From the IMG/VR virus record IMGVR_UViG_3300043419_000898, positions 1 through 64,000 of that record: DNA of 64,000 bases, one strand, 5' to 3'. This document shows, piece after piece, positions 1 to 64,000 of this stretch; positions within the stretch are counted from its first letter, which is position 1; the number at the start of each line of letters is the position of its first letter. Origin of the DNA: a virus. The notes below the pieces were generated by a model. The model searched no databases. It was not told the DNA's origin and saw only the letters and a list, made by a program, of their open reading frames with translations. The translations under genes were made by a program, and so were the position numbers.

Positions 1-1
1 T

Positions 2-157
2 GGCGTGTGGAAACGAGACCATCTACCTAACCTACTCATTGAGTGGCTCAAAGGACGTGACACAGAAGGATGGAAAGGCGTTGATTCGCTTGCTTATAAC
101 ACTCTTTGGGAAGTCATGGAAAAACGTGAACAACGTGCCAAGGACAAAGAAGGATGA
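2..157 (+). CDS. 3' end of a hypothetical protein, truncated by the window edge
   Basis: Open frame GVWKRDHLPNLLIEWLKG...KDKEG ending in TGA at 155-157, read manually. Confidence 0.55.
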   Translation, partial: GVWKRDHLPNLLIEWLKGRDTEGWKGVDSLAYNTLWEVMEKREQRAKDKEG

Positions 158-196
158 GTCCATCATTTTACTGATACACAAATTCAAGGATGTTCA

Positions 197-1777
197 ATGA
201 TATACCTATCTGTATTTAGTGGCATAGAAGCCGCAACCGTCGCTTGGAAAGACCTTGGATGGGAACTAGTCGGTCTTGCTGAGATAGAACCGTTTCCATG
301 CTCAGTCTTACAGCATCACTACCCAGACGTCACGAACTACGGTGATATCAACAACTACAAGGAGTGGAACATTGAGAGAGGTTCAGTTGACCTTATTGTC
401 GGAGGAAGCCCTTGCCAAGCCTTCTCTACTGCCGGACTCAGAAAAGGACTTGAAGACCCAAGGGGAAACTTGGCTCTCGTTTATCTCGGACTCATTGACC
501 ATCTGCGACCAGAATGGATTGTTTGGGAAAACGTGCCCGGTGTATTGTCATCTAACGGCGGAAGGGATTTTGGAACCTTCCTTGGGTCGCTTTCTCAGCT
601 CGGGTATGGGTGGTCCTACCGAATCCTTAACTCTGAATACACCGGAGTACCCCAAAGACGTCGTCGAGTCTACCTTGTCGGACATTCTTCTGGAGATTGG
701 CGACGTGCCGCCGAAATACTATTTGAGCCAGAGAGCATGTGCGGGAATCCTAAGAAGAGCCGAACAAAGAGGGCGAGAATTGCCCCCACTCCTAAAAGAG
801 GCACTATTGTCGGTGATTGCGAAGGAAGAGTCGGAAACCCAACCCTAACTTGTTCTAACCTAGCCAACATCAACAACCAGTCATTCCTAGTAGGCGAAAA
901 GGTCGTACCTTTCCGTAAGTCGTCCAGAGCACAAACAAAAGACGGGCTGGAAACATGGGTGGAAGATGAAGTATCAAACACCGTCAATTGTTACGACGTC
1001 GGTGATGTACGTTCAACTAACCTATCCGTCCACCTCTACGAGAACCATCCAAACGACTCACGGGTCAAAGAACTATTCGGCGTATGCTCCACCGTCACTA
1101 GTCGATGGGGCACGGGTGGTGGGAATGTCCCACTTGTGGGGCATGAAAACAAAACTGTTTACTCCATCCGTGAAGATGCCAAAGCAAACACATTTAGTGT
1201 CAATGAACGAACAACAGTTAATACCATACAAGCGATGCGACCAGCCGTGTCATCACATCATGCTCAGAACTTTGTTGTTCATCGACCATCAGACAACATC
1301 GCCAACACCATCGGATGTGGAAACCATATGACACCAGAAGATGTGGTTATGCTATCTATCCCCATACAAGACACCAGAGACGTCCAGAAGAGCCAGAATG
1401 GACTAGGAGTCGGTGATGTTGGCTCTCCAGCCTATACGGTCGATACACACGCCACACAAGGGGTAGCACAAGTCTTTGCGTTCAACCATCAAAGTGCCGG
1501 AGATATGAGAGGAGTTAACCTTAAGACAACCGCTCAACTTCAAGCATGTCAACAAACATCTGTGCTATACAACATGATTGTCCGAAGGCTGACACCAGTT
1601 GAGTCCCTTAGACTCCAAGGCTTTCCAGATGACTATCTTGATGTCCTACACAACAACAGAACACCGGGTGATAATGCCATCTTTAAAGCCATAGGGAATA
1701 GCATGGCTACTCCCGTTGTCGGCTGGGTTGGAAAACGCATCCAAGCATCTATAGACAGACGCCTAGGTAAAGGTTAA
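197..1777 (+). CDS. C5-cytosine DNA methyltransferase with long, possibly multi-TRD variable region
   Basis: Motif I (SVFSGIEA), IV (GGSPCQAFS), VI (ENVPG), VIII (PQRRRRVY), IX (RRLTPVESLRLQGFPD) and X (AIGNSM). Confidence 0.95.
   Translation: MIYLSVFSGIEAATVAWKDLGWELVGLAEIEPFPCSVLQHHYPDVTNYGDINNYKEWNIERGSVDLIVGGSPCQAFSTAGLRKGLEDPRGNLALVYLGLIDHLRPEWIVWENVPGVLSSNGGRDFGTFLGSLSQLGYGWSYRILNSEYTGVPQRRRRVYLVGHSSGDWRRAAEILFEPESMCGNPKKSRTKRARIAPTPKRGTIVGDCEGRVGNPTLTCSNLANINNQSFLVGEKVVPFRKSSRAQTKDGLETWVEDEVSNTVNCYDVGDVRSTNLSVHLYENHPNDSRVKELFGVCSTVTSRWGTGGGNVPLVGHENKTVYSIREDAKANTFSVNERTTVNTIQAMRPAVSSHHAQNFVVHRPSDNIANTIGCGNHMTPEDVVMLSIPIQDTRDVQKSQNGLGVGDVGSPAYTVDTHATQGVAQVFAFNHQSAGDMRGVNLKTTAQLQACQQTSVLYNMIVRRLTPVESLRLQGFPDDYLDVLHNNRTPGDNAIFKAIGNSMATPVVGWVGKRIQASIDRRLGKG
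342..848 (+). CDS. Nested alternate-frame ORF, M.EcoHK31I beta-polypeptide-like
   Basis: 168-aa frame inside the MTase gene containing SGM..SLTLNTPEYP..STLSDIL..VPPKYYLSQRACAGILRRAE. This resembles the alternate-frame beta subunit and the TLxxLL..KYxL segment of Dcm-type enzymes. Start codon uncertain. Confidence 0.7.
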   Translation: MISTTTRSGTLREVQLTLLSEEALAKPSLLPDSEKDLKTQGETWLSFISDSLTICDQNGLFGKTCPVYCHLTAEGILEPSLGRFLSSGMGGPTESLTLNTPEYPKDVVESTLSDILLEIGDVPPKYYLSQRACAGILRRAEQRGRELPPLLKEALLSVIAKEESETQP

Positions 1778-4702
1778 CCCAGTATCAATAGATGTCACAA
1801 CTATCACGCTTCCAGATGTGTTTCTGTAGAACAGATAGACAACATTATCTTTGACAAAGGCGGCTAACGAGTCATCAGCCACACCAGAGGCAACAACGGC
1901 GTGGCTTGCTTGTGTATTGTTACCTTGAGGGTCACGAACTACACAGTTGATAGCACCACCAGTTGTTCGAGCAAAGATAAACTCCATACCATTGGAGCCT
2001 ACACAAGCCGTTGGCTTTGTTCCAGCCATTACTGTTACTGCCACAGAGAATGTATTCCCTTCATCATCAGAGTAAACACTGTATGTTGTTCCAGCATTAG
2101 CATATATGACGTCTAGTCGCTTTTGTGCGTTTGTTATCGTCCACCGAATCTCAAAACCACTATCACAAGCAATACCAGTATTCTTGTCTAGCCAAGTTCC
2201 GTTGTTGTGGTCATTACAAAAGTGGAGATGAATATTCCCATCAACAACATCAGCGTAGAACTTACGAAGAGATGAGTGAACATCAGCAGATAAGTCCCTC
2301 TCACCTTGTTCGGCAAACCTATAGACAACACGCTGCCTAATCGATGTGTAAGCCGGATTCCAGTTAACGGCTATCGTGTAATAGTTGATGGTGTGATTCT
2401 TAGTACCTAACCCATACGGAGTACCAGTCTCATAAACACCTTCTGTTGTGAATGTTGAATCAGTTCCACCAGAAGATGAATCAAATGTACGAACAACAGA
2501 AACAGTTCCAGTTGTTGCTATATCTCCATTGTTGTCGTACGTGATGCCATGAGCTGGAGCACGAAGGAAAGATGCACCTTTGAGATACAAGACGTGCGGA
2601 GTGCCACCATTGTGCACATCGAATGGGTCATCTAAATCTGGGATGAAGTCACCAACGATGGAGTCAAACAATGCTTGTGCTTTTACTGAGCCACCATTGT
2701 TGTCGAAACCATAGTGCCAGTCGTGACCAGTAGCTCCACCACCACCACCCTTCTTACGAGCGATAGCACCGCCACCGTGAAGCCAAGTAGCAAGACCAGT
2801 TTCACCATTGAGATAACAATCTCTAAGAGGCGGCTGAGACACGGCACATGTACCAGCACCGGGATACGGAACCGTGTTTGAAGCATTGAAACCGGGATGC
2901 CGGATAATGCCAGCATCACTTGCTAAAATCTGATTTACCAAATCAAGTATAGAAAGTGATTGTGCTGCCCAAGTGGAAACCACCGGTGTCACTGTGTTCT
3001 GGAAGTGAATGTCAGACTCTTCCTCAGTTCGTCCGTCTTGCTCTAACTGCCAAAATCTACGAGCGTAATAGTAGGTTACAGTCAGATTTGGGTCTGTTGC
3101 AACAATGTCGGCAGTTATACGTTCAGCCTTCCACTTCTTACCAGAAGGTAAAAAGTTTTGATGGGCATGCGTTACCTTATCAAGTTCAGTTGTTCCGATA
3201 TCAATAGCACCGGCAGACACACGCAGTTGTGACGCACTTGTCACACCCCAGTAGGCACTGTCTACGGACTCGGCACCAGCGTAGTCAGTAGATACAAGGT
3301 TTTTCCTTGGATATGGGTCATTCTTATTGTCATACTGAGGAAGAGCACCTACTGACCACTCATCTGGCATACAGAGGTCAAGTGTGACTACTTGGTATGT
3401 TGTTGTTGCTGCAACCACGTTCCATCGCTTTGTATTGCCATGAAAGTCGGTTATCTCAATCGTTCCGGCTTGATTTGTTCCAGATTGGCACTTTATTTGT
3501 ATCTTTAGCCATCGATAAGAACTCATGCCTTGAAGCGGAGCGTATGTCCGAGTGTTTCCAGTACCGGCTATAGAGTATGGATTTGTGAGTTGTATTTGAG
3601 CACCGTTAAACTCCCAAGAACGGAACATGATTCGCTTATCGTCTGTGTCGTCGTTACGTGACAATAAGGAACCAGTTTGTATTGCTACAGATATAGAATC
3701 TGGTATCCCATCGAGTTCTGTTGTTAGGTAATCTGATGTCGTCCCATTGTAAATCTCAGAAGTAATATAATAAAAGTAAATATTATCTGTTGCAGAAAAA
3801 CCACCAGTTCCAGTAACTGCACGGTTCCTAAGTGGAAGCACTTCATAATCAAAACCGGTAATCGTGTAGTCTAAAGAGTCTGGGTAAGAATCTTTCCACG
3901 CACGTGTGACGACATCCATCTGCACCTTCGCTGGAAGCCGACCAAACGAGTTGAGAAGAATGTACTCGTCATTGATTGCAGTTGATGAGGTTACGTCTGT
4001 AGACCAGTTTGTGGCAGTATTACCACCAAATGCATGGCTGTGTGTTGCTTCGAATGGGTCTAATCCATTACATAAGTGAACTGTGACATTACATGATGCA
4101 GTTCCAGTCCTTGCCGCATAAGCATCTTGACCCGTACCTATGATGTAGTTCATAAGGACACGGTTACCAAGAGTCACAGTAGTTGTTGATGATGCACTTG
4201 CAGCACCCAATGTAAGTAAGGCTGAAGCACTACTTCCAACACGGCTTAACTCAAACCATCTGTATCCAGTTATTGGTGGATGAGTTACTTCACCAGTAGT
4301 TGAGTTGATAGACGAGCCGGAAGTAATATCCCACAATACATCAGTACCAACACTTGCACTAAATACGCCAGTGAGTGTATTAGATACATCTACATAATCA
4401 ACCGCCGGTGTATGTGTACCAGAAGCGATAGTGGTAGTGGTTGTTACTGGAGTTCCATGACCATCATCTGCTGTTAAGATAGCAGAAATTGTGTATGACC
4501 ATGTGCCACCACGGATAGGTGTACTAGTCCATTCTAATTCCCAGTAACCTATAAATCCACCGTGACCACCTACGTTTCCATTGACACGAGCATATTTATC
4601 ATCTACTGGAGGTGAGGTTGCGGCTGGAAATACAACAAAGTTGTAAGCAGTCGTAAATTCAAAATAAACAGTTCCAGTACGTGTCGTGTCTAGATATGGC
4701 AT
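1763..4702 (-). CDS. Large virion structural protein (tail tip/fibre-like)
   Basis: 979 aa, T/G/S-rich and beta-rich, BNR-like motifs near the C-terminus (SDDEGNTF, SIDTGLTF), same strand as the tail genes. Confidence 0.6.
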   Translation of the reverse strand: MPYLDTTRTGTVYFEFTTAYNFVVFPAATSPPVDDKYARVNGNVGGHGGFIGYWELEWTSTPIRGGTWSYTISAILTADDGHGTPVTTTTTIASGTHTPAVDYVDVSNTLTGVFSASVGTDVLWDITSGSSINSTTGEVTHPPITGYRWFELSRVGSSASALLTLGAASASSTTTVTLGNRVLMNYIIGTGQDAYAARTGTASCNVTVHLCNGLDPFEATHSHAFGGNTATNWSTDVTSSTAINDEYILLNSFGRLPAKVQMDVVTRAWKDSYPDSLDYTITGFDYEVLPLRNRAVTGTGGFSATDNIYFYYITSEIYNGTTSDYLTTELDGIPDSISVAIQTGSLLSRNDDTDDKRIMFRSWEFNGAQIQLTNPYSIAGTGNTRTYAPLQGMSSYRWLKIQIKCQSGTNQAGTIEITDFHGNTKRWNVVAATTTYQVVTLDLCMPDEWSVGALPQYDNKNDPYPRKNLVSTDYAGAESVDSAYWGVTSASQLRVSAGAIDIGTTELDKVTHAHQNFLPSGKKWKAERITADIVATDPNLTVTYYYARRFWQLEQDGRTEEESDIHFQNTVTPVVSTWAAQSLSILDLVNQILASDAGIIRHPGFNASNTVPYPGAGTCAVSQPPLRDCYLNGETGLATWLHGGGAIARKKGGGGGATGHDWHYGFDNNGGSVKAQALFDSIVGDFIPDLDDPFDVHNGGTPHVLYLKGASFLRAPAHGITYDNNGDIATTGTVSVVRTFDSSSGGTDSTFTTEGVYETGTPYGLGTKNHTINYYTIAVNWNPAYTSIRQRVVYRFAEQGERDLSADVHSSLRKFYADVVDGNIHLHFCNDHNNGTWLDKNTGIACDSGFEIRWTITNAQKRLDVIYANAGTTYSVYSDDEGNTFSVAVTVMAGTKPTACVGSNGMEFIFARTTGGAINCVVRDPQGNNTQASHAVVASGVADDSLAAFVKDNVVYLFYRNTSGSVIVVTSIDTGLTFT

Positions 4703-4703
4703 G

Positions 4704-4847
4704 TCATCTCATTATATTGAAGTAAAGCCAGTATGCACCATAGCCCATCAAGAACACAGTAAACATAAGTGAAGCCAAGCAAATAAAACTGATGACCAGA
4801 GGTAATACACCAACTGCTAATATTCGGTTGATAAGTCCTTTTCCCAT
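4704..4847 (-). CDS. 47-aa hydrophobic membrane peptide, not in the ORF track
   Basis: MGKGLINRILAVGVLPLVISFICLASLMFTVFLMGYGAYWLYFNIMR, preceded by TTGTCA-17-TATAGT then 6 nt to ATG. Confidence 0.55.
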   Translation of the reverse strand: MGKGLINRILAVGVLPLVISFICLASLMFTVFLMGYGAYWLYFNIMR

Positions 4848-4899
4848 AGGGTGACTATACGGTAATAATTGCTAGTTGACAAATAATATTTTTGTACGA

Positions 4900-4928
4900 T
4901 TGACAAAGATATATAAACTTGATATCAT
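4900..4928 (+). promoter_or_regulatory. sigma70-type promoter of the plus-strand block
   Basis: TTGACA-17 nt-TATCAT upstream of ORF 4960. Confidence 0.6.
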
Positions 4929-4959
4929 AAGCACACCACGAAAGTAGGGGAAGAAGAAT

Positions 4960-5241
4960 ATGGTAGAAGTTGGCGTTGTCATTAAGTGGCACACCGGTAC
5001 GCTGAAGGGTAAGTACTCATACCCATACATTGATGTTCCAAGCATTGACGACAAGTATGTACTTGCCGAGTTATCCGAGATTATTCCGGGCAAACTTGGA
5101 GTTGACTGGGATGTGGTTTCCAAGGAAGAGTTGCGCTCAAACCACTTCAACAATGCTGGTGAGTTTACACAAGATTACTTAGCAGATAGAGCATACGCAC
5201 GTCAGCGATGGCAAATTGCTCAAGTGGAGAAGTATTCATGA
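4960..5241 (+). CDS. Hypothetical protein
   Basis: 93-aa ORF with purine-rich RBS, ATGA-coupled to the next gene. Confidence 0.7.
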   Translation: MVEVGVVIKWHTGTLKGKYSYPYIDVPSIDDKYVLAELSEIIPGKLGVDWDVVSKEELRSNHFNNAGEFTQDYLADRAYARQRWQIAQVEKYS

Positions 5242-5813
5242 ACGATGTACTAGGCTACGAACAAGAGCCGTTTATTGTTGATGTCGAGACGGGTGAAGTT
5301 GTCAGTATCCGCCCTAACTGGTTGCCAGAGATTCTTACAACTGCTGCCGATATCGAGATGTTCATGGACAAGTTGTCCATTGAAGAAGCAAAGATTGAAG
5401 CACTTGTAGCACGACGCAAGCAAATCTTAGAGAACTTGGACGGCATGATTAACCGGCACACCAAGAAGCGTGACTACCTCATGACTCGTTACGGCTCACA
5501 ACTCCGTGATGTTGCCTTAAGGAACCTTCCACGTGACCGTAAGACATATGAAACACCATTCGGCTCAGTGACTTTCCGTAAAACTCAGCCTAAAATCATT
5601 GTCAAGGACACAGAAAAAGCCATTGATACGGTTTCTGTTGTTTGTCCAGAAGCAGTCAAGGTAGAACGGTCAATCTTGGTTTCCAAGTTGTCTGATGAAA
5701 TCAAGACAGAACTTCTTACGGATGAATCACGCAGAGAAGAACTTGGCTTTGACGTTGAGCCGGAAAAAGACTGCATCAAACTAAACATCATGCAGTGGAA
5801 AGTCGAACTATGA
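5238..5813 (+). CDS. Mu Gam-like/Gp157-like DNA end-protection protein
   Basis: Long coiled coil followed by KTYETPFGSVTFRKTQPK and a later ILVSKL segment typical of the Gam family. Start taken at the ATGA overlap. Confidence 0.7.
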   Translation: MNDVLGYEQEPFIVDVETGEVVSIRPNWLPEILTTAADIEMFMDKLSIEEAKIEALVARRKQILENLDGMINRHTKKRDYLMTRYGSQLRDVALRNLPRDRKTYETPFGSVTFRKTQPKIIVKDTEKAIDTVSVVCPEAVKVERSILVSKLSDEIKTELLTDESRREELGFDVEPEKDCIKLNIMQWKVEL

Positions 5814-6337
5814 GTACAGAAGAAAAACAACCAACGCCTCCTAAGTTCCAGAAGGTTATAAAGAAATCGGTAGCCACTCCAGAACCTATCAAAACAGTTC
5901 TACCGGGTGCACTACCAGTTCAGATTGAACTTGGCGCAGATGCCTCCATGCCTACAAAGGCAACCACTGGTTCAGCCGGATTTGATGTGAAAGCATCCGA
6001 ACGCAAACTTATCCATGCTGGTACGGCAAAACTTGTCAAGACCGGCATTAAGTTGGCTATCCCAGCCGGTTATGAAGCACAAGTCCGCTCACGTAGCGGT
6101 ATGTCGCTCAACCACAACGTCATTGTGTTGAATGCGCCGGGGACGATTGACTCTGACTATCGTGGAGAAGTCGGTGTTATCCTTATGAATGTCGGCAAGC
6201 AAGACTATGAAGTAGAAGTTGGCGAGAAGATTGCACAACTTGTATTTGCCAAGGTTGCAGACATCGAGTTCAAAGAAGCGGTCATTGCATCTGACACAGT
6301 ACGTGGTGAAGGCGGTTTCGGTAGTACGGGAGCATAA
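5810..6337 (+). CDS. dut: dUTPase (trimeric)
   Basis: Motifs AGFDV, RSRSG, GTIDSDYRGE, IAQLV and RGEGGFGSTG. Confidence 0.97.
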   Translation: MSTEEKQPTPPKFQKVIKKSVATPEPIKTVLPGALPVQIELGADASMPTKATTGSAGFDVKASERKLIHAGTAKLVKTGIKLAIPAGYEAQVRSRSGMSLNHNVIVLNAPGTIDSDYRGEVGVILMNVGKQDYEVEVGEKIAQLVFAKVADIEFKEAVIASDTVRGEGGFGSTGA

Positions 6338-6339
6338 GT

Positions 6340-7479
6340 ATGCCTAAGGTCTTGAATGTCGGCACTGCTGATATAGAAATCAGTCAACTCAAGCATCATC
6401 CTAAGAATGCCAACGTTGGAAACGTTGATGCCATCAAGGAGTCACTTGCCACTAACGGTTTCTTTGGACGTGTACTGGTCAATAAGAACACCATGCACAT
6501 CCTTGCTGGAAACCACCGTGTCAAAGCAGCGAGAGAACTTGGCTGGAAGACTGTACCAGTAGAGTTTGTGGATGTAGATGCAGAAGCAGAACTCCGCATC
6601 CTACTTGTTGACAACAAGACAGCCAGAATGGGTGTTGACGACGACGAGAAACTCTTGGAGATTCTGGAAGAACTCAACACCTTCGAAAGTGGACTATCCG
6701 GAACCGGATACAACGAAGACGACTTGTCTTTTCTTCATGAAATTATCAGTGGTGAAGACGAACCACTTGAACGAAACTCTCGTGTATCTGAAGAAGAAGA
6801 AGAAGAGTACGACGCTCGTGATACCCCTTGGCACTTCATGCATACGAAGTTTCCATCCGATAACGATTACGGAATCCCCTTACTTGACTTGAACCAACAA
6901 GCACGTTCAGTTATGACACCTATCATCACTTGGGGAGCCATTAGCCGTAAGAAGCAATTTGGTGGTACGTACAACATGTACACCGAAGACAGACGATGGG
7001 AAAACCTTTGGAAAGACCCAACACCTATCGTCAAGTCTGGCTGTACTGCTGTGACTGAGTTGAACTACTCAACAAACAACGACTACGCTGACATACAAGT
7101 ACTCTACGATATTTATCGCAAACGTTGGCTTTCGAGATATTGGCAGTCGTATGGTATCCAGATTTATGTTGACCTCAACATCGCAAATGAACATTTCGAT
7201 AAGGCTCTTATTGGAGTGCCACAAGGATGGGGAGCATACGCAAGCCGATTCAACGTTATGTTTGACCGTGGAACGGACGTGATGGAGTATCAGTTGGCTG
7301 TCGCCAAAGAACGAGCCGGAACAACACCACTCCTTGTCCTACTCATTGGTGGTGGCAACAAAGCAAAAGATTACTGCCGCAAGAACGGATATGTCTGGGC
7401 ACCAGAACAGATTGAAGTCAATACCGGCAAGACAAAGAACGCCATCTTGATTGGCGATGAGGAACGAGAGAATGTTTGA
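6340..7479 (+). CDS. ParB/Srx N-terminal domain fused to a DUF4417-like domain
   Basis: N-terminal HPKNAN..ILAGNHRVKAA..LVDNKT; C-terminal NDYGIPLL, MYTEDRRWENLWKDP, YDIYRKRWLSRYWQSYGI, LIGVPQG. Confidence 0.8.
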   Translation: MPKVLNVGTADIEISQLKHHPKNANVGNVDAIKESLATNGFFGRVLVNKNTMHILAGNHRVKAARELGWKTVPVEFVDVDAEAELRILLVDNKTARMGVDDDEKLLEILEELNTFESGLSGTGYNEDDLSFLHEIISGEDEPLERNSRVSEEEEEEYDARDTPWHFMHTKFPSDNDYGIPLLDLNQQARSVMTPIITWGAISRKKQFGGTYNMYTEDRRWENLWKDPTPIVKSGCTAVTELNYSTNNDYADIQVLYDIYRKRWLSRYWQSYGIQIYVDLNIANEHFDKALIGVPQGWGAYASRFNVMFDRGTDVMEYQLAVAKERAGTTPLLVLLIGGGNKAKDYCRKNGYVWAPEQIEVNTGKTKNAILIGDEERENV

Positions 7480-7768
7480 CGAGTCGAAGATTATCCCTAA
7501 GCACTACAACGACGTAAAGTCAGATATTTCAGCACGTTCTGTTTATACGAACTGGAAACTAAACGGCGACCTATCAATGGTGGTCAAGTACATCAAGAGA
7601 GCCGGAAAGAAGCCGGGTGAAGATGTATCCAGTGACTTGTACAAGTGCCTCTGGTATCTAGTTGCAACTCTTACAAATGATGAAGAGATTGCCGGAAAAG
7701 TCGTGAAGTACTGCGGTGAACTACAGTCTACTTGTCAAAAGCCGACTTCCGACGAACAGAGCGAATAG
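7472..7768 (+). CDS. DUF3310-like phage protein
   Basis: PKHY...VVKYIKRAGKK..EDVSSDLYKCLWYL. Confidence 0.75.
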   Translation: MFDESKIIPKHYNDVKSDISARSVYTNWKLNGDLSMVVKYIKRAGKKPGEDVSSDLYKCLWYLVATLTNDEEIAGKVVKYCGELQSTCQKPTSDEQSE

Positions 7769-8066
7769 CACTGTCGCAGTGCATCTCAAACGTAACAGCC
7801 CATGTGCGGATTACATGGGCTACTAATTCAGTCTGGTAGTCATCCACCAACATCGAGTAAATCATCTCGTCTTCGTTGTTCTTTTTGATGACTATCTTTA
7901 CTTCTGCTCTTGTGCCGAGCGGAATCCAAGTAACAAGTACTGAGTAGTCATCGACTACCCGCTTACTTGCAGATGCAGTACCACGGAAGGCACTGCCCAT
8001 AATGCTGTCTTTCAAGCAAGGTGCTATGACCTCCTTGAACTTGTCTGATAGTTCGATGGTCAACAT
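7728..8066 (-). CDS. Hypothetical protein
   Basis: 112-aa ORF with a TAGAAT box just upstream. Confidence 0.6.
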   Translation of the reverse strand: MLTIELSDKFKEVIAPCLKDSIMGSAFRGTASASKRVVDDYSVLVTWIPLGTRAEVKIVIKKNNEDEMIYSMLVDDYQTELVAHVIRTWAVTFEMHCDSAIRSVRRKSAFDK

Positions 8067-8171
8067 ATTGTTGACATTCTAGCACCTAAGACATCACTGT
8101 GTGAACAAATAGGTCGTATAAGCCTCCAGAATGCCCAAATAGACGACTTTGGAGGCTAAACGATAAGTATG

Positions 8172-8507
8172 TCACTTCTTTAGTTTGTCTTGCGCCCTGA
8201 GTTCAATCTCATTATTGAGACGACGGAGCGTGTCTCGGCGAGAAGTTTCACTTTCCAACTTCTTCATAAGTTGATTAGTGTTTCCACCACGACGCTGGAG
8301 ACGACGAACAGCAAGTTGGTCTTGCGGTCGAAATGTACCAGATGCTAAGCGGTTAGTAATGTCACGTGCTTTTAGTAAGTCCGTTGTGCTTACCTTACTG
8401 AACATCTGACGTTGTTTCGGGATTATAGGCTCCGGCTTAGGAGCACGTTCTGCAAGGTTTGCTTCAGCACGTGCCCTAGAACCGCCAGATGTAGGTGTTC
8501 CGCCCAT
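8172..8507 (-). CDS. Basic Arg/Lys-rich protein starting MGGTPTSGG
   Basis: 111-aa ORF in the late-strand operon. Confidence 0.7.
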   Translation of the reverse strand: MGGTPTSGGSRARAEANLAERAPKPEPIIPKQRQMFSKVSTTDLLKARDITNRLASGTFRPQDQLAVRRLQRRGGNTNQLMKKLESETSRRDTLRRLNNEIELRAQDKLKK

Positions 8508-8511
8508 GATG

Positions 8512-8889
8512 TTATCTGTTTATGCCACGAGCACGGTTACTCGCTGCATTCCCACCCGGAGCCATACGTCCATAAGTTTGACCAGCCGTTCCACCAAGGC
8601 TTGCACGACGTTCAATCTCGCCAAGTTCACGTCGGATACCACCAGAGCGTGATGGAGAAAGAGCTGCACTAAGTGCACCACCAAATGCAGTATTGGAGAC
8701 ACGTTTGCGAACTTTACTGACTACATCAGCACGTTCGGCAGTCAATCGCTGTACAGTCTCTGCATTTCGATTTCTCTTTGCTGCACTAATTTGACCAGTC
8801 AGACTAGCAATCTGAAAGATGCGCTCTCTGTCTGCTTGACGCAAACCACCAGTTTCAGTCCTCAGTGGACCAATAAGTGAGTCACCCAT
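8512..8889 (-). CDS. Basic Arg/Gly/Ala-rich protein, possibly an internal virion protein
   Basis: 125-aa ORF with RBS GAGGTG. Confidence 0.7.
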   Translation of the reverse strand: MGDSLIGPLRTETGGLRQADRERIFQIASLTGQISAAKRNRNAETVQRLTAERADVVSKVRKRVSNTAFGGALSAALSPSRSGGIRRELGEIERRASLGGTAGQTYGRMAPGGNAASNRARGINR

Positions 8890-8898
8890 AATACACCT

Positions 8899-9462
8899 CT
8901 AAAAGTTGACCGTAAGCACCCCACCAAAAGTGCCTAGTTCCGACCAGTTTCGCTTCTTACGGAAGTATCCGTCACCGTCACGCTCAACAGCATATGCATC
9001 AGAAGGCTCAGGTGAAGTGTTACCTTCTACAGTCCATACACCCCAAGGGTGAACAGACTGAATGACACCTATGTGACCTATACGACCGAGTGGTTTGATG
9101 TAGAACAACACAAAGTCACCGGGAAGCACATGTCCAGTCTTATTTGCAACGCTTGCCTTAGCATCAGCAACCGATATCCAGCAACCGTTTTCCTTAGCCC
9201 AGTTTGCCCAGTCTGGCGTGTATCCACTACGTGGAAAAGTTGTGTCGTAAGTTGTTCCAAGAGCCGTAGCCGCTTGTTTCATCCTAAACCGAACAACTGC
9301 TGCACACCAAGGACTACCGGGTGGGATTGGTGGTTTACATGATGCTTGATAGGCTTCAACAGCCTCACCACGGTTGATACCAACCTCCGTAACACCTATG
9401 TTGGCAACAGCCAACTCAAGTGCCTTTAGGGCTATAGGACGATTAGTAGGTCGCATATACAA
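8899..9462 (-). CDS. Endolysin, CHAP-type peptidoglycan hydrolase
   Basis: PWCAA (catalytic Cys), GHIGVI (His) and TVEGNT motifs. Confidence 0.85.
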   Translation of the reverse strand: MYMRPTNRPIALKALELAVANIGVTEVGINRGEAVEAYQASCKPPIPPGSPWCAAVVRFRMKQAATALGTTYDTTFPRSGYTPDWANWAKENGCWISVADAKASVANKTGHVLPGDFVLFYIKPLGRIGHIGVIQSVHPWGVWTVEGNTSPEPSDAYAVERDGDGYFRKKRNWSELGTFGGVLTVNF

Positions 9463-9492
9463 ACCTTACTTGATTACAGAACACTTGCCCAA

Positions 9493-9765
9493 TTACTTTT
9501 TGGGCAGATTTTTGATAACTTCAACAACAACAAACTCTAGGATTTCGTTGTCTGATGGAGTGCCCTTCTCTTTGTCTTTGATGCGGTTTGCAATAGTCTT
9601 TGTCAGCGTCTTGCCAAACTGAGGCTCTAAGGCTTTGAGCGCACTTGATATAGCAATATCTTCAGCAAGAGATACAAGTGCTTTATCCACACCTTTGATA
9701 AGGTTACGCTCTTCAATGCCAAACCATCGTTTTAACTTAGAACTAAACCAAGACATACTAACCAC
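9493..9765 (-). CDS. Hypothetical protein upstream of the endolysin
   Basis: 90-aa ORF overlapping the end of the tail gene. Confidence 0.6.
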   Translation of the reverse strand: MVSMSWFSSKLKRWFGIEERNLIKGVDKALVSLAEDIAISSALKALEPQFGKTLTKTIANRIKDKEKGTPSDNEILEFVVVEVIKNLPKK

Positions 9766-12025
9766 CTCCGATAGTCACAGCCGGACCTATCCTTACTCCA
9801 CGGTAACGTGCTTCACGAACTTTAGGTCTACTAGATGCTTCAAAGACAAACTTGATTTGTGGTATCGCTATGATTCTGTAGTCTGAGTATTCAGTTTCAT
9901 ATTCCCATGTACTTGTATACAAGTTATGTATACGGACGACATCACCTATCCAAAGCGGTCTATCATCTGAGTCACGTATAAGAAAGTCTGATGTCCATTC
10001 AACCAAGTCACGACCCGGCGTTAATCTATCAACAAGAACTTCGAGTGCCCTTAGTGCTGCCTCATCTGTCGTAATTGACTCATTGATATGCACAACACTA
10101 CAGATGCGCCCACGCCAGTTTCTGGGGCGAAGTGCTGGTACGGTAGTCGGGTTTTGACTATCTGTGTCGTTATAACTTTTGTATATCAGTCTGTCTGTTC
10201 GTGGGTCACGACCGATGACTTGTATGTGGTTTGCTTCTGCCGCTTCGTAATGACGTGATAGTTCACGTATAGTCCTCTTACTCGTAAGCGTTTTTGGAAC
10301 AAGTGCATTAGTCGCCGCAAAATTGGCTTCGTACAAATTCATTTGCACTGTATTTGATAACACAGACGGACTTATAAAGCAGTACTTATAACCAGTTGAC
10401 GTAGGGAACCAACCACGTGTATATGTTTGAGCATAATCACTCCAAAGTTGGTTTAGCCACTTAGCAACTGTGTCACCACGCTCTGGAGCCAAACTCCATT
10501 TACCCGTCGAAATGATAGGCGAGTATGGCAACTGGAAAGCTGGAATGTTGATGTACCAATCAGAAGAGTTGTACCCACATATAGTCAATAGGTCTTTGAC
10601 TGCGTAATCTAATTCAAGTCCATCATAAGGAACTGAGTCGATAAGCATCATCAACTCAAACTCACGTGACCTATCTTTACCTTGAAAAGACATAGATGGA
10701 TACTCAAGTGCCACATCACCCTTCTCATAAGAAATCTCTGGAGAGTCTAACGTGCCACGGCATATATCTAGGTATGTACCATTACCTTTTCTGATAGCAA
10801 TCCTAAATGGTCTATCAGATTGGTACAGACTATTTTCAACAGCGGCATCGTTGTAAAGTAAGCCATATCTAGTGTCAAACTTGACAGTTTGTGTTCCATC
10901 TTCATCTACGGAACACTCAAGGCTTTGAACATAGTTAGTGATGTCTATAGAGCCGTTATAGGTGTTAACTACTGTAGGTGTTGAGTACAAGTCAATTGCA
11001 TACACACCCCAAGTGGCATTTCCATCACCAGTAAGTTCTGCTTGTGCCCTTACATCATCAACGGGGATGAGTGGGTTCCAAGCAGTCAAATCCTCCTTGA
11101 CTACACTCATGTTTGAAACAATAGTTGCCGAGTTTGGACCTATGCGGTCAGCACCAGCCGACCAACCAGTGAACGTAGTGCCAATTGGAGGCACTGCACG
11201 TAAGGTTGTGTTACCACCACGAACTATCCCAGATGTTTCAAACTTACACTTAGCAACTTGCACCATAGGATGAAAAGGTGCTGGTACATTCCACCAGAAC
11301 TTTGAACTTGGTGTAATGTCGTTAGTATTTGGGTCACCTACATCTGGGTCAAGGTCGTCAAATGTGTGAGCAAAGTTAGTTCCGTAATTGCTAAGTACTA
11401 GTAGTTCACGTTTACGACAAGGAAGCAATACAAGGTTTACATATGTATTTGCTGGCGACATTGAGTACAACTTCATGCCACCGGGACGCATGCCACCCTT
11501 TGTGGAGTCGTACTTCTCTAGTTTTTGTCCACCTTTGTAAACAACTATTGCGCCACCAGCCATGACGTCAAGTCTGACTTCGGTGGGTTGACCATAATTC
11601 CATCCACATTGGAAGGCTACGGTTTCATTTGCCTTCTTTGTTCCCGACATGAAGAATGACACATACATCGGCTGATTAGACGGAAGTACTTCACTGAGTT
11701 GACAGACTGCATTTACACCCTCAGATGCTATGTAGTAATCAGTAGGATGTAATAACTTGACTTCTTTCCACTTAGTTGGGTCAGTAAGTGTGTCGTAGTC
11801 AGTTAGGCGTTTACGGGCATAATTACCAGCACCACTTGTAATCCATGTAGGAGTAAGTGGCAAAGGAGCAAGCATTGCAGTGCCGGTTACGGCATCTACA
11901 AATATGCCATCAGTAGACTTTTCCCTACTCCACGTAGAGCCTTCACCAGAAACGCAGTACCTAGGTACAGACACACGTTTCTCTGGTACATCAATCTCAA
12001 TCTTTACTGGCCAATCTGTAGCCAT
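9758..12025 (-). CDS. Tail tip/baseplate hub-like protein
   Basis: 755 aa directly downstream of the tape measure, with hub-like segments (DITNYVQSL, GDVVRI). Confidence 0.7.
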   Translation of the reverse strand: MATDWPVKIEIDVPEKRVSVPRYCVSGEGSTWSREKSTDGIFVDAVTGTAMLAPLPLTPTWITSGAGNYARKRLTDYDTLTDPTKWKEVKLLHPTDYYIASEGVNAVCQLSEVLPSNQPMYVSFFMSGTKKANETVAFQCGWNYGQPTEVRLDVMAGGAIVVYKGGQKLEKYDSTKGGMRPGGMKLYSMSPANTYVNLVLLPCRKRELLVLSNYGTNFAHTFDDLDPDVGDPNTNDITPSSKFWWNVPAPFHPMVQVAKCKFETSGIVRGGNTTLRAVPPIGTTFTGWSAGADRIGPNSATIVSNMSVVKEDLTAWNPLIPVDDVRAQAELTGDGNATWGVYAIDLYSTPTVVNTYNGSIDITNYVQSLECSVDEDGTQTVKFDTRYGLLYNDAAVENSLYQSDRPFRIAIRKGNGTYLDICRGTLDSPEISYEKGDVALEYPSMSFQGKDRSREFELMMLIDSVPYDGLELDYAVKDLLTICGYNSSDWYINIPAFQLPYSPIISTGKWSLAPERGDTVAKWLNQLWSDYAQTYTRGWFPTSTGYKYCFISPSVLSNTVQMNLYEANFAATNALVPKTLTSKRTIRELSRHYEAAEANHIQVIGRDPRTDRLIYKSYNDTDSQNPTTVPALRPRNWRGRICSVVHINESITTDEAALRALEVLVDRLTPGRDLVEWTSDFLIRDSDDRPLWIGDVVRIHNLYTSTWEYETEYSDYRIIAIPQIKFVFEASSRPKVREARYRGVRIGPAVTIGGG

Positions 12026-12028
12026 TTA

Positions 12029-14329
12029 TTATCTCCGGAGCGGGTTGTTGACGTCACCCTTGCGTGACTGTTCATACATGAAAGCACGTAAACCTTGTTC
12101 TATCAAGGTTGGTGCTGTTCTTAGTCCCGGTGAGTTTATACGTGCACCACCCTTAAGTTCGGTTGCCGTAACACCAAGTTTAGCCAACTCTCCACCACCA
12201 AGAGTTTGAGTGCGAAGTTTAAGTTCATCGGCAGTTTTCTTGGTGTTATCTGAGATTTCCTTTAGCGTGTCTAGTGATTTGTTGCCGCCACCAATTGCTC
12301 CAGTCGGCTGAACTGGACGACCACCGTAATTCAAGTCAGGTGGAAGGTTTGGCAGTGCTTGCATGTTTTGTGCTATGCGACCATAAATGTCGTTAGCCTT
12401 TGTGCCAACACTACCAAATGCCGCGCCAATATTTGCTAATTCAGGAACACTGCCAATGGCACCAGTAATGCCAGAGACAAAGTCTTTACCAAGAGTACCA
12501 GCAGCACGTTGTCTTTCAAGGTCAGCAAATGCGGCCTTTGTTTTATCCTCACGACCAACTGCATCTGCCGCCGCTTGACCTATACCAGCAACTGGTGCTG
12601 CAATTCCCATGACAGTTGCACCAGCAATACCAGTTACCCCTAACCCATAATTGCCAATCGCACCGGTTATGTCGCCTTCTTTAAGTGCTTTCGTACCTTC
12701 TGCAAATCTTTTTAACGACCACATCAATACTTGGAAGGTTTGCACAAAAGGTGTCAAGAATGATTTCATACTATCGAACGCTTCTTTGAAGACTAATCCA
12801 ACATATTTAACCCAATAAATGAGTTCATTAGCCCACTTAGGACCTTGCTGCCCAAGGTAATTAAATAATGCTGTAGCACCATCCTTTAGTGCTGTATAGA
12901 TAACCGGTATTTGATGTACTGCCGCGATAATGTAACTAGATATACGTGCTGCTGCTTCTCTAAAGTTATCAACAAGCGACTTTGTGTCTACAAAGCCAAA
13001 GATGCTTGCCATCGCCTCTTGTATGACACCACTCTGACCAATGGAGTAAAACACCTCACCTATGGCAGTAGATACCTGCCTAATAATTTCTATAAGGTTT
13101 TGCATACCCGGCTGAGCGGCGGTAAACATCGCAGCAAGACCTTGACCAACCGGACGTGTAGCCTCAGCCAAATCGTCCATGACGTTTTCAAGGCTTGTAC
13201 TAACACCAGCAGAAACACTTGGTAGTTTGAGGAGTTCGTTGTTAATCATGTCAACAACATCAAAGACTGATTTCCCAGTCTGCTCCATTAACTTAGAAAT
13301 TTCTTCACCCTTGGCACTACCAAATGCTTTCAAGAGAACCATGCGAATCTGAGGAACACGCTCGGACAACTGACGGATTTCGTCACCTTCCAACTTACCG
13401 GCTGTAACAATCTGCTGAAGTGCAAGCATCGCACCCTTGAAGTCTGCTTTACCCTTACCGACCGCGGCAAGCGCACGGGCAAATCCCATAATAGACTTTT
13501 CTGCGTTCTGAGCATCAAGTCCAGCGGCACGAAGACCAGTTGTAGCCTGAATGACTTCGGGGAGAGCAAGACCCGGAAGTTTAGCGAGTTGCCTCAAACG
13601 CCCCAATGTTTCGGTTAGGGATTTAGCATTGTCTTCGTAAGCCGCAAGTCCACGTATTTGTTGTTCATATGATACATACTGTGCAAATTGCTGTTGAAGA
13701 AACATAGCTGTCAGATTTGTTGCCGCTTTTGCTGCTTCCAATCCAACACTAATAATTCCACCAGCGACATTGCCTAGGACTTGAAGTACTTCACCGGCTA
13801 CATTTACTATAGTGCCTAAGATTCCAGCAAATGCCTGAAGACCACCACCCACAAGTCCAAGTATCGCACTATTTACAACACCAAGTACACCAAGAACACT
13901 GCTGGCTATGCCTCCGAGTTTGCCAAATCCGCCAACTGCTGATGATAATCCCTTAGTAACAGTACTTCCGATTTGACCTAGCGCACCTAGTCCTTGACCC
14001 AACTTGCCTATCAGCGATATTGGATTAGCGGAAATCTTACCCATATTTGCAATGGCACCTGATACTTGATTAATACCAGTAGACAAACTGCTATATGCGC
14101 CACCACCACCACCGCCTCCACCACCAGAAGTACCACCACCGCTTCCTCCACCACCAACTCGTCCGGATATGGAAAGTTTAGGCATGGCTGCGGCACTGCT
14201 AAATGTCTTCTGGAGATTCTGAATAGCGGCGGCGGCTTTGTTTGCTTGGGCTTCGAGCTTGGCAAGGTCTTGCTCGGTACGACGAATGTTCGTACCTTTG
14301 ACTTTAATCTCAAGCTCACGTAATGTCAT
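12029..14329 (-). CDS. Tape measure protein
   Basis: 766 aa, A/G/L-rich helical; ALQQIVTAGKLEGDEIRQLSERVP tape-measure motif; follows the tail chaperone. Confidence 0.93.
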   Translation of the reverse strand: MTLRELEIKVKGTNIRRTEQDLAKLEAQANKAAAAIQNLQKTFSSAAAMPKLSISGRVGGGGSGGGTSGGGGGGGGGAYSSLSTGINQVSGAIANMGKISANPISLIGKLGQGLGALGQIGSTVTKGLSSAVGGFGKLGGIASSVLGVLGVVNSAILGLVGGGLQAFAGILGTIVNVAGEVLQVLGNVAGGIISVGLEAAKAATNLTAMFLQQQFAQYVSYEQQIRGLAAYEDNAKSLTETLGRLRQLAKLPGLALPEVIQATTGLRAAGLDAQNAEKSIMGFARALAAVGKGKADFKGAMLALQQIVTAGKLEGDEIRQLSERVPQIRMVLLKAFGSAKGEEISKLMEQTGKSVFDVVDMINNELLKLPSVSAGVSTSLENVMDDLAEATRPVGQGLAAMFTAAQPGMQNLIEIIRQVSTAIGEVFYSIGQSGVIQEAMASIFGFVDTKSLVDNFREAAARISSYIIAAVHQIPVIYTALKDGATALFNYLGQQGPKWANELIYWVKYVGLVFKEAFDSMKSFLTPFVQTFQVLMWSLKRFAEGTKALKEGDITGAIGNYGLGVTGIAGATVMGIAAPVAGIGQAAADAVGREDKTKAAFADLERQRAAGTLGKDFVSGITGAIGSVPELANIGAAFGSVGTKANDIYGRIAQNMQALPNLPPDLNYGGRPVQPTGAIGGGNKSLDTLKEISDNTKKTADELKLRTQTLGGGELAKLGVTATELKGGARINSPGLRTAPTLIEQGLRAFMYEQSRKGDVNNPLRR

Positions 14330-14511
14330 TTTGCACCCAACGCCCTTGCTGTTATCATTGCTAGTTCTTCTTCACGTTTATCTAGCATTTGACCTATATA
14401 GACTAACTCGCTTAATCTATCAAAATCTAGGTCAGTCTCCGCCGGGTGCCTATGCAAGTACTTTACGGAGTAGTACAAAGCAAGTTGTGCTACTCCGCTG
14501 AGTCGTTTCCC
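14326..14511 (-). CDS. -1 frameshift extension of the tail chaperone (gpGT-like)
   Basis: GGGAAAC at 14511-14505. The -1 frame reads RLSGVAQLALYYSVKYLHRHPAETDLDFDRLSELVYIGQMLDKREEELAMITARALGAK to a TGA overlapping the tape measure ATG. Confidence 0.85.
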   Translation of the reverse strand, partial: GKRLSGVAQLALYYSVKYLHRHPAETDLDFDRLSELVYIGQMLDKREEELAMITARALGAK

Positions 14512-14879
14512 ACTTCTTTCCTACCCGTAATATCGTCTTGCGGGAAGGCTGTTCCGTATTGAGCAAGCATGTAGAAGAACAAGTCGCTATTCTCACGGGC
14601 TATATTTGCGATAGAACGCCAAGGACTAATTGCCTGACCGTTATCTGTTTCATCTGGAACATATGTTCTACCCATCACAAGAATGGACTGAAGCATTGGT
14701 TCCTTGAACTCAGGAAACTGAATCTTTGCATCACGCAACTCGTTAGCATCTGGAAAGATATCCGCTGCTTTAGGAGCACGAAATGTAAGTGTTCCTTCTC
14801 CATCAAACTCCGATAAATCAATGACCAAGTTAGGCTGTACAGCCTTTGGCTTTACTGTTTTAAGACTCTGTAATCCCAT
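14490..14879 (-). CDS. Tail assembly chaperone (gpG-like)
   Basis: Lies between tail tube and tape measure; slippery G GGA AAC near the 3' end. Confidence 0.85.
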   Translation of the reverse strand: MGLQSLKTVKPKAVQPNLVIDLSEFDGEGTLTFRAPKAADIFPDANELRDAKIQFPEFKEPMLQSILVMGRTYVPDETDNGQAISPWRSIANIARENSDLFFYMLAQYGTAFPQDDITGRKEVGNDSAE

Positions 14880-14887
14880 AGTATTCC

Positions 14888-15331
14888 TTAGATAAAGCCA
14901 CCAAGTCCAGCGACACCATAAGTGCCCAATGCAATAGTGACTGTTTCAGTGAGGATACCATCTAGGTCTTGCGATAGCGAAACCTCACTTATTACGCCTT
15001 CGTCTTGCCAGTTTGTTTCAGTACCAAGGTAGGGTATAGTTGCTGTCACTTTACAGTATCTATAAAGTTGCTCTTGAAATGCTAAACCAGTTGTATTGTC
15101 AACGTAGATATCAATCTCTACAGTTCCACTCTGGCGAGTGAAATATAGCTTTTCTTCAACATCAGCGATACATGCCAAGTCAAGAGACGCTAACTTGACT
15201 TGTCTTTTATAAGACCTAGCAAGACAGTTAATGCTTTGATTAGGTATCGTAACATATGTTGGCAAACCGTCTTGATAACCGTCAGATAACTGTATAGATA
15301 TGACGATATTATTTGCTGTTATAGCAGACAT
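14888..15331 (-). CDS. Tail tube-like protein, paralog 3 (divergent)
   Basis: CLARSY..SGTVEI..GVISEVSL..DGILTETVTIALG shared with the two upstream genes. Confidence 0.65.
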   Translation of the reverse strand: MSAITANNIVISIQLSDGYQDGLPTYVTIPNQSINCLARSYKRQVKLASLDLACIADVEEKLYFTRQSGTVEIDIYVDNTTGLAFQEQLYRYCKVTATIPYLGTETNWQDEGVISEVSLSQDLDGILTETVTIALGTYGVAGLGGFI

Positions 15332-15783
15332 TACACTCCGCCGAAGCTTGTAATTCCAGTGACTCCAAGGATGATTGTGACCGTCTCAGAAATGTATCCG
15401 TCAACCTCAGCAGTGATACCAGCAGAAGTGATGACGCCAAAGTCTGTGTATGTTGCAGGTCCAACGTCAGCAGTCACTTTAACGTAGAAGCCTTCTTTAT
15501 CAAAGAACATAGCCGCTGTTCCAACTGGGAGCAACAGCTCCATCTCAATGGTACCTGACTTACGAGTTGGGCTAACCTTCATTTCAGTGTCGCAGAATGC
15601 ACCGGCTTCTACAGTACCAATCTCAAGGGAGCGGCTGTATGTACGAGCAAGGCATCGCTTTTCAACGACAGTGCCAACTGCGGTCGATGGGTCACCGGGA
15701 GTTGTTCCACTACCTTGCGAGTTTGCACCAAGATAGATGCCAACACTAATATTCTGTGCTGTTTGGATTTGTGCTGATGGCAT
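15331..15783 (-). CDS. Tail tube-like protein, paralog 2
   Basis: CLARTYSRSLEIGTVEAGAFCDTEMK..RKSGTIEME; syntenic position of the major tail protein. Confidence 0.7.
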   Translation of the reverse strand: MPSAQIQTAQNISVGIYLGANSQGSGTTPGDPSTAVGTVVEKRCLARTYSRSLEIGTVEAGAFCDTEMKVSPTRKSGTIEMELLLPVGTAAMFFDKEGFYVKVTADVGPATYTDFGVITSAGITAEVDGYISETVTIILGVTGITSFGGV

Positions 15784-15795
15784 TATATTCTCCTA

Positions 15796-16251
15796 TTACG
15801 CTACTGCATCGTGGAACGAGTCAATGCCGCTCACACCAAGAGTAATCGTGACGTTCTCTGTGACAATGCCATCAACTTCTGAACCTACAGAAGCGGCAGT
15901 AATCAAACCAAAGTCTAAGATGGTTGTGGACGAGTTGATGACAGCCTGAACTGAAACGTAGTAGCCGATTGAACCTTGGAAGATTGGGTATGAACCAGTT
16001 GTTGGTACAAGCACTTCCATTTCAATGGTTCCGGACTTACGGGTCGTAGCCATTTTCATTTCCGTATCGCAGAAAGCACCAGCCTCAACTGTTCCGATTT
16101 CTGTCGAACGTGTATAAGAACGAGCAAGGCAGTTCAACTGGGTAGCCGGACTATCAGCACTTGTACCAATAGCCGTTCCAGCCTGAGCATCTGCTCCGAT
16201 TTTGTAAACAATGCTAATGTTGTTAGCACGTGTAACTTGTGCTGAAGGCAT
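15796..16251 (-). CDS. Tail tube-like protein, paralog 1
   Basis: CLARSYTRSTEIGTVEAGAFCDTEMK..RKSGTIEME; directly follows the tail terminator. Confidence 0.7.
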   Translation of the reverse strand: MPSAQVTRANNISIVYKIGADAQAGTAIGTSADSPATQLNCLARSYTRSTEIGTVEAGAFCDTEMKMATTRKSGTIEMEVLVPTTGSYPIFQGSIGYYVSVQAVINSSTTILDFGLITAASVGSEVDGIVTENVTITLGVSGIDSFHDAVA

Positions 16252-16252
16252 C

Positions 16253-16738
16253 CTACACTCCTATTTCAACCGTGACCATCGTTTGGTACGTTGCTGTAAT
16301 TCCGTAATCAGTAATACCACTTGACGGGTCAGGCATGATGACATCACTACCATCCCGCCTAATCCAAAAGTGTGGAGTAGTAAATGACTGCTTGTTGTCT
16401 ATCAGTTCATCAACCCTATCCATAATTGGTTTTATCCGAGCGTAGGACACACTTCCACTTTGTCTATCCCAAGCAGTTATCCTTATAGATGGACTAGCCA
16501 AGAAGCGTGTTCCACAGAGTGACCGCTCATCAACACCACCATCTGCAAGAGACACTATGACGAAGGGGGCAAGTGGGCTTTTCCCACTTATAGGGTCAAC
16601 TTGTGGTGCCATATCGGTGTAGACACCTTGTTGATAACCTCTTACCTTTGACGTACCAGCAATCAAATCTTGTAAAACACTATCCTCAGATAATGTCTGA
16701 TAAATCCAAGATATAACGTCAACCCATTCGATAGCCAT
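16253..16738 (-). CDS. Tail terminator/completion protein (DUF3168-like)
   Basis: IYQTLSEDSVLQDL, GVYTDMAPQ, PFVIVS, IMDRVDEL; synteny. Confidence 0.75.
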   Translation of the reverse strand: MAIEWVDVISWIYQTLSEDSVLQDLIAGTSKVRGYQQGVYTDMAPQVDPISGKSPLAPFVIVSLADGGVDERSLCGTRFLASPSIRITAWDRQSGSVSYARIKPIMDRVDELIDNKQSFTTPHFWIRRDGSDVIMPDPSSGITDYGITATYQTMVTVEIGV

Positions 16739-17049
16739 TAGAGTCTATTCAAAGTCCTAGTCACATGGTAAGACACACGAGTAAATGCTGGTGCCATAAA
16801 TGGTTGTGCTGGTTGATGTGGTGTGCCAAGTTCAACCATTGGAGCGTATGACAAACGTGTGTACACTGCCGCTTCTATAGCATCTGGATTAGCAACAGAT
16901 GAACTAACCTTGATAGAGTTCTTTAGTTTGCCAGACGCAACCGGAGCCTTCTGCTGTGCAACAGATTGCCCAATCTTACATGCTTCATAAGGCAAGCGTT
17001 CCAGTGTTCGGAACATAGCCTTCAGTTGCCTATCTTTTACTCTTGACAT
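16738..17049 (-). CDS. HK97 gp10-like neck protein
   Basis: APVASGKLKNSI and YAPMVELGT..QPAQPFMAPA. Confidence 0.9.
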   Translation of the reverse strand: MSRVKDRQLKAMFRTLERLPYEACKIGQSVAQQKAPVASGKLKNSIKVSSSVANPDAIEAAVYTRLSYAPMVELGTPHQPAQPFMAPAFTRVSYHVTRTLNRL

Positions 17050-17088
17050 AGTGAAATCATACGTCTTTTGTTGTCAGTAAATAAACAA

Positions 17089-17325
17089 CTAATCTGTGTC
17101 TTCAACCTTAGCCTTTAGCATATCCACGCAGTATCTTGCATCGTTGACATGAGCCATAGCCTGAAGCAAGTCTTGGTACAACTGCTCAGTGTCTTGGTTA
17201 CCGTACTCAAACTCACGACGTGATGCTAAACGCTGCATCTCACGGATAGTCAAAGTAAGACTAGTATCAGCCGCCGTCATGACCAACAGTATCGCCGTTG
17301 ATAAGTTGTTTACGCCGTCTTTCAT
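17089..17325 (-). CDS. Hypothetical helical protein
   Basis: 78-aa ORF ATGA-coupled to the upstream gene. Confidence 0.6.
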   Translation of the reverse strand: MKDGVNNLSTAILLVMTAADTSLTLTIREMQRLASRREFEYGNQDTEQLYQDLLQAMAHVNDARYCVDMLKAKVEDTD

Positions 17326-19115
17326 AGGTTGCTTACCACTAGTTTCATTGGACCGTACAAGACCGTGTCAGAGCCACCATTGTTACGTACAACATAGATG
17401 TTATACGAACCGGGCGTATTGGTAACAGTCGTATCTAAAGTAAAGGTCAACTCACCATTTGACTGATACTGGATGACTGTTGGATAGGATTCAACAAGGT
17501 TATTGAGCGAGTAGACTTCTACTGTACATGCTGCTGTTCCGATAGGCACTGGTTTATTGTGTACATCCACCATCTGTAGTTTGACGGTAATTGACGAACC
17601 TTTGATTACATCGAGTATTCCGTTTGCGCCCATCTGGTCAGATATGAGCTTGTATCCAGTGGTTGTTACGAACGTATAGTTGCGTAGGTCAATAGTTATG
17701 ACCGCACCATTAGTACCAGACGCTCCTCTAACAACAACAGTACAGTCGTCAGCACCACCAACAAGTGCTTCGTCAGGTATGTCTAGACGATATACACCGG
17801 GCATTCCAACTGGGTCTACTTCAGCAAACCCACCAGCAACCCACGGCTGAGTTATCGTACGGGCTACCAGCGGGATTGATACGCTTGCTGTGCGTGTACG
17901 GTTGTAGCGGGCTGATAGACCAGAGGTAGAGGCGGTTAGACCGGTAGCACCGAGATAGAGTTCGATGGATTGGGAGGTGCTTCCGGGAGCGATTGTGATG
18001 GTTGAGGCGTTGCGTTCTGTTGGAGTGTAAAAAGATGCTCCTACGATAGTTTGTCTTGCCAACGCTCCAATATCAGTCCCTGATGTCCAGTTATACCCAT
18101 ATTGGTCTGTAGTAGGCGCACCAGATGATGTGCCAGCACCAATCAATGGACTATTGAGATAAGGACTAAAGAATGCAGTTGGAATAGCAGCGGTCAACAT
18201 TGTTGCCCCTAAATCTAGTCCTGTTAAACCTGTTCGTGAATTGACACCAACATCAACTCCGCTTCTTGTGATGGTTGATGCAATCCGATTGTAGTCTTCA
18301 ATAAGTCTGCCGGTTGCATTAGATGCAAGTGATGTTCCACCGTAAATCTGAAATAAAACGCAGTTTCGTATATTTGATGGATTTGTTGTATTCGACGACC
18401 GAACACTAACACCTAGGTCTTGATGTAAAAATACAGAGTTATAGATTGAGACTCCGTTACCAACTGTAATGGTGTTATACGTTGGACCATCAACTATTAT
18501 GCCATTGTTGCACAAGAACAAGCAATCGGTTACCGATGTATTAAAGTTATAAGCCGAACCTGTTGTTTGACCTTCAATATATAATCCAACATCGCCATAA
18601 AAAATACATTTACTTATTGTTGAATCTAGAGGATTATTAGCAGATGTAGCTAATCGCACAATCCCTCTAGCACCACCACTTTGCGCAGACCACGTTGAAA
18701 ACACGCAGTTTTGCAATGTTATATTTCTTGCACTTGTAAATTGCGTATAACCATTACCAACTATATGCACATTTTGTAACGTCACATAAGTTTTAGCGCA
18801 GGTTAATATATTCCCAAATGTCGGAACAACATTGTCTGATGCAAAATTTGTCATCAAAACAATGTTTGGAGTTACTCCAGAAAATTGTGATGCGACAGGG
18901 TCTCCAGAGATTACGAGCGTTTGACTAACTGATGGCGTAACCGTCACTGTAGGAGATTCTCGGTAGATACCGGGCGCAATATATAAATAATTCGCACCAC
19001 TCGTTAAAACCATATTGGCTAATGCATAAGTAATAGTTTGCCACGCCTGATTTGCAGCTGAACCAGTGCCTGCGTTGGCATTATTGCCGTCTGTCCTAAC
19101 GTAATAAGTCGCCAT
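17322..19115 (-). CDS. Beta-helix (pectin-lyase-like) appendage protein, paralog 7
   Basis: MATYYVRTDGNNANAG..IAPGIYRE, repeated (I/V)xNCxF coils, GVYRLDIP module, Ig-like C-terminal domain. Confidence 0.8.
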   Translation of the reverse strand: MATYYVRTDGNNANAGTGSAANQAWQTITYALANMVLTSGANYLYIAPGIYRESPTVTVTPSVSQTLVISGDPVASQFSGVTPNIVLMTNFASDNVVPTFGNILTCAKTYVTLQNVHIVGNGYTQFTSARNITLQNCVFSTWSAQSGGARGIVRLATSANNPLDSTISKCIFYGDVGLYIEGQTTGSAYNFNTSVTDCLFLCNNGIIVDGPTYNTITVGNGVSIYNSVFLHQDLGVSVRSSNTTNPSNIRNCVLFQIYGGTSLASNATGRLIEDYNRIASTITRSGVDVGVNSRTGLTGLDLGATMLTAAIPTAFFSPYLNSPLIGAGTSSGAPTTDQYGYNWTSGTDIGALARQTIVGASFYTPTERNASTITIAPGSTSQSIELYLGATGLTASTSGLSARYNRTRTASVSIPLVARTITQPWVAGGFAEVDPVGMPGVYRLDIPDEALVGGADDCTVVVRGASGTNGAVITIDLRNYTFVTTTGYKLISDQMGANGILDVIKGSSITVKLQMVDVHNKPVPIGTAACTVEVYSLNNLVESYPTVIQYQSNGELTFTLDTTVTNTPGSYNIYVVRNNGGSDTVLYGPMKLVVSNL

Positions 19116-19342
19116 TATTCGGCATCTCCACTAATAATCTGTTGAGCCATAATCACTGCGAACTGTTGCACGATGCCATACTGAAACTGCTCATCCTGCA
19201 TCACCCACCAGACGTTGACCGATGTTCCATCATGTCCAAACGCTCCAAGGATGTTTCCAGCATCGTCTTCAATGTCACCAAATACACGCCAATCAGTAGA
19301 CGGTGCAGGTTCCTTTTCAATGCGGAAGTTTTGCAGGTTCAT
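19115..19342 (-). CDS. Small acidic partner protein of the beta-helix array (one domain)
   Basis: MNLQNFRIE..DWRVFGDIEDDAGNILGAFG.DGTS; paralog of 25274 and 31012. Confidence 0.8.
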   Translation of the reverse strand: MNLQNFRIEKEPAPSTDWRVFGDIEDDAGNILGAFGHDGTSVNVWWVMQDEQFQYGIVQQFAVIMAQQIISGDAE

Positions 19343-19488
19343 TTGCCCACCTTCAAAGCACTTGCCTGAACACCCTTGAAAGGCATCGTGAGGAACGCCA
19401 GCACACTAGACACCGCAGCGGAGACTCCAGCCGCTACAGCCTTGCTCCCATATACCGCCATCACTGCTCCGTAGACCGTAGTATTCAT
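19339..19488 (-). pseudogene. 49-aa hydrophobic ORF, likely 3' remnant of a membrane-protein gene
   Basis: MNTTVYGAVMAVYGSKAVAAGVSAAVSSVLAFLTMPFKGVQASALKVGK, coupled by TAATG and ATGA overlaps; resembles the C-terminal half of 32027-32383. Confidence 0.55.
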
Positions 19489-21512
19489 TACCGTCTCCTA
19501 ACCCTTAGCATCATAGGTCCATGTATAGCAGTATCAGCACCGCCATTATTGCGCCTTGCGTATACCTTGTAATCGCCAGCCGTAGTAGTCACTACAGTAT
19601 CGAGAATAAACGTCATCTCACCGTTTGACTCATACTGAATTGTCGGCGTATAGGTAGATATAAGGTTCCCAGATGAGTACACCTCTACGGTACACGTAGC
19701 GGCTCCTATAGGCACTGCTGTGTTGTACGTATCAACTATCTGCAACTTTACAGTTGTTGATGTACCTTGGATGATATCTAGTTCACCGTTTGCACCGAGT
19801 TGGTCAGATATCAACTTGTAGCCGGGAGTACTGATAAGCATAGATGCTTGGTCAAACTCTACGGTCACATATGCACCGTTAGTGCCAGATGCACCCTTGA
19901 TAGTAAACGATGCTGTAGTAGTGTTGGCGGCTATCATCGCATTAGGAATATCGAACCTATAAAGTCCCGGCATCCTAACTGCATCTACTTCACAGAAGCC
20001 ACCAGATACCCACGCTCCAGTTGGTGTCTGAGCAACCAGCGGTACGGTCACTGTAGCACTGTTGTTTCTGACGTAGTAGCAAACTAAGTTAGGCGTGTCG
20101 AATGATATGCCCGTAACACCTAGGAAGACATAAGTTGACTGACTTTGCGAACCGGGTGTAGTCCTGAATGTCGTTGTCTGTCGTTCTGATGGTATGTACT
20201 GTCCAATAGTAGATAGGTCAACTCTGTTAGCCATACCGACAGTTGGTGCGGAACCAGTTGGATATGCAGTGCCAAACGCATCTGTTGTGTATCTAAATCT
20301 ACGATGCTGGATAGTTCCAGCAGTGGATGGAGTAAGACCAGTACAAGTGAAGGATGTAGTTCCGGTGACTGTTGCTACAGTGTATGTTTGCAGAGCAGTG
20401 ATGTTGCCGAGTGTAGTCAAGAATTGAATCTTGTCACCAACAACATAGACGTTTCCACCAAGCGGAATTTCGGCAGAACCAGCAGTGATTCCAACAGATA
20501 GAGAGTTTGGAGTGCCGGATGAGATGAGGTTACTACCAAGGCGTGGTGCATACCAGTCGTTTACACCAAGACCAAATAGTCGTTCCATACCGTGAGATAG
20601 TGTTGGGTTACATATAACATTATTACTACCTACCGCTGTATTGAGTGCTACATTTGCGTAACCACTTTGAATCATACTTGATTTGTTGTAATCCGCATAA
20701 ATAGCATTAGCGATATTTGCTTGACAGTAGTTAAATGTAATCTGTTGTGCGTAGTTGTTGTAGTATTTTGCTTGCAATGTTGCATCAGTTACACCGGACA
20801 CTTCTAAGCACCTGTGTACTTGGTGAAACGTATTATTAAATACAAGCGTATTTGCAGGAGTATATCCAGTTAAGAATATTGCCCCGTTTCCAGCACCATT
20901 TGCGTTTCCACCACCGGTGAAATAATTGTTGGCAATGACTGTATTTGACTCTATTGCTGATGAGCCAGCATGAGTAACTTGTAATATCACACTACCTACA
21001 GCCGTCCTGCATAAGACTATGTTGTCAGTGAAAATAAAATTTAATGCCACATTGTTTGGGCTGCCGATAGTGCCAACATTACTCCAACAAATAAATGCAC
21101 ATTGGTCTACAATCCAGTTTGTACAAGTAGTTGCACTAAAACCGGTGTTCCAGTTTTCAAACAACAACTTACGAAAAGTTAAAAAGTTCTTTGATGTAGC
21201 AGTAAGAGCAGTTCCACTATAGTTAACTTGTGCGTTATCAGCCGCCGTAGATGTAATACGGACTACACCCGGTGTGATGTCGCTAAACTGAGTACACGTA
21301 GGGTCACCAAGTATGTTTGTCTGAACAGTAGCCGAAATCATAGCGACAGTCAACGTCTCGTTGTATCGACCCGGTGCAATGTAAACCGTATCACCGGACG
21401 AGATACCAGCCGCTCCTAGTGCCTTCTGTATAGTCTGCCAAGCCTGAAGCCGACCGGGTCCTAAACCAGTGTTAGCATCACTACCATCGTTACGGACATA
21501 GTATGTAGGCAT
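19488..21512 (-). CDS. Beta-helix appendage protein, paralog 6 (extra ~70-aa inserted domain)
   Basis: MPTYYVRNDG..IAPGRYNE and GLYRFDIP; longer than its siblings. Confidence 0.8.
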   Translation of the reverse strand: MPTYYVRNDGSDANTGLGPGRLQAWQTIQKALGAAGISSGDTVYIAPGRYNETLTVAMISATVQTNILGDPTCTQFSDITPGVVRITSTAADNAQVNYSGTALTATSKNFLTFRKLLFENWNTGFSATTCTNWIVDQCAFICWSNVGTIGSPNNVALNFIFTDNIVLCRTAVGSVILQVTHAGSSAIESNTVIANNYFTGGGNANGAGNGAIFLTGYTPANTLVFNNTFHQVHRCLEVSGVTDATLQAKYYNNYAQQITFNYCQANIANAIYADYNKSSMIQSGYANVALNTAVGSNNVICNPTLSHGMERLFGLGVNDWYAPRLGSNLISSGTPNSLSVGITAGSAEIPLGGNVYVVGDKIQFLTTLGNITALQTYTVATVTGTTSFTCTGLTPSTAGTIQHRRFRYTTDAFGTAYPTGSAPTVGMANRVDLSTIGQYIPSERQTTTFRTTPGSQSQSTYVFLGVTGISFDTPNLVCYYVRNNSATVTVPLVAQTPTGAWVSGGFCEVDAVRMPGLYRFDIPNAMIAANTTTASFTIKGASGTNGAYVTVEFDQASMLISTPGYKLISDQLGANGELDIIQGTSTTVKLQIVDTYNTAVPIGAATCTVEVYSSGNLISTYTPTIQYESNGEMTFILDTVVTTTAGDYKVYARRNNGGADTAIHGPMMLRVRRR

Positions 21513-23374
21513 TACAGTCTCCTAACCTTCAAAGCAAGCGGTCCATAAACAACACTATCTGAAGCACCAGCAGAGCGTACACAGTAAACATTGTAGTCGC
21601 CAGCAGTAGCCGTTACAGTGCTTGTAAGAACAAACGACAACTCACCGTTACCAGCATACTGAACAACCGGCGTATATGTTGCTACTAAGTTGTTGTTGCT
21701 ATTGTAGACTTGCACAGAACATGTTGCAGTACCAATATTGACTGGAACATCATACATATCCAACAACTGAATCTTAGTGGTTACCGTAGAGTTCTGATTG
21801 AGTTCAAGAATGCCGTTGTTTCCACTGTCTTCTGAGTACAACTTAAACTCATTGGTTGATACTAGTGATGATGTTGCTGGATTCTCGATGTTGACGTTTA
21901 CGAATGCACCATTGAAAGCGTTAGCACCACGTAGCATGATAGACGCTGATTTAGCACCAGCAAGCATCACGTCGTTAGGGATGTCGAACTTATAAACACC
22001 GGGCATTGTTGTTGATGACACTTCGAACAAGCCACCAGATACCCAAGTAGAAGCGTTACCAGCAACTAGTGGGACGTATACGGTAGCACCATTGTCACGA
22101 GCGTAGTAGCACGTCAAGTTAGGCGTTTGATAGTTTACGCCAGTGGAACCTAGGTAGACGTGTACTGAGACTCCAGTGGAGCCTGATGTGACTGTGATTG
22201 TTTGGATTGCTCTGTCTAGAGGTACGTAGCCAGCAGTTGATGGGATAGTAGATACTTGCCTGTTATCCATATATCCAATAGTCGGATTTGCTTGATTCCA
22301 AATATTGTTACTGAAATCATATGTAGGCGTACTGAAATTACCAAATGTTGTATTCGCACCAGCACCAATTATCGCAGAACCAAGTAAAGGTGTGTATGGT
22401 AAGTATTGATATACACTCTCCTTGTATCCTTCTTGTATATCAACTGGCATCGAGTTCAATGTTACGTTTCCAGTACCGGGTCCAAAACTGTTATTACTTA
22501 AAACAAATCCTGCATTATATGATTGCTGAACTTGATTACTAAAGTCATTTGTAAATGTGTTTGTGACCGGAACACTTAATATTAAACAGTTCGTAACCGT
22601 CATGGCTGGTCTACCACTCCATGCGTTGCAAGCAAAAATATAATTAGGTTGATTTCTGCCGGGGGCAAGTGTACAGTTCCAATAGTTTGACATATATGTG
22701 TTATTGGAATTGGCTTTACTTGCTTGAAGATGATAGAAATTTGTAACAGTACCACCAGAGTTAGTGTGTGATGCTCTATCTGCATTTATACATGCAGTCA
22801 TAAAACATGATGCAAATAAAACAGTACAAGCAACAGGGTAGTTTGCATTATTGAAATATGCTGGAAATTCAAATAAAGAACAACGCCTAAACGAAACCGT
22901 CATAACTGGGCTTTCATTAATTTGTGTAAATGACGATTCCTTACAACCAGCATACACAACGCAATCATCAAAAAATACGGACGGACTACTAGTAAATGTC
23001 ATCCACCCGTCAAATCTAAGATTCCTGAACGTATAGAATCCCTTTGAAGAAAGCGTCAATACTGCGCCAGATGGAGCAGTGGCGTCATTCGTCAAGTTAT
23101 TACTTATTCTGACAACACCGGCAGTGAGACCCGTTCCCCACGCAACTTGAGTTAGTGATGCATCACCACGAACATCAATATTCAATGACTGCAATGTAAT
23201 AGTCGGAGATACATTCTCTCGATACACACCCGGTGCAATCCAAACTGTATCTCCGCCAACTGCTACAGATAACGCTTTGTTGACAGTCCTAAATGCACCA
23301 GTGCCACTCGCATTAGTAGGTGCTAATCCTGTATTAGTATCGTTGCCATCAGGTCTTACATAATATGTAGGCAT
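21512..23374 (-). CDS. Beta-helix appendage protein, paralog 5
   Basis: MPTYYVRPDGND..IAPGVYRE and GVYKFDIP. Confidence 0.8.
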   Translation of the reverse strand: MPTYYVRPDGNDTNTGLAPTNASGTGAFRTVNKALSVAVGGDTVWIAPGVYRENVSPTITLQSLNIDVRGDASLTQVAWGTGLTAGVVRISNNLTNDATAPSGAVLTLSSKGFYTFRNLRFDGWMTFTSSPSVFFDDCVVYAGCKESSFTQINESPVMTVSFRRCSLFEFPAYFNNANYPVACTVLFASCFMTACINADRASHTNSGGTVTNFYHLQASKANSNNTYMSNYWNCTLAPGRNQPNYIFACNAWSGRPAMTVTNCLILSVPVTNTFTNDFSNQVQQSYNAGFVLSNNSFGPGTGNVTLNSMPVDIQEGYKESVYQYLPYTPLLGSAIIGAGANTTFGNFSTPTYDFSNNIWNQANPTIGYMDNRQVSTIPSTAGYVPLDRAIQTITVTSGSTGVSVHVYLGSTGVNYQTPNLTCYYARDNGATVYVPLVAGNASTWVSGGLFEVSSTTMPGVYKFDIPNDVMLAGAKSASIMLRGANAFNGAFVNVNIENPATSSLVSTNEFKLYSEDSGNNGILELNQNSTVTTKIQLLDMYDVPVNIGTATCSVQVYNSNNNLVATYTPVVQYAGNGELSFVLTSTVTATAGDYNVYCVRSAGASDSVVYGPLALKVRRL

Positions 23375-25272
23375 TAGAGATTATTTACCTTTACAGCAAG
23401 CGGTCCAAATACGGCTCTGTCGGTAGTACCACCAGCACGTATTGCATACACGTTGTAGTTACCAGCCGTATTCGTAACAGTGCCGTCAATCACAAAGGTT
23501 ACCGCACCGTTTGACGCATACTGCACAGTCGGCGTGTACGAACCTATCAGCACGTTAGCAGAAGAGTAAACTTCAACGGACATCGTTGATGAACCAATGT
23601 TTACGGCAGTTCCGTTAGTATCTGCTATCTGACACTTGATTGTTGTTACTGTTCCTTTATTGACTGTAAGTACACCATCAGAACCAGCATATTCAGACAA
23701 CAACTTGTACCCAGTTGTAGATAAGTAAGCCGACTGAGCCGGTTGCTTGATATTGATGTTGACATACGCTCCGTTGAACGCATTAGCACCACGCAGCATT
23801 ATGGATGCAGTAGACGCACCAGAAGATATGACTTCGTTAGGTATGTCGAACTTGTATACACCGGGCATCGTTACGGCAGATACTTCGTAGAGGCTACCAG
23901 AGACCCATGTAGAGGCGTTACCAGCAACTAGCGGTATGTTTACCGATGTGCCGTTATTACGTGCGTAGTAACAAGTAAGGTTAGGTGTCTGGAAGGTTAC
24001 TCCGGTGGAGCCTAGGTAGACGTGTACTGACTTGCCGGTTTCAGCCGCTGTGACCGTGACTGTTTGGATAGAACGGTCTAAAGGTACGTAGCCACCTGCT
24101 CCCGGTACAGTTGCTATAACCCTGTTATCCATATACCCAACAGTTGGGTTAAGTTGATTCCACAGATTGTTAGAAAAGTCAGTTGTTGGTGTTGTCCATG
24201 TTGTCGTACCAACTGTTACGGACTGTGTACCAGCACCTATGACTGGACTAGCCGGTAGTGGTGTATGTGGTACGTAGTTAAATACACCTTGACTGTATCC
24301 GTCATTTATGTCTATTGGTGCATATTGAAGTGTGACAGAGTTAGCACCAGATGCAACACTAGACCGGGTTATGTTGATACCGTAATTGTAATTCTCAACA
24401 ATTCCTGAAGCCACAGACCTAAATGTAGCAGTAGTTGCAGTAGCAAGTATTAGGCAGTTGATTACTATGAAATTACCTGTCGTCCCACCAACGTTGTCAT
24501 TCCATATGTACGAAGGAGTTGTGCGCCCCGGTAAAACAGTGCAGTTAAAGAAACGTACATGCGTAGTTCCCTGAGCACCTGCACCAGCCTCCATACTCCA
24601 ATAAAAAGTACCAAGTACTGCTGGGCTTTCACAGACATAAAACAAGCAATCTACAAAAGACAGACGTTCATCAACACTTACATTTAACTGCGCACGACCA
24701 AATCTCATAGGCACGTTACTGAACGTACATCGAAGGAATTCTATATTCCAAACATACCGGTCACCCAGATTGCTATATCCAAAAAATTCAGTAAGTTGAC
24801 CATTCCCAGCAAACTGACAATCAGTAAATCTATGTCCTGAACCACGAGTGTTATCAGTCGTATCCCAAAATGCTACACATCTAAATGAGCCATCTATGCG
24901 TATCTTTGAGAAGTCATAAAACCTTCTAAGTGTTGCATAGTTAGTACCTAAGTCTAATGTAACACCGGAAGGAGTTGATGAGTCGTTTGTTAGTTGGTTC
25001 GTAAGCCTAATCACACCAACGGTCAACCCAGAACCCCAAGGAACTTGAGTAAGCGTCGGGTCGCCTTTGACATATATGTAAGTGTTTTGAGCCGCAGTTG
25101 TAGGATAAACATTCTCCCTATACGTACCGGGAGCAATCCAAACCGTATCACCGCCAACCGCTACACTAAGTGCCTTGTTGACAGTCCTAAACGAACCAGT
25201 ACCAGCGGCGTTAGTTGGAGCAGTGCCGACGTTTAGGTCGTTGCCGTCTGGTCTTACATAGTAAGTAGGCAT
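23374..25272 (-). CDS. Beta-helix appendage protein, paralog 4
   Basis: N- and C-terminal modules very close to paralog 5, different core. Confidence 0.8.
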   Translation of the reverse strand: MPTYYVRPDGNDLNVGTAPTNAAGTGSFRTVNKALSVAVGGDTVWIAPGTYRENVYPTTAAQNTYIYVKGDPTLTQVPWGSGLTVGVIRLTNQLTNDSSTPSGVTLDLGTNYATLRRFYDFSKIRIDGSFRCVAFWDTTDNTRGSGHRFTDCQFAGNGQLTEFFGYSNLGDRYVWNIEFLRCTFSNVPMRFGRAQLNVSVDERLSFVDCLFYVCESPAVLGTFYWSMEAGAGAQGTTHVRFFNCTVLPGRTTPSYIWNDNVGGTTGNFIVINCLILATATTATFRSVASGIVENYNYGINITRSSVASGANSVTLQYAPIDINDGYSQGVFNYVPHTPLPASPVIGAGTQSVTVGTTTWTTPTTDFSNNLWNQLNPTVGYMDNRVIATVPGAGGYVPLDRSIQTVTVTAAETGKSVHVYLGSTGVTFQTPNLTCYYARNNGTSVNIPLVAGNASTWVSGSLYEVSAVTMPGVYKFDIPNEVISSGASTASIMLRGANAFNGAYVNINIKQPAQSAYLSTTGYKLLSEYAGSDGVLTVNKGTVTTIKCQIADTNGTAVNIGSSTMSVEVYSSANVLIGSYTPTVQYASNGAVTFVIDGTVTNTAGNYNVYAIRAGGTTDRAVFGPLAVKVNNL

Positions 25273-25273
25273 A

Positions 25274-25564
25274 CTAACCCTCCTGCGGTGGAACTGGGTT
25301 CAGGATAGCGTCAGCCATATGTTGAAGGAACATATCAACCCAGCCTGACTGCTTGTCCAATGGTTGTGTAGTAAAGAACTGAAACAACGAAGTACCTTGT
25401 GGCACTCCTTCAGCGTCTGGATTGTTGAATGTCCCTAAGATGTAGGCAGGGTCAGGATTTTGCGGGTCGTAAAACTCGCTGACAATATCTCCAAACACTT
25501 TCCAGTCGTTTGTTTCTGGTACGTGTTCTTTTCGGATGTTTGCGAAACTGTTATTGAGACCCAT
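25274..25564 (-). CDS. Small acidic partner protein (divergent)
   Basis: NIRKE..NDWKVFGDI..ILGTF..GTSLFQFF. Confidence 0.75.
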   Translation of the reverse strand: MGLNNSFANIRKEHVPETNDWKVFGDIVSEFYDPQNPDPAYILGTFNNPDAEGVPQGTSLFQFFTTQPLDKQSGWVDMFLQHMADAILNPVPPQEG

Positions 25565-25581
25565 AGTAATTTAGTCTAACC

Positions 25582-27360
25582 TTATGGCGATAACACTTCA
25601 AGTTTCATACGACCAAAGACGTTTATCTCAGAACCTATCTGCCGTGAAATATTGATGGTGTACATACCAACAACATTAGTCACCGTAGCGTCTATAGCAA
25701 ACGAGTATCTGCCGTCTTCAGCGTATTTAGCAGTACAAGGGTACGAGTCAACCAAGAAGCCAGCACTGTTGTAAGCATTAGCAGTAACGACTGTGCCTGT
25801 ACCATCTACGCCTGTGCCGTACTGGTCAACCATCTTGAAGTCGATTGAGTGGATAGAACCCTTGAACAGTTTGAGGCGTTCGTCTGTGAGTACACCATCT
25901 GCTTGTACGGTAAATGGACCCATACGTACTTGTGAACCAAGGATAGGTGGTTCTTGAATAACAACAACTGCACCGTTAGTTCCTGATGCACCTCTAACCG
26001 TAACCACTGTCTGGGTGTATGCGGCAGATATTGCTGCGTTAGGTATGTCTAGTCGATACACGCCGGGTTGATTAGCCGCACTGACTTCTGCAAAACCTCC
26101 GGATACCCATGCGCCTGTTGTTGTTTGTGCTACTAGTGCAATAGATACTGGAGCGGCATCTTCCTTAGTGTAATAGGCTTGAAGACCGGCGGTTGTAGCA
26201 GTAAGACCTGTAGCACCTAAATATAGGTAGAGTGAGCGGGATGTTGAGCCAGCGGTGATACTGATTTGGGTAGTTTCATCTAAGTTAGGTAAGTATGTAC
26301 CGATACCTGTGAGTGTTCTGTATTTTGCAACTCCAATATCAGGATTAGTGCCCCATGCTTGACCATACATATCGACAGTTGGTGCACCTGAAAGCAATCC
26401 AGCAAGAGCATTGGGGCTGTTAAATGTATTTCCAAATATCTGTACTGGACCATAGCCTTGAAGTAGGCTTTGACCAAAATCCAGACCAGACCATGATGCA
26501 ACTGTTGTATTTGCACCTTGAGCCACATTTAGTCTATTATTAACACCGTAAACACGGTTAAAGTTTTCGGTTACACCTAAGTTTAGGTTAGATTGAAACG
26601 CATATGTGCCTGTTGCATAAATTAGACAATTGTAAATATTTATAACTCCTGAGCCTGAAATATGAGCCTGCGAAGTCCTAAATGGTGTTGAACCCATTAG
26701 TACACAGTTATAAATATTCACACCCGACAAAAGATAAGGATTGTATCCAGTATTTTGGTCTGTAAGAAAAATTGCGTTTTCACCTGTTAGGACACAATCA
26801 CTTAAAGCAAAACCAACATTTTGTGCTGACCCTAAATTCCTATAGTTGTATTGAATCCCGTTCACTGTCCCAGTGAAAACACTTTGCTTGACAACTGTAT
26901 TGAAGTTTGAATTGGTAGTACCGCTAAACGTAAATGCCGATGTTGTTGCCGATGTACTAAAACATAAACACCTTTCAACCGTTAAATTAGTACTAGTTGC
27001 TATGTTTAATCCACCAATAATTAAGTCTCTGAATGTCAGGTTATTCTTACTTGTTCCAGTAATAGCGTCGGATGTTGACACAGTGTTGTCATTAATCGCT
27101 GGGGTAATTCTAACTTCACCTGCCGATACACCAACAAACTGTGAAGCAGTTGGGTTACCGTAGATATTCGTCGCTGATGCGTACGTGCCACCAATCGTAA
27201 CTGTTTCCCTATACGTACCCGGTGCTATCCACAACGTGTCCCCACTAGTTATGCCACTTGCACTTAGTGCTTTTGCTATAGTTCGCCACGCTGTAGATGC
27301 AGTTGAACCTAAGCCCGTATTAGCGTCGTTGCCATCCGGTCTTACATAATACGTAGCCAT
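25582..27360 (-). CDS. Beta-helix appendage protein, paralog 3
   Basis: MATYYVRPDGNDANTG..IAPGTYRE and GVYRLDIP. Confidence 0.8.
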   Translation of the reverse strand: MATYYVRPDGNDANTGLGSTASTAWRTIAKALSASGITSGDTLWIAPGTYRETVTIGGTYASATNIYGNPTASQFVGVSAGEVRITPAINDNTVSTSDAITGTSKNNLTFRDLIIGGLNIATSTNLTVERCLCFSTSATTSAFTFSGTTNSNFNTVVKQSVFTGTVNGIQYNYRNLGSAQNVGFALSDCVLTGENAIFLTDQNTGYNPYLLSGVNIYNCVLMGSTPFRTSQAHISGSGVINIYNCLIYATGTYAFQSNLNLGVTENFNRVYGVNNRLNVAQGANTTVASWSGLDFGQSLLQGYGPVQIFGNTFNSPNALAGLLSGAPTVDMYGQAWGTNPDIGVAKYRTLTGIGTYLPNLDETTQISITAGSTSRSLYLYLGATGLTATTAGLQAYYTKEDAAPVSIALVAQTTTGAWVSGGFAEVSAANQPGVYRLDIPNAAISAAYTQTVVTVRGASGTNGAVVVIQEPPILGSQVRMGPFTVQADGVLTDERLKLFKGSIHSIDFKMVDQYGTGVDGTGTVVTANAYNSAGFLVDSYPCTAKYAEDGRYSFAIDATVTNVVGMYTINISRQIGSEINVFGRMKLEVLSP

Positions 27361-29183
27361 CAGTTAGCCCTCACCAAACATCTCAGCGGTCCAAACACAA
27401 CTATATTCCCACCAACCTGACGTGTAACAGTCACCGTATAGTGACCACTATTATCCGTTACCGTCGTATCCAAGTTGAACGAACAACGACCATCTAACGC
27501 ATAGGTTGGAGTACAAGTATACGTGTCTATCAACTGACTAGACGCATTGTAGATTTTAGCAGTAACACTAGCACCAGTAATATCTACACCACCACCGCTA
27601 TTATCAACCAACTGAAGGTCTACAGGTGCTTGTACGCCTTTGAGTACTTCTAGTGGGTTGTCTGCACCCATATGGTTGGATATCAGTTTGTATGGACCCA
27701 TGTAGATTTGACTGCCACGTTCCGGTGGGTCTTGGATGGTTACGACTGCACCGTTTGTTCCAGATGCTCCTCTGACGGTCACGACTGTTTGGTTGTATCC
27801 AGCGGATATAGCGGCATCTGGAATATCAAGTCTATAGATACCCGGCTGATTGATAGCACTGACTTCAGCAAATCCACCTGCTACCCATGCACCCGTTGGA
27901 GTCTGAGCGACTAGCGGTATTGATACTGGAATGCCGTCTTCTTTAGTGTAGTAGGCTTGTAATCCAGTTGTTGAAGTTGTTAAACCAGTAACGCCTAAGT
28001 AGACGTAGATTGAGCGTGATGTAGAACCCGCTTGCATAGACATAACAGAAGCGTTGCGTTCGGTTGGTTGGTAATAACTTGTGCCAGTCAACTGGATTGA
28101 TGTAAGTGCGCCTGCATCTGGGTCGGCTCCACCGTTGAACCAAGTCTGTCCAAATAGGTCTGTTGTCAACGCTCCAGTCGGGTCACCGAAGCCTATGTTA
28201 AGACTTCCCGGTAAAGCACTAAACCACGTCTGCTTTGCTGACAAACCGAACAATTGAGACATTCCAATATCAACCATAACAGGACCAACCGTGACGGTAT
28301 TTGCACCAGTCGCCACACTACTAAGACTAGCCGTGCAACCTATGATGCGATTGTAGTCTTGAATATTCACTGTTGATGAACGTCCAGCAATACCTGTACC
28401 ACAGTTAGTAATGATGCAGTTTTGTACGTTAGTAGGGTATGTTGGATTACCACAATCAAAATTTATACCAATCACTGCTGATTGAATATAGCAGTTGTAG
28501 ATATTGATTCCACCCGCTAGTAATCCTGCTCCTGTAGTTCGATAAAAACCTATTGCAGGAGTACTTGCAGTAACAGGGGAAGTGCCAACGAAAGCACAGT
28601 CTTGAATTGTATACCCTAGAGACCAATCAGATGTATGATTTCCACCTACATCGGCATATATACCAGTACCACCAGTCATAAAAATACATCGTCTTACTGT
28701 ATTGTTTACAGTAATACCGGTATTGAATGAACTAACAATACCTTTTGATAATGTAAGGCTTGAACCAATAAATGCACAATTTTCAATAAGCCAATTAGTG
28801 CCAGCAAAGTTAGACAATATCGTTGCCGACCCATCAAAATACAAATAACTTATATTTATATAGTTTTTTCCACTACCAGAAATAATTGACCCAGATGGCG
28901 ATGCAGTATCCGTTGTCAAGTAATTTGTGAGGCGGACAAGACCTTGTGGAACATTTGCAAACCGTGCTGCGGTCGGGTCTCCGATAATGTATGTAGCCGC
29001 TGTATACGTTCCACCTATCGTGATGTTTTCACGATACGTTCCCGGTGCGATGTAAACAGTATCGCCTGAACCAATACCAGTTGTACCAAGTGCCTTTTGA
29101 ACTGTTCTCCACGCCTGAGCCGCACTGCTACCTAAACCCGTATTAGCGTCGTTCCCGTCAGGTCGAACATAGTAGGTAGCCAT
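27360..29183 (-). CDS. Beta-helix appendage protein, paralog 2
   Basis: MATYYVRPDGNDANTG..IAPGTYRE and GIYRLDIP. Confidence 0.8.
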   Translation of the reverse strand: MATYYVRPDGNDANTGLGSSAAQAWRTVQKALGTTGIGSGDTVYIAPGTYRENITIGGTYTAATYIIGDPTAARFANVPQGLVRLTNYLTTDTASPSGSIISGSGKNYINISYLYFDGSATILSNFAGTNWLIENCAFIGSSLTLSKGIVSSFNTGITVNNTVRRCIFMTGGTGIYADVGGNHTSDWSLGYTIQDCAFVGTSPVTASTPAIGFYRTTGAGLLAGGINIYNCYIQSAVIGINFDCGNPTYPTNVQNCIITNCGTGIAGRSSTVNIQDYNRIIGCTASLSSVATGANTVTVGPVMVDIGMSQLFGLSAKQTWFSALPGSLNIGFGDPTGALTTDLFGQTWFNGGADPDAGALTSIQLTGTSYYQPTERNASVMSMQAGSTSRSIYVYLGVTGLTTSTTGLQAYYTKEDGIPVSIPLVAQTPTGAWVAGGFAEVSAINQPGIYRLDIPDAAISAGYNQTVVTVRGASGTNGAVVTIQDPPERGSQIYMGPYKLISNHMGADNPLEVLKGVQAPVDLQLVDNSGGGVDITGASVTAKIYNASSQLIDTYTCTPTYALDGRCSFNLDTTVTDNSGHYTVTVTRQVGGNIVVFGPLRCLVRAN

Positions 29184-31012
29184 TAGTTAGCCCTCACTAT
29201 CATCTTCATAGGTCCAAACACCACTATGTTGCCACCTATCGTCCTAGTCAACGTCACGTTATACACACCAGCCGTATTCGTTACACTAGTCGTCAACTGG
29301 AACGTACATCTACCATCAGCGGCGTATACAGGCACACAACTATACGTAGCAATCAACGAGCCTATAGCGTTGTACACCTTAGCCTCTACAGTCGCTCCTG
29401 AGATATCTACACCGTTTTCGTTAGCATCTACCAACTGAACAGATACAGGTGCTTGTACGCCTTGCACGATGTCTAATGGCTGGTCAGAACCTAGTCCATC
29501 AGCGATGACTTTGAAAGGTCCAATATGCACGATGTTTCCTGCTATGCCTTGCATATTACAAGTAACAACTGCACCGTTCGTCGTGTTAGCACCACCTACA
29601 AAGATGGTCACGTCATCAGCACCAAAGTCGAATGCGGCGTTAGGTACGTCTAGCCTGTATGTGCCACGAGCGTATGGAGCAGATACTTCACAGAAGCCAC
29701 CAGAGACGTAAGAGCCAGTCGGTGTTTGTGCTACTACAGTGATAGGTACTGATGCTTGACCATTGCGTGTGTAGGACGCTGTGAGGTTTGTTGTTGTGTG
29801 TGTAAGACCAGTCGCTCCTAGGTAGAGGTAGAGAGAGCGAGAAGTTTCACCGGGCGCAATTGTGATGGTGCTGGAGTTGCGCTCTGTTGGGACGTAACGA
29901 CCTGTAGATACACTATCGGAATATTCAATCGCACCGATTGTTGGAGTAGATGGAGCAAGCCACGTTACACCATAGATATCAGTGGCAGGTGCGCCTGTTG
30001 ATGTACCAGCGTTCTGCGATGCACTGCTTGAATGGTTAGCCCAGAATGGGAAGTTTCCCCACCCTGTGACCCGGCTTAGGTTGTAGTCAGGAGATATAAA
30101 CGCTCGAGTGGTTGACCCTGTTCCTGTTCCAACATTATTCCTAGGAGTGCCGCAATTAAAAATGTTATACGATTCAACTATTTGACCATTATTTGTATTT
30201 GAAGTAATGCCAGTTGAAGTTTCAAAAATACAATTTCTGATTAATGTTGGATATGTTGTTGTTAGGTTATTGCCCGGATATGGAGCAATTCCAATATATC
30301 CTATAAACCTACAGTTTTGAACTGTAATTCCACCTAAAAACGCACCTCCAGAACTAAAAAACTGAAGACACGTGGATGGCGTATATACAGATGGATTTAT
30401 AAAAACACAATCCTTAAAAGACGACTGTGAATCAAACGCAGATGTTAATTGACTACTACCAAGCGTAACCGGTGCAAGAAATATACACTTAGATACTGTA
30501 AATCCAGCAGTACTTTGTATTGGTGTAAGCCTTACAGCAAATGAAAAATCAACATTATTTGCTGGTGTGTAAAAACCACACGCTGTGACAACATTAGATG
30601 TTCCAACAAACTGAAAGATAGTTCCATAAAGTGGGTCACCTCCAGTTCTGTAACCTGTTATATGTAAATTTTGCAATGTTACATATGATTTATTGATTTC
30701 CAATACCCCAGATGAGTTAGCACTAGTATTTGTTACGTAGTTAGTTAACACTACAGGGCCAGCAGAAACACCGGTAAATTGTGACGCTGTAGGGTCACCA
30801 GATATTGTAATTCGCTGTCCTTCTGATGTTGGGTTTGTAAATGCCGCTGTGACCGACTCACGATAAACACCGGGAGCAATATACAATGTGTCTCCGGGAG
30901 CAATCCCTGTTGCGCCGATGGCTTTTGTTATCGTCTGCCACGCCTGATTAGTAGCAGGACCAGTGCCAGCGTTTATGTCACTGCCATCAGTCCTGACGTA
31001 ATACGTTGCCAT
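29183..31012 (-). CDS. Beta-helix appendage protein, paralog 1
   Basis: MATYYVRTDGSD..IAPGVYRE and GTYRLDVP. Confidence 0.8.
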   Translation of the reverse strand: MATYYVRTDGSDINAGTGPATNQAWQTITKAIGATGIAPGDTLYIAPGVYRESVTAAFTNPTSEGQRITISGDPTASQFTGVSAGPVVLTNYVTNTSANSSGVLEINKSYVTLQNLHITGYRTGGDPLYGTIFQFVGTSNVVTACGFYTPANNVDFSFAVRLTPIQSTAGFTVSKCIFLAPVTLGSSQLTSAFDSQSSFKDCVFINPSVYTPSTCLQFFSSGGAFLGGITVQNCRFIGYIGIAPYPGNNLTTTYPTLIRNCIFETSTGITSNTNNGQIVESYNIFNCGTPRNNVGTGTGSTTRAFISPDYNLSRVTGWGNFPFWANHSSSASQNAGTSTGAPATDIYGVTWLAPSTPTIGAIEYSDSVSTGRYVPTERNSSTITIAPGETSRSLYLYLGATGLTHTTTNLTASYTRNGQASVPITVVAQTPTGSYVSGGFCEVSAPYARGTYRLDVPNAAFDFGADDVTIFVGGANTTNGAVVTCNMQGIAGNIVHIGPFKVIADGLGSDQPLDIVQGVQAPVSVQLVDANENGVDISGATVEAKVYNAIGSLIATYSCVPVYAADGRCTFQLTTSVTNTAGVYNVTLTRTIGGNIVVFGPMKMIVRAN

Positions 31013-31458
31013 TACTCAGCCACACCTTGAATAATTTCATACGCCATCTGAATAGCGAACTGCATTACATACCCATACTGAAACTGCTCATCCTTACTGA
31101 GCCAGAATTGGTTGATAGACGTGCCATCTTCACCGTACGTATCAAGCACGTTGCCTAAGTCATCTTCGATGTTGCCGAACACTAACCAGTCGTTGTTAGG
31201 CTCATCCTTGTCGATATGGAAGTCCTGTAGGTTGATACCGCTACGCCCTACCTTATCGGTTGCTATGACGATAGCAAACTGCTGTGAGATACCCAACTGG
31301 AACGCATCATCCTGTCGGAACCACCACTGCATGACCGTAGTGCCATCTTCGCCAAACGTGCCAAGAAGATTACCGGCATCATCTTCAATATCGCCAAAGA
31401 TAATCCAGTCACCGACGTTCTGTGGATACGGTTCTATACGAAAGTTTTGTAGGTTCAT
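31012..31458 (-). CDS. Small acidic partner protein with two tandem domains
   Basis: Two copies of NLQxFxI..DWxxFGxIEDDxGNxLxTxGEDGT..QDxxFQ; start at the ATGA overlap (31458). Confidence 0.8.
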   Translation of the reverse strand: MNLQNFRIEPYPQNVGDWIIFGDIEDDAGNLLGTFGEDGTTVMQWWFRQDDAFQLGISQQFAIVIATDKVGRSGINLQDFHIDKDEPNNDWLVFGNIEDDLGNVLDTYGEDGTSINQFWLSKDEQFQYGYVMQFAIQMAYEIIQGVAE

Positions 31459-31742
31459 AGTTTCACTGCCTGCTTCCATCTCATTCTATGCCAAAAGAAT
31501 GCCCATGAAAACAAACCCGCCAAGCCCATATTCAAGACGATTTCTGACCAAGCCGGTGTTGATAATGACAGTACGTTCATCAGTGCACCAGCGGCTACAA
31601 CAGCCAAAGATATCTTTATCCAACCACGAACAACGAAAGGCATACGGGTGATTGGATTACCCTCTGCTTGCAACATGGCTATAAAGCCTGTTATGGATAC
31701 TGCGATAATGCCAGACGCTACGGCATTAAGGAGTGTTGCCAT
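31455..31742 (-). CDS. 3-TM membrane protein (holin-like)
   Basis: Three hydrophobic segments and a basic C-terminus. Confidence 0.6.
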   Translation of the reverse strand: MATLLNAVASGIIAVSITGFIAMLQAEGNPITRMPFVVRGWIKISLAVVAAGALMNVLSLSTPAWSEIVLNMGLAGLFSWAFFWHRMRWKQAVKL

Positions 31743-32037
31743 CTTTCTCTACCTTCGTTGTTTTTAGTTGCAACTTCTCGGTAATCAGTTCGACTCCACG
31801 TAGTCCAAGCGTACCCATCAAGAAACTCAGTCCAAGCATATACTTAGGCTCAGTTATCTTGAGCAAGTCAGCGATAATAGGTGTCAGGTAAGTAGCACTA
31901 GCCGTACCAGACATAACTGCTATCACTAGACCGCCGATGTTCTTGTGACTTTGGCGTGAGACCCCAACGAGACTACCGAAAAATCCCGCTACAATCTGTT
32001 GTATCTCGTCTGAGCTCAGACCTCTATCAATTGACAT
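31726..32037 (-). CDS. Holin-like membrane protein
   Basis: AGFFGSLV..SGTASATYLTP..SFLMGTLGLRGVE pattern typical of small phage holins. Confidence 0.65.
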   Translation of the reverse strand: MSIDRGLSSDEIQQIVAGFFGSLVGVSRQSHKNIGGLVIAVMSGTASATYLTPIIADLLKITEPKYMLGLSFLMGTLGLRGVELITEKLQLKTTKVEKDGNTP

Positions 32038-32383
32038 CTTCTGTATCCCGTGTCGCTTTATTACGGCTCAATACCGCTCCGACTGTGCTTATCTTCATCT
32101 CATCTTCGAGTTGCTGAATAGCAGACTGCTTAGCACTCGCAAGTTGAAACGTTGGGGTGTCAGCATCCTGACGCATGAAGAAGGCGATACAGGCACTGAT
32201 ACACGCAGGTACACCACCTTGCAGTCCTTCAATACAAGACACTGTAAAGGCTTTCATGACCATACCGAACGATGCTGTGTCAGGGATATGTTGCGTCTTC
32301 CAACTAGCATCAAACTCAGGTCCAAAGCCAGCCATAAAGGCACCTAGTGCGACTAGGACAAGACGACCATAGGCTATGTTCAT
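32027..32383 (-). CDS. Membrane protein (holin-like)
   Basis: Hydrophobic N-terminal helix plus a second hydrophobic segment. Confidence 0.55.
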   Translation of the reverse strand: MNIAYGRLVLVALGAFMAGFGPEFDASWKTQHIPDTASFGMVMKAFTVSCIEGLQGGVPACISACIAFFMRQDADTPTFQLASAKQSAIQQLEDEMKISTVGAVLSRNKATRDTEDVN

Positions 32384-32778
32384 AGGGCATCAACTCCGTT
32401 ATCAACAACGACATCTCCCTTTGCTATCAAAAGGATTGCATCTGACCTACCGTAGTCAACTGAGGTGATATTGAAGACACGAGACCTCATCGCCCCATTA
32501 GTCACTTTTACTCTGTCCTTGGGCAATACAGAGGTTTCTACGGGCATATAAATCGTCCAGTCGCTTCTTGCCTGTAGTACTCCGCCTTCCAAAGTCTCAG
32601 CACCGTCGTCGAAGACTATACGGGCTTTTGTTGTTTGTGTGATTCTCCAGTCAGATGTGATTCCACCCATGCCGTCAGATTGCGGTAAGTCACGCAAAAT
32701 CTGCACATCCGTAGAGCAAGCACGGCGTGTCATCTCGGCACGTATAGGCGACATAGCATCTGGATTAATCATATACAA
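32380..32778 (-). CDS. Head closure/head-tail adaptor (SPP1 gp16-like)
   Basis: SDGMGG..W, DRVKV, VFNITSV; synteny. Confidence 0.8.
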   Translation of the reverse strand: MYMINPDAMSPIRAEMTRRACSTDVQILRDLPQSDGMGGITSDWRITQTTKARIVFDDGAETLEGGVLQARSDWTIYMPVETSVLPKDRVKVTNGAMRSRVFNITSVDYGRSDAILLIAKGDVVVDNGVDAL

Positions 32779-32822
32779 AGATGTTGTACATAAATGATTG
32801 TCAGGAATCTATGATTGTTGCG

Positions 32823-32851
32823 TTGACAAGACTTAATGACGGCTGTATGAT
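32823..32851 (+). promoter_or_regulatory. sigma70 promoter oriented against the late operon
   Basis: TTGACA-17 nt-TATGAT. Confidence 0.65.
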
Positions 32852-32880
32852 TCCGCTGAGTGTGTTCGAGCGAAAAGCAG

Positions 32881-32910
32881 AAGACCAACCTTTCGGTTGG
32901 TCTTTTTGTT
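32881..32910 (+). terminator. Intrinsic terminator, possibly bidirectional
   Basis: AAGACCAACC-tttc-GGTTGGTCTT followed by TTTGTT. Confidence 0.75.
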
Positions 32911-33386
32911 TAGAAGATGTTGTACGGTCGATATCGTTCGGCAGTCTTCATACAGTTGTCATACAACTGATTCATCTTGATATCTACAGAACCATCAGTA
33001 GAGTCAGCAAACTCAGTACATCGTTGAGCCTTTAGTAGCCAACCACGCCAAGCGGCTCGCTTGATATCGTAACGCTCAGTCCAAGCGGCTCCATCGTCAG
33101 CCCACTCACATGTGCCATCAGTTTGGAGTTTTCCTTTGTATGGGTTTGTTGTCCAAGATGGCTCAGTTGCCCCTGTAATACCGGGGACAACACATACATA
33201 GATTCTGCCCGAGCGTGTAGCAGGAAATACTATGTCATCTACATCGTATGCGGTTTCTGGTTCCCAGAGTAGTCCACGCCTACTCTCATCTACAAGAGCA
33301 AGCAGGTCATCGGAAGACAGTGTTGGTTGTCTTTCCGCACTGCACATACGTGCCAAGTCTAATGCTATTTCTTCTCTTGTTTTCAT
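32910..33386 (-). CDS. Head-tail connector with inserted carbohydrate-binding-like module
   Basis: Follows the capsid genes; YDIKRAAWRGWLLKA connector-like tail; WEPETAYDVDDIV..YVCVVPG..EPSW module. Confidence 0.7.
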   Translation of the reverse strand: MKTREEIALDLARMCSAERQPTLSSDDLLALVDESRRGLLWEPETAYDVDDIVFPATRSGRIYVCVVPGITGATEPSWTTNPYKGKLQTDGTCEWADDGAAWTERYDIKRAAWRGWLLKAQRCTEFADSTDGSVDIKMNQLYDNCMKTAERYRPYNIF

Positions 33387-33397
33387 AGTTGCCTATC

Positions 33398-33446
33398 AAA
33401 AAAGTGACCCGGCTGTTTGAGCATATACAGAGGCTTGCCGGGTTCT
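33398..33446 (-). terminator. Putative terminator after the capsid/decoration genes
   Basis: ACCCGGC...GCCGGGT stem followed by a T-run on the minus strand; a second hairpin ACTAGGTGGA/TCCACCTAGT at about 33457-33483. Confidence 0.5.
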
Positions 33447-33492
33447 TTGACGAAGACTAGGTGGATGGTTAGTCCACCTAGTAATTTACCGA

Positions 33493-33927
33493 TTACAGAA
33501 TTACTTCGTAACCAGTTGCACCACGGGTAGCAGCCGTAAACGGTGCTTCCTTTGCACGGCTGAGTACACAGGTAACAGCGGCAAGCAGACCTGTCGAAGT
33601 GCCAGCGAGTGAGAAGCGAAGATAACGACGACGCTTGCGTACATCCAACTGATAGATGTACAACTTGCCGTTGTCAGTTGTTGCAGTGATAGCTGCGACG
33701 TTTGACGTGCCAGCAACGTCAACCCACGTGGAGTTGTCATCAGATTCCTGAAGTTTCAGTCCACCGATTGCAACCGTTGTAGAGATGACACCAGCCTGAA
33801 CATAGATAGAAGCCCAGTCGAACTTCGTACCAGTCTGCACGGTGTCAACAGCCGTACCGGTAACAGTTGCGGTAACTGCTACTGGTGCAAGCATTTCGAT
33901 GACTTTTGCATCCATGAGTTTAATCAT
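33493..33927 (-). CDS. Capsid-associated (decoration-like) protein
   Basis: Directly after the major capsid gene; LQESDDNSTWVDVAG and RRRYLR motifs. Confidence 0.7.
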   Translation of the reverse strand: MIKLMDAKVIEMLAPVAVTATVTGTAVDTVQTGTKFDWASIYVQAGVISTTVAIGGLKLQESDDNSTWVDVAGTSNVAAITATTDNGKLYIYQLDVRKRRRYLRFSLAGTSTGLLAAVTCVLSRAKEAPFTAATRGATGYEVIL

Positions 33928-33979
33928 GTTGTTTCTCCTCTAGAGGGGTTTCTCAACCCCTCTAGTATTTCAGTGATTA

Positions 33980-35341
33980 CTACGAAGCAGCAGTAATCAG
34001 ACCAACGATAGGACCGGGCTGGCGGTTAGCCGCTACGGACGAAGCGTTTCCAACGTCATGGACGTTGATATCGTAACGCTGTGTACCACGGAGCGTCAAC
34101 TCATCAGTCGTGAAGGCAGCATGCTCGGAGAGAGCAAGCGTAACGTCACGGCGGTCACCAAGCATGGAGCCAAGGCGAAGGTCGCCAAGGAGACAACATA
34201 CCTGTGAGTTAGCCTCATCCTTAGGCATGACCTGTGCAAACTCCACTGGGTAACCCATGAAGTACTGGCGTGGGATGCCGTTGATGATTTCGGTCGAAGT
34301 AACACCACCGGTTGCTTCAGCCAACTTACACATGACCTCATGGTAGAAGGAACGATGAACAATCCATCGTGCACCAGCACCGTCAGCGTACTGTGGAAGA
34401 CGACCGATGACCTTGCGGAAGTCGGAAAGAATCAACTCGGAGTAAGCGTTTCCGGTTCCAACAACGAGACCAGCGATGTTACCGATGGTGCCATCAAGAC
34501 CCTTGAGTTTTTCACGGACACCAACGATACCACCGTATGTGGAGGTGCCGTCACCGTTGAAACCAGCGTTGTCTTCAGCGTTTGCAAATGCATATGCGAT
34601 TTCGTCGGAAACCGTGTTTGCAATTTCAATCGTGGAGTCTTCGTTGAGTTCAGCAGTCAACTTAGCAATAACGCCAAGTTTCTTGGTTACCAAGCGAACA
34701 CGGTCCCAGTTGAGTTCGGACTCGTTGATGGTTGCGCCTTCTCCAACGTAGAAAGCGGTAAGACCACCACGGCGACGTGGGCGGGACTGAGTATCGGACG
34801 TCATTGGGACAACACGAGTCAGGCGGCGGAATACACCGTACTGCTCACGAAGGTCGATGAGGTCGTTGAGGAACTCTTCAGGAACAAGGAATCCACCAAC
34901 TTCGTTCTCGAACTCGTTGTGACCCTTGATTTCAATACCACGCTCACGGCACCATGATGCAGCCTTAGCGTTTCCAGCAGGTCCACCAAGGAACCACTGT
35001 CCAAAGCGGTATGCCTTGAGTGCTCGCTCTTGCTGAGTAGCACCAGCAAAGTTGGTGACACGGTTGCCAGCAGGGAGGCGGATAGCCTTAAGTGCATCTG
35101 CTTCAGCACGGTCGGAAACCGACTTGGTTGCTGGCTCAGGCTTAGGTGCTTCATATGGAAGAGCACTTGTCTCAGAGATGGTACGTAGGGATTTGATACG
35201 AGCGGCAATGCCTTCGTTCTCTTCAATCAGCGTAGCAGCATCTGCTGGGTCAAGGTTCATGTCTGCGAGAATAGCCTGAGCGGTTGCCTTGTTGGCTTCC
35301 ATCTTGGACTCAAGCGAGTTGATACGGGAAATAATATCCAT
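33980..35341 (-). CDS. Major capsid protein, HK97 fold
   Basis: GGFLVPEEF, VGEGATI, ELNEDS, FNGDG, LLGDL, RYDINV; N-terminal delta-like coil. Confidence 0.95.
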   Translation of the reverse strand: MDIISRINSLESKMEANKATAQAILADMNLDPADAATLIEENEGIAARIKSLRTISETSALPYEAPKPEPATKSVSDRAEADALKAIRLPAGNRVTNFAGATQQERALKAYRFGQWFLGGPAGNAKAASWCRERGIEIKGHNEFENEVGGFLVPEEFLNDLIDLREQYGVFRRLTRVVPMTSDTQSRPRRRGGLTAFYVGEGATINESELNWDRVRLVTKKLGVIAKLTAELNEDSTIEIANTVSDEIAYAFANAEDNAGFNGDGTSTYGGIVGVREKLKGLDGTIGNIAGLVVGTGNAYSELILSDFRKVIGRLPQYADGAGARWIVHRSFYHEVMCKLAEATGGVTSTEIINGIPRQYFMGYPVEFAQVMPKDEANSQVCCLLGDLRLGSMLGDRRDVTLALSEHAAFTTDELTLRGTQRYDINVHDVGNASSVAANRQPGPIVGLITAAS

Positions 35342-35353
35342 ATCTCTACCTTT

Positions 35354-36934
35354 CTAGATTTGCATTCTCTGTGCGAGAAGTTTGCGGGTTAGTTCATCTC
35401 GAACACGACGAGCTTCCTCATCGTCATACGATTTGACATCCTCTTGAACTGGTTCTTCTGTTGCTTCTTCTGCTGGTGCTTCTGCATCAACAACTTCTAC
35501 TTCTTCGGAAACCACTTCTTCAGCGGTTTCAGCAACAACCTCTCCAGTTGCTGCTGGCTCAGCGTCATCGGTTGTTTGTTCAACAACTTCTTCCACTGAT
35601 TGGACATCTGCTGACTTAACGTCAACTTCGTCCATTTCGGCTTCTTCCACTGCATCGCACAGTGCCTTCCACCCATGGGATGCAAGCATTTTTGCTTCCC
35701 GGCGAGAAAGACTGAGTGCTTCACGCACCCGTCGCTCGAATTCAGTAACGCTCGTTGGTTTTGACTTAGAGAACAGGACGTTCATCTCATGAACTTCCTT
35801 CATAGGTCTCTTCTTCTTACCCATGTAACCAACAAGCATTTGACCAAATGAATCAACATTACTCATCAATGCCGAGTGATATTGGTCAATATCATCTTCT
35901 TCAACTTCACCATCGTTCAATGCACTAAGCATTTCCTGATAAGCCATCATCAAGTGTGACAGAATCAAAGAAAGAGTTGCAGGACTAATCTCTGGACCTT
36001 CGTTCTCATCTTCCATGTCTGGCTGCATTGGCATACCCGGTTGCATCGGCATGTCATCTTTAGCCATAGCCATGCATGTTGGACAGTCTTCGTTTGAACC
36101 AAGAACATCTCCACATGTTGGGCACATACTCTTCATGCGATGTGTGATGCATCCCTTACAGGTCATATTCGACCCGATTACACCTTTACACATGGGACAT
36201 TCAGAATCTAACTTAAATGCTGACTGTCGCTTCTTCTTTGGACCACACATGTCAATGTTGCTGTTCATTGAATAACTATCCACCATATCTTCATCCATTT
36301 TTCGCTTACGTTTTGGCATCCAACTGTATGTATTAATCTCAGGCATTGACATACGCATCTTCGGCTTTATGGATGGCAATGGCATCATGTTAGGGATACC
36401 GCATTTTGCTTCATTAGGTGTAATCAATGGTGCGAAGTCAGAAAGTGACTTTGCGAAAGCCAAGTTACGTGGTTCAGCAGGACGTGGTGTAAGACTTGCT
36501 TCAGCAAGTGGCCATACAGTCAGAAGGTTTGTATCTTCATTGTATGACTTTTCACGAACAACAAGGTGACCAGCCGCACCAGAAGAGAATCCAAGGCGTC
36601 CCTCAACAGCGAGACGCTTAATCATCTCACGGTACTGGTCAGAAACCTGAATCTGACCTTCATACCAAAGACCGGCTTCTTTGACAACGATACGTCCAGT
36701 CCCGACTGCCTTCTTGCCAATGACTGGGTCCATGCCATGAGCATAGTAAAGGTTCATTGGAACCGAGTCACCAATCTTCATCGGGCGTCCAAAGTCACAC
36801 TGAGGTGAAAAGACATCACCCTCTAGGTCTTGTCCACCGAAACGGACAAGGTACCCACGGACTTTACCGTCGGTCGTTGCTTTCACTTCGTCGCCGAAGC
36901 GAATCACGATTTCGTTGTCGTTATCTACTGACAT
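35354..36934 (-). CDS. Prohead protease with Cys/Met-rich insert and acidic scaffold-like tail
   Basis: VRGYLVRFG, DLEGDVF, YAHG, GFSSG and EASLTPRPAEP. Confidence 0.9.
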   Translation of the reverse strand: MSVDNDNEIVIRFGDEVKATTDGKVRGYLVRFGGQDLEGDVFSPQCDFGRPMKIGDSVPMNLYYAHGMDPVIGKKAVGTGRIVVKEAGLWYEGQIQVSDQYREMIKRLAVEGRLGFSSGAAGHLVVREKSYNEDTNLLTVWPLAEASLTPRPAEPRNLAFAKSLSDFAPLITPNEAKCGIPNMMPLPSIKPKMRMSMPEINTYSWMPKRKRKMDEDMVDSYSMNSNIDMCGPKKKRQSAFKLDSECPMCKGVIGSNMTCKGCITHRMKSMCPTCGDVLGSNEDCPTCMAMAKDDMPMQPGMPMQPDMEDENEGPEISPATLSLILSHLMMAYQEMLSALNDGEVEEDDIDQYHSALMSNVDSFGQMLVGYMGKKKRPMKEVHEMNVLFSKSKPTSVTEFERRVREALSLSRREAKMLASHGWKALCDAVEEAEMDEVDVKSADVQSVEEVVEQTTDDAEPAATGEVVAETAEEVVSEEVEVVDAEAPAEEATEEPVQEDVKSYDDEEARRVRDELTRKLLAQRMQI

Positions 36935-36959
36935 AGTCTTTTCATATCCTCTGCAAACG

Positions 36960-37856
36960 TCACGCTTGTTTCGAATCGCCTTCGTCTACAGTTAGTAATA
37001 CATTTAGTGAATCACCTTTCAACCACTTCGCATACTTGTCGTCACCAAGGACGGCTTTTGCTTCGTATGTTGGCAGCAATTCAAACATCTCATCTGCTGA
37101 CATGATGCCTTTGACATCATTCACAGCAACATCTGTATAAAACAACGGAACACACTTGCAGTCACTTCCGTGAACAACAAACGAGTTAGTCAGATTAATA
37201 TCTGTTCCGTGTACAAACCAGCATTCTGCTTTTGTCGTCACATCGCAAGGGCTTACAGTCATACATTTGACTTGTTTGTCCCGTACGGTCAATCTAACGA
37301 CATCAACAAATAGGTTTTCTACAGACTTTTCGAACAGATTTATTATGTCAGACATAAACATCTCGTCTGCGTCATAAATAGCCGACATGAGCAAATCTGG
37401 ACGTGCGTTGTATGATTTACCAATCTGATTTCTTTGTGAATCAACGATATCGGATATCGCACATTCCATTTGATAGTCAAAATCAGAAGTGAATAACTGG
37501 CTCAACATTGAGTCTATTTCTTCGTCACTGACCAGCGTTTTACCGTTCAGGACTTCCGAACTTTCGTTCAGTTCTTCCACAATCATCTTGACAAAGGTTG
37601 CCTTAGTTTCATCAAACTTGTCAAGCATCAACGATGCGGTCATCAATGTCACAGTGTGTAGACGGCGATGCAGGATAGCAAGCGTCGTTTCATCTGCACC
37701 ACTCATCTTGACCATTGAGCCGATGGACTCTAGCGTCTTTCGTTGTTTCTTGTATTTCTCTTGCAGTGACTCAACCGCTTTTTTCATGCTTGACTTGTAC
37801 TCACGGCGGAGTTCCGTCATGATTAAAAGCGATTCATCAAGGGACTCTAAACTCAT
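36960..37856 (-). CDS. MuF/gp7-like head morphogenesis protein (divergent)
   Basis: Between portal and protease; ECWFVHG..HGSDCKCVP and AVLGDDKYAKWLKG. Confidence 0.55.
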   Translation of the reverse strand: MSLESLDESLLIMTELRREYKSSMKKAVESLQEKYKKQRKTLESIGSMVKMSGADETTLAILHRRLHTVTLMTASLMLDKFDETKATFVKMIVEELNESSEVLNGKTLVSDEEIDSMLSQLFTSDFDYQMECAISDIVDSQRNQIGKSYNARPDLLMSAIYDADEMFMSDIINLFEKSVENLFVDVVRLTVRDKQVKCMTVSPCDVTTKAECWFVHGTDINLTNSFVVHGSDCKCVPLFYTDVAVNDVKGIMSADEMFELLPTYEAKAVLGDDKYAKWLKGDSLNVLLTVDEGDSKQA

Positions 37857-39622
37857 TTGCCTTCACGCTCCCTCATGATGCGGTCACGTATCTTCTTGCT
37901 CCAAGAAGCACCAGCATCACCGCCCCACAAGTCCCAAGCAACTCTACCCTTTGACGGGAATCCATCTTCACCGCTATTGAAACCAGTTGCTTGTTTATCT
38001 ACTTCATGGCGACTGAAGAATGAGTACATGCGAAGCACTGTGCTATCCGATAAGTTCTCACCATTGACCAACTGGTTAGCACGTGTCAAACCTACGAGAG
38101 TGCCACCACCCTTGCCTTCTTTCTTCCATTGAAGAGCACGTCTGGCAGCGGACTGCATACCAGACGTGGGTTTATGACCGTCTGATTTGACTTCCTCCGC
38201 TACTATTTCTGTAGCCTTTTGTTCTGGCTGGTTTTCTGTAGGTGCGGGAACCGGTTGCGGTTCTGGCGTTGGTTGTTCTGGTGTTTCGGCTGGGATGGCG
38301 TTTGCTTCAACGCCCACTCCAGTCTGTGAGTTGATGCCTTCATCTTCACTTCGTGCAACCTCTCCAATCATCTTTCGGGCTTCAGCCTTGTCGATGATTC
38401 CAGCAGCATACAAGGTTGTTGCTCGCTGTACACGAAGGGTTTCGTCTTCTTGCAGGGCAGGTACTTCAGTGTTGTCAAATGCAACAATGTCGTCGTCTTG
38501 CAGGTCAGTGTATTCAGGCACCATAGCCATCGTGATTTGGGCACAGAGTTGTTCCTGTAGAGGAATCATTCCGTCTTCCCAAGCAGCACGACGTGCTTCA
38601 GCATAGTTGGAGTAAGTGTTACGCTCAAGTCCAGCACCAAGACCAAGAACCATACAGTTCAAGCCAAGTGCGGAAGCAATACGCTCTTCAGGCTTACGTC
38701 GAAGGTCATCCAGACTTAGTTCTGATGGAGAGAGCGACATACGGCTCACTGAGTAAGGAGCAGTTGATACGGCGATACCACCTGCATTGTCACCGCAGAA
38801 GTCTTCTTGCAGACGCTTCTTTAGAACACGTGCATCTTCTTCCATGATTTCAACCATCATGTCGCCAGAAGAAGGTCCAACCATCATCGATGGCATAGCG
38901 TTGTTCTTCAGAAGCGAATAACTAACAGTTGAACTCTGGTTATCAGCGGCTACTTCTTTTAGTACAGAGGCTATCGTAGAGCGTCCTACACGGATGTCGT
39001 TAGGGTCACGCAGATACCGCCAATGAATGATGTCTTCTGACGGGATGTCATACTGCACACCATCGACCATGTAGATGTATTCCTTGACGACAAGCTCAGG
39101 CTCGCCTTTAGGTGTAATCATGTCGCAAGGAAGAAATTGTAGGTAAACAACTTCACTACGTCGTCCACCCTTACGAACCTTACGTGCATAGGCGTTGCCT
39201 TGCAGTTTTAGGTCTTGTGTAATCCAACCATAGAATGTGTTTGCTGGTACGCCGGGACTTGGGTTTCGCAGAAGGTCAAGAAGTGGATGTGTATCAATGA
39301 TTTCAAACTTGTCAGACTTTGTGTCTTGGACGTTTCGTTGAATCACCAACTTGCCGACGTTCAGGTTGCGGATGTACCAGTCAAGACCGATGGCAATAAT
39401 AGAGTTAAGTCCAAGGTCACCGGCTTCTTTAGCCCAGTCCAACTTACTCGATGGCAGTTTAGTTGTGATGATGCTTTCAAGCCCACCATTGCCAGCACGT
39501 GCAACAGCACGAGTTCGGTTTCGTGGTTGTGGTGCTTCAGCATTAGGGCGAAGAGCAACTTTAACAGCATCTTGACCCGTCAGGGCTGACCAAGCGTCAG
39601 AGAAACGGCTTAACAAGCCCAT
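37853..39622 (-). CDS. Portal protein with C-terminal extra domain
   Basis: HPLLDLLRNPS, LQGNAY, IIHWR, IASALG, TYSNYAEA and AEAR portal motifs. Confidence 0.93.
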   Translation of the reverse strand: MGLLSRFSDAWSALTGQDAVKVALRPNAEAPQPRNRTRAVARAGNGGLESIITTKLPSSKLDWAKEAGDLGLNSIIAIGLDWYIRNLNVGKLVIQRNVQDTKSDKFEIIDTHPLLDLLRNPSPGVPANTFYGWITQDLKLQGNAYARKVRKGGRRSEVVYLQFLPCDMITPKGEPELVVKEYIYMVDGVQYDIPSEDIIHWRYLRDPNDIRVGRSTIASVLKEVAADNQSSTVSYSLLKNNAMPSMMVGPSSGDMMVEIMEEDARVLKKRLQEDFCGDNAGGIAVSTAPYSVSRMSLSPSELSLDDLRRKPEERIASALGLNCMVLGLGAGLERNTYSNYAEARRAAWEDGMIPLQEQLCAQITMAMVPEYTDLQDDDIVAFDNTEVPALQEDETLRVQRATTLYAAGIIDKAEARKMIGEVARSEDEGINSQTGVGVEANAIPAETPEQPTPEPQPVPAPTENQPEQKATEIVAEEVKSDGHKPTSGMQSAARRALQWKKEGKGGGTLVGLTRANQLVNGENLSDSTVLRMYSFFSRHEVDKQATGFNSGEDGFPSKGRVAWDLWGGDAGASWSKKIRDRIMREREGK

Positions 39623-39846
39623 CTATTGAATTCCTTCCGCATGAGTTCATCCGTCTTCGCCGACAAAAACTTTATACGCCGGGAAGCATCACGCATCTTC
39701 ACTATAATGGGTTTTGCTTCATCAGTCGTCAACTGTACACAATATCCACGATTACACAAATAGGTAAAGCAGTCAAACTTTACCAACTGACCATCAACAT
39801 TTGCTGTTAAATCATAGCCTTCTAGTTGTTTGTCATTTGCATTCAT
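39610..39846 (-). CDS. Hypothetical protein
   Basis: 78-aa ORF overlapping the portal start. Confidence 0.55.
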   Translation of the reverse strand: MNANDKQLEGYDLTANVDGQLVKFDCFTYLCNRGYCVQLTTDEAKPIIVKMRDASRRIKFLSAKTDELMRKEFNRWAC

Positions 39847-39898
39847 CTCGTTTTATCACCAGTGTCAACAGTACAGGTATTTGATTGTACAATGTCCC

Positions 39899-40153
39899 AT
39901 GCTGTTCTCATCATACAAACGACTTACACGGGTCAACGGCTTTCATAGGTTCTGGTATCTGAAGGCGGATGTTTGTACCTACGAAGGCATCTGCGTCAAC
40001 TGCGGTAGACGCATCACTGTCAACATCGACCTACATGATGACATCTACAAAACAGACGATGTTATGACCGCTATGACAGAGCACTGCCATAAGACAAAAA
40101 TAGATGGCTGGAATCGAAATGATATTTGGGATGATGTTGACAAAGTAGAATAG
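39899..40153 (+). CDS. Hypothetical protein with CxxC
   Basis: Start chosen 5 nt after a TACAAT box; CVNC motif. Confidence 0.55.
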   Translation: MLFSSYKRLTRVNGFHRFWYLKADVCTYEGICVNCGRRITVNIDLHDDIYKTDDVMTAMTEHCHKTKIDGWNRNDIWDDVDKVE

Positions 40154-40171
40154 TGGTAGTAACATAGGCAC

Positions 40172-40924
40172 ATGAACCCACGTGAAATGTCTATCAAAAT
40201 GTGGAAGGCAGTGATGTCCGACCTTGCACGTCTCTCCGGTATCGAGATGGATGAAATGGATGCGAAGGAGTACACCAACGCTCTTCGTCCACTCCAGCAA
40301 GCCATCATCAATCAGCGTCTCAGTGAGACAAAACAACCTTTGAATGACGAGAGTCCAGAAGTCTGGAAGTTGCGATACTGGATTCGAAATCAAAAGTATC
40401 GACCCAACTACGAAGAGGTTGCCAACAAAGTCTTAGATGTACTTGGTATGCCGAAGACTCACGGCGTACCGGGACACGTCATTGATGCACAGAAGGTTTA
40501 TCGTGCAGAGCCATTGCCTCCATCACGTCAGTTGTCCGACAAAAACTACGACTTGTTTAGTTGGACTGAAGAACTGAAGCCTTCGGGCGATGATAGCCGT
40601 GACGAGATTGTTGCAAAAATGCTCACGACAGTTGAGGGTATCTATGGCTCAGCAGAAGCAGTCAACGTAGCCAAGTCCATCAATGCCAACAACATGCTTA
40701 TCCGTGCTGAAGAAGAGGAAATGCTTCAAGCGGTTCTTGAGAAGATACCTGCTGAAGAGCGTGACACTTGGATTAACAAGGCTGGTGGCTTCGGAAACAA
40801 GAGGCACTTCGTCAAGTTAGGAGTCGCTCGTGAGGCACTTGCTCAGTACACAAAGTCAAATCGAACAGCGAACTCTGAACAAGGTATGGCGGTCTGGAGA
40901 AAACGCTGGGGAAAACCAGCATAG
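40172..40924 (+). CDS. Hypothetical protein
   Basis: 250-aa ORF with phage-like codon use. Confidence 0.75.
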   Translation: MNPREMSIKMWKAVMSDLARLSGIEMDEMDAKEYTNALRPLQQAIINQRLSETKQPLNDESPEVWKLRYWIRNQKYRPNYEEVANKVLDVLGMPKTHGVPGHVIDAQKVYRAEPLPPSRQLSDKNYDLFSWTEELKPSGDDSRDEIVAKMLTTVEGIYGSAEAVNVAKSINANNMLIRAEEEEMLQAVLEKIPAEERDTWINKAGGFGNKRHFVKLGVAREALAQYTKSNRTANSEQGMAVWRKRWGKPA

Positions 40925-40933
40925 GAGCGTGAG

Positions 40934-41290
40934 ATGTTTGAGCAAGTAACGTATTTAACTTTCGGTGTGACCGTAGCGTCATCTATCTTCATCGGTATGG
41001 TGCTTGGGTATCAACTTAAGTACATGGGTGAGCAGAAGTCAGATGACATAGTTCCTGCTGGGACAAAGGTTAGGTTCATGACACGAGCCGGTCACTACTC
41101 ATATGGAATTGTTCTTGAAGACTTTGTTGAGACAAAGAGTAAGTTCATCGTCGTTCGAAACGTAGAGTGGAAGATGAACGAGTCAAGTGTTGAGGCACAT
41201 GAAGGATACAGAATCTTCCCTATCCGTATCAAAGAAGGCGTGACACTACTCGGCACCGGTGAATGGACAACCGAAGACTACCTTGGTTAA
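40934..41290 (+). CDS. Hypothetical protein with N-terminal TM segment
   Basis: AGGAG RBS; hydrophobic N-terminus. Confidence 0.7.
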   Translation: MFEQVTYLTFGVTVASSIFIGMVLGYQLKYMGEQKSDDIVPAGTKVRFMTRAGHYSYGIVLEDFVETKSKFIVVRNVEWKMNESSVEAHEGYRIFPIRIKEGVTLLGTGEWTTEDYLG

Positions 41291-41879
41291 ACGACTCACC
41301 GTTGCAACAGAAGATGTAGATGTTGCATTACTTAAACAGCACCCAAGAAACGTCAATCAAGGCGACTTGGGTGCTGTCATTTCGTCTATCCAAACTAATG
41401 GCTTCTACGGTCGCCTAATCGTCAACAGGCGTAACAATCACGTCCTAGCGGGGAATCATCGTCTGATGGCGGCAAAGTCGCTACAGATGGAAACTGTGCC
41501 CGTAGAGTGGGTTGATGTTGATGAAGACGCAGAGATTCGCATCTTACTTGCAGACAACCGTACGACTAGGTTGGGTCTTGATGACAACGTCGCATTAACT
41601 GCCTTACTTGCCGAGTTGGCGAACACAGAAAAGCAGTTAGACGGTACAGGCTATGACTTTGACGACTTGAATAATTTCATATCAGACATAGCAAGAGAAG
41701 AACTTCAACTAACAACAGACACCTATGACAAACTAGTCCCACGGATAGCACATCAAGGTCAGACGTGGGAATTAGGCGACACGCTTTTAGTTGTTGGTTT
41801 CAATGAAGAAGACTGTGACCGATTGATAGTCACTTGGGAAAAACTAACTAAAGGAAAGGCAGTTCTGAAAGATGGATGA
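41259..41879 (+). CDS. ParB/Srx-domain protein with vestigial methyltransferase ends
   Basis: HPRNVN..VLAGNHRLMAA..LADNRT; paralog of the 6340 N-domain; C-terminal GQTWELG..CDRLIVTWEKLTKGKAVL. Confidence 0.85.
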   Translation: MNGQPKTTLVKRLTVATEDVDVALLKQHPRNVNQGDLGAVISSIQTNGFYGRLIVNRRNNHVLAGNHRLMAAKSLQMETVPVEWVDVDEDAEIRILLADNRTTRLGLDDNVALTALLAELANTEKQLDGTGYDFDDLNNFISDIAREELQLTTDTYDKLVPRIAHQGQTWELGDTLLVVGFNEEDCDRLIVTWEKLTKGKAVLKDG

Positions 41880-42450
41880 AGATGAAGTCACACCAATAGA
41901 CTTATCTGTTCCTGAGAGCCGAGACTCTATCAGGGAACAACTTACCGCTCCGCTATTTGACGAGTATCACGCCAGACGTAAAGCACTCGTCAGTAGTGCT
42001 AGACCAGATGGTCACGCATACGGCGGAAACCCACTCTCTATTGACGATGAAAAGATGAAGGTTATACTTGACGCTATCCTTGCAGGTGCTTCGCACTCAG
42101 TAGCGGCTCAGGTAGCAGGTGTGCCTGTAAGGCGATTGAAAGACTGGATTCAGCGTGGAGAGAGCGGTGACCTAAACGTACCTACGGAGCTTGTAGAGTT
42201 TGCACGTCGTGTACGCATGGCTGAGAGCCGTGGAGAGTTAGGTTTGATAGTTCGCATCCGTCGTGCTGCGGAAGAGAACTGGGGTGCTGCTGCGTGGCTT
42301 CTTGAACGCAGACATAGCAAGCGTTGGGGCAAGAAAACTCAAGTTGATGTGAGGCAGATGACAGATGAGCAAATTACAAGACTCCTTACGGCAGAAGCTG
42401 ATGGAGGAAGCGATACGGCGGGGCTTGAGGATTCCGGGGACGACGAGTGA
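41872..42450 (+). CDS. terS: Terminase small subunit
   Basis: HTH (AILAGAS..AAQVAGV..LKDWIQRG) and WGAAAWLLERRH; directly upstream of TerL. Confidence 0.75.
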   Translation: MDEDEVTPIDLSVPESRDSIREQLTAPLFDEYHARRKALVSSARPDGHAYGGNPLSIDDEKMKVILDAILAGASHSVAAQVAGVPVRRLKDWIQRGESGDLNVPTELVEFARRVRMAESRGELGLIVRIRRAAEENWGAAAWLLERRHSKRWGKKTQVDVRQMTDEQITRLLTAEADGGSDTAGLEDSGDDE

Positions 42451-43816
42451 TATCTACAACCCTTACAAGGATGGTGTTGAGAAAGGCTCGATGGAGTCCT
42501 TTCATGAGTATCTAAAACTTACACTCCCAAAGGGATGGACTGCTGAACCAGCACACATCAAACTCATCGCTGAGCATCTCGATGCAGTAGACCGTGGACA
42601 GATTGACCGTTTGGCAATCTCAATGCCCCCTAGACATGGCAAAACCGAGACCACTACTGTCCGTTACGGTGCATATGCGTTCGAAAGAAATCCTAGGGAC
42701 AACGTCCTTGTAACCGCATACAACGAACGTATTGCACGTCGTTTTAGCCGTAAGGCAAGAGCGATTGTGGAAGCAAGACGTCAACTCATGACTAGCAGTC
42801 GTGCTGCAGACGAATGGGGCATGCCAGAAGGCGGCACATTTATGAGCCGTGGTGTTGGTTCTCCTCCTACTGGTGTAGGTTTTAAGAGAATCATCATTGA
42901 CGACCCTATCCGCCGACGTGAGGACGCTGAAAGCGTAAACCTGCGTGAGAAGGCTTGGGACTGGTTCACTGACGATATCTATACTCGTTTGGAGCCGGGT
43001 GGGGCAATGATTATCGTTGCTACTCGATGGCATCACGACGACATCATCAGCCGTGCCATTGACTCTGAGGCTAACAAGTGGGTTGTTCTAAAACTCCCTG
43101 CAATCGCAGAAGAGGCTGACCAGTTAGGACGACAACCGGGTGAGTCACTTTGGCCAGAGCGTTACTCCGTGGAAGACTTGATGCGTATCAAAGCCGTCAT
43201 GCTTCAGAACGAAGGTGAGTACGGCTGGCAAGCGTTGTATCAACAGTCACCAACCCAGCGTTCTGGTGCGATGATACGCCAAGACCGAATCTCTGCATTC
43301 CAAGAACTACCACTTTCGGTGGGACGGTTCCGACGTGTTGTACGTGCTTGGGACTTGGCATCTACTCGTGGTGCTGGAGACTACACCGTTGGAGTCAAGG
43401 GTGCTCTTGATAACATCGGACGCTTCTGGATACTCGATGTAGTTATCGGTCAATTCGACGTTGATGAGCGTGACAACATCATCTACAGAACTGCTGAGAT
43501 GGATGGTAAGGATGTCACTATACGGCTTCCACAAGACCCAGCACAGGCAGGAAAGAGTCAAGCCAGATACTTACTCAGAATGCTTCATGGATACCGTGTA
43601 AGCATCCAAAGTCCATCTGGAAACAAGACGCTAAGGGCTGAACCGTTTGCGGCTCAGGTAAACAACTTTAACGTCAATATGATAGCCGCCGCATGGAATA
43701 CACCTGTTCTCGATGAGTTCAGACAATTTCCTATGGGGCGGCATGATGACATCGTTGATGCAGCAGTTGACTGCTATGACGAATGTACAAAAAAGAGGAC
43801 TATGTCTTTCGCTTAG
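42365..43816 (+). CDS. terL: Terminase large subunit
   Basis: MPPRHGKT (Walker A), IIIDDP (Walker B), ATRWHHDD, AWDLA and HDDIVDA. Confidence 0.96.
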   Translation: MSKLQDSLRQKLMEEAIRRGLRIPGTTSDIYNPYKDGVEKGSMESFHEYLKLTLPKGWTAEPAHIKLIAEHLDAVDRGQIDRLAISMPPRHGKTETTTVRYGAYAFERNPRDNVLVTAYNERIARRFSRKARAIVEARRQLMTSSRAADEWGMPEGGTFMSRGVGSPPTGVGFKRIIIDDPIRRREDAESVNLREKAWDWFTDDIYTRLEPGGAMIIVATRWHHDDIISRAIDSEANKWVVLKLPAIAEEADQLGRQPGESLWPERYSVEDLMRIKAVMLQNEGEYGWQALYQQSPTQRSGAMIRQDRISAFQELPLSVGRFRRVVRAWDLASTRGAGDYTVGVKGALDNIGRFWILDVVIGQFDVDERDNIIYRTAEMDGKDVTIRLPQDPAQAGKSQARYLLRMLHGYRVSIQSPSGNKTLRAEPFAAQVNNFNVNMIAAAWNTPVLDEFRQFPMGRHDDIVDAAVDCYDECTKKRTMSFA

Positions 43817-44022
43817 TAAGCGTTATCAGACAAGTACTTACGCAATGCATCTACGCACGATTCGGCTGTCACCTTGGTGTTTTGTTTCGTGCGTAGGTTT
43901 GTAATTAGGAAGTGGTCTTTCTTCTGATTCCAAGCAAGTCCTGCCTTGGCTGCATAACTGAACACAGATTTGTCATCCACAAACTGCAATAAATCCATTT
44001 CGGCAATGTTGCCTATCTTCAT
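43813..44022 (-). CDS. Hypothetical protein
   Basis: 69-aa coupled ORF. Confidence 0.6.
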   Translation of the reverse strand: MKIGNIAEMDLLQFVDDKSVFSYAAKAGLAWNQKKDHFLITNLRTKQNTKVTAESCVDALRKYLSDNAY

Positions 44023-44588
44023 TCAATCACCATTAATTCTTTGTTATTTGATGCATCTTCAGTCGGTGCATCGGACGCCCATTCCATCATATGTGCCGCC
44101 ATAGCGTCAATCTTTGCGATTGTGTTTGCATGGGCTACATTCCGCTTTGTCTCGTGCTTCTTCGGAGTGCTGATACCGTTCATCCATTTGTTGAGCACTG
44201 CAAGACGCCACGCTCCGACTAGTATAGGTTTTGACTTGTGCTCCTGAGCCGATAGGCAACTACGCCAATGGCTCCTGATAGGGTCTTCGTCAGCCTCACA
44301 AAGCAACTTCTCAGCAGTCTGGATGCACTGGGTCTCATTATCAACAGTAAGCCCAACGATAGTAAAAGAACCATCTTCAAAGTACATCAGTCCTGAATCT
44401 ATCAACTCGTATGCATGTTCTTTAGTGACCGCACACGTGAGCATGATTTCAAGCATCTTTTGCTTCGACACTTGACCAAGCGTTCGATTTGACCGTGACC
44501 AACATTCGGATGCAATCAAAAGGTATCGTGCAGAAGCACTAATACTTCCAAGCCGACTATCAGTGAACCAGCCATAAACTAATCTCAC
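44019..44588 (-). CDS. Hypothetical protein, possible replication initiator-like
   Basis: N-terminus WFTDSRLGSISASARYL..CWS..TLGQV..ELIDSGL resembles winged-helix replisome organiser N-domains (weak). Confidence 0.45.
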   Translation of the reverse strand: MRLVYGWFTDSRLGSISASARYLLIASECWSRSNRTLGQVSKQKMLEIMLTCAVTKEHAYELIDSGLMYFEDGSFTIVGLTVDNETQCIQTAEKLLCEADEDPIRSHWRSCLSAQEHKSKPILVGAWRLAVLNKWMNGISTPKKHETKRNVAHANTIAKIDAMAAHMMEWASDAPTEDASNNKELMVIE

Positions 44589-44971
44589 GTCTTCTTCCCA
44601 CCGTCGTAAGGTTTCGCTATCCCCTTATCTACTAGATACTGATTTAGCGTAGCCCCGTCCTTCCCATAGACTTTGGCTAAGATGCGACCATACTTATCAG
44701 GTTTGTCGCTTAGTGTTTCGAATGTAACATAGGTTATAGACTCTGTCAACTGCTTTTTTGAAATAGTGTTTTCTTTTAACCAGTCGGTCGTAACCTGTTT
44801 TGCGTACTTGCCTTCATCGGTCTTGATTTCAGGTGTGTCCAGTTCTGCAAGGCGGAGTTTCCGCTGCCCTAAAAGGACGTTAAATCCAAGGTCGATGTCA
44901 ACTTCGATAGTATCCCCGTCAACAACTCGTATAAGCCTTCCACGGTACGTGTAGAGGCTCACAGAGTCCAC
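44585..44971 (-). CDS. Thermonuclease (SNase family)
   Basis: RVVDGDTI, LRLAELDTPE, DKYGRILA and LNQYLVDKGIA. Confidence 0.93.
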   Translation of the reverse strand: MDSVSLYTYRGRLIRVVDGDTIEVDIDLGFNVLLGQRKLRLAELDTPEIKTDEGKYAKQVTTDWLKENTISKKQLTESITYVTFETLSDKPDKYGRILAKVYGKDGATLNQYLVDKGIAKPYDGGKKT

Positions 44972-45591
44972 TCCAATGCCTTAGCAGTAATAGGAAAATG
45001 CTTGATGAAAATCTCTTTGACTTGCTTGGCTAGTTCTTCGTGTTCACCCTGAGCATCCTTGTTTGCACGGGCTTCAATGTAGTGAATCCAAGAGCGGATG
45101 TTTCCATTTGCATAGATGTGTGTAGGTGCACAGATAGGCAGTACTGAACGAGCACATTCTTTGGCTACGCCTTGCTCAAGAAGATAGTCGTAGACTTCTT
45201 GTTGTTTTTCAAAGAGCTCGGCAATCTTTTCTTTGGCAATGTCTTTCTCGGCACAATCTTCCCAAGGATTACTCGCTTGACGATTCTTTGCGTCTTGGAG
45301 TCTTAGGTCTGGTAGTTCTATCTCTTCAGTAACCTTTGCATAACGCTGGCTGAACTCTTGGATTCGGATAGAACTATGTCTTGCAAACTGTGCTGAGATG
45401 TCACGGCGAGTATGTATGTCAAGACACATATTGCACATCTCAAAGATAGACCAATGCTTCTTTCGGATGCAGTAAGCAATCAGCCTGTCTGGTGGTGCAT
45501 TTTGGTTGTCTGGGTTCGACACACGTGCCATCTTGGCAATCTTTATCTCTGCGTCTGGTGTCAACCAAACAACGCTAACCGATGAACTCAT
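44959..45591 (-). CDS. thyX: Flavin-dependent thymidylate synthase
   Basis: HWSIFE, RHSSIRIQEFSQRY, AKECARSVLP, NIRSWIHYI and AQGEH. Confidence 0.95.
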   Translation of the reverse strand: MSSSVSVVWLTPDAEIKIAKMARVSNPDNQNAPPDRLIAYCIRKKHWSIFEMCNMCLDIHTRRDISAQFARHSSIRIQEFSQRYAKVTEEIELPDLRLQDAKNRQASNPWEDCAEKDIAKEKIAELFEKQQEVYDYLLEQGVAKECARSVLPICAPTHIYANGNIRSWIHYIEARANKDAQGEHEELAKQVKEIFIKHFPITAKALEWTL

Positions 45592-45826
45592 TTTCGTAGT
45601 ATTTCCTATGGACGTTATTCACGACGTTGGTTTTTTGCTTTGCGTCAAGACAGTACCAGTCAACTCCAAACATGGCAAACGACTCACGCTTGCATAGAAT
45701 TGTGAGCCGTTCGTCATTTGTAAGTGGAGAAGTGACTATATCGTAGTCACTTTTGCAGGTTTGTGTCCGATATGACCAAAGTGCTAAAAACTCTGATTCA
45801 CTGAGTGTCATTACTTTCAGACTCAA
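45575..45826 (-). CDS. Hypothetical protein
   Basis: 83-aa ORF in the operon. Confidence 0.55.
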   Translation of the reverse strand: MSLKVMTLSESEFLALWSYRTQTCKSDYDIVTSPLTNDERLTILCKRESFAMFGVDWYCLDAKQKTNVVNNVHRKYYENEFIG

Positions 45827-46316
45827 AAGGCGAGACTTTGATATCTAGATAATCACAAATACGCTTGGCTGCGTCATGCCACGTATAGCACACAGCCCAA
45901 GCGTATTCTGCTTCACATTCAGATAGGATTTCTTTGAAGTTCTTCTGTTCGTTTGTTAGACGATTTTTACCAGCCTTCATCTCTATCCACATTCCAAGGT
46001 ACACAAGTTCTCCATCTAAGAACTTAGGATGAGGAATGAAGATATCCCAGACTCCTGCCTTCTGACCTTCTCGTTTCATGTTTACCGCAGTGGTTTTACT
46101 GCGATACCCGCCATTCGGTACAGCAAAGATTCCTCTAAGCTTCGGATGGCGGGGTTCGTTGTACTTTATCCAGTTGAACAGGTTGACCTGTTCGTCATGC
46201 TCAGGATTCTGTCGCTTGGACTTTACGTGGACGACCCCTAGGTCTTCCAGTAGGGATATACGTCGCTTTCTTCTCAGGTCGGTCATTGACAGCCTCTTGC
46301 CATAGATTACGCTCAC
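45798..46316 (-). CDS. VRR-NUC domain nuclease
   Basis: EHDEQ, FAVPNGG, GQKAGVWD, IEMK..LTNEQ. Confidence 0.9.
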   Translation of the reverse strand: MSVIYGKRLSMTDLRRKRRISLLEDLGVVHVKSKRQNPEHDEQVNLFNWIKYNEPRHPKLRGIFAVPNGGYRSKTTAVNMKREGQKAGVWDIFIPHPKFLDGELVYLGMWIEMKAGKNRLTNEQKNFKEILSECEAEYAWAVCYTWHDAAKRICDYLDIKVSPFESESNDTQ

Positions 46317-46599
46317 TCATGAACCGCTTGAGCGACTCAATCGTTACGTAAGTGTATCTGTCTTTGCCTTCAGACTTCACAAACTCTAAACGACCCTTAC
46401 CGTTGAGTACATAAACACGTGCACGGCTGATACCAAGGATTTCTTGTGCAAGAGGCAGTGGGACAGAACCAAGGTCACGTCCCTGTTCAATACGAATATT
46501 TCCCTGCAACTTCATACGCTGAATGGCTCGCTCGATGGCTTGCTCAACTAACTCATCTGTGTATACATTAACCGGCAACTTCTTGCTCCTTACTATCAA
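46201..46599 (-). CDS. HTH DNA-binding protein with AT-hook
   Basis: AQEILGISRARVYVL HTH and TGRPRGRPRK. Confidence 0.7.
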   Translation of the reverse strand: MIVRSKKLPVNVYTDELVEQAIERAIQRMKLQGNIRIEQGRDLGSVPLPLAQEILGISRARVYVLNGKGRLEFVKSEGKDRYTYVTIESLKRFMSERNLWQEAVNDRPEKKATYIPTGRPRGRPRKVQATES

Positions 46600-47158
46600 T
46601 AATCAATGCTTCTAAAGCAACGATGGCTTTGTTCCAGCCCTCAGGACTTACATCCTTGGAACCAACTAACTTCTCAAACAACTCAGCACGTTCGGCTGTT
46701 GTGTGATTTTCGCCGAGATAAGCACGTGCCATGTCACCAAAGATTTTTGCAGGTGATGGCGCACTAGGTGCTTGAGCCTTTGGCTTAGGTTGGTTGATAG
46801 GTGCATCTACGATGCGTGGATTAGGCGAACTAACATCAACTTCATCGAACTCTGGTGCGAATTGCGTTCCATAACCCAAGATTCCGAGAGCACGTCCGAT
46901 AGAGCCAGTCTCAGCCTTTTCCATGTAGTCAGCAAAACCACGAGCGTCTTCCATCTTCGTGCCTTCGGCTACAACGATGCCATTCTCGTTTGCGATGATT
47001 GCCTTGAAAACTGCGTACTTTTGCTCAATATTCAGGTCAACAATCTGTGTCCGAATGCTCCAATCAGGATGCTCTTGACGGAACCAAACTAGACGCCACT
47101 TGACCTCCAAGTAGGCTTTACCCTTCAGATTCATCAAGTGGTCATTTGGATTAAACAT
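46568..47158 (-). CDS. Rad52/Sak-like single-strand annealing protein
   Basis: YLEVKWRLVWFR..EKAETGSIGRAL. Confidence 0.75.
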   Translation of the reverse strand: MFNPNDHLMNLKGKAYLEVKWRLVWFRQEHPDWSIRTQIVDLNIEQKYAVFKAIIANENGIVVAEGTKMEDARGFADYMEKAETGSIGRALGILGYGTQFAPEFDEVDVSSPNPRIVDAPINQPKPKAQAPSAPSPAKIFGDMARAYLGENHTTAERAELFEKLVGSKDVSPEGWNKAIVALEALIIDSKEQEVAG

Positions 47159-47299
47159 AACTTCCCTCCCTCAGTTGAGTTGACATATAGTATCTCCCTA
47201 ACTACGTTTTGTCAAGATTACAAAAAGATTTCTTTTTCTATAGACAGATTGAGAAAGTGGTGGTATCACGCACGTGCGCCTACGTCGTACGCGAATAGT

Positions 47300-47404
47300 T
47301 ACGTATAGATTTGCAATACGTTTCTGACTAAATCATTAGGTATTTGTTGTTTGTAATTACATAAACAACTACTACGTATAGATTTGCAATACGTATTGCA
47401 AATC
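47300..47404. repeat. 22-bp direct repeat plus 24-bp perfect palindrome (candidate origin/operator)
   Basis: TACGTATAGATTTGCAATACGT at 47300-47321 and 47373-47394; GATTTGCAAT-ACGT-ATTGCAAATC at 47381-47404. Confidence 0.8.
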
Positions 47405-47475
47405 CACGTGCGTACGGAAAATTACACTTGACATGTTGGCAATGATGGTTGTAACATGACGACCTGAGGTGAAAC

Positions 47476-47922
47476 ATGAATGTTGTTTGTTTAGTGGGTC
47501 GTGTCGTCGCTGACCCTGAAGTAAAAACACTATCGTCGGGTTCTATCGTCGCCAGCATGCGTATTGCTGTTGACCGTCCGGTCGCAAAAGATGCAGAAGT
47601 GACCGCTGACTTTATCAGCCTGAGTGCTTTTGGTAAGACTGCCGAGTTTGCGTCTAAGTACATCACGAAGGGTCAGAAGATTTCCGTTCAAGGTCGTCTT
47701 CAAATCCGTGACTACACGGACAAGGACGGCAACAAGCGAACTGCAGCTGAAGTGCTGGTTAATGACCTCCGTGGCGTAGACCGACCCTCTGGAGGCGGAA
47801 ATGCACAAGGTGGCGTAAACTACCAGCCAAATGGAAATCGGTTCCAGAATAAGGCACAGAACGCCACACAGCGGGTTTCCCGCCCATTTGATGAACCTAT
47901 CACTGACCCATTTGCGGAGTAG
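47476..47922 (+). CDS. ssb: Single-stranded DNA-binding protein
   Basis: MNVVCLVGRVVADPE, KGQKISVQGRLQ and acidic DPF tail. Confidence 0.96.
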   Translation: MNVVCLVGRVVADPEVKTLSSGSIVASMRIAVDRPVAKDAEVTADFISLSAFGKTAEFASKYITKGQKISVQGRLQIRDYTDKDGNKRTAAEVLVNDLRGVDRPSGGGNAQGGVNYQPNGNRFQNKAQNATQRVSRPFDEPITDPFAE

Positions 47923-47928
47923 TTATAG

Positions 47929-48195
47929 ATGAATCCATTTCGAAAGATGTATATGGATGCGGCACGTGCTAAGGGAGCGTCACACAGTGACGTTCTCTTT
48001 GTGCTTCAACGGTCAGGATATGACTCTATGACCTATCACGCATTTATGATGAGACTGAACCGGGGTACGATTGACCAGCAATTTGTCAACACATTAGCCC
48101 TGATTGTTGATGTTGATGCTGCTCAACTTTACACAGAAGCGTCAACAAGATACGAGTTTTACAAGAGCCGATATGCCAATAGCGATAATCCTTAA
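47929..48195 (+). CDS. Hypothetical protein, possible HTH
   Basis: 88-aa ORF with GGAG RBS. Confidence 0.6.
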   Translation: MNPFRKMYMDAARAKGASHSDVLFVLQRSGYDSMTYHAFMMRLNRGTIDQQFVNTLALIVDVDAAQLYTEASTRYEFYKSRYANSDNP

Positions 48196-49138
48196 TAACC
48201 AATCCGTAGGTAAGAACTGCCCTGAGATAGCAGCAGTACGCAGTGGAAACGTAGAGCAAAACGTCATAGGTGAAGCGTGGGTTATAAAGCCCGAAAACAT
48301 CACTTCTGTATGGCGTCCTGAGTGTGAAGTATGGGAAGTAGCCATACAAGGCGAAGGCACATATGCTGGCTCACACAAGGTCAAGTATCTACGTCAGGCA
48401 AGTGACATTCAACTGAATCAGTTAGGTGTCTACACTGCTGGCGTGACAGGTTCTGACTACGGAGGAACCAAAGTTGTCAAAGATACAGGCTACGTAGTAG
48501 GTGCAAGCCCTGCGATAAACATAAGTGCTGAGAATGCTGCAATCAGATGCGACAGTGGAAGTTCTGGGACTATCACTGCATATAAGTCAAAGATACACAT
48601 TGACGAAAACACAAACATCATCCTTCATGCAACTGACTGCACAATTACCGCTTCTAGTGGAACTATATTTGCGGAAAACTCTAAAGTCACTGCTACAGGT
48701 CAAACAATCGTCAATTGCGTGAACTGTACTGTAGAAGCACATGACTCAGTGGCTGTAAAGTCATCTGGTTCTAAGTTGCAGGTTGACGGCAATGTTTTTG
48801 TTAATCCAAATTCATGCGTTGTTGTAGCCAAGTGTCAAAGCATTATTAGTTGCAATGATAACAAGGTAAAAGTCACTGCATCTGAAAGTGTTATCTGTAT
48901 TGTGAACGACATCGAGCAAGCACACGCCACAGGCTCTATGGCTGAGTCATTTGCGAAGCAGAAGTTCATCTTGAGTGATAACGCCATAGTTGTATCAAGG
49001 ACGCTAGGTGACTACGTGTGGACGCCTACAGGCAAGTACTACGCATCTGCAATCAAGGGTGCACCACAAGACTTACCTAAATCAACTGGACGCCCAAGAA
49101 AACAACCAAGACCTGAAGATGAGGTTGCACTAGACTAA
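48173..49138 (+). CDS. Beta-solenoid repeat protein with C-terminal AT-hook-like motif
   Basis: Short V/I-x-A repeats and TGRPRK. Confidence 0.6.
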   Translation: MPIAIILNNQSVGKNCPEIAAVRSGNVEQNVIGEAWVIKPENITSVWRPECEVWEVAIQGEGTYAGSHKVKYLRQASDIQLNQLGVYTAGVTGSDYGGTKVVKDTGYVVGASPAINISAENAAIRCDSGSSGTITAYKSKIHIDENTNIILHATDCTITASSGTIFAENSKVTATGQTIVNCVNCTVEAHDSVAVKSSGSKLQVDGNVFVNPNSCVVVAKCQSIISCNDNKVKVTASESVICIVNDIEQAHATGSMAESFAKQKFILSDNAIVVSRTLGDYVWTPTGKYYASAIKGAPQDLPKSTGRPRKQPRPEDEVALD

Positions 49139-49581
49139 TGGCTTCCAGACAACCACGCAAAGCAGTTTATGTTGCAGTGTTCTTAGACGGCTCAGAGCCA
49201 AACAAAGTCTATACACGGTTTGAAAATGCCAACCGTACTCACTATGGCAATGACAATGTAGAAATCTATCGTCACAAAGTATTAGAAGATGGGGATTATA
49301 CTTGTGTGCCAAATGAAGACAGTTCGAAGCAGGCAAAGCGATACGTTAGCGAAGATGTAAAGCAACGCCAATCTGAATACATGAAGGAGCACTATAGACG
49401 ATATGTCTACTTAGCCTTCAATGAAGCAACAGGCGAGTATCGTGACTTTACACGCAAGCAAAACTGCATCATATTCTGTAGTTCAAACTCTGAGTACATT
49501 CCGTATCTGATGCTAAGAACAGATTGGGATGAACATGGTCAGTTGTTCGATGAAACAATAATCGATATGAGCCAGACATAA
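49138..49581 (+). CDS. Hypothetical protein
   Basis: 147-aa TAATG-coupled ORF. Confidence 0.7.
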   Translation: MASRQPRKAVYVAVFLDGSEPNKVYTRFENANRTHYGNDNVEIYRHKVLEDGDYTCVPNEDSSKQAKRYVSEDVKQRQSEYMKEHYRRYVYLAFNEATGEYRDFTRKQNCIIFCSSNSEYIPYLMLRTDWDEHGQLFDETIIDMSQT

Positions 49582-49631
49582 TGTCTGGCTCTTTTGTTTG
49601 CATACCTCACTGATATACTTGACCCATTGAC

Positions 49632-50204
49632 ATGAACTTACCAGATAAAAAATACGACGTTGTCTTGATGGACCCACCTTGGTACTACGGTAACAAGACT
49701 GGTATGGCTGCGGCTGAAAAGCATTACCGAACCATGAAGGATGACGACCTAATGGCTCTTGATGTCCCATCGTTACTAAAGCCTACGTCAGTAGTTTTCT
49801 GTTGGGCTACGGGTCCACGCCTTGACTTTGCTATGCAACTCATGGCTCACTGGAATCTGCATTATCGCTGCATGGCTTTTGTATGGGTAAAGACTACGAA
49901 AGCGGGTGTGCCGTACGGAGCTAGGGGCATACGACCAACAATAGTAAAACCAACAACTGAGTTCGTGTTGGCATGCTCACCTATGAGGAAAGGACGACCT
50001 ATGCAACCACAAGACCTAACTGTCCCACAAGTCCTTATGGCGTCTCCCATGGAGCACTCACGCAAGCCAGAAGATATCCACGAACGTATTGACCGTTTGT
50101 ATCCCGATGCAACAAAGCTGGAGATGTTTGCTAGGCGTCCATATAAGAACTGGGACATATGGGGAAATGAAGTTGGTTATATAAGCGAAGAGGCTCCTGA
50201 ATAG
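49632..50204 (+). CDS. MT-A70 family N6-adenine DNA methyltransferase
   Basis: VVLMDPPW, FVWVKT, EHSRKP, LEMFARR and WGNE. Confidence 0.93.
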   Translation: MNLPDKKYDVVLMDPPWYYGNKTGMAAAEKHYRTMKDDDLMALDVPSLLKPTSVVFCWATGPRLDFAMQLMAHWNLHYRCMAFVWVKTTKAGVPYGARGIRPTIVKPTTEFVLACSPMRKGRPMQPQDLTVPQVLMASPMEHSRKPEDIHERIDRLYPDATKLEMFARRPYKNWDIWGNEVGYISEEAPE

Positions 50205-50220
50205 GAGCCTCTTTTTACTT
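50188..50220. terminator. Terminator between convergent genes
   Basis: AAGAGGCTCCT-gaat-AGGAGCCTCTT followed by TTT. Confidence 0.75.
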
Positions 50221-50619
50221 ACGGATTGGTTTGTTCCAGTCAGGGTCTTCATAGAACATACGACGTCCAACGTAGAAGACTTGACCAATATCTCCTGCAC
50301 CTTCGGCTCTCCATGTTCCATCAGGATGCCTGATGATACTTACAATTTCACCTTTGGTGTCACGTACCATCTTGGCAACTCCGCCCTTCATAAGAACTTT
50401 ATCTGACTGGATGGTCAGTTTAGAGAAACCAGTCTTCAAGTTGACTGGATACTTCTTGATTACAGTGTATGGAATAAGGTCAGTATAAAGAACTTCCGTA
50501 ACACCTGAAAAACGGTCGGCAGTGAATGGACCAGACTCTTTTACGAGTGCAATATTTCGTGCTGAACCGTAATAATCTTCAGCCCATTCATAAACTGGTT
50601 TGACCTTAGGGATTGTCAT
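50215..50619 (-). CDS. Hypothetical protein
   Basis: 134-aa coupled ORF. Confidence 0.65.
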   Translation of the reverse strand: MTIPKVKPVYEWAEDYYGSARNIALVKESGPFTADRFSGVTEVLYTDLIPYTVIKKYPVNLKTGFSKLTIQSDKVLMKGGVAKMVRDTKGEIVSIIRHPDGTWRAEGAGDIGQVFYVGRRMFYEDPDWNKPIRK

Positions 50620-51263
50620 TCGCTAAAACTCTTTTCAATAACTTCACACCAAGTTCTATCTACTGCATCTGCCAGAGCCTGTTGGGTTTGTTTGTCAGCG
50701 GTTATCTTGACTAAGAATGGACCGCCTCCCCACTCGGCTACAGTAATACTCTTGACTGAAAGTTCCTCTTCAAATTGCTTAGTGCCAACATTGTCGTGAA
50801 AAAGAATGAGGTGCATTTCATCTATTCCCAAGACGAGTAGTTGGTACTGCATTTGATTGTACACAGACTGAGGAATGGACTTACTGTTTTTATAGTCAGA
50901 AACGTATCTAAATCCACATTTACATTCGATGGCATACACTGAGCCATCTTCTGCAATATGCAGTCCATCAAGCGATACACGACGCCAAGGGTGCTCCACT
51001 GACTGTATGCACTCAGGCTCAAACTTCATCTGCAACTTATCTTCAGCTATGGCACGTGCGTATGGTTCAAGAATATGACCAAGCTGCATAGCCTGTGTTG
51101 ATGGACTACTTGCCATGTCAACAGCCTGAAGTTTTTCACTGATGAATCTAGCCTTACTACCGGGCATCAATAGACGCCCGGCTTCAGTGGCAGTTATTCC
51201 GCCTTTACGCCAGTTCAGCCACTCTTCTGTGCCTTGCTCCATGGCAACTACCGTGAACTTCAT
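50616..51263 (-). CDS. YqaJ/lambda-exonuclease-like recombination nuclease
   Basis: QGTEEWLNWRKGGITATE, GHILEP, SLDG, IECKC and QMQYQLLV. Confidence 0.92.
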   Translation of the reverse strand: MKFTVVAMEQGTEEWLNWRKGGITATEAGRLLMPGSKARFISEKLQAVDMASSPSTQAMQLGHILEPYARAIAEDKLQMKFEPECIQSVEHPWRRVSLDGLHIAEDGSVYAIECKCGFRYVSDYKNSKSIPQSVYNQMQYQLLVLGIDEMHLILFHDNVGTKQFEEELSVKSITVAEWGGGPFLVKITADKQTQQALADAVDRTWCEVIEKSFSE

Positions 51264-51670
51264 ACGCCTACTGCTTCCCTTAATTTTGCCATCACTGACG
51301 TGTTTTCCTGAGGTAGAACCTTGTTCAGTGTGACTATAAGGTCAACAATGTCACCTACTGTCTGGAAAAGACGGTCGTCTATGGAGTCCATATGAACGAT
51401 GCCGTCACGGACGTTTCTTGTTTCATCGTACTGTGCTAGTTCAATGAAACGTGCTCTTTGAGCATTTACGCTGAATCTGATGTTATTTAGGTCTTCTACG
51501 TAACCACGTAGCATCTGTACATCAGCCGCTGATAGGCTTGTCCGATTCTTGTTTGACTTCTTCAACTTCTTCCCCTTTGAACGTGTGTTTGACGCCAGCC
51601 TTCCACTGCTTGTCAATGCCAGCAACGGCGTCACTGAAGTCCTTCCACGAGTCAAACTTAGCGTCAACAA
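51260..51670 (-). CDS. Hypothetical protein (true start probably downstream)
   Basis: ORF coupled to the exonuclease start. Confidence 0.5.
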   Translation of the reverse strand: MLTLSLTRGRTSVTPLLALTSSGRLASNTRSKGKKLKKSNKNRTSLSAADVQMLRGYVEDLNNIRFSVNAQRARFIELAQYDETRNVRDGIVHMDSIDDRLFQTVGDIVDLIVTLNKVLPQENTSVMAKLREAVGV

Positions 51671-51839
51671 TGAACGTCACGACACGTGTGTCTTCACCGT
51701 CAATACCGACGCAGTCTACATAGAAGATGACCGACTTTTCCTTGCTGGCTTTTATTCCAGTCAAAGCAAACCAGCCTTCAGTTAAACCCTGCTGCACAGC
51801 CGCAGTCACGACTTGCTCATGTAATTGCTTGTATGTCAT
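51522..51839 (-). CDS. Hypothetical protein, leaderless
   Basis: TTGCTC-17-TAGAAT then 6 nt to ATG. Confidence 0.65.
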   Translation of the reverse strand: MTYKQLHEQVVTAAVQQGLTEGWFALTGIKASKEKSVIFYVDCVGIDGEDTRVVTFIVDAKFDSWKDFSDAVAGIDKQWKAGVKHTFKGEEVEEVKQESDKPISG

Positions 51840-52019
51840 GCATTCATTCTAGAACGCTTCATAACACCGAGCAATGAACACTTTATATTAGATAGTCTTC
51901 AGTTTGTCAATAGTAAAAAACACAAATAAAATAAATAAAAAACAACTTGTACGTTTTGATTTACCGTGGTTATAATGTAACCGACGGAAGTCAAACACTA
52001 AAAGGAAGGGTAAAAAACA

Positions 52020-52205
52020 TTGGCTAAAGTAAAAACAGCAACAACAGAGACGCTTTCTATCGTCTTGTCTGGTGATGCAGTCGAAGAAGCAGTAGCAGCC
52101 CGTGATACATTGACCAAGAAGCTCGGATTTGTTCCGACTTGGCGTCAGGTTGTTTCACTGACTCTCAATCAGTTCAACAAGATTCAGCGCACAGAATCTG
52201 AATAA
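52020..52205 (+). CDS. Small hypothetical protein
   Basis: Upstream TATAAT promoter and AAGGAAGG RBS. Confidence 0.6.
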   Translation: MAKVKTATTETLSIVLSGDAVEEAVAARDTLTKKLGFVPTWRQVVSLTLNQFNKIQRTESE

Positions 52206-52218
52206 AGGTAGGCTACTG

Positions 52219-52491
52219 GTGCAAGAACAACCTCAGTTCAGCATATGGCGTGTCATAACAAGGGCATTTGTAGTGGTTATAGGCTTAGTGATGTTGCCTG
52301 TAATCTTAGTGCTCGCATTGATATCAATAACAATGTCTATCTTTGGAGTGGTACTCGCCGAACTAGGTAAGTTGTTATTGGTGCCAACGAACGACATGGT
52401 GTGTGCCATCTTTGCACCTCATCAAAGTCAGTTGTTCCGTGTGTCTGGTCAAACAGAAATCACAGAACGTACAGACGAAGACCAAGAGTAG
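52219..52491 (+). CDS. Small membrane protein
   Basis: Long hydrophobic stretch. Confidence 0.6.
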   Translation: MQEQPQFSIWRVITRAFVVVIGLVMLPVILVLALISITMSIFGVVLAELGKLLLVPTNDMVCAIFAPHQSQLFRVSGQTEITERTDEDQE

Positions 52492-52586
52492 TCAACACTA
52501 AAGTCGCCCCATACTGCGTGGTTATCGCTACGCTGTGTGGGGCATAGTTGTCTCTAGTGGTCATACAATAATGATGGAGAGCAAGC

Positions 52587-52889
52587 ATGACATTCACTGA
52601 GATTTCCGATTTTGTCGCCAACGGACGAACTGTATACAGAACGTCTGAGCCTGAGCAGATGTACTTCATCTTTTCTGGTCGTATTGCAAACGTCGTTATC
52701 TTTACTGCTGATACTGAGTATCTTCCTGAGCCGGGTAACGGATACTGCGTGTATACGCACGATGTAGAAGGAGTTGAGTACAAGATTATTGACGACTGGG
52801 TAATCTCAACTGACATGCTTGGTGCTGATGACTGGGAAGTTGTGCCAGATATGTCCATTGAATGGGGAGATAGAAATTCTGAGCGATGA
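52587..52889 (+). CDS. DUF2829/Tad2-like paralog
   Basis: MTFTEI..NGRTVYR...DMLGADDWEVV. Confidence 0.6.
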   Translation: MTFTEISDFVANGRTVYRTSEPEQMYFIFSGRIANVVIFTADTEYLPEPGNGYCVYTHDVEGVEYKIIDDWVISTDMLGADDWEVVPDMSIEWGDRNSER

Positions 52890-53518
52890 CATTCAAAGAC
52901 ATATTGCCACACCTTGAGTTAGGCTTATTCTGTCGTCGTAGGTCAGACTTGAATTACTACTACTTTATCTACGACGGAAAGAACTACAACTATCAAGTGG
53001 GGCTTGAGCCTGAAAATGGAAAGCCAGCACTTGGAAACGGATATAGAATTTCATCTAAGCCGGTAGTTGTCAACGGCTATTGTGGGTACACCTTAGATGA
53101 CTGGGAGCCTAACGAGCTCGACATGAGTGTGTCTGACTGGGAGGTTCCAGCGGTTGACCTTTTGCTACCTGAAGTAGTAATGGAGAAACAAGAAGTGGCA
53201 CCAGTGGAAATCAAGAGGCTTGACACAAGCAAGCCGATATCAAAGCGACCACCACGGCAAAGAGAGCCAAAGAGCAACATAGACTTTGATGTAGCACTTC
53301 TTCACCTAAAGAAGGGTGGCATCACTGAAGTGCCAACATACGAGCAAGGCGACATACTCGCTGTTCAGTACCAACTATTCAACAACATTACACTGATGAC
53401 TCGCAAGCGGTTATACGACAAAGTCTATGACGCATGGGTGCCATATCAGTGGCAAGCAAAAGACTTTGCCTGTATTGATTACAGGCTACTGAAAGCAAAG
53501 GATAAGAATGACTCCTAG
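52886..53518 (+). CDS. DUF2829/Tad2-like protein with two tandem domains
   Basis: MTFKDILPHLELG..CRR...DMSVSDWEV, then IDFDVALLHLKKGG...KDFACIDYRLL. Confidence 0.6.
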   Translation: MTFKDILPHLELGLFCRRRSDLNYYYFIYDGKNYNYQVGLEPENGKPALGNGYRISSKPVVVNGYCGYTLDDWEPNELDMSVSDWEVPAVDLLLPEVVMEKQEVAPVEIKRLDTSKPISKRPPRQREPKSNIDFDVALLHLKKGGITEVPTYEQGDILAVQYQLFNNITLMTRKRLYDKVYDAWVPYQWQAKDFACIDYRLLKAKDKNDS

Positions 53519-53756
53519 AAAACGATACATCTACATGCTGAAGGCTGATGGTCAAAACGACAATCGTGTCTTTTACATCACAACAAAAGCAAAGTATGTT
53601 ATCTGTGAGATGCTAAAGAAGGGTGCTACTGAAGTCACCGTACTGCGAGCAGAACACGATGAGTTTAAGGCAAATCCTAACTGCGAAATGGAAGTAGTCA
53701 CTGTGTGCGACAAGGTTTGGTGGAACGACTACTTGCAAGGAAAACGTGGATGGTAA
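53508..53756 (+). CDS. Hypothetical protein
   Basis: 82-aa ORF in the operon. Confidence 0.6.
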   Translation: MTPRKRYIYMLKADGQNDNRVFYITTKAKYVICEMLKKGATEVTVLRAEHDEFKANPNCEMEVVTVCDKVWWNDYLQGKRGW

Positions 53757-54142
53757 TCAACCTTTTGCCGACTGGTCACAAAGAGCAGTTCAGAGAGTCT
53801 TTTGTTTCTGAGGTAATCAGTGCCCTAAGAGAGCCTAATGAGACAACACATGAAGTCTATCTAGGTGACTACTACCTAAAAGTAGATAAGAAGTTCATCA
53901 CTGACATCGACTCAACAGATAAGAACTGGGAGCACGGTGTAATCAACTACGAGTTTGGATACACAGACAACAGCATTGAAGTGAATCCTATCAAGGGGCG
54001 TTTTGTTGGCGTAACTTTAATCTTTGCTGCACATCCGGAAATCATGATTGCTGATAGGTTTGACTACATCTACACACGATTAATCAACAACGTGTTGACA
54101 CAGGCAGAAGCAAAAGAATATTACGACGAACTTGACTACTAG
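53705..54142 (+). CDS. Hypothetical protein
   Basis: Acidic ORF; true start probably near 53750. Confidence 0.6.
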   Translation: MRQGLVERLLARKTWMVINLLPTGHKEQFRESFVSEVISALREPNETTHEVYLGDYYLKVDKKFITDIDSTDKNWEHGVINYEFGYTDNSIEVNPIKGRFVGVTLIFAAHPEIMIADRFDYIYTRLINNVLTQAEAKEYYDELDY

Positions 54143-54180
54143 TAGTTGACAAAGTACATGATAAGTGGTAAAACACTTAC

Positions 54181-54450
54181 ATGGAAAACAATAAGAATAA
54201 TGCACCACTTTGGTTTATCGGTGGGCTACTTTTAGGCGGTACTCCGATATTCCCATTTGCGTTCGGTTGCCTTGGATTGGTTTCAGTAATAGTCGTATTT
54301 TCTATTGGTTCTGTTCTAAGTGCTCTGACTTATGCAGTAGTGCTGCACTGGAAGACGCTTTTGTTGTTTGTGATATTTGGCTCAGTATTCGCACTTCTCG
54401 GATACATGTACATGCTAGAGGAGAAGAAGAAGCGTGAAAATAAGGGCTAA
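54181..54450 (+). CDS. Membrane protein
   Basis: 2-3 TM segments; TTGACA box upstream. Confidence 0.65.
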   Translation: MENNKNNAPLWFIGGLLLGGTPIFPFAFGCLGLVSVIVVFSIGSVLSALTYAVVLHWKTLLLFVIFGSVFALLGYMYMLEEKKKRENKG

Positions 54451-54769
54451 CTATATTGACGTCACATGTGACCAGTATGTTGCTTGCCACATGTTGGTCA
54501 TGTTCTACGAAACAAACGTCGTATCAGACTTCATCAAAATCACCGTATCTGACGTGCTTTCAAACGATGTGGGCATGGAACCGTTGGTTATGTATCCATC
54601 TATTGACGATGAGGCTTGTACGTACAAAGTACGGATGATTCTTCGTGGCGTTGAAGAAATCAAAGTTTATCCATACGACATGCTTCATAAGATGTTGAAT
54701 AATCGTCTAATACCTTTTTGGATGACCGAGATTGACAAGTGTGTAGCGTCCATGAAGGGGCTAAACTGA
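54434..54769 (+). CDS. Hypothetical protein
   Basis: 111-aa ORF coupled to the next gene. Confidence 0.6.
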   Translation: MKIRANYIDVTCDQYVACHMLVMFYETNVVSDFIKITVSDVLSNDVGMEPLVMYPSIDDEACTYKVRMILRGVEEIKVYPYDMLHKMLNNRLIPFWMTEIDKCVASMKGLN

Positions 54770-55011
54770 TGACGCTTGAAGAAGCACTCTTCTGGATGCG
54801 TGATGGTAAAGCCGTTGTTTCCAAGAAGATGATGATGAAGTTCAAAATGGAGAGACGTCCAGTCAACCTAGGAGGCTCTACAAAGACATACTGGTTCATA
54901 GAGTTTCAGCACATGAATACTAAGTTTCCAGAAGAATGGATACGGTGGCATAGTGCAAATGATGACTTCTTCGACTTGATAAACGACGATACGTGGGAGT
55001 TAGTACCATGA
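54769..55011 (+). CDS. DUF2829/Tad2-like paralog
   Basis: MTLEEALFWMRDGKAV...DLINDDTWELV. Confidence 0.6.
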   Translation: MTLEEALFWMRDGKAVVSKKMMMKFKMERRPVNLGGSTKTYWFIEFQHMNTKFPEEWIRWHSANDDFFDLINDDTWELVP

Positions 55012-55199
55012 CAATCAATGATGCACTGCCGTTGCTTGATGAGAGAAAAATCATCTGTACGGCTTCACATCGTTTCAGGAAGAGCCGAATTGGCTACGAG
55101 TGGACGAACGTAGGTGAGCCAGATATCTGGTGGCCAGTACAAGCAAAACTTGAGTTCATAGACATAACCGATGATTGGGTTTTAGAGGTAACAGAATGA
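55008..55199 (+). CDS. DUF2829/Tad2-like paralog (short)
   Basis: MTINDALPLLDERKII...IDITDDWVL. Confidence 0.5.
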   Translation: MTINDALPLLDERKIICTASHRFRKSRIGYEWTNVGEPDIWWPVQAKLEFIDITDDWVLEVTE

Positions 55200-55471
55200 C
55201 ATTTCCAGAAGCACTAGCACACTTACTTGACTACAGAGTAATGCAACGAGTTGATGATGGCCAGACATTCAACTTCTGGTTCAACAAAGATACCGGAAGC
55301 GGCATGTACGAAGAAGATGAGTTTATGTTTGCAAGCATGTGGTTTGTTTCTATTGACGACTTTACTGACGAAAACTGGGAGTTTACAGATAAAGCAACAG
55401 AAGCACGTATCAAAGAGAAGTATAGTGCGAATCACAAGTATGTAAAAGGCATTGGCTTAGCACGTAAGTAA
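55196..55471 (+). CDS. DUF2829/Tad2-like paralog
   Basis: MTFPEALAHLLDYRVMQR...SIDDFTDENWEF. Confidence 0.6.
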   Translation: MTFPEALAHLLDYRVMQRVDDGQTFNFWFNKDTGSGMYEEDEFMFASMWFVSIDDFTDENWEFTDKATEARIKEKYSANHKYVKGIGLARK

Positions 55472-55561
55472 GCCAATTAACGAAATGTAGGCACCATGAA
55501 AATGGTGTCTTTTTTTATTTGTACTATTTACAATCTGACAACAAGGATGTATAGTGACTAC

Positions 55562-55753
55562 ATGAGATTTGCTGAAGTTATAGATGCTTTGATAAATGGG
55601 AAGAAGGTTAGACGGGCTTCTTGGCAGCAAGTAGGCGGATGTGTCACGTGTGACTTTACACAGATGACCATCTCCATTGGCGGTGTTGACAGTCCATTCA
55701 GCCTAAACACAATTTCTTTACTTGCTGATGACTGGGAGGTGCTTGATGACTAG
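55562..55753 (+). CDS. DUF2829/Tad2-like paralog
   Basis: MRFAEVIDALINGKKVRRASW...SLLADDWEVL, near-canonical; TTTACA-17-TATAGT then 6 nt to ATG. Confidence 0.8.
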   Translation: MRFAEVIDALINGKKVRRASWQQVGGCVTCDFTQMTISIGGVDSPFSLNTISLLADDWEVLDD

Positions 55754-56090
55754 TCAAGAGTTAGTGGATTGTTTGCTTGATGGCAAAACGTTGACTCATT
55801 CTTTCTTTGGAAGGAACGGTCGTGTTCACATATTGAACGTAGCAGAAGAGCACGATGCTTACCAACGTCTTGTTGTTGTTTATAGGGATGGAGAGATTGG
55901 CTGGAATCGACAGACTTATAAAGAGACGCTTGAACGCTCAAAGTTAGAGAACTTCTTAAAGCACATCTACATAGACACACTGAACATATACCGTGATAAC
56001 ACGCTTATGATGCCAGAGCAGTATCAACTATTCAAGAAAGCATATAACGAGTCAGATTGGTCAATCTGGGAGCCTACAGATGAAGTTTAG
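55746..56090 (+). CDS. DUF2829/Tad2-like paralog (divergent)
   Basis: MTSQELVDCLLDGKTL...ESDWSIW. Confidence 0.5.
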   Translation: MTSQELVDCLLDGKTLTHSFFGRNGRVHILNVAEEHDAYQRLVVVYRDGEIGWNRQTYKETLERSKLENFLKHIYIDTLNIYRDNTLMMPEQYQLFKKAYNESDWSIWEPTDEV

Positions 56091-56346
56091 AGCAAAGCCT
56101 TCTGGCTGCAAGTACTTGTCAAAAAGAGACCAAGAAGCAATACGGTTCTGCATGAACTACTTCAGGGAGAATCCAACAGAACTTTCATGCACGTTGTACG
56201 AAGTGCTTGAAGATGGTACTGAGCAGATAGTCGGAAATATCGCAAACCCTGAGTTTGAAAAACTGGAAGAAGACGTCGTAAGACTCATGTCTATCTATAC
56301 GCACTTCAAGAAAAAGGGTGAGCCTACACCAGAGATGTGGCAATAA
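56080..56346 (+). CDS. Hypothetical protein
   Basis: 88-aa ORF. Confidence 0.6.
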   Translation: MKFRAKPSGCKYLSKRDQEAIRFCMNYFRENPTELSCTLYEVLEDGTEQIVGNIANPEFEKLEEDVVRLMSIYTHFKKKGEPTPEMWQ

Positions 56347-56539
56347 GATGCTTTTCAGCACATTAACAGACTTGCAGAACGTAGTGTTAGGACTACCTCA
56401 GTATGCAACTGAGCCTCCTAAATGGTTTATACATAGGGAGCATTACGCCTTGATTATAAAGTCACAGTACAAGTATGCAAAGGCTATTCGCAAAGCCAAG
56501 GCACGTAAAAAGCGTATCAATTCGAAGTGTGGAAGGTAA
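56318..56539 (+). CDS. Small basic hypothetical protein
   Basis: K/R-rich C-terminus; true start probably 56348. Confidence 0.5.
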   Translation: MSLHQRCGNKMLFSTLTDLQNVVLGLPQYATEPPKWFIHREHYALIIKSQYKYAKAIRKAKARKKRINSKCGR

Positions 56540-56542
56540 TCA

Positions 56543-56776
56543 ATGACTGGACTTGAAGCACTTGAATTATTGCGGAATAGCGACACTAAAGTCAAACGTG
56601 CCGAATGGAGAAGTGATGAATACCTAAGAGCATATGGCAACGGTCAGGGTATATGTCCATCATTAGGCTACCACCGTAAACGGGGAGAGGACTGTTACTA
56701 TCCAGAGGATGCTGTTACTTTAACCGATGACATTTTAAACGACTTTACAGCAGACGATTGGGAGGCAGTGGAATGA
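56543..56776 (+). CDS. DUF2829/Tad2-like paralog
   Basis: MTGLEALELLRNSDTKVKRAEW...DFTADDWEAVE. Confidence 0.75.
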   Translation: MTGLEALELLRNSDTKVKRAEWRSDEYLRAYGNGQGICPSLGYHRKRGEDCYYPEDAVTLTDDILNDFTADDWEAVE

Positions 56777-56994
56777 CAATACACGAAATAAGCCCATCTG
56801 TTTCCAAAGGCTTTCCATTTAAACGTGATGTCTGGCCACAAAAGCTTTACTACTACTACGACAGAGATGACCAGTGGTTTATCCAAGTTAACTCAGAGAC
56901 TGGATGCGAAATCATCATGTACACACTTGACCTAAATCTTGAAGACTTGATGGCTACTGACTGGAGTGTTGACGAGTGGGAGGTAGAAGAATGA
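56773..56994 (+). CDS. DUF2829/Tad2-like paralog
   Basis: MTIHEI..KGFPFKRDVW...EDLMATDWSV. Confidence 0.7.
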   Translation: MTIHEISPSVSKGFPFKRDVWPQKLYYYYDRDDQWFIQVNSETGCEIIMYTLDLNLEDLMATDWSVDEWEVEE

Positions 56995-57200
56995 GTGGAG
57001 TGGAGGCACTAGCCTTAGCCAAGCACGGCATGAAGGTAACTTGTCACAACTGGTACGACAAAGATAATCCTTGGGACTACTCCGCATGGATTGAAGAAGG
57101 ATGTATAGTGAATAGCCCGTACGAAGGTATGAGTGCATACGACGCCACAAACGCCTTTCTGGCAGACCTACTACATCAAGAATGGGAAGTACTTGAGTAA
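56991..57200 (+). CDS. DUF2829/Tad2-like paralog
   Basis: MSGVEALALAKHGMKVTCHNW...DLLHQEWEVLE. Confidence 0.65.
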   Translation: MSGVEALALAKHGMKVTCHNWYDKDNPWDYSAWIEEGCIVNSPYEGMSAYDATNAFLADLLHQEWEVLE

Positions 57201-57529
57201 TGGAGCACGACTCATACAAGTGGATTATGGAGCAGTATCCAAAGACATCTGAAACGCTGGTCTTTGAGAGAGTCTGTGATGCACTACATGCACGTAAGTC
57301 ATATGACAGAACGCTAGACACAGACGAAGACATCGTCAAGGTTGCAATCAAAGTCAGCCCTATTTCAAAGCAAGTGCGGGTAGGCATTAAGTTCAAAAAC
57401 CCAGATGTCTGGATAAGTGACGCTGCCCCTACGGAGCCGTATAAGTATTCATACATGTATATGGGACTTCTGGAGAGCATTATTTGCTCTTATCAATTGT
57501 GCAAGAAGTTTGACGCTGAACAACTATGA
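57200..57529 (+). CDS. Hypothetical protein
   Basis: 109-aa coupled ORF. Confidence 0.6.
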   Translation: MEHDSYKWIMEQYPKTSETLVFERVCDALHARKSYDRTLDTDEDIVKVAIKVSPISKQVRVGIKFKNPDVWISDAAPTEPYKYSYMYMGLLESIICSYQLCKKFDAEQL

Positions 57530-57828
57530 AGATAACACTCAAACACCGTGTGTACACGCACGACGACGGCACTAAAACAGACGTCTATGACCCAGAGGTT
57601 GAGGGCAAAGATGTAGGAATGCTCGTCCATGGGTTTAAGTTGGACTATGAAGTCTGGCGTCCACTAGGCTCTGAACTGGAATTCGTCATAAGGAAACTAG
57701 TACGTGACGAAGAGAACCCACGACAGTATTTGACAGACGAAAATCTCAAGCCACTCAACGTTGATGTGCATATGCATGTCAAGTCAGTGACCATAGAGTT
57801 TGAAGAAATTTATCCACCAACTGGATAG
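57526..57828 (+). CDS. Hypothetical protein
   Basis: 100-aa coupled ORF. Confidence 0.6.
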   Translation: MKITLKHRVYTHDDGTKTDVYDPEVEGKDVGMLVHGFKLDYEVWRPLGSELEFVIRKLVRDEENPRQYLTDENLKPLNVDVHMHVKSVTIEFEEIYPPTG

Positions 57829-57931
57829 ATATTATCCACCAGTTTCCTGACTGACCGTTTGAAAATTAACTTGTACTAGATATCCTTTGGACATCTTTAG
57901 GGGGTATGAGTAATGTCGGTTAGGATTTTTT

Positions 57932-58003
57932 GGGCAGTTAGCTCAACGGTTGAGCAGCAAACTCATAATTTGTTGGTTAGGGGTTCGAATCCCTTACTGC
58001 CCA
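57932..58003 (+). tRNA. tRNA with CAT anticodon (Ile2 or elongator Met), CCA not encoded
   Basis: Acceptor GGGCAGT/ACTGCCC plus A73, D arm GCTC/GAGC, anticodon arm GCAAA-CTCATAA-TTTGT, T arm AGGGG-TTCGAAT-CCCTT. Confidence 0.92.
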
Positions 58004-58043
58004 TAGATGTTTGAAAGACATCTTCCATACGATACAATAGGAC

Positions 58044-58107
58044 TTCCATTACAAAACTCCTTACTCTAAACCCAGATGCATCTCCCGCATCTGGGTTCTT
58101 TTTTTTT
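58044..58107 (+). ncRNA. Candidate anti-RBS small RNA
   Basis: TTGAAA-16-TACAAT promoter, then CCATTACAAAACTCCTT, then terminator AACCCAGATGC/GCATCTGGGTT with a T-run. Confidence 0.45.
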
Positions 58108-58123
58108 GTGGTAGGATGAAATT

Positions 58124-58232
58124 GCCACCGAAAGGTGAGCATTTGAACGAAAGACCAGAGAAATCTGGGCTACGTCCGACAAACACATACTCTGCAAACA
58201 GAAAGACCAGTTCTCCAGACTGGTCTTTTTTG
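58124..58232 (+). ncRNA. Candidate structured small RNA with GAAA tetraloops
   Basis: Extended -10 TGgTAGGAT; hairpins CACC-GAAA-GGTG and CCAGA-GAAA-TCTGG; terminator AAAGACCAGT/ACTGGTCTTT with a T-run. Confidence 0.5.
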
Positions 58233-58243
58233 TTAGGTGACCT

Positions 58244-58480
58244 ATGACCGGTGAAGAAGTACTACCACTCTTACGTAAAGGCAAACTGATGAGGCGAAAA
58301 GCATGGAGTCCAAAGCTGCATGTCTTCATGAGGCAGATGGGTGATACCTACTACCTATTCGCTCAAGGGGCTGATGTCTTTGACCTTATGGACGACAAAA
58401 TCAAACTGTCCGACTTCTTCTATGACGACTGGGAAATATATGTTGATATAGTTGACAACAGTAAGCCATCAGATGTATAA
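58244..58480 (+). CDS. DUF2829/Tad2-like paralog
   Basis: MTGEEVLPLLRKGKLMRRKAW...SDFFYDDWEIY. Confidence 0.75.
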   Translation: MTGEEVLPLLRKGKLMRRKAWSPKLHVFMRQMGDTYYLFAQGADVFDLMDDKIKLSDFFYDDWEIYVDIVDNSKPSDV

Positions 58481-58488
58481 TTTACTCA

Positions 58489-58743
58489 ATGGGTAGATAC
58501 TCAAGAGTATCTTTAGGAGTAAGTATGCTGGATATGTCGTTTGACCCTATATGGGCATTGAAGCAAGGGTATACAGTTGTTACTGAGTATCCAAACAACA
58601 CGTCATTTCACTACAAAATCATCGACGGGAAGTTAAAGTCGAAATGCACTTTCTATGTAGATGACTTCTGGAAAGATGCTGGTTATTTCGTACTTGGTGT
58701 AGACGTTAAGTGCTCACTTATCCCACCGGAGCCACCAATTTGA
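58489..58743 (+). CDS. Hypothetical protein with weak DUF2829-like N-terminus
   Basis: TTGACA-18-TATAAT then 7 nt to ATG; IWALKQGYTVV, but no terminal DW. Confidence 0.55.
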   Translation: MGRYSRVSLGVSMLDMSFDPIWALKQGYTVVTEYPNNTSFHYKIIDGKLKSKCTFYVDDFWKDAGYFVLGVDVKCSLIPPEPPI

Positions 58744-58961
58744 CAGTAGATACAGCAATCAAAAGTATCCTTGAGGGACATCGAGTAATCAACGACTCAA
58801 GCATGAGTTTTACTGAGATTCACTACGACAAAGAGTCTAAGTACTTCATATACTCCATCCAAGGGGTTGAGTCCATGAGGGATAGGAAGTTAATGCTGGC
58901 GTTATCTGATTTAAAAAGTAAGGACTGGAAGATAGTTGACATTCGGACAAGCACTACATAG
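58740..58961 (+). CDS. DUF2829/Tad2-like paralog
   Basis: TTG start; TVDTAIKSILEGHRV...SDLKSKDWKIV. Confidence 0.65.
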   Translation: MTVDTAIKSILEGHRVINDSSMSFTEIHYDKESKYFIYSIQGVESMRDRKLMLALSDLKSKDWKIVDIRTSTT

Positions 58962-59151
58962 TTTGAAAAAAGGTTTCACTGTGACTCGTACATACGTTGA
59001 GTCCGACGCTGTTGTTGTTGTGTTTTGTAAATTCACAAACAACCAAAGACTGGTTAGAAAGAAAGTCACAAGTAGACATCAGTCCGACTGGAGGCTTTCT
59101 GGTTGGTCACTCAAGGATATGTCCGCAACTGACTGGATAGTCGCTGGATGA
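58936..59151 (+). CDS. DUF2829/Tad2-like paralog
   Basis: MTFGQALHSLKKGFTVTR...KDMSATDWIVA. Confidence 0.75.
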   Translation: MTFGQALHSLKKGFTVTRTYVESDAVVVVFCKFTNNQRLVRKKVTSRHQSDWRLSGWSLKDMSATDWIVAG

Positions 59152-59330
59152 CAGCCACAGAGGCTTATGACTGGGTTATATCTGGCGGCAAAGTTAGACA
59201 TGCTACTTGGTCTATGGACACATACGCTTTCCTACATCATGGAGTAGTCAGTTATACGGATGGAACGTATCTGACAACTTGTCCGCCGTTTGAATTCTTT
59301 TCAAATAACTGGCAGATATATACAAAGTAG
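59148..59330 (+). CDS. DUF2829/Tad2-like paralog
   Basis: MTATEAYDWVISGGKVRHATW...FFSNNWQIY. Confidence 0.65.
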   Translation: MTATEAYDWVISGGKVRHATWSMDTYAFLHHGVVSYTDGTYLTTCPPFEFFSNNWQIYTK

Positions 59331-59422
59331 GATACACTTATCATGAACGTAGATGCCTTATAGCATCTTTAGGAAAGTAAGGGAAGATAGATATCCAAGG
59401 ATATCTTTGAAGGGAAAACAAC

Positions 59423-59800
59423 ATGGACTTTGTAACGATTATCGGTTTGACGTTTGGGCATTGGTTTGCTGACTTTGTGTTGCAGACACGTAAGATTGCA
59501 GAAACCAAGTCAAAGAGTTTTCGGTCGCTGTTTACTCACGTAGCCTTGTATACAGCCGCACTTGCTTGTGTGATGGTGCCTATCCTTATCCGACAGTATG
59601 ACTGGAGGTTGATTGTGTCTTTCATCCTTCTCAATGGTTTCTGCCATCTGGTCACTGACTTTGGAACATCTAAGATGTCAGCCGCCGCATACAAGGACGA
59701 AGACAAGAGCCAGTTCTGGCAAATCATCGGCTTTGACCAGTCTATCCACTGGAGTCACTTACTGATTACTTACTTTGGCTTCTTCGTATGGGGTAACTAG
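59423..59800 (+). CDS. DUF3307-like membrane protein
   Basis: GHWFADFVLQ, LFTHVALY, HLVTD and GFDQSIH. Confidence 0.85.
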   Translation: MDFVTIIGLTFGHWFADFVLQTRKIAETKSKSFRSLFTHVALYTAALACVMVPILIRQYDWRLIVSFILLNGFCHLVTDFGTSKMSAAAYKDEDKSQFWQIIGFDQSIHWSHLLITYFGFFVWGN

Positions 59801-59801
59801 T

Positions 59802-60263
59802 ATGTGGGATAACAGTAAGCGAGTGAAACCATCCTATGAAGAGATATACCAACGAACAACAAAAGACGTTCTTGACTTAGTAGTCTCTCTTAGAGAGAAG
59901 CGTTACTCGTTTGACCGGATAGCCGGATACCTACATGAGAATGGTTATCAATCACCTCATGCTAAGTGGAATCCACATACGCTTAGTCGGCTGATGAAGA
60001 TTCACGGGTTAGAGGAAAAGCAACTTTACAAGGTGCCAGACTACCGGCATATCAATGAGATACTTGAACTAAAAGAGTCGGGTATGTCTTTTAGGGATAT
60101 TGTTTCCCATCTAAACAATACCGGCAAGCGTAGACCGAGTGGTTTACCGTTTTGTGTCCATAGGCTTAGGGTTTACATACGGCAGTATCACATACTGAAA
60201 GAAAGGTATGGGGCTGAGATGGACAAGTACACCGTAGCGAGAGAGGAAGAAGATGACATTTGA
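59802..60263 (+). CDS. DNA-binding protein with two recombinase-type HTH repeats, no catalytic domain
   Basis: LREKRYSFDRIAGYLHENGY..W and LKESGMSFRDIVSHLNNTG..RPSG. Confidence 0.65.
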   Translation: MWDNSKRVKPSYEEIYQRTTKDVLDLVVSLREKRYSFDRIAGYLHENGYQSPHAKWNPHTLSRLMKIHGLEEKQLYKVPDYRHINEILELKESGMSFRDIVSHLNNTGKRRPSGLPFCVHRLRVYIRQYHILKERYGAEMDKYTVAREEEDDI

Positions 60264-60504
60264 AGAAGCAGTCAAAGCCATGGATAACGGGGCTTTTGTT
60301 CGAAGGGCTGGTTGGTCTAAGAACATCAAGTTGTATGCCGCGTATCCAGCAGAAGAAGATGCTGAGCCGATAAACAATAAGCGGCATATCTTTGCACAGA
60401 TTGACTCATACGAGCCAGAGTATGCCATATTTCGGTTATCCGATATCTATGGCGATGACTGGTACGTAGTAAACGACGACAACACTACAGACGACGAGTT
60501 ATAG
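60253..60504 (+). CDS. DUF2829/Tad2-like paralog
   Basis: MTFEEAVKAMDNGAFVRRAGW...SDIYGDDWYVV, near-canonical. Confidence 0.8.
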   Translation: MTFEEAVKAMDNGAFVRRAGWSKNIKLYAAYPAEEDAEPINNKRHIFAQIDSYEPEYAIFRLSDIYGDDWYVVNDDNTTDDEL

Positions 60505-60512
60505 GAGACAAC

Positions 60513-60803
60513 ATGAAAAAGACGTGGGAAGAGAAGTTCGATGCGGCTTGTCAGTATAGTTACAATGACTTAATCATTGATGGTCAATGTACATATCCAG
60601 AGGCACTTATCAACGGATATAGAGCCATCATTGAAATGGTCACGACTGAGAAAGCTTGCAGTTTCTCGTACAACTGTGGCGGTTGGCATATCTTCTACAC
60701 AAGGAAAAAGAAGAAGTTTTCTCCTAAGGAAGAGTTCTTGCTGGAAGTTATCAAGAGTGCCAAACATGGTTACTCTAGTTACGACACGGAGGATTATAGA
60801 TGA
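60513..60803 (+). CDS. Hypothetical protein
   Basis: AGGAG RBS, 96 aa. Confidence 0.65.
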   Translation: MKKTWEEKFDAACQYSYNDLIIDGQCTYPEALINGYRAIIEMVTTEKACSFSYNCGGWHIFYTRKKKKFSPKEEFLLEVIKSAKHGYSSYDTEDYR

Positions 60804-61000
60804 CGTTTGGTCAGATTTACGGGTTAGTCAAAAAGGGACGCTGGTTTGGTCGTAGTAGCCAACCAAAGAGTCGGACATGCATGGTAGCGGATACATTCCT
60901 TATCCACGACTTGTCGGAAGATGGAAGCATCATCAAGTGGAATGTTCTTTCACTAACAACAGAAGACATGATGGCTGATGACTGGGAAGTCTACAGTTAA
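60800..61000 (+). CDS. DUF2829/Tad2-like paralog
   Basis: MTFGQIYGLVKKGRWFGR...EDMMADDWEVY. Confidence 0.75.
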   Translation: MTFGQIYGLVKKGRWFGRSSQPKSRTCMVADTFLIHDLSEDGSIIKWNVLSLTTEDMMADDWEVYS

Positions 61001-61241
61001 CGATAATCAGTTCAAGAGACACATAACGCTTCTCTGTAAACGGCTTGATAAGGGCTACACCATAGAGTGTGCTTACGTGAAGTCACGTACAGCCAACATG
61101 GCTGCTAACGGTCGTAACAGAGAGGCGTTACGCTTGCATATCAAGTACTGCGAGAAGCGTGGTCTTGACTGGGAGAAGTACTGGAAAGGTGACCCGTACT
61201 TTACCAAGAGCATTAGTATCCGTGACTATGGTAGTTTGTAA
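60978..61241 (+). CDS. Hypothetical protein
   Basis: 87-aa ORF. Confidence 0.55.
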   Translation: MTGKSTVNDNQFKRHITLLCKRLDKGYTIECAYVKSRTANMAANGRNREALRLHIKYCEKRGLDWEKYWKGDPYFTKSISIRDYGSL

Positions 61242-61320
61242 TGTTTACATTGTAATGAGTGTAGTCACCAGAACAGATGCTTGTCGCATCTTTGGGATTT
61301 ATGATAATGGGAGTTAGTGA

Positions 61321-61713
61321 ATGTTTGAAAGCGTGAGTGAACATCCGTCTAATTGGCAAGCAGTTGGGTCATACGAAGAAGTGGTAGCGGGTATCAAGAA
61401 TGTAGTCGGCGATGTGGAGAACATTGGCGTATTCGCTGAGATATATCCATGCATCTTTGAGATGGCTGATAAAGATGTCGTAGATGGCTGGTGTTCCATT
61501 GATAAGGTGGCGTTTGCCGCCGCTATAGGCTTCTATACGGCTACTGCTGTTCAGTCGCTATACAAGACGGTATCGCATCGGATGATATCGGCGATAACGG
61601 TAGCACCGGTCATCGACTTGATGCAAGCCGGACTATTACGAGTAGAGGCTGATGCCGTTTACCTACGGCATGTAGATGGCATTGAGTTGATACCGGAATC
61701 TCCTTATGAATGA
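61321..61713 (+). CDS. Hypothetical protein
   Basis: GGAG RBS, 130 aa. Confidence 0.6.
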   Translation: MFESVSEHPSNWQAVGSYEEVVAGIKNVVGDVENIGVFAEIYPCIFEMADKDVVDGWCSIDKVAFAAAIGFYTATAVQSLYKTVSHRMISAITVAPVIDLMQAGLLRVEADAVYLRHVDGIELIPESPYE

Positions 61714-62140
61714 TAGGGAAGATTATTCACAGTACACAAAAGGTCTGAAGTCTTACAAGACTCACGGACGGATACAGTTACCACCACACGATGACTCGTT
61801 ACTGCGTGACTACTGTGCGAAGAAGAGGCTTCTAAACGGCTGGACATACGCTTACGTCGGTAGGCAAGTATTGCAACGTAACGGTAAGCCATACTCACGG
61901 ATGAACATCTATAACTGGGTCACTGGTCGGATTAAGTTTGGACCAACGTACTCCTACAAGATGGCAGAAGCATTTCGTGTGCATCCTATATACGCCGCGT
62001 TTCTCATGAAGCGGTTTCCAGACTACGAGTTAATCGATGAGTATCCGGAAGAGGCGGAAGTAGTTCACTTCATGCTAGATGCTATGAGACGGTTTGGTTT
62101 CAAGGTAGATAAAGGGGATAAGAAGTATGAGATTATCTGA
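61706..62140 (+). CDS. HTH-like regulator
   Basis: KRLLNGWTYAYVG..YSRMNIYNWVTGR pattern. Confidence 0.5.
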   Translation: MNDREDYSQYTKGLKSYKTHGRIQLPPHDDSLLRDYCAKKRLLNGWTYAYVGRQVLQRNGKPYSRMNIYNWVTGRIKFGPTYSYKMAEAFRVHPIYAAFLMKRFPDYELIDEYPEEAEVVHFMLDAMRRFGFKVDKGDKKYEII

Positions 62141-62420
62141 TTTCATAAGGCGGCGACGCAAAGAACTAAACATGACGCAGAAGCAACTAGCCAAGGAAGT
62201 AGGACAGAATCCCGGCTGGATATGCATGTTAGAGTCTGGTCTAAGGATGCCGGGAGCAGTCACTATGCCCATACTTTCCGCTGCCTTAGAGGTGCCAGAG
62301 GCTATGCTATCGATTATGTCTGGTCATTCACCGGTTACCGACTTCAAGGACGACCTAACCATCGAGCAGCTTGAGGCAGCAGTGAAAGAGTTTGTTGCTA
62401 AAGTGGGTGCTGATATTTAG
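62127..62420 (+). CDS. XRE-family HTH transcriptional regulator
   Basis: IRRRRKELNMTQKQLAKEVG..ICMLESG.R.P. Confidence 0.9.
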   Translation: MRLSDFIRRRRKELNMTQKQLAKEVGQNPGWICMLESGLRMPGAVTMPILSAALEVPEAMLSIMSGHSPVTDFKDDLTIEQLEAAVKEFVAKVGADI

Positions 62421-62524
62421 CAGGACTGGACTGCCATCGTCATGTCGTTTGCTGGTAAAGCCACGACTCATCAGTCCTGTGGTGGTTCTGGTTGTTTGAT
62501 TAATCAACAAAGTATAGGCAAAAG

Positions 62525-62548
62525 AAAAGCCGGTATTTCTACCGGCTT
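62525..62548 (-). terminator. Terminator of cassette A
   Basis: AAGCCGGTA-gaaa-TACCGGCTTTT on the minus strand. Confidence 0.75.
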
Positions 62549-62573
62549 GATGCCTACGATGGAATGGTGCTGA

Positions 62574-62906
62574 CTAGTCAGCGTATATACGCTGACCTTT
62601 TAGCGTATACAAAACGCTATTTCCTAGCGTGATGTAGGCATTGAATTCATAGCACATATTAGAGCCTTGCACGTGCACAGAGTCGATGCCATGCATCAAG
62701 GCTTCGGATGCAAGAGCGAAACCGAATTCGGTTTCAGTTTGAAACCACTTGATTTCGTTACCGTCACGGCTTCCACCAAAGTACTTGATGGTATTGGCTT
62801 CGTTTACGATGGAAGTAGGATTATCTTTGTAATCCATTGTTTCAGCACGTACGATGCCATCGGCATATCCGGCTTTTGCGATAAGTGTAAGAAGAAGTGA
62901 TTTCAT
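62574..62906 (-). CDS. Hypothetical cargo protein of cassette A
   Basis: GAGGGA RBS, 110 aa. Confidence 0.65.
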   Translation of the reverse strand: MKSLLLTLIAKAGYADGIVRAETMDYKDNPTSIVNEANTIKYFGGSRDGNEIKWFQTETEFGFALASEALMHGIDSVHVQGSNMCYEFNAYITLGNSVLYTLKGQRIYAD

Positions 62907-62928
62907 TTTGGTAGGTTCCCTCTTGTGA

Positions 62929-63048
62929 TTACTTGACTAGATTGCCAAGTGTAACGATAACAGCGACGATGATAGAGAAGGACAAAAGTCCACCGATGAT
63001 AAGAGCAAGGTTGATTGCTTCGGCTTTTGTTGTTTGTGGAAGTTCCAT
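62929..63048 (-). CDS. 39-aa single-TM peptide of cassette A, not in the ORF track
   Basis: MELPQTTKAEAINLALIIGGLLSFSIIVAVIVTLGNLVK; TTGCAT-17-TAGTAT then 6 nt to ATG. Confidence 0.75.
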   Translation of the reverse strand: MELPQTTKAEAINLALIIGGLLSFSIIVAVIVTLGNLVK

Positions 63049-63452
63049 GCCTCAATACTACAGCAGATTGTATACGTATGCAAGACATTTTCCAGATATA
63101 TTTTCCTATCCTAAATGCCTTATTTGCATCAGTTTGCCTACCATGCATAGCATTTATGAAATGCCTCTGTAGGCTCAAATTTGGCGATTCTACGGACTTT
63201 GTATACGTTATGGCATAACTTATCGATTTGACGTCAAAACGGCTCTATTTAGGCAAATCTAAGAGTCCGCCCAATGCAGGCTTTGAAGTAGCGTTACTGA
63301 CAGTCACCATTCATGGTGACGTATAGTCACATCGGACTTTACAGGAGTTAGTTGCGTAGTCAACAATTGATAAATCAACTACTTGTGGCAACTACTCAAA
63401 TAACCTGCCGTAGCTGCTAGGTGTGACTATTAGTCACATGCCAGTGATAAAC

Positions 63453-63480
63453 AAAAGCCGGATGATTTCTCATCCGGCTT
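63453..63480 (-). terminator. Terminator of cassette B
   Basis: AAGCCGGATGA-gaaa-TCATCCGGCTTTT on the minus strand. Confidence 0.75.
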
Positions 63481-63498
63481 GATGCAACCGTGGTAGGT

Positions 63499-63738
63499 TT
63501 ACTCGGTTATGTAATCCGAGTAATTCCAAACCTTGACTTTGTAGGTTTGACCCTTGAAGTTTGTCAATTGCCAAACCTCATTGAGTCCCCAAACCTTGAT
63601 AAGTTTCGCACTTATCAATTCTGGATGCATGATATCCAAGCCGAATTCACGGCTGTAGAAAATCTCGATACGAGCCTTATTAAGGCTTGCCTCACGGGTG
63701 AGGCTTTCAGCGAGTGCGATTTCTTGTGTCTTAGTCAT
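63499..63738 (-). CDS. Hypothetical cargo protein of cassette B
   Basis: 79 aa; the same AGGGAACC..AAAATG leader as cassette A. Confidence 0.65.
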   Translation of the reverse strand: MTKTQEIALAESLTREASLNKARIEIFYSREFGLDIMHPELISAKLIKVWGLNEVWQLTNFKGQTYKVKVWNYSDYITE

Positions 63739-63761
63739 TTTTGGTTCCCTATACTTTCCGA

Positions 63762-63878
63762 TTACTTTACGAGATTTCCAAGCGTTATCAGAACGCCTAC
63801 GATGATTGCAAAGGATGTAAATCCGCCGACGATGAGTGCAAGGTTGATTACTTCAGCCTTAGTGGTTTGAGGTTGCAT
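63762..63878 (-). CDS. 38-aa single-TM peptide of cassette B, paralog of 62929-63048
   Basis: MQPQTTKAEVINLALIVGGFTSFAIIVGVLITLGNLVK; TTGACA-18-TAGTAT then 6 nt to ATG. Confidence 0.75.
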   Translation of the reverse strand: MQPQTTKAEVINLALIVGGFTSFAIIVGVLITLGNLVK

Positions 63879-64000
63879 GTAAAGATACTACAGCCAAGCG
63901 TTAGAGAATGTCAATAGGGTATTTGCATATTCAACAAAAATAGTTTTGCATATCCTAAAAATAGTTTGAAGGTATACAAATGCCATCATTTCCGCCTATA

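Follow-up and report, generated by a model that had tools for sequence, protein, structure and literature searches.

An uncultured freshwater tailed phage with an 82.5-kb genome carries, on the plus strand between 52.6 and 61.0 kb, an array of 15 genes encoding 16 domains of the PF11195 (DUF2829)/Tad2 fold family (Table 1). The window analyzed here comprises 64,000 nucleotides (positions 1 to 64,000 of record IMGVR_UViG_3300043419_000898), and genes are named by their first position in it. All 17 ORFs of the original prediction are present on the plus strand at their predicted starts. Sixteen to seventeen of them had been expected to be Tad2-like, which holds for 15 genes and 16 domains; 55746 is a weak candidate, and 58489, flagged as weak from the outset, has no support from its sequence. 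No description of such arrays of Tad2-like genes was found in the literature.

Organization and family membership of the array

The array consists of several units divided by terminator-like and promoter-like sites, with tight translational coupling inside each unit. Start codons are ATG in 15 ORFs and TTG in two (58740 and 58936). As anticipated, most ORFs are translationally coupled: an overlap of 1–26 nt with the upstream ORF's stop is seen in 12 of the 17, seven times as ATGA or TTGA. The coupled groups are 52587 with two-domain 52886, 54769-55008-55196, 56543-56773-56991, and 58740-58936-59148. About a dozen unrelated small genes are interspersed among the Tad2-like genes, and the array's neighbors include a tRNA-Met, a DUF3307 membrane protein, and an HTH/recombinase-like gene. 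Terminator-like sites in the region number 21, against 9.0 expected from shuffles. Promoter-like sites are no commoner than in shuffles (31 vs 26.7), so early expression of the array can only be inferred. The six contigs that come from an RNA library are not evidence of transcription.

Table 1. Features of the array region. Residue numbers at pocket positions follow SPO1 Tad2.
Position	Strand	Feature	Details	PF11195	Family profile (E)	Further evidence
52587..52889	+	Tad2-like copy, 100 aa	E in place of W25; W at 73	24.8 bits, 3.3e-5	3.6e-9	G001 orthologue 65% identical, pN/pS 0.31
52886..53518	+	Two-domain Tad2-like protein, 210 aa	N domain ~residues 1–90; C domain 132–199	N domain, 19.4 bits	N domain matches	N domain, hhalign 95%
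54769..55011	+	Probable Tad2-like copy, 80 aa	Start overlaps preceding stop (TGATG)	No Pfam match	Orthologues 4e-3 and 4e-4	G001 orthologue 84% identical
55008..55199	+	Probable Tad2-like copy, 63 aa	ATGA-coupled	No Pfam match	Orthologues 2.6e-4 and 2.3e-5	
55196..55471	+	Tad2-like copy, 91 aa	ATGA-coupled; W25 (aligned only past an insertion), W73, D79 equivalents	No Pfam match singly	5.4e-4	Full-length hhalign 91–94.5%
55489..55510	+	Terminator-like hairpin with T run	Consensus scan			
55527–55555	+	Promoter-like site	After the 55489..55510 hairpin, directly upstream of 55562			
55562..55753	+	Tad2-like copy, 63 aa	W25 equivalent; S at 79	33.8 bits, 4.9e-8	1.4e-15	
55746..56090	+	Weak candidate, 114 aa, large insertion	N-terminal helix motif; C-terminal SDW	No Pfam match		hhalign 19.5–47%, N terminus alone
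56543..56776	+	Tad2-like copy, 77 aa	W25 and D79 equivalents	20.1 bits	3.8e-10	No orthologue in G001; no BLASTP match in L020
56773..56994	+	Tad2-like copy, 73 aa	ATGA-coupled; W25, Y73, D79	20.2 bits	6.6e-13	
56991..57200	+	Tad2-like copy, 69 aa	ATGA-coupled; W25, Y73, D79	No Pfam match	6.6e-7, full length	hhalign 83%; no orthologue in G001
57931–58004		tRNA-Met	Upstream of the 58069..58097 hairpin			
58069..58097	+	Strong terminator-like hairpin	11 pairs, T9; parts two array blocks			
58244..58480	+	Tad2-like copy, 78 aa	W25, D79	25.2 bits	2.5e-15	No G001 orthologue; 50%-cluster representative P0002 near-identical by eye
58452..58481	+	Perfect sigma-70 consensus	TTGACA-18-TATAAT, 12/12 matches; directly upstream of 58489			
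58489..58743	+	Small conserved gene	Not supported by sequence as Tad2-like	No Pfam match	No match	hhalign 1–2%
58740..58961	+	Tad2-like copy, 73 aa	TTG start, TTGA-coupled; Y at 25; D79	No Pfam match	1.8e-5	In-genome profile 1.2e-3
58936..59151	+	Tad2-like copy, 71 aa	TTG start; V at 25; W73, D79	30 bits	4e-9	Closest paralogue of 52886 C domain
59148..59330	+	Tad2-like copy, 60 aa	ATGA-coupled; W25; E at 79	No Pfam match	7.8e-9	phrog_6670 3.2e-4, common to 60253
60253..60504	+	Tad2-like copy, 83 aa	W25, Y73, D79	37.1 bits		Copy that matches the family best
60800..61000	+	Tad2-like copy, 66 aa	ATGA-coupled; Q at 25; W73, D79	25.1 bits	3.5e-11	

The shared frame had been identified as the DUF2829/PF11195 signature, and database searches agree. 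Scanned singly, nine of the 17 proteins match PF11195 (Tad2-like) at E ≤ 0.002 and eight have no Pfam match; five ORFs (55562, 58244, 58936, 60253, and 60800) reach or exceed the cut-off of 25 bits, with 52587 at 24.8. All 915 stop-to-stop ORFs (≥40 aa) in the 82.5-kb genome were compared with a family profile of 216 domains, drawn from the best 150 of 1605 representatives of unrelated metagenome proteins. Matches at E < 1e-3, with values down to 1e-16, were obtained for 13 of the 17 genes, and no Tad2-like match was found among these ORFs outside 52.5–61 kb. Borderline values were obtained for 54769 (0.011) and 55008 (0.017), followed by the best unrelated ORF (0.1) and 55746 (0.29). Orthologues of 54769 and 55008 in two related genomes, G001 and G002, match the profile at 4e-3 to 2e-5, which supports these two genes as family members, and their hhalign probabilities are 79% (confined to the N-terminal helix of 54769) and 85%, compared with at most 10.6% for eight control ORFs of the same region. 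At E ≤ 1e-4, a profile made from 11 window copies finds all solved Tad2 structures of the PDB and no other protein, the matches being Tad2/AcrIIA7 chains of seven distinct sequences (8e-8 to 1e-4). The proposed N- and C-terminal motif is borne out by conserved columns at G17, R22, W25, D79, D84, and W85 (SPO1 numbering).

The second domain proposed for 52886 was recovered by BLASTP, residues 132–199 aligning to residues 1–67 of the 71-residue 58936, essentially its full length (31% identity, E 2e-8). This C domain follows a linker of about 40 residues and is degenerate (W85 replaced by Tyr); it is missed by the family profile itself and is kept in six homologues. The AlphaFold model of 52886 (pLDDT 47) was too poor for use. 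Gene 55746 is real, with a pN/pS of 0.29; it has no PHROG match, none of its four homologues has a Pfam domain, and ESM Atlas matches provide leads only.

Predicted fold and pocket residues

The AlphaFold2 model of 60253 (pLDDT 84.7) predicts a Tad2 fold. It matched Tad2 alone: the first 19 Foldseek matches (E ≤ 0.001), and those listed down to rank 24, are all Tad2 (TM 0.67–0.75), and VIA-align gave Z scores of 9.9–11.5 for Tad2, with RMSDs of 1.9–2.9 Å over 70–73 residues, the next Z score being 4.9. The elements that hold the W25 and D79 equivalents are present in the model, as a loop (residues 19–24) and a helix (residues 62–65).

The background of the original prediction agrees with available accounts of Tad2, which describe a homotetramer that sequesters gcADPR, some homologues binding cyclic dinucleotides, and pockets built from two protomers. 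The solved Tad2 proteins among the PDB-profile and Foldseek matches are all described there as homotetramers. These proteins have 89–104 residues, whereas array copies have 60–100. In HgmTad2, the elements forming the cyclic-dinucleotide pocket are reported to lie in an insert, which the array's short proteins lack.

Ligand contacts reported for SPO1 Tad2 include W25, N26, W73, and D79, and this full set occurs in none of the 16 aligned copies. Equivalents of W25 and D79 are found together in six (55196, 56543, 56773, 56991, 58244, and 60253), and W25 is absent from seven (52587, the N domain of 52886, 54769, 55008, 58740, 58936, and 60800). N26 is absent from the aligned copies, the sole exception being a doubtful alignment of 55746, and the mid-protein contacts I63, T65, D67, and H71 sit in unalignable segments. 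In the wider small-domain family (216 domains), the D79 equivalent is Asp in 67%, and the W25 equivalent is Trp in 91%, a figure biased upward because the domains come from the best 150 matches to a profile already holding that Trp.

Age and conservation of the copies

The copies are old paralogues, with pairwise identities of 13–36% and no DNA self-matches. They are under purifying selection: pN is below pS in all 24 orthologue pairs of the region (pN/pS 0.09–0.61, synonymous sites near saturation). The genus-level relative G001, with about 75–80% nucleotide identity genome-wide, carries copies in the same order; within its syntenic block, 13 ORFs (of 952 in all) match the family profile with E < 0.01, and the order and overlaps of the coupled groups are kept. 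Three to four tandem copies lie at the contig end of G003, a 15-kb fragment whose TerL is 51% identical. Another freshwater study yielded a 37-kb contig that covers positions 51500–62500 with the array intact and 279 differing letters (~97.5% identity), and orthologues of array genes are present in several metagenomes. The middles had been called unrelated and hypervariable. The former is true between paralogues; the latter is misleading, since in orthologue comparisons conservation is 65% in the middles and 70% in both the N and the C motif. The middles are old, paralogue-specific segments without ongoing diversification.

Possible functions

We judge the chances to be about even that the array is a counter-defence set with host-type promoters, most likely acting by the Tad2 mechanism. 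The small proteins would assemble into oligomers through helix α1 and the β-sheet, forming inter-protomer pockets to which the β1–β2 loop would contribute the Trp and the short C-terminal helix the Asp, and these pockets would sequester nucleotide-derived immune signals. The six copies that keep both W25 and D79 are, on that account, the best candidate sponges; copies in which the Trp is replaced would be expected to bind other ligands or act as partner subunits. The proposed sponge repertoire is partly supported, and is weakened by the lack of a full contact set in any copy, the seven without W25, and the short proteins without the HgmTad2 insert. It is weakened too by the lack of a known counter-defence gene adjoining the array: the 10 interleaved ORFs examined gave only DUF3307 and weak recombinase/HTH matches. 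Hadary et al. report in a preprint that, of 84 tested homologues from the sponge families Acb2, Tad1, and Tad2, 65 were active against one or more of seven signalling defence systems, and they describe the functions of the Tad2 family as remarkably diverse.

A reading that we regard as unlikely is that the copies bind and inhibit proteins instead of small molecules: each conserved middle, carried on a Tad2 scaffold, would block a different host protein (a defence or takeover target). Small protein inhibitors abound in the early regions of phage genomes, and the pocket Trp is lost in seven copies, yet their middles are conserved between orthologues. A DUF2829 protein was, moreover, first reported from a functional screen as the anti-CRISPR AcrIIA7, a name echoed in PDB titles (8kbi, 9kzr). 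However, the Tad2 paper notes that no Cas9 binding had been demonstrated for this DUF2829 Acr, and its authors propose the family as anti-Thoeris rather than anti-CRISPR; gcADPR and cyclic dinucleotides were later shown to be ligands of AcrIIA7/HgmTad2, and W25 and D79 are conserved across the family, which suggests a small-ligand site common to its members.

Tandem domains are a new finding in this family. Among the best 150 of 1605 relatives, two profile-matching domains occur in 108, three in five, and four in one, and up to five domain stretches were counted in one 711-residue relative. In 64 cleanly split two-domain relatives the median linker is six residues, and Trp is present in both domains in 56. 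Such tandems in most of the best 150 relatives would fit domain pairing. It is tempting to extend this to hetero-oligomeric sponges, in which coupled groups would form mixed Tad2-like oligomers with asymmetric pockets and Trp-less copies as partner subunits. The tandem proteins and the short linkers offer a Rosetta-stone type hint of pairing, joined by two-domain 52886 in the window, the conserved order and overlaps of the coupled groups in G001, and the two-protomer pockets described for Tad2. We nevertheless consider such mixed assemblies quite improbable: ranking by whole-protein score favors multi-domain proteins and inflates the share of fusions, most of the split fusions keep Trp in both domains, unlike the mixed groups of the window, and the solved proteins are described as homotetramers.

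A non-immune role of the fold, as small regulators, chaperone-like factors, or nucleotide-pool binders serving the metabolism of the phage, with expansion reflecting dosage or host-range adaptation independent of defence, is in our view distinctly improbable. The array has no tie to a defence system within the window, its neighbors are of the kinds noted above, and 19 of the 84 sponge homologues in the preprint inhibited none of the seven systems. Against this, family members with known function are, in available accounts, all sponges for immune signals, and the long-term retention of some 15 very different paralogues argues against dosage. Chance motif matches or non-coding ORFs have a negligible probability: although eight of the 17 proteins lack a Pfam match singly, the profile E-values, the confinement of PDB matches to Tad2, the uniform pN < pS, and orthologues in several metagenomes refute this reading for the 15 genes, 58489 alone being possibly unrelated to the family.

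Gene 58489 has no PHROG match, and neither of its two homologues has a Pfam domain. As a lead there is solely a structure match in the ESM Atlas (TM 0.58/0.62), and 78% of the members of the matched cluster carry PF11195. In public gene calls it appears as a 72-residue form starting at Met13.

Family membership and fold of the array copies

All 17 ORFs that the original prediction had grouped as a Tad2-like expansion are present at their predicted starts on the plus strand (15 with ATG, two with TTG; each is named here by its start coordinate), and 12 of them overlap the stop of the preceding ORF by 1–26 nt. Scanned singly, nine match Pfam family PF11195 (Tad2-like, DUF2829) and eight give no PF11195 match; no other family is convincing. 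Five reach the curated cut-off of 25 bits (55562, 33.8; 58244, 25.2; 58936, 30.0; 60253, 37.1; 60800, 25.1), 52587 lies just under it at 24.8 bits, and three more score 19.4–20.2 bits. A six-frame PF11195 scan of the whole record returned eight places, all within 52.5–61 kb.

The search set for profiles was every stop-to-stop ORF of 40 or more residues in the genome, 915 in total. An in-genome profile of the nine Pfam-positive copies adds 58740 and 59148 only, at about 1e-3, and further iterations of it add nothing. A profile of 11 copies was searched against 1.84 billion representative proteins, yielding 1605 at E ≤ 1e-3, and 216 domains cut from the best 150 of these 1605 make up the family profile. 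This places 13 of the 17 ORFs at E < 1e-3, newly bringing in 56991 (6.6e-7) and 55196 (5.4e-4). ORFs 54769 and 55008 score 0.011 and 0.017, with the best unrelated ORF at 0.1; their orthologues in two relatives score from 4e-3 to 2e-5, and their hhalign probabilities are 79% and 85%, whereas none of eight control ORFs from the same region exceeds 10.6%. PHROGs hold no family for six of the eight doubtful ORFs; 59148 and 60253 share phrog_6670.

The proposal that 52886 contains two domains is upheld. Residues 132–199 align end to end with residues 1–67 of the 71-residue paralogue 58936 (31% identity, E 2e-8) and are conserved in six homologues. Profile searches miss this second domain and hhalign gives it 0.6–23%; the evidence for it is the direct BLASTP match to 58936. 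An AlphaFold2 model of 52886 (7 sequences; pLDDT 47) was too poor to use, and the Foldseek search made with it returned noise (best E 0.34) that is uninformative on the fold. Between the two domains runs a Pro/Lys/Glu-rich linker of approximately 40 residues (90–131), the length of which is kept in the six homologues; most two-domain relatives have linkers of about 6 residues.

Profiles, orthologues and BLASTP together confirm, at the level of sequence, an array of 15 genes and 16 domains of the Tad2-like family, where 16–17 genes had been proposed. Of the two remaining ORFs, 55746 is a weak candidate (family-profile E 0.29; hhalign 19.5–47%, N terminus only). ORF 58489 gives no sequence signal in four profile and hhalign tests, and its homologues carry no Pfam domain; what speaks for it is a structural match in the ESM Atlas, where both ORFs score below 0.9 with TM values of 0.47–0.62, to be read as leads only.

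The 11-copy profile matches seven distinct PDB sequences at E values up to 1e-4, all of them Tad2 (HgmTad2/AcrIIA7, ModTad2, SptTad2, and SPO1 Tad2). The profile was needed for this, as phmmer of 60253 alone against PDB sequences found no Tad2 match. The fold was assessed on 60253, for which AlphaFold2 (37 sequences) gave a model with pLDDT 84.7. The model has an N-terminal helix (residues 3–11), several strands (16–18, 25–30, 45–50, 70–72, and strand-state residues 56–57) and a short helix (62–65) ahead of the last strand. 60253 is thus predicted to adopt the Tad2 fold of an N-terminal helix, a five-stranded antiparallel sheet, and a short helix. In Foldseek, the first 19 matches (E ≤ 0.001) are Tad2 entries, as is every listed row down to rank 24, with TM scores of 0.67–0.75; rank 25 falls to E 0.17. 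VIA-align places the model on Tad2 entries with Z scores of 9.9–11.5 and RMSD of 1.9–2.9 Å over 70–73 residues; the next entry after Tad2 has a Z score of 4.9.

Solved Tad2 proteins and the ligand pocket

SPO1 Tad2 (gp34.65; PDB entries 8SME/8SMF/8SMG and 8WJE), the founding Thoeris anti-defence 2 sponge, belongs to the same Pfam family as the window copies, in which its N-terminal helix motif and C-terminal D-x-x-A-x-D-W motif recur. Residues 1–74 of the 60253 model superpose on chain residues 5–89 with Z scores of 10.6–11.5 and RMSD of 1.9–2.7 Å, although identity in the structural alignments is only 22–28%. SPO1 Tad2 has 89 residues, whereas many window copies have 60–75, and SPO1 presumably carries one Tad2 gene, against 15 in the window. 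HgmTad2/AcrIIA7 (8KBI–8KBM, 9KZR) and SptTad2 (8WJD) provide the best PDB sequence match of the window profile (7.9e-8) and share the core fold (Z 9.9–10.3), but at 101–158 residues are longer than the window copies. With AcrIIA7 the copies share Pfam family and fold only, and its anti-CRISPR role (Cas9 inhibition) is described as doubtful in the literature consulted. ModTad2/MoTad2 (9EIB, 8V3E), a His-ADPR and cUMP sponge, has the same family (1.2e-5) and fold (Z 10.3–10.4); it is a single gene forming two pockets in a homotetramer, whereas the window holds many genes with differing middles, the segments between the N- and C-terminal motifs. As described by Hadary et al., MoTad2 binds its two ligands at two different interfaces, so a single Tad2 scaffold can accommodate different ligands, each at its own interface.

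Tad2 sponges create their pockets by assembling as a dimer of dimers. SPO1 Tad2 is described as a homotetramer with two gcADPR pockets lying between protomers, the contacts being W25, N26, W73, and D79 together with I63, T65, D67, H71, S76, and T78. Equivalent positions were sought by aligning gp34.65 with 16 copies on the family profile; the mid-protein contacts are not alignable in the window copies. The full set of W25, N26, W73, and D79 occurs in none of the 16. W25 is kept in nine copies, firmly in seven (55562, 56543, 56773, 56991, 58244, 59148, 60253) and only after long alignment insertions in 55196 and 55746, leaving seven copies that differ from SPO1 Tad2 at this residue. N26 appears only in 55746, where the alignment is doubtful. 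Position 73 is Trp in six copies and Tyr or Phe in another six, the latter replacing W73 in the majority of the W25-bearing copies. D79 is retained in 10 of 16; W25 and D79 occur together in six, four of which (55196, 56773, 56991, 60253) also have an aromatic residue at 73. In the 60253 model, W25 and D79 are borne by a loop and a short helix. Among the 216 external domains, which were selected by score against a profile already containing these residues, the W25 column is Trp in 91%, the D79 column Asp in 67%, and column 73 aromatic in 66%.

In HgmTad2, two helices and two strands inserted between β2 and β5 are described as building the cyclic-dinucleotide pocket. No such insert is found in the window copies, which have 60–100 residues; unlike HgmTad2, the 60253 model lacks a helix between strands two and three, and residues 31–44, at the insert site, form only a low-confidence loop. 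Judged from alignment and model, the fold and part of a gcADPR-type pocket appear common to the array and Tad2, and the defining contact set does not.

Age, fused relatives and possible joint action

The paralogues are 13–36% identical and the region has no DNA self-similarity, from which it follows that the expansion is old; recent tandem duplication is ruled out on the same grounds. A genus-level relative, G001 (83,860 bp; TerL protein 97% identical), carries a syntenic block at 65–81% DNA identity. Mosaic import of the region was also considered and is rejected, the genome as a whole being approximately 75–80% identical to G001. Twenty-four genes of the block have G001 orthologues, at 32–90% protein identity, and pN is below pS in all 24 pairs (ratio 0.09–0.61, with synonymous sites near saturation). 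The family profile detects 13 of 952 G001 ORFs at E < 0.01. One such copy is absent from the window and no G001 orthologue was found for 56543, 56991, or 58244, which points to slow turnover. A more distant fragment (TerL 51%) has three to four tandem copies at its end.

The middles had been expected to be hypervariable. They are paralogue-specific but conserved, at 65% identity between orthologues compared with 70% for each of the N- and C-terminal motifs (11 pairs), and ongoing hypervariability is therefore rejected. The wider proposal, that the array is a repertoire of immune-signal sponges, is partly supported, by family, fold, age, selection, and a partial pocket; against it, no aligned copy keeps the full ligand-contact set.

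By sequence, the nearest relatives of the window copies are small PF11195 proteins of uncultured phages, the best 150 of the 1605 profile matches. They share the short domain of approximately 60–70 residues and conserved G17, R22, W25, D84, and W85. They differ in mostly having two domains per chain, where the window domains are mostly separate coupled genes, and in keeping the Trp in both domains, where nearly half of the window copies have lost it. We know of no tested function for any of them. Among these best 150, 108 have two profile-matching domains, five have three, and one has four, and up to five domain stretches occur in a 711-residue protein; because scores were taken over whole proteins, multi-domain chains rank higher, which inflates the share of fusions. 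Where two domains could be split cleanly (64 proteins), the linker has a median of 6 residues, and in 56 of these proteins neither domain has lost the Trp. Despite the score bias, fusions of the small Tad2-like domain are common. Two of these relatives, P0001 (296 residues) and P0004 (711 residues), have four or five small Tad2-like domains in one chain, P0004 with long unrelated N- and C-terminal parts.

Copy number elsewhere was sampled in 48 IMG/VR loci (±10 kb, with a two-domain relative as query), where 42 have two domains, five have one, and one has five; these loci come mostly from one sample and one phage group and are a weak test. The exception is an unrelated contig, and no other sampled locus exceeds two domains: two two-domain Tad2-like genes lie side by side, and the fifth domain is encoded 2.5 kb off on the opposite strand (locus L029, 9998–13598). 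When a near-consensus relative was the tblastn query, 14 cultured-phage records matched, 13 at a single place and one at two; this is likewise a weak test, because tblastn lacks the sensitivity for this family. The related-locus search with 60253 found G001 alone.

At four coupled junctions the C-terminal W-E codons of the upstream copy (TGGGAG, mostly TGGGAGG) appear, by sequence, to form the ribosome-binding site of the next gene. They lie 8–12 nt before its ATG, so the C-terminal protein motif would double as a Shine-Dalgarno sequence.

The fusions elsewhere, the two domains of 52886, and the conserved coupled groups of two to four genes would fit a model of domains acting in pairs or mixed oligomers. 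The coupled groups include 52587 with 52886; 54769, 55008 and 55196; 56543, 56773 and 56991; and 58740, 58936 and 59148. It is interesting to speculate that the small Tad2-like domains of a coupled group, three or four in number, might co-assemble into mixed tetramers. The asymmetric pockets of these would capture immune signals of many kinds, some of them still undiscovered, and would avoid the nucleotide decoys with which some defence systems detect sponges. The array would then be a kit of co-assembling subunits with broad capture and decoy avoidance, and not fifteen redundant sponges; we regard this as an improbable reading. It fits the two- to five-domain fusions, which would represent such assemblies joined into one chain, and the use of W-E-V codons (TGGGAGG) of four copies as the next copy's ribosome-binding site would tie synthesis together.

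Hadary et al. describe 2,783 non-redundant Tad2 homologues and tests of 84 sponges from three families, of which 65 are active and 19 inhibit none of seven systems; no mention of multi-copy Tad2 genomes was found in the accessible text of that study. They also discuss decoy nucleotides that trap sponges, on which ground, we suggest, many narrow sponges could do better than one broad sponge. A 2026 editorial, in its accessible part, mentions Tad2 fused with other sponge domains and makes no mention of arrays. A full-text literature search (Tad2, DUF2829, Thoeris) found no arrays described; supplementary homologue sets may list these proteins.

Few phage proteins are known to act as sponges for bacterial immune signals, and Tad2 is among them. 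The long retention of about fifteen very different versions would imply either that the hosts rely on many different signalling defences or that the fold has further uses. The array is of clear experimental value: each copy is a ready bait for unknown ligands in infected-cell lysates, and single-domain genes here, fused elsewhere, allow a direct test of pockets formed by different subunits. New signals, His-ADPR among them, have already been discovered with the help of single Tad2 proteins, as described by Hadary et al.

Genome setting and expression signals

The window spans the first 64 kb of its source record (IMG/VR, 82,497 bp, rated complete by CheckV), among whose genes are those for a major head protein, portal, large terminase, DNA methyltransferase, and ParB-like nuclease. 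Its TerL has no close relative among cultured phages (best identity 41.5%), and for this reason no host is named. Megablast of 52000–61500 and tblastn with 60253 gave no match in cultured phages. The stretch is present in freshwater, aquatic, and pond metagenomes, with at least nine further studies at a word share of ≥0.27, and a 37-kb contig from another freshwater study covers 51500–62500, over which 279 letters differ and 64 are gaps. Six contigs of 150–260 nt from an RNA-library run (X20) also lie on the stretch; they are not evidence of transcription because such libraries can contain DNA. Uncovered parts in runs X7, X8, and X20, and the low-share runs X20 and X21, were set aside as evidence.

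The array is a plus-strand block of small genes between two minus-strand regions, the structural module ending near 51.8 kb and the next beginning near 62.4 kb. Terminator-like sites are enriched (21, compared with 9.0 in shuffles) and promoter-like sites, which include one at 51.9 kb, are not (31, compared with 26.7).

Features in and around the small-gene block
Feature	Position	Strand	Observation
Structural-module ORFs	17322–31012	−	Seven back-to-back ORFs of 592–674 aa; 17322–19115, the one scanned, has no PHROG match
Two-domain Tad2-like gene	52886–53518	+	
Putative W-E/ribosome-binding junction	55000–55008	+	
Terminator-like hairpin	55489–55510	+	Consensus match; promoter-like site follows at 55527
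Putative W-E/ribosome-binding junction	55738–55746	+	
Putative W-E/ribosome-binding junction	56765–56773	+	
Putative W-E/ribosome-binding junction	56983–56991	+	
Replaced segment	57591–57804		Inside/after ORF 57526; 212 nt replaced by 214 other letters in one aquatic contig (run X8)
tRNA-Met (anticodon CAT)	57931–58004	+	Inside the block, between two Tad2-like gene groups
Strong terminator-like hairpin	58069–58097	+	11 pairs, T9; consensus match; after tRNA-Met
Promoter-like site	58452	+	Perfect TTGACA-18-TATAAT; consensus match
DUF3307 membrane protein	59423–59800	+	PF11750, 3.1e-10; embedded in array; 82% identity to G001
162-aa protein	59775–60263	+	Weak recombinase and HTH matches; embedded in array; 44% identity to G001
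Putative repeated element	62900–64000, on to ~64350 of genome		Short segments match several G001 places at 70–94% identity

Short contigs from other organisms pile up on the tRNA-Met gene in other metagenomes. The several G001 matches of the last feature indicate that the minus-strand region opens with a repeated element. The replacement inside or after ORF 57526 is a small segment swapped between strains.
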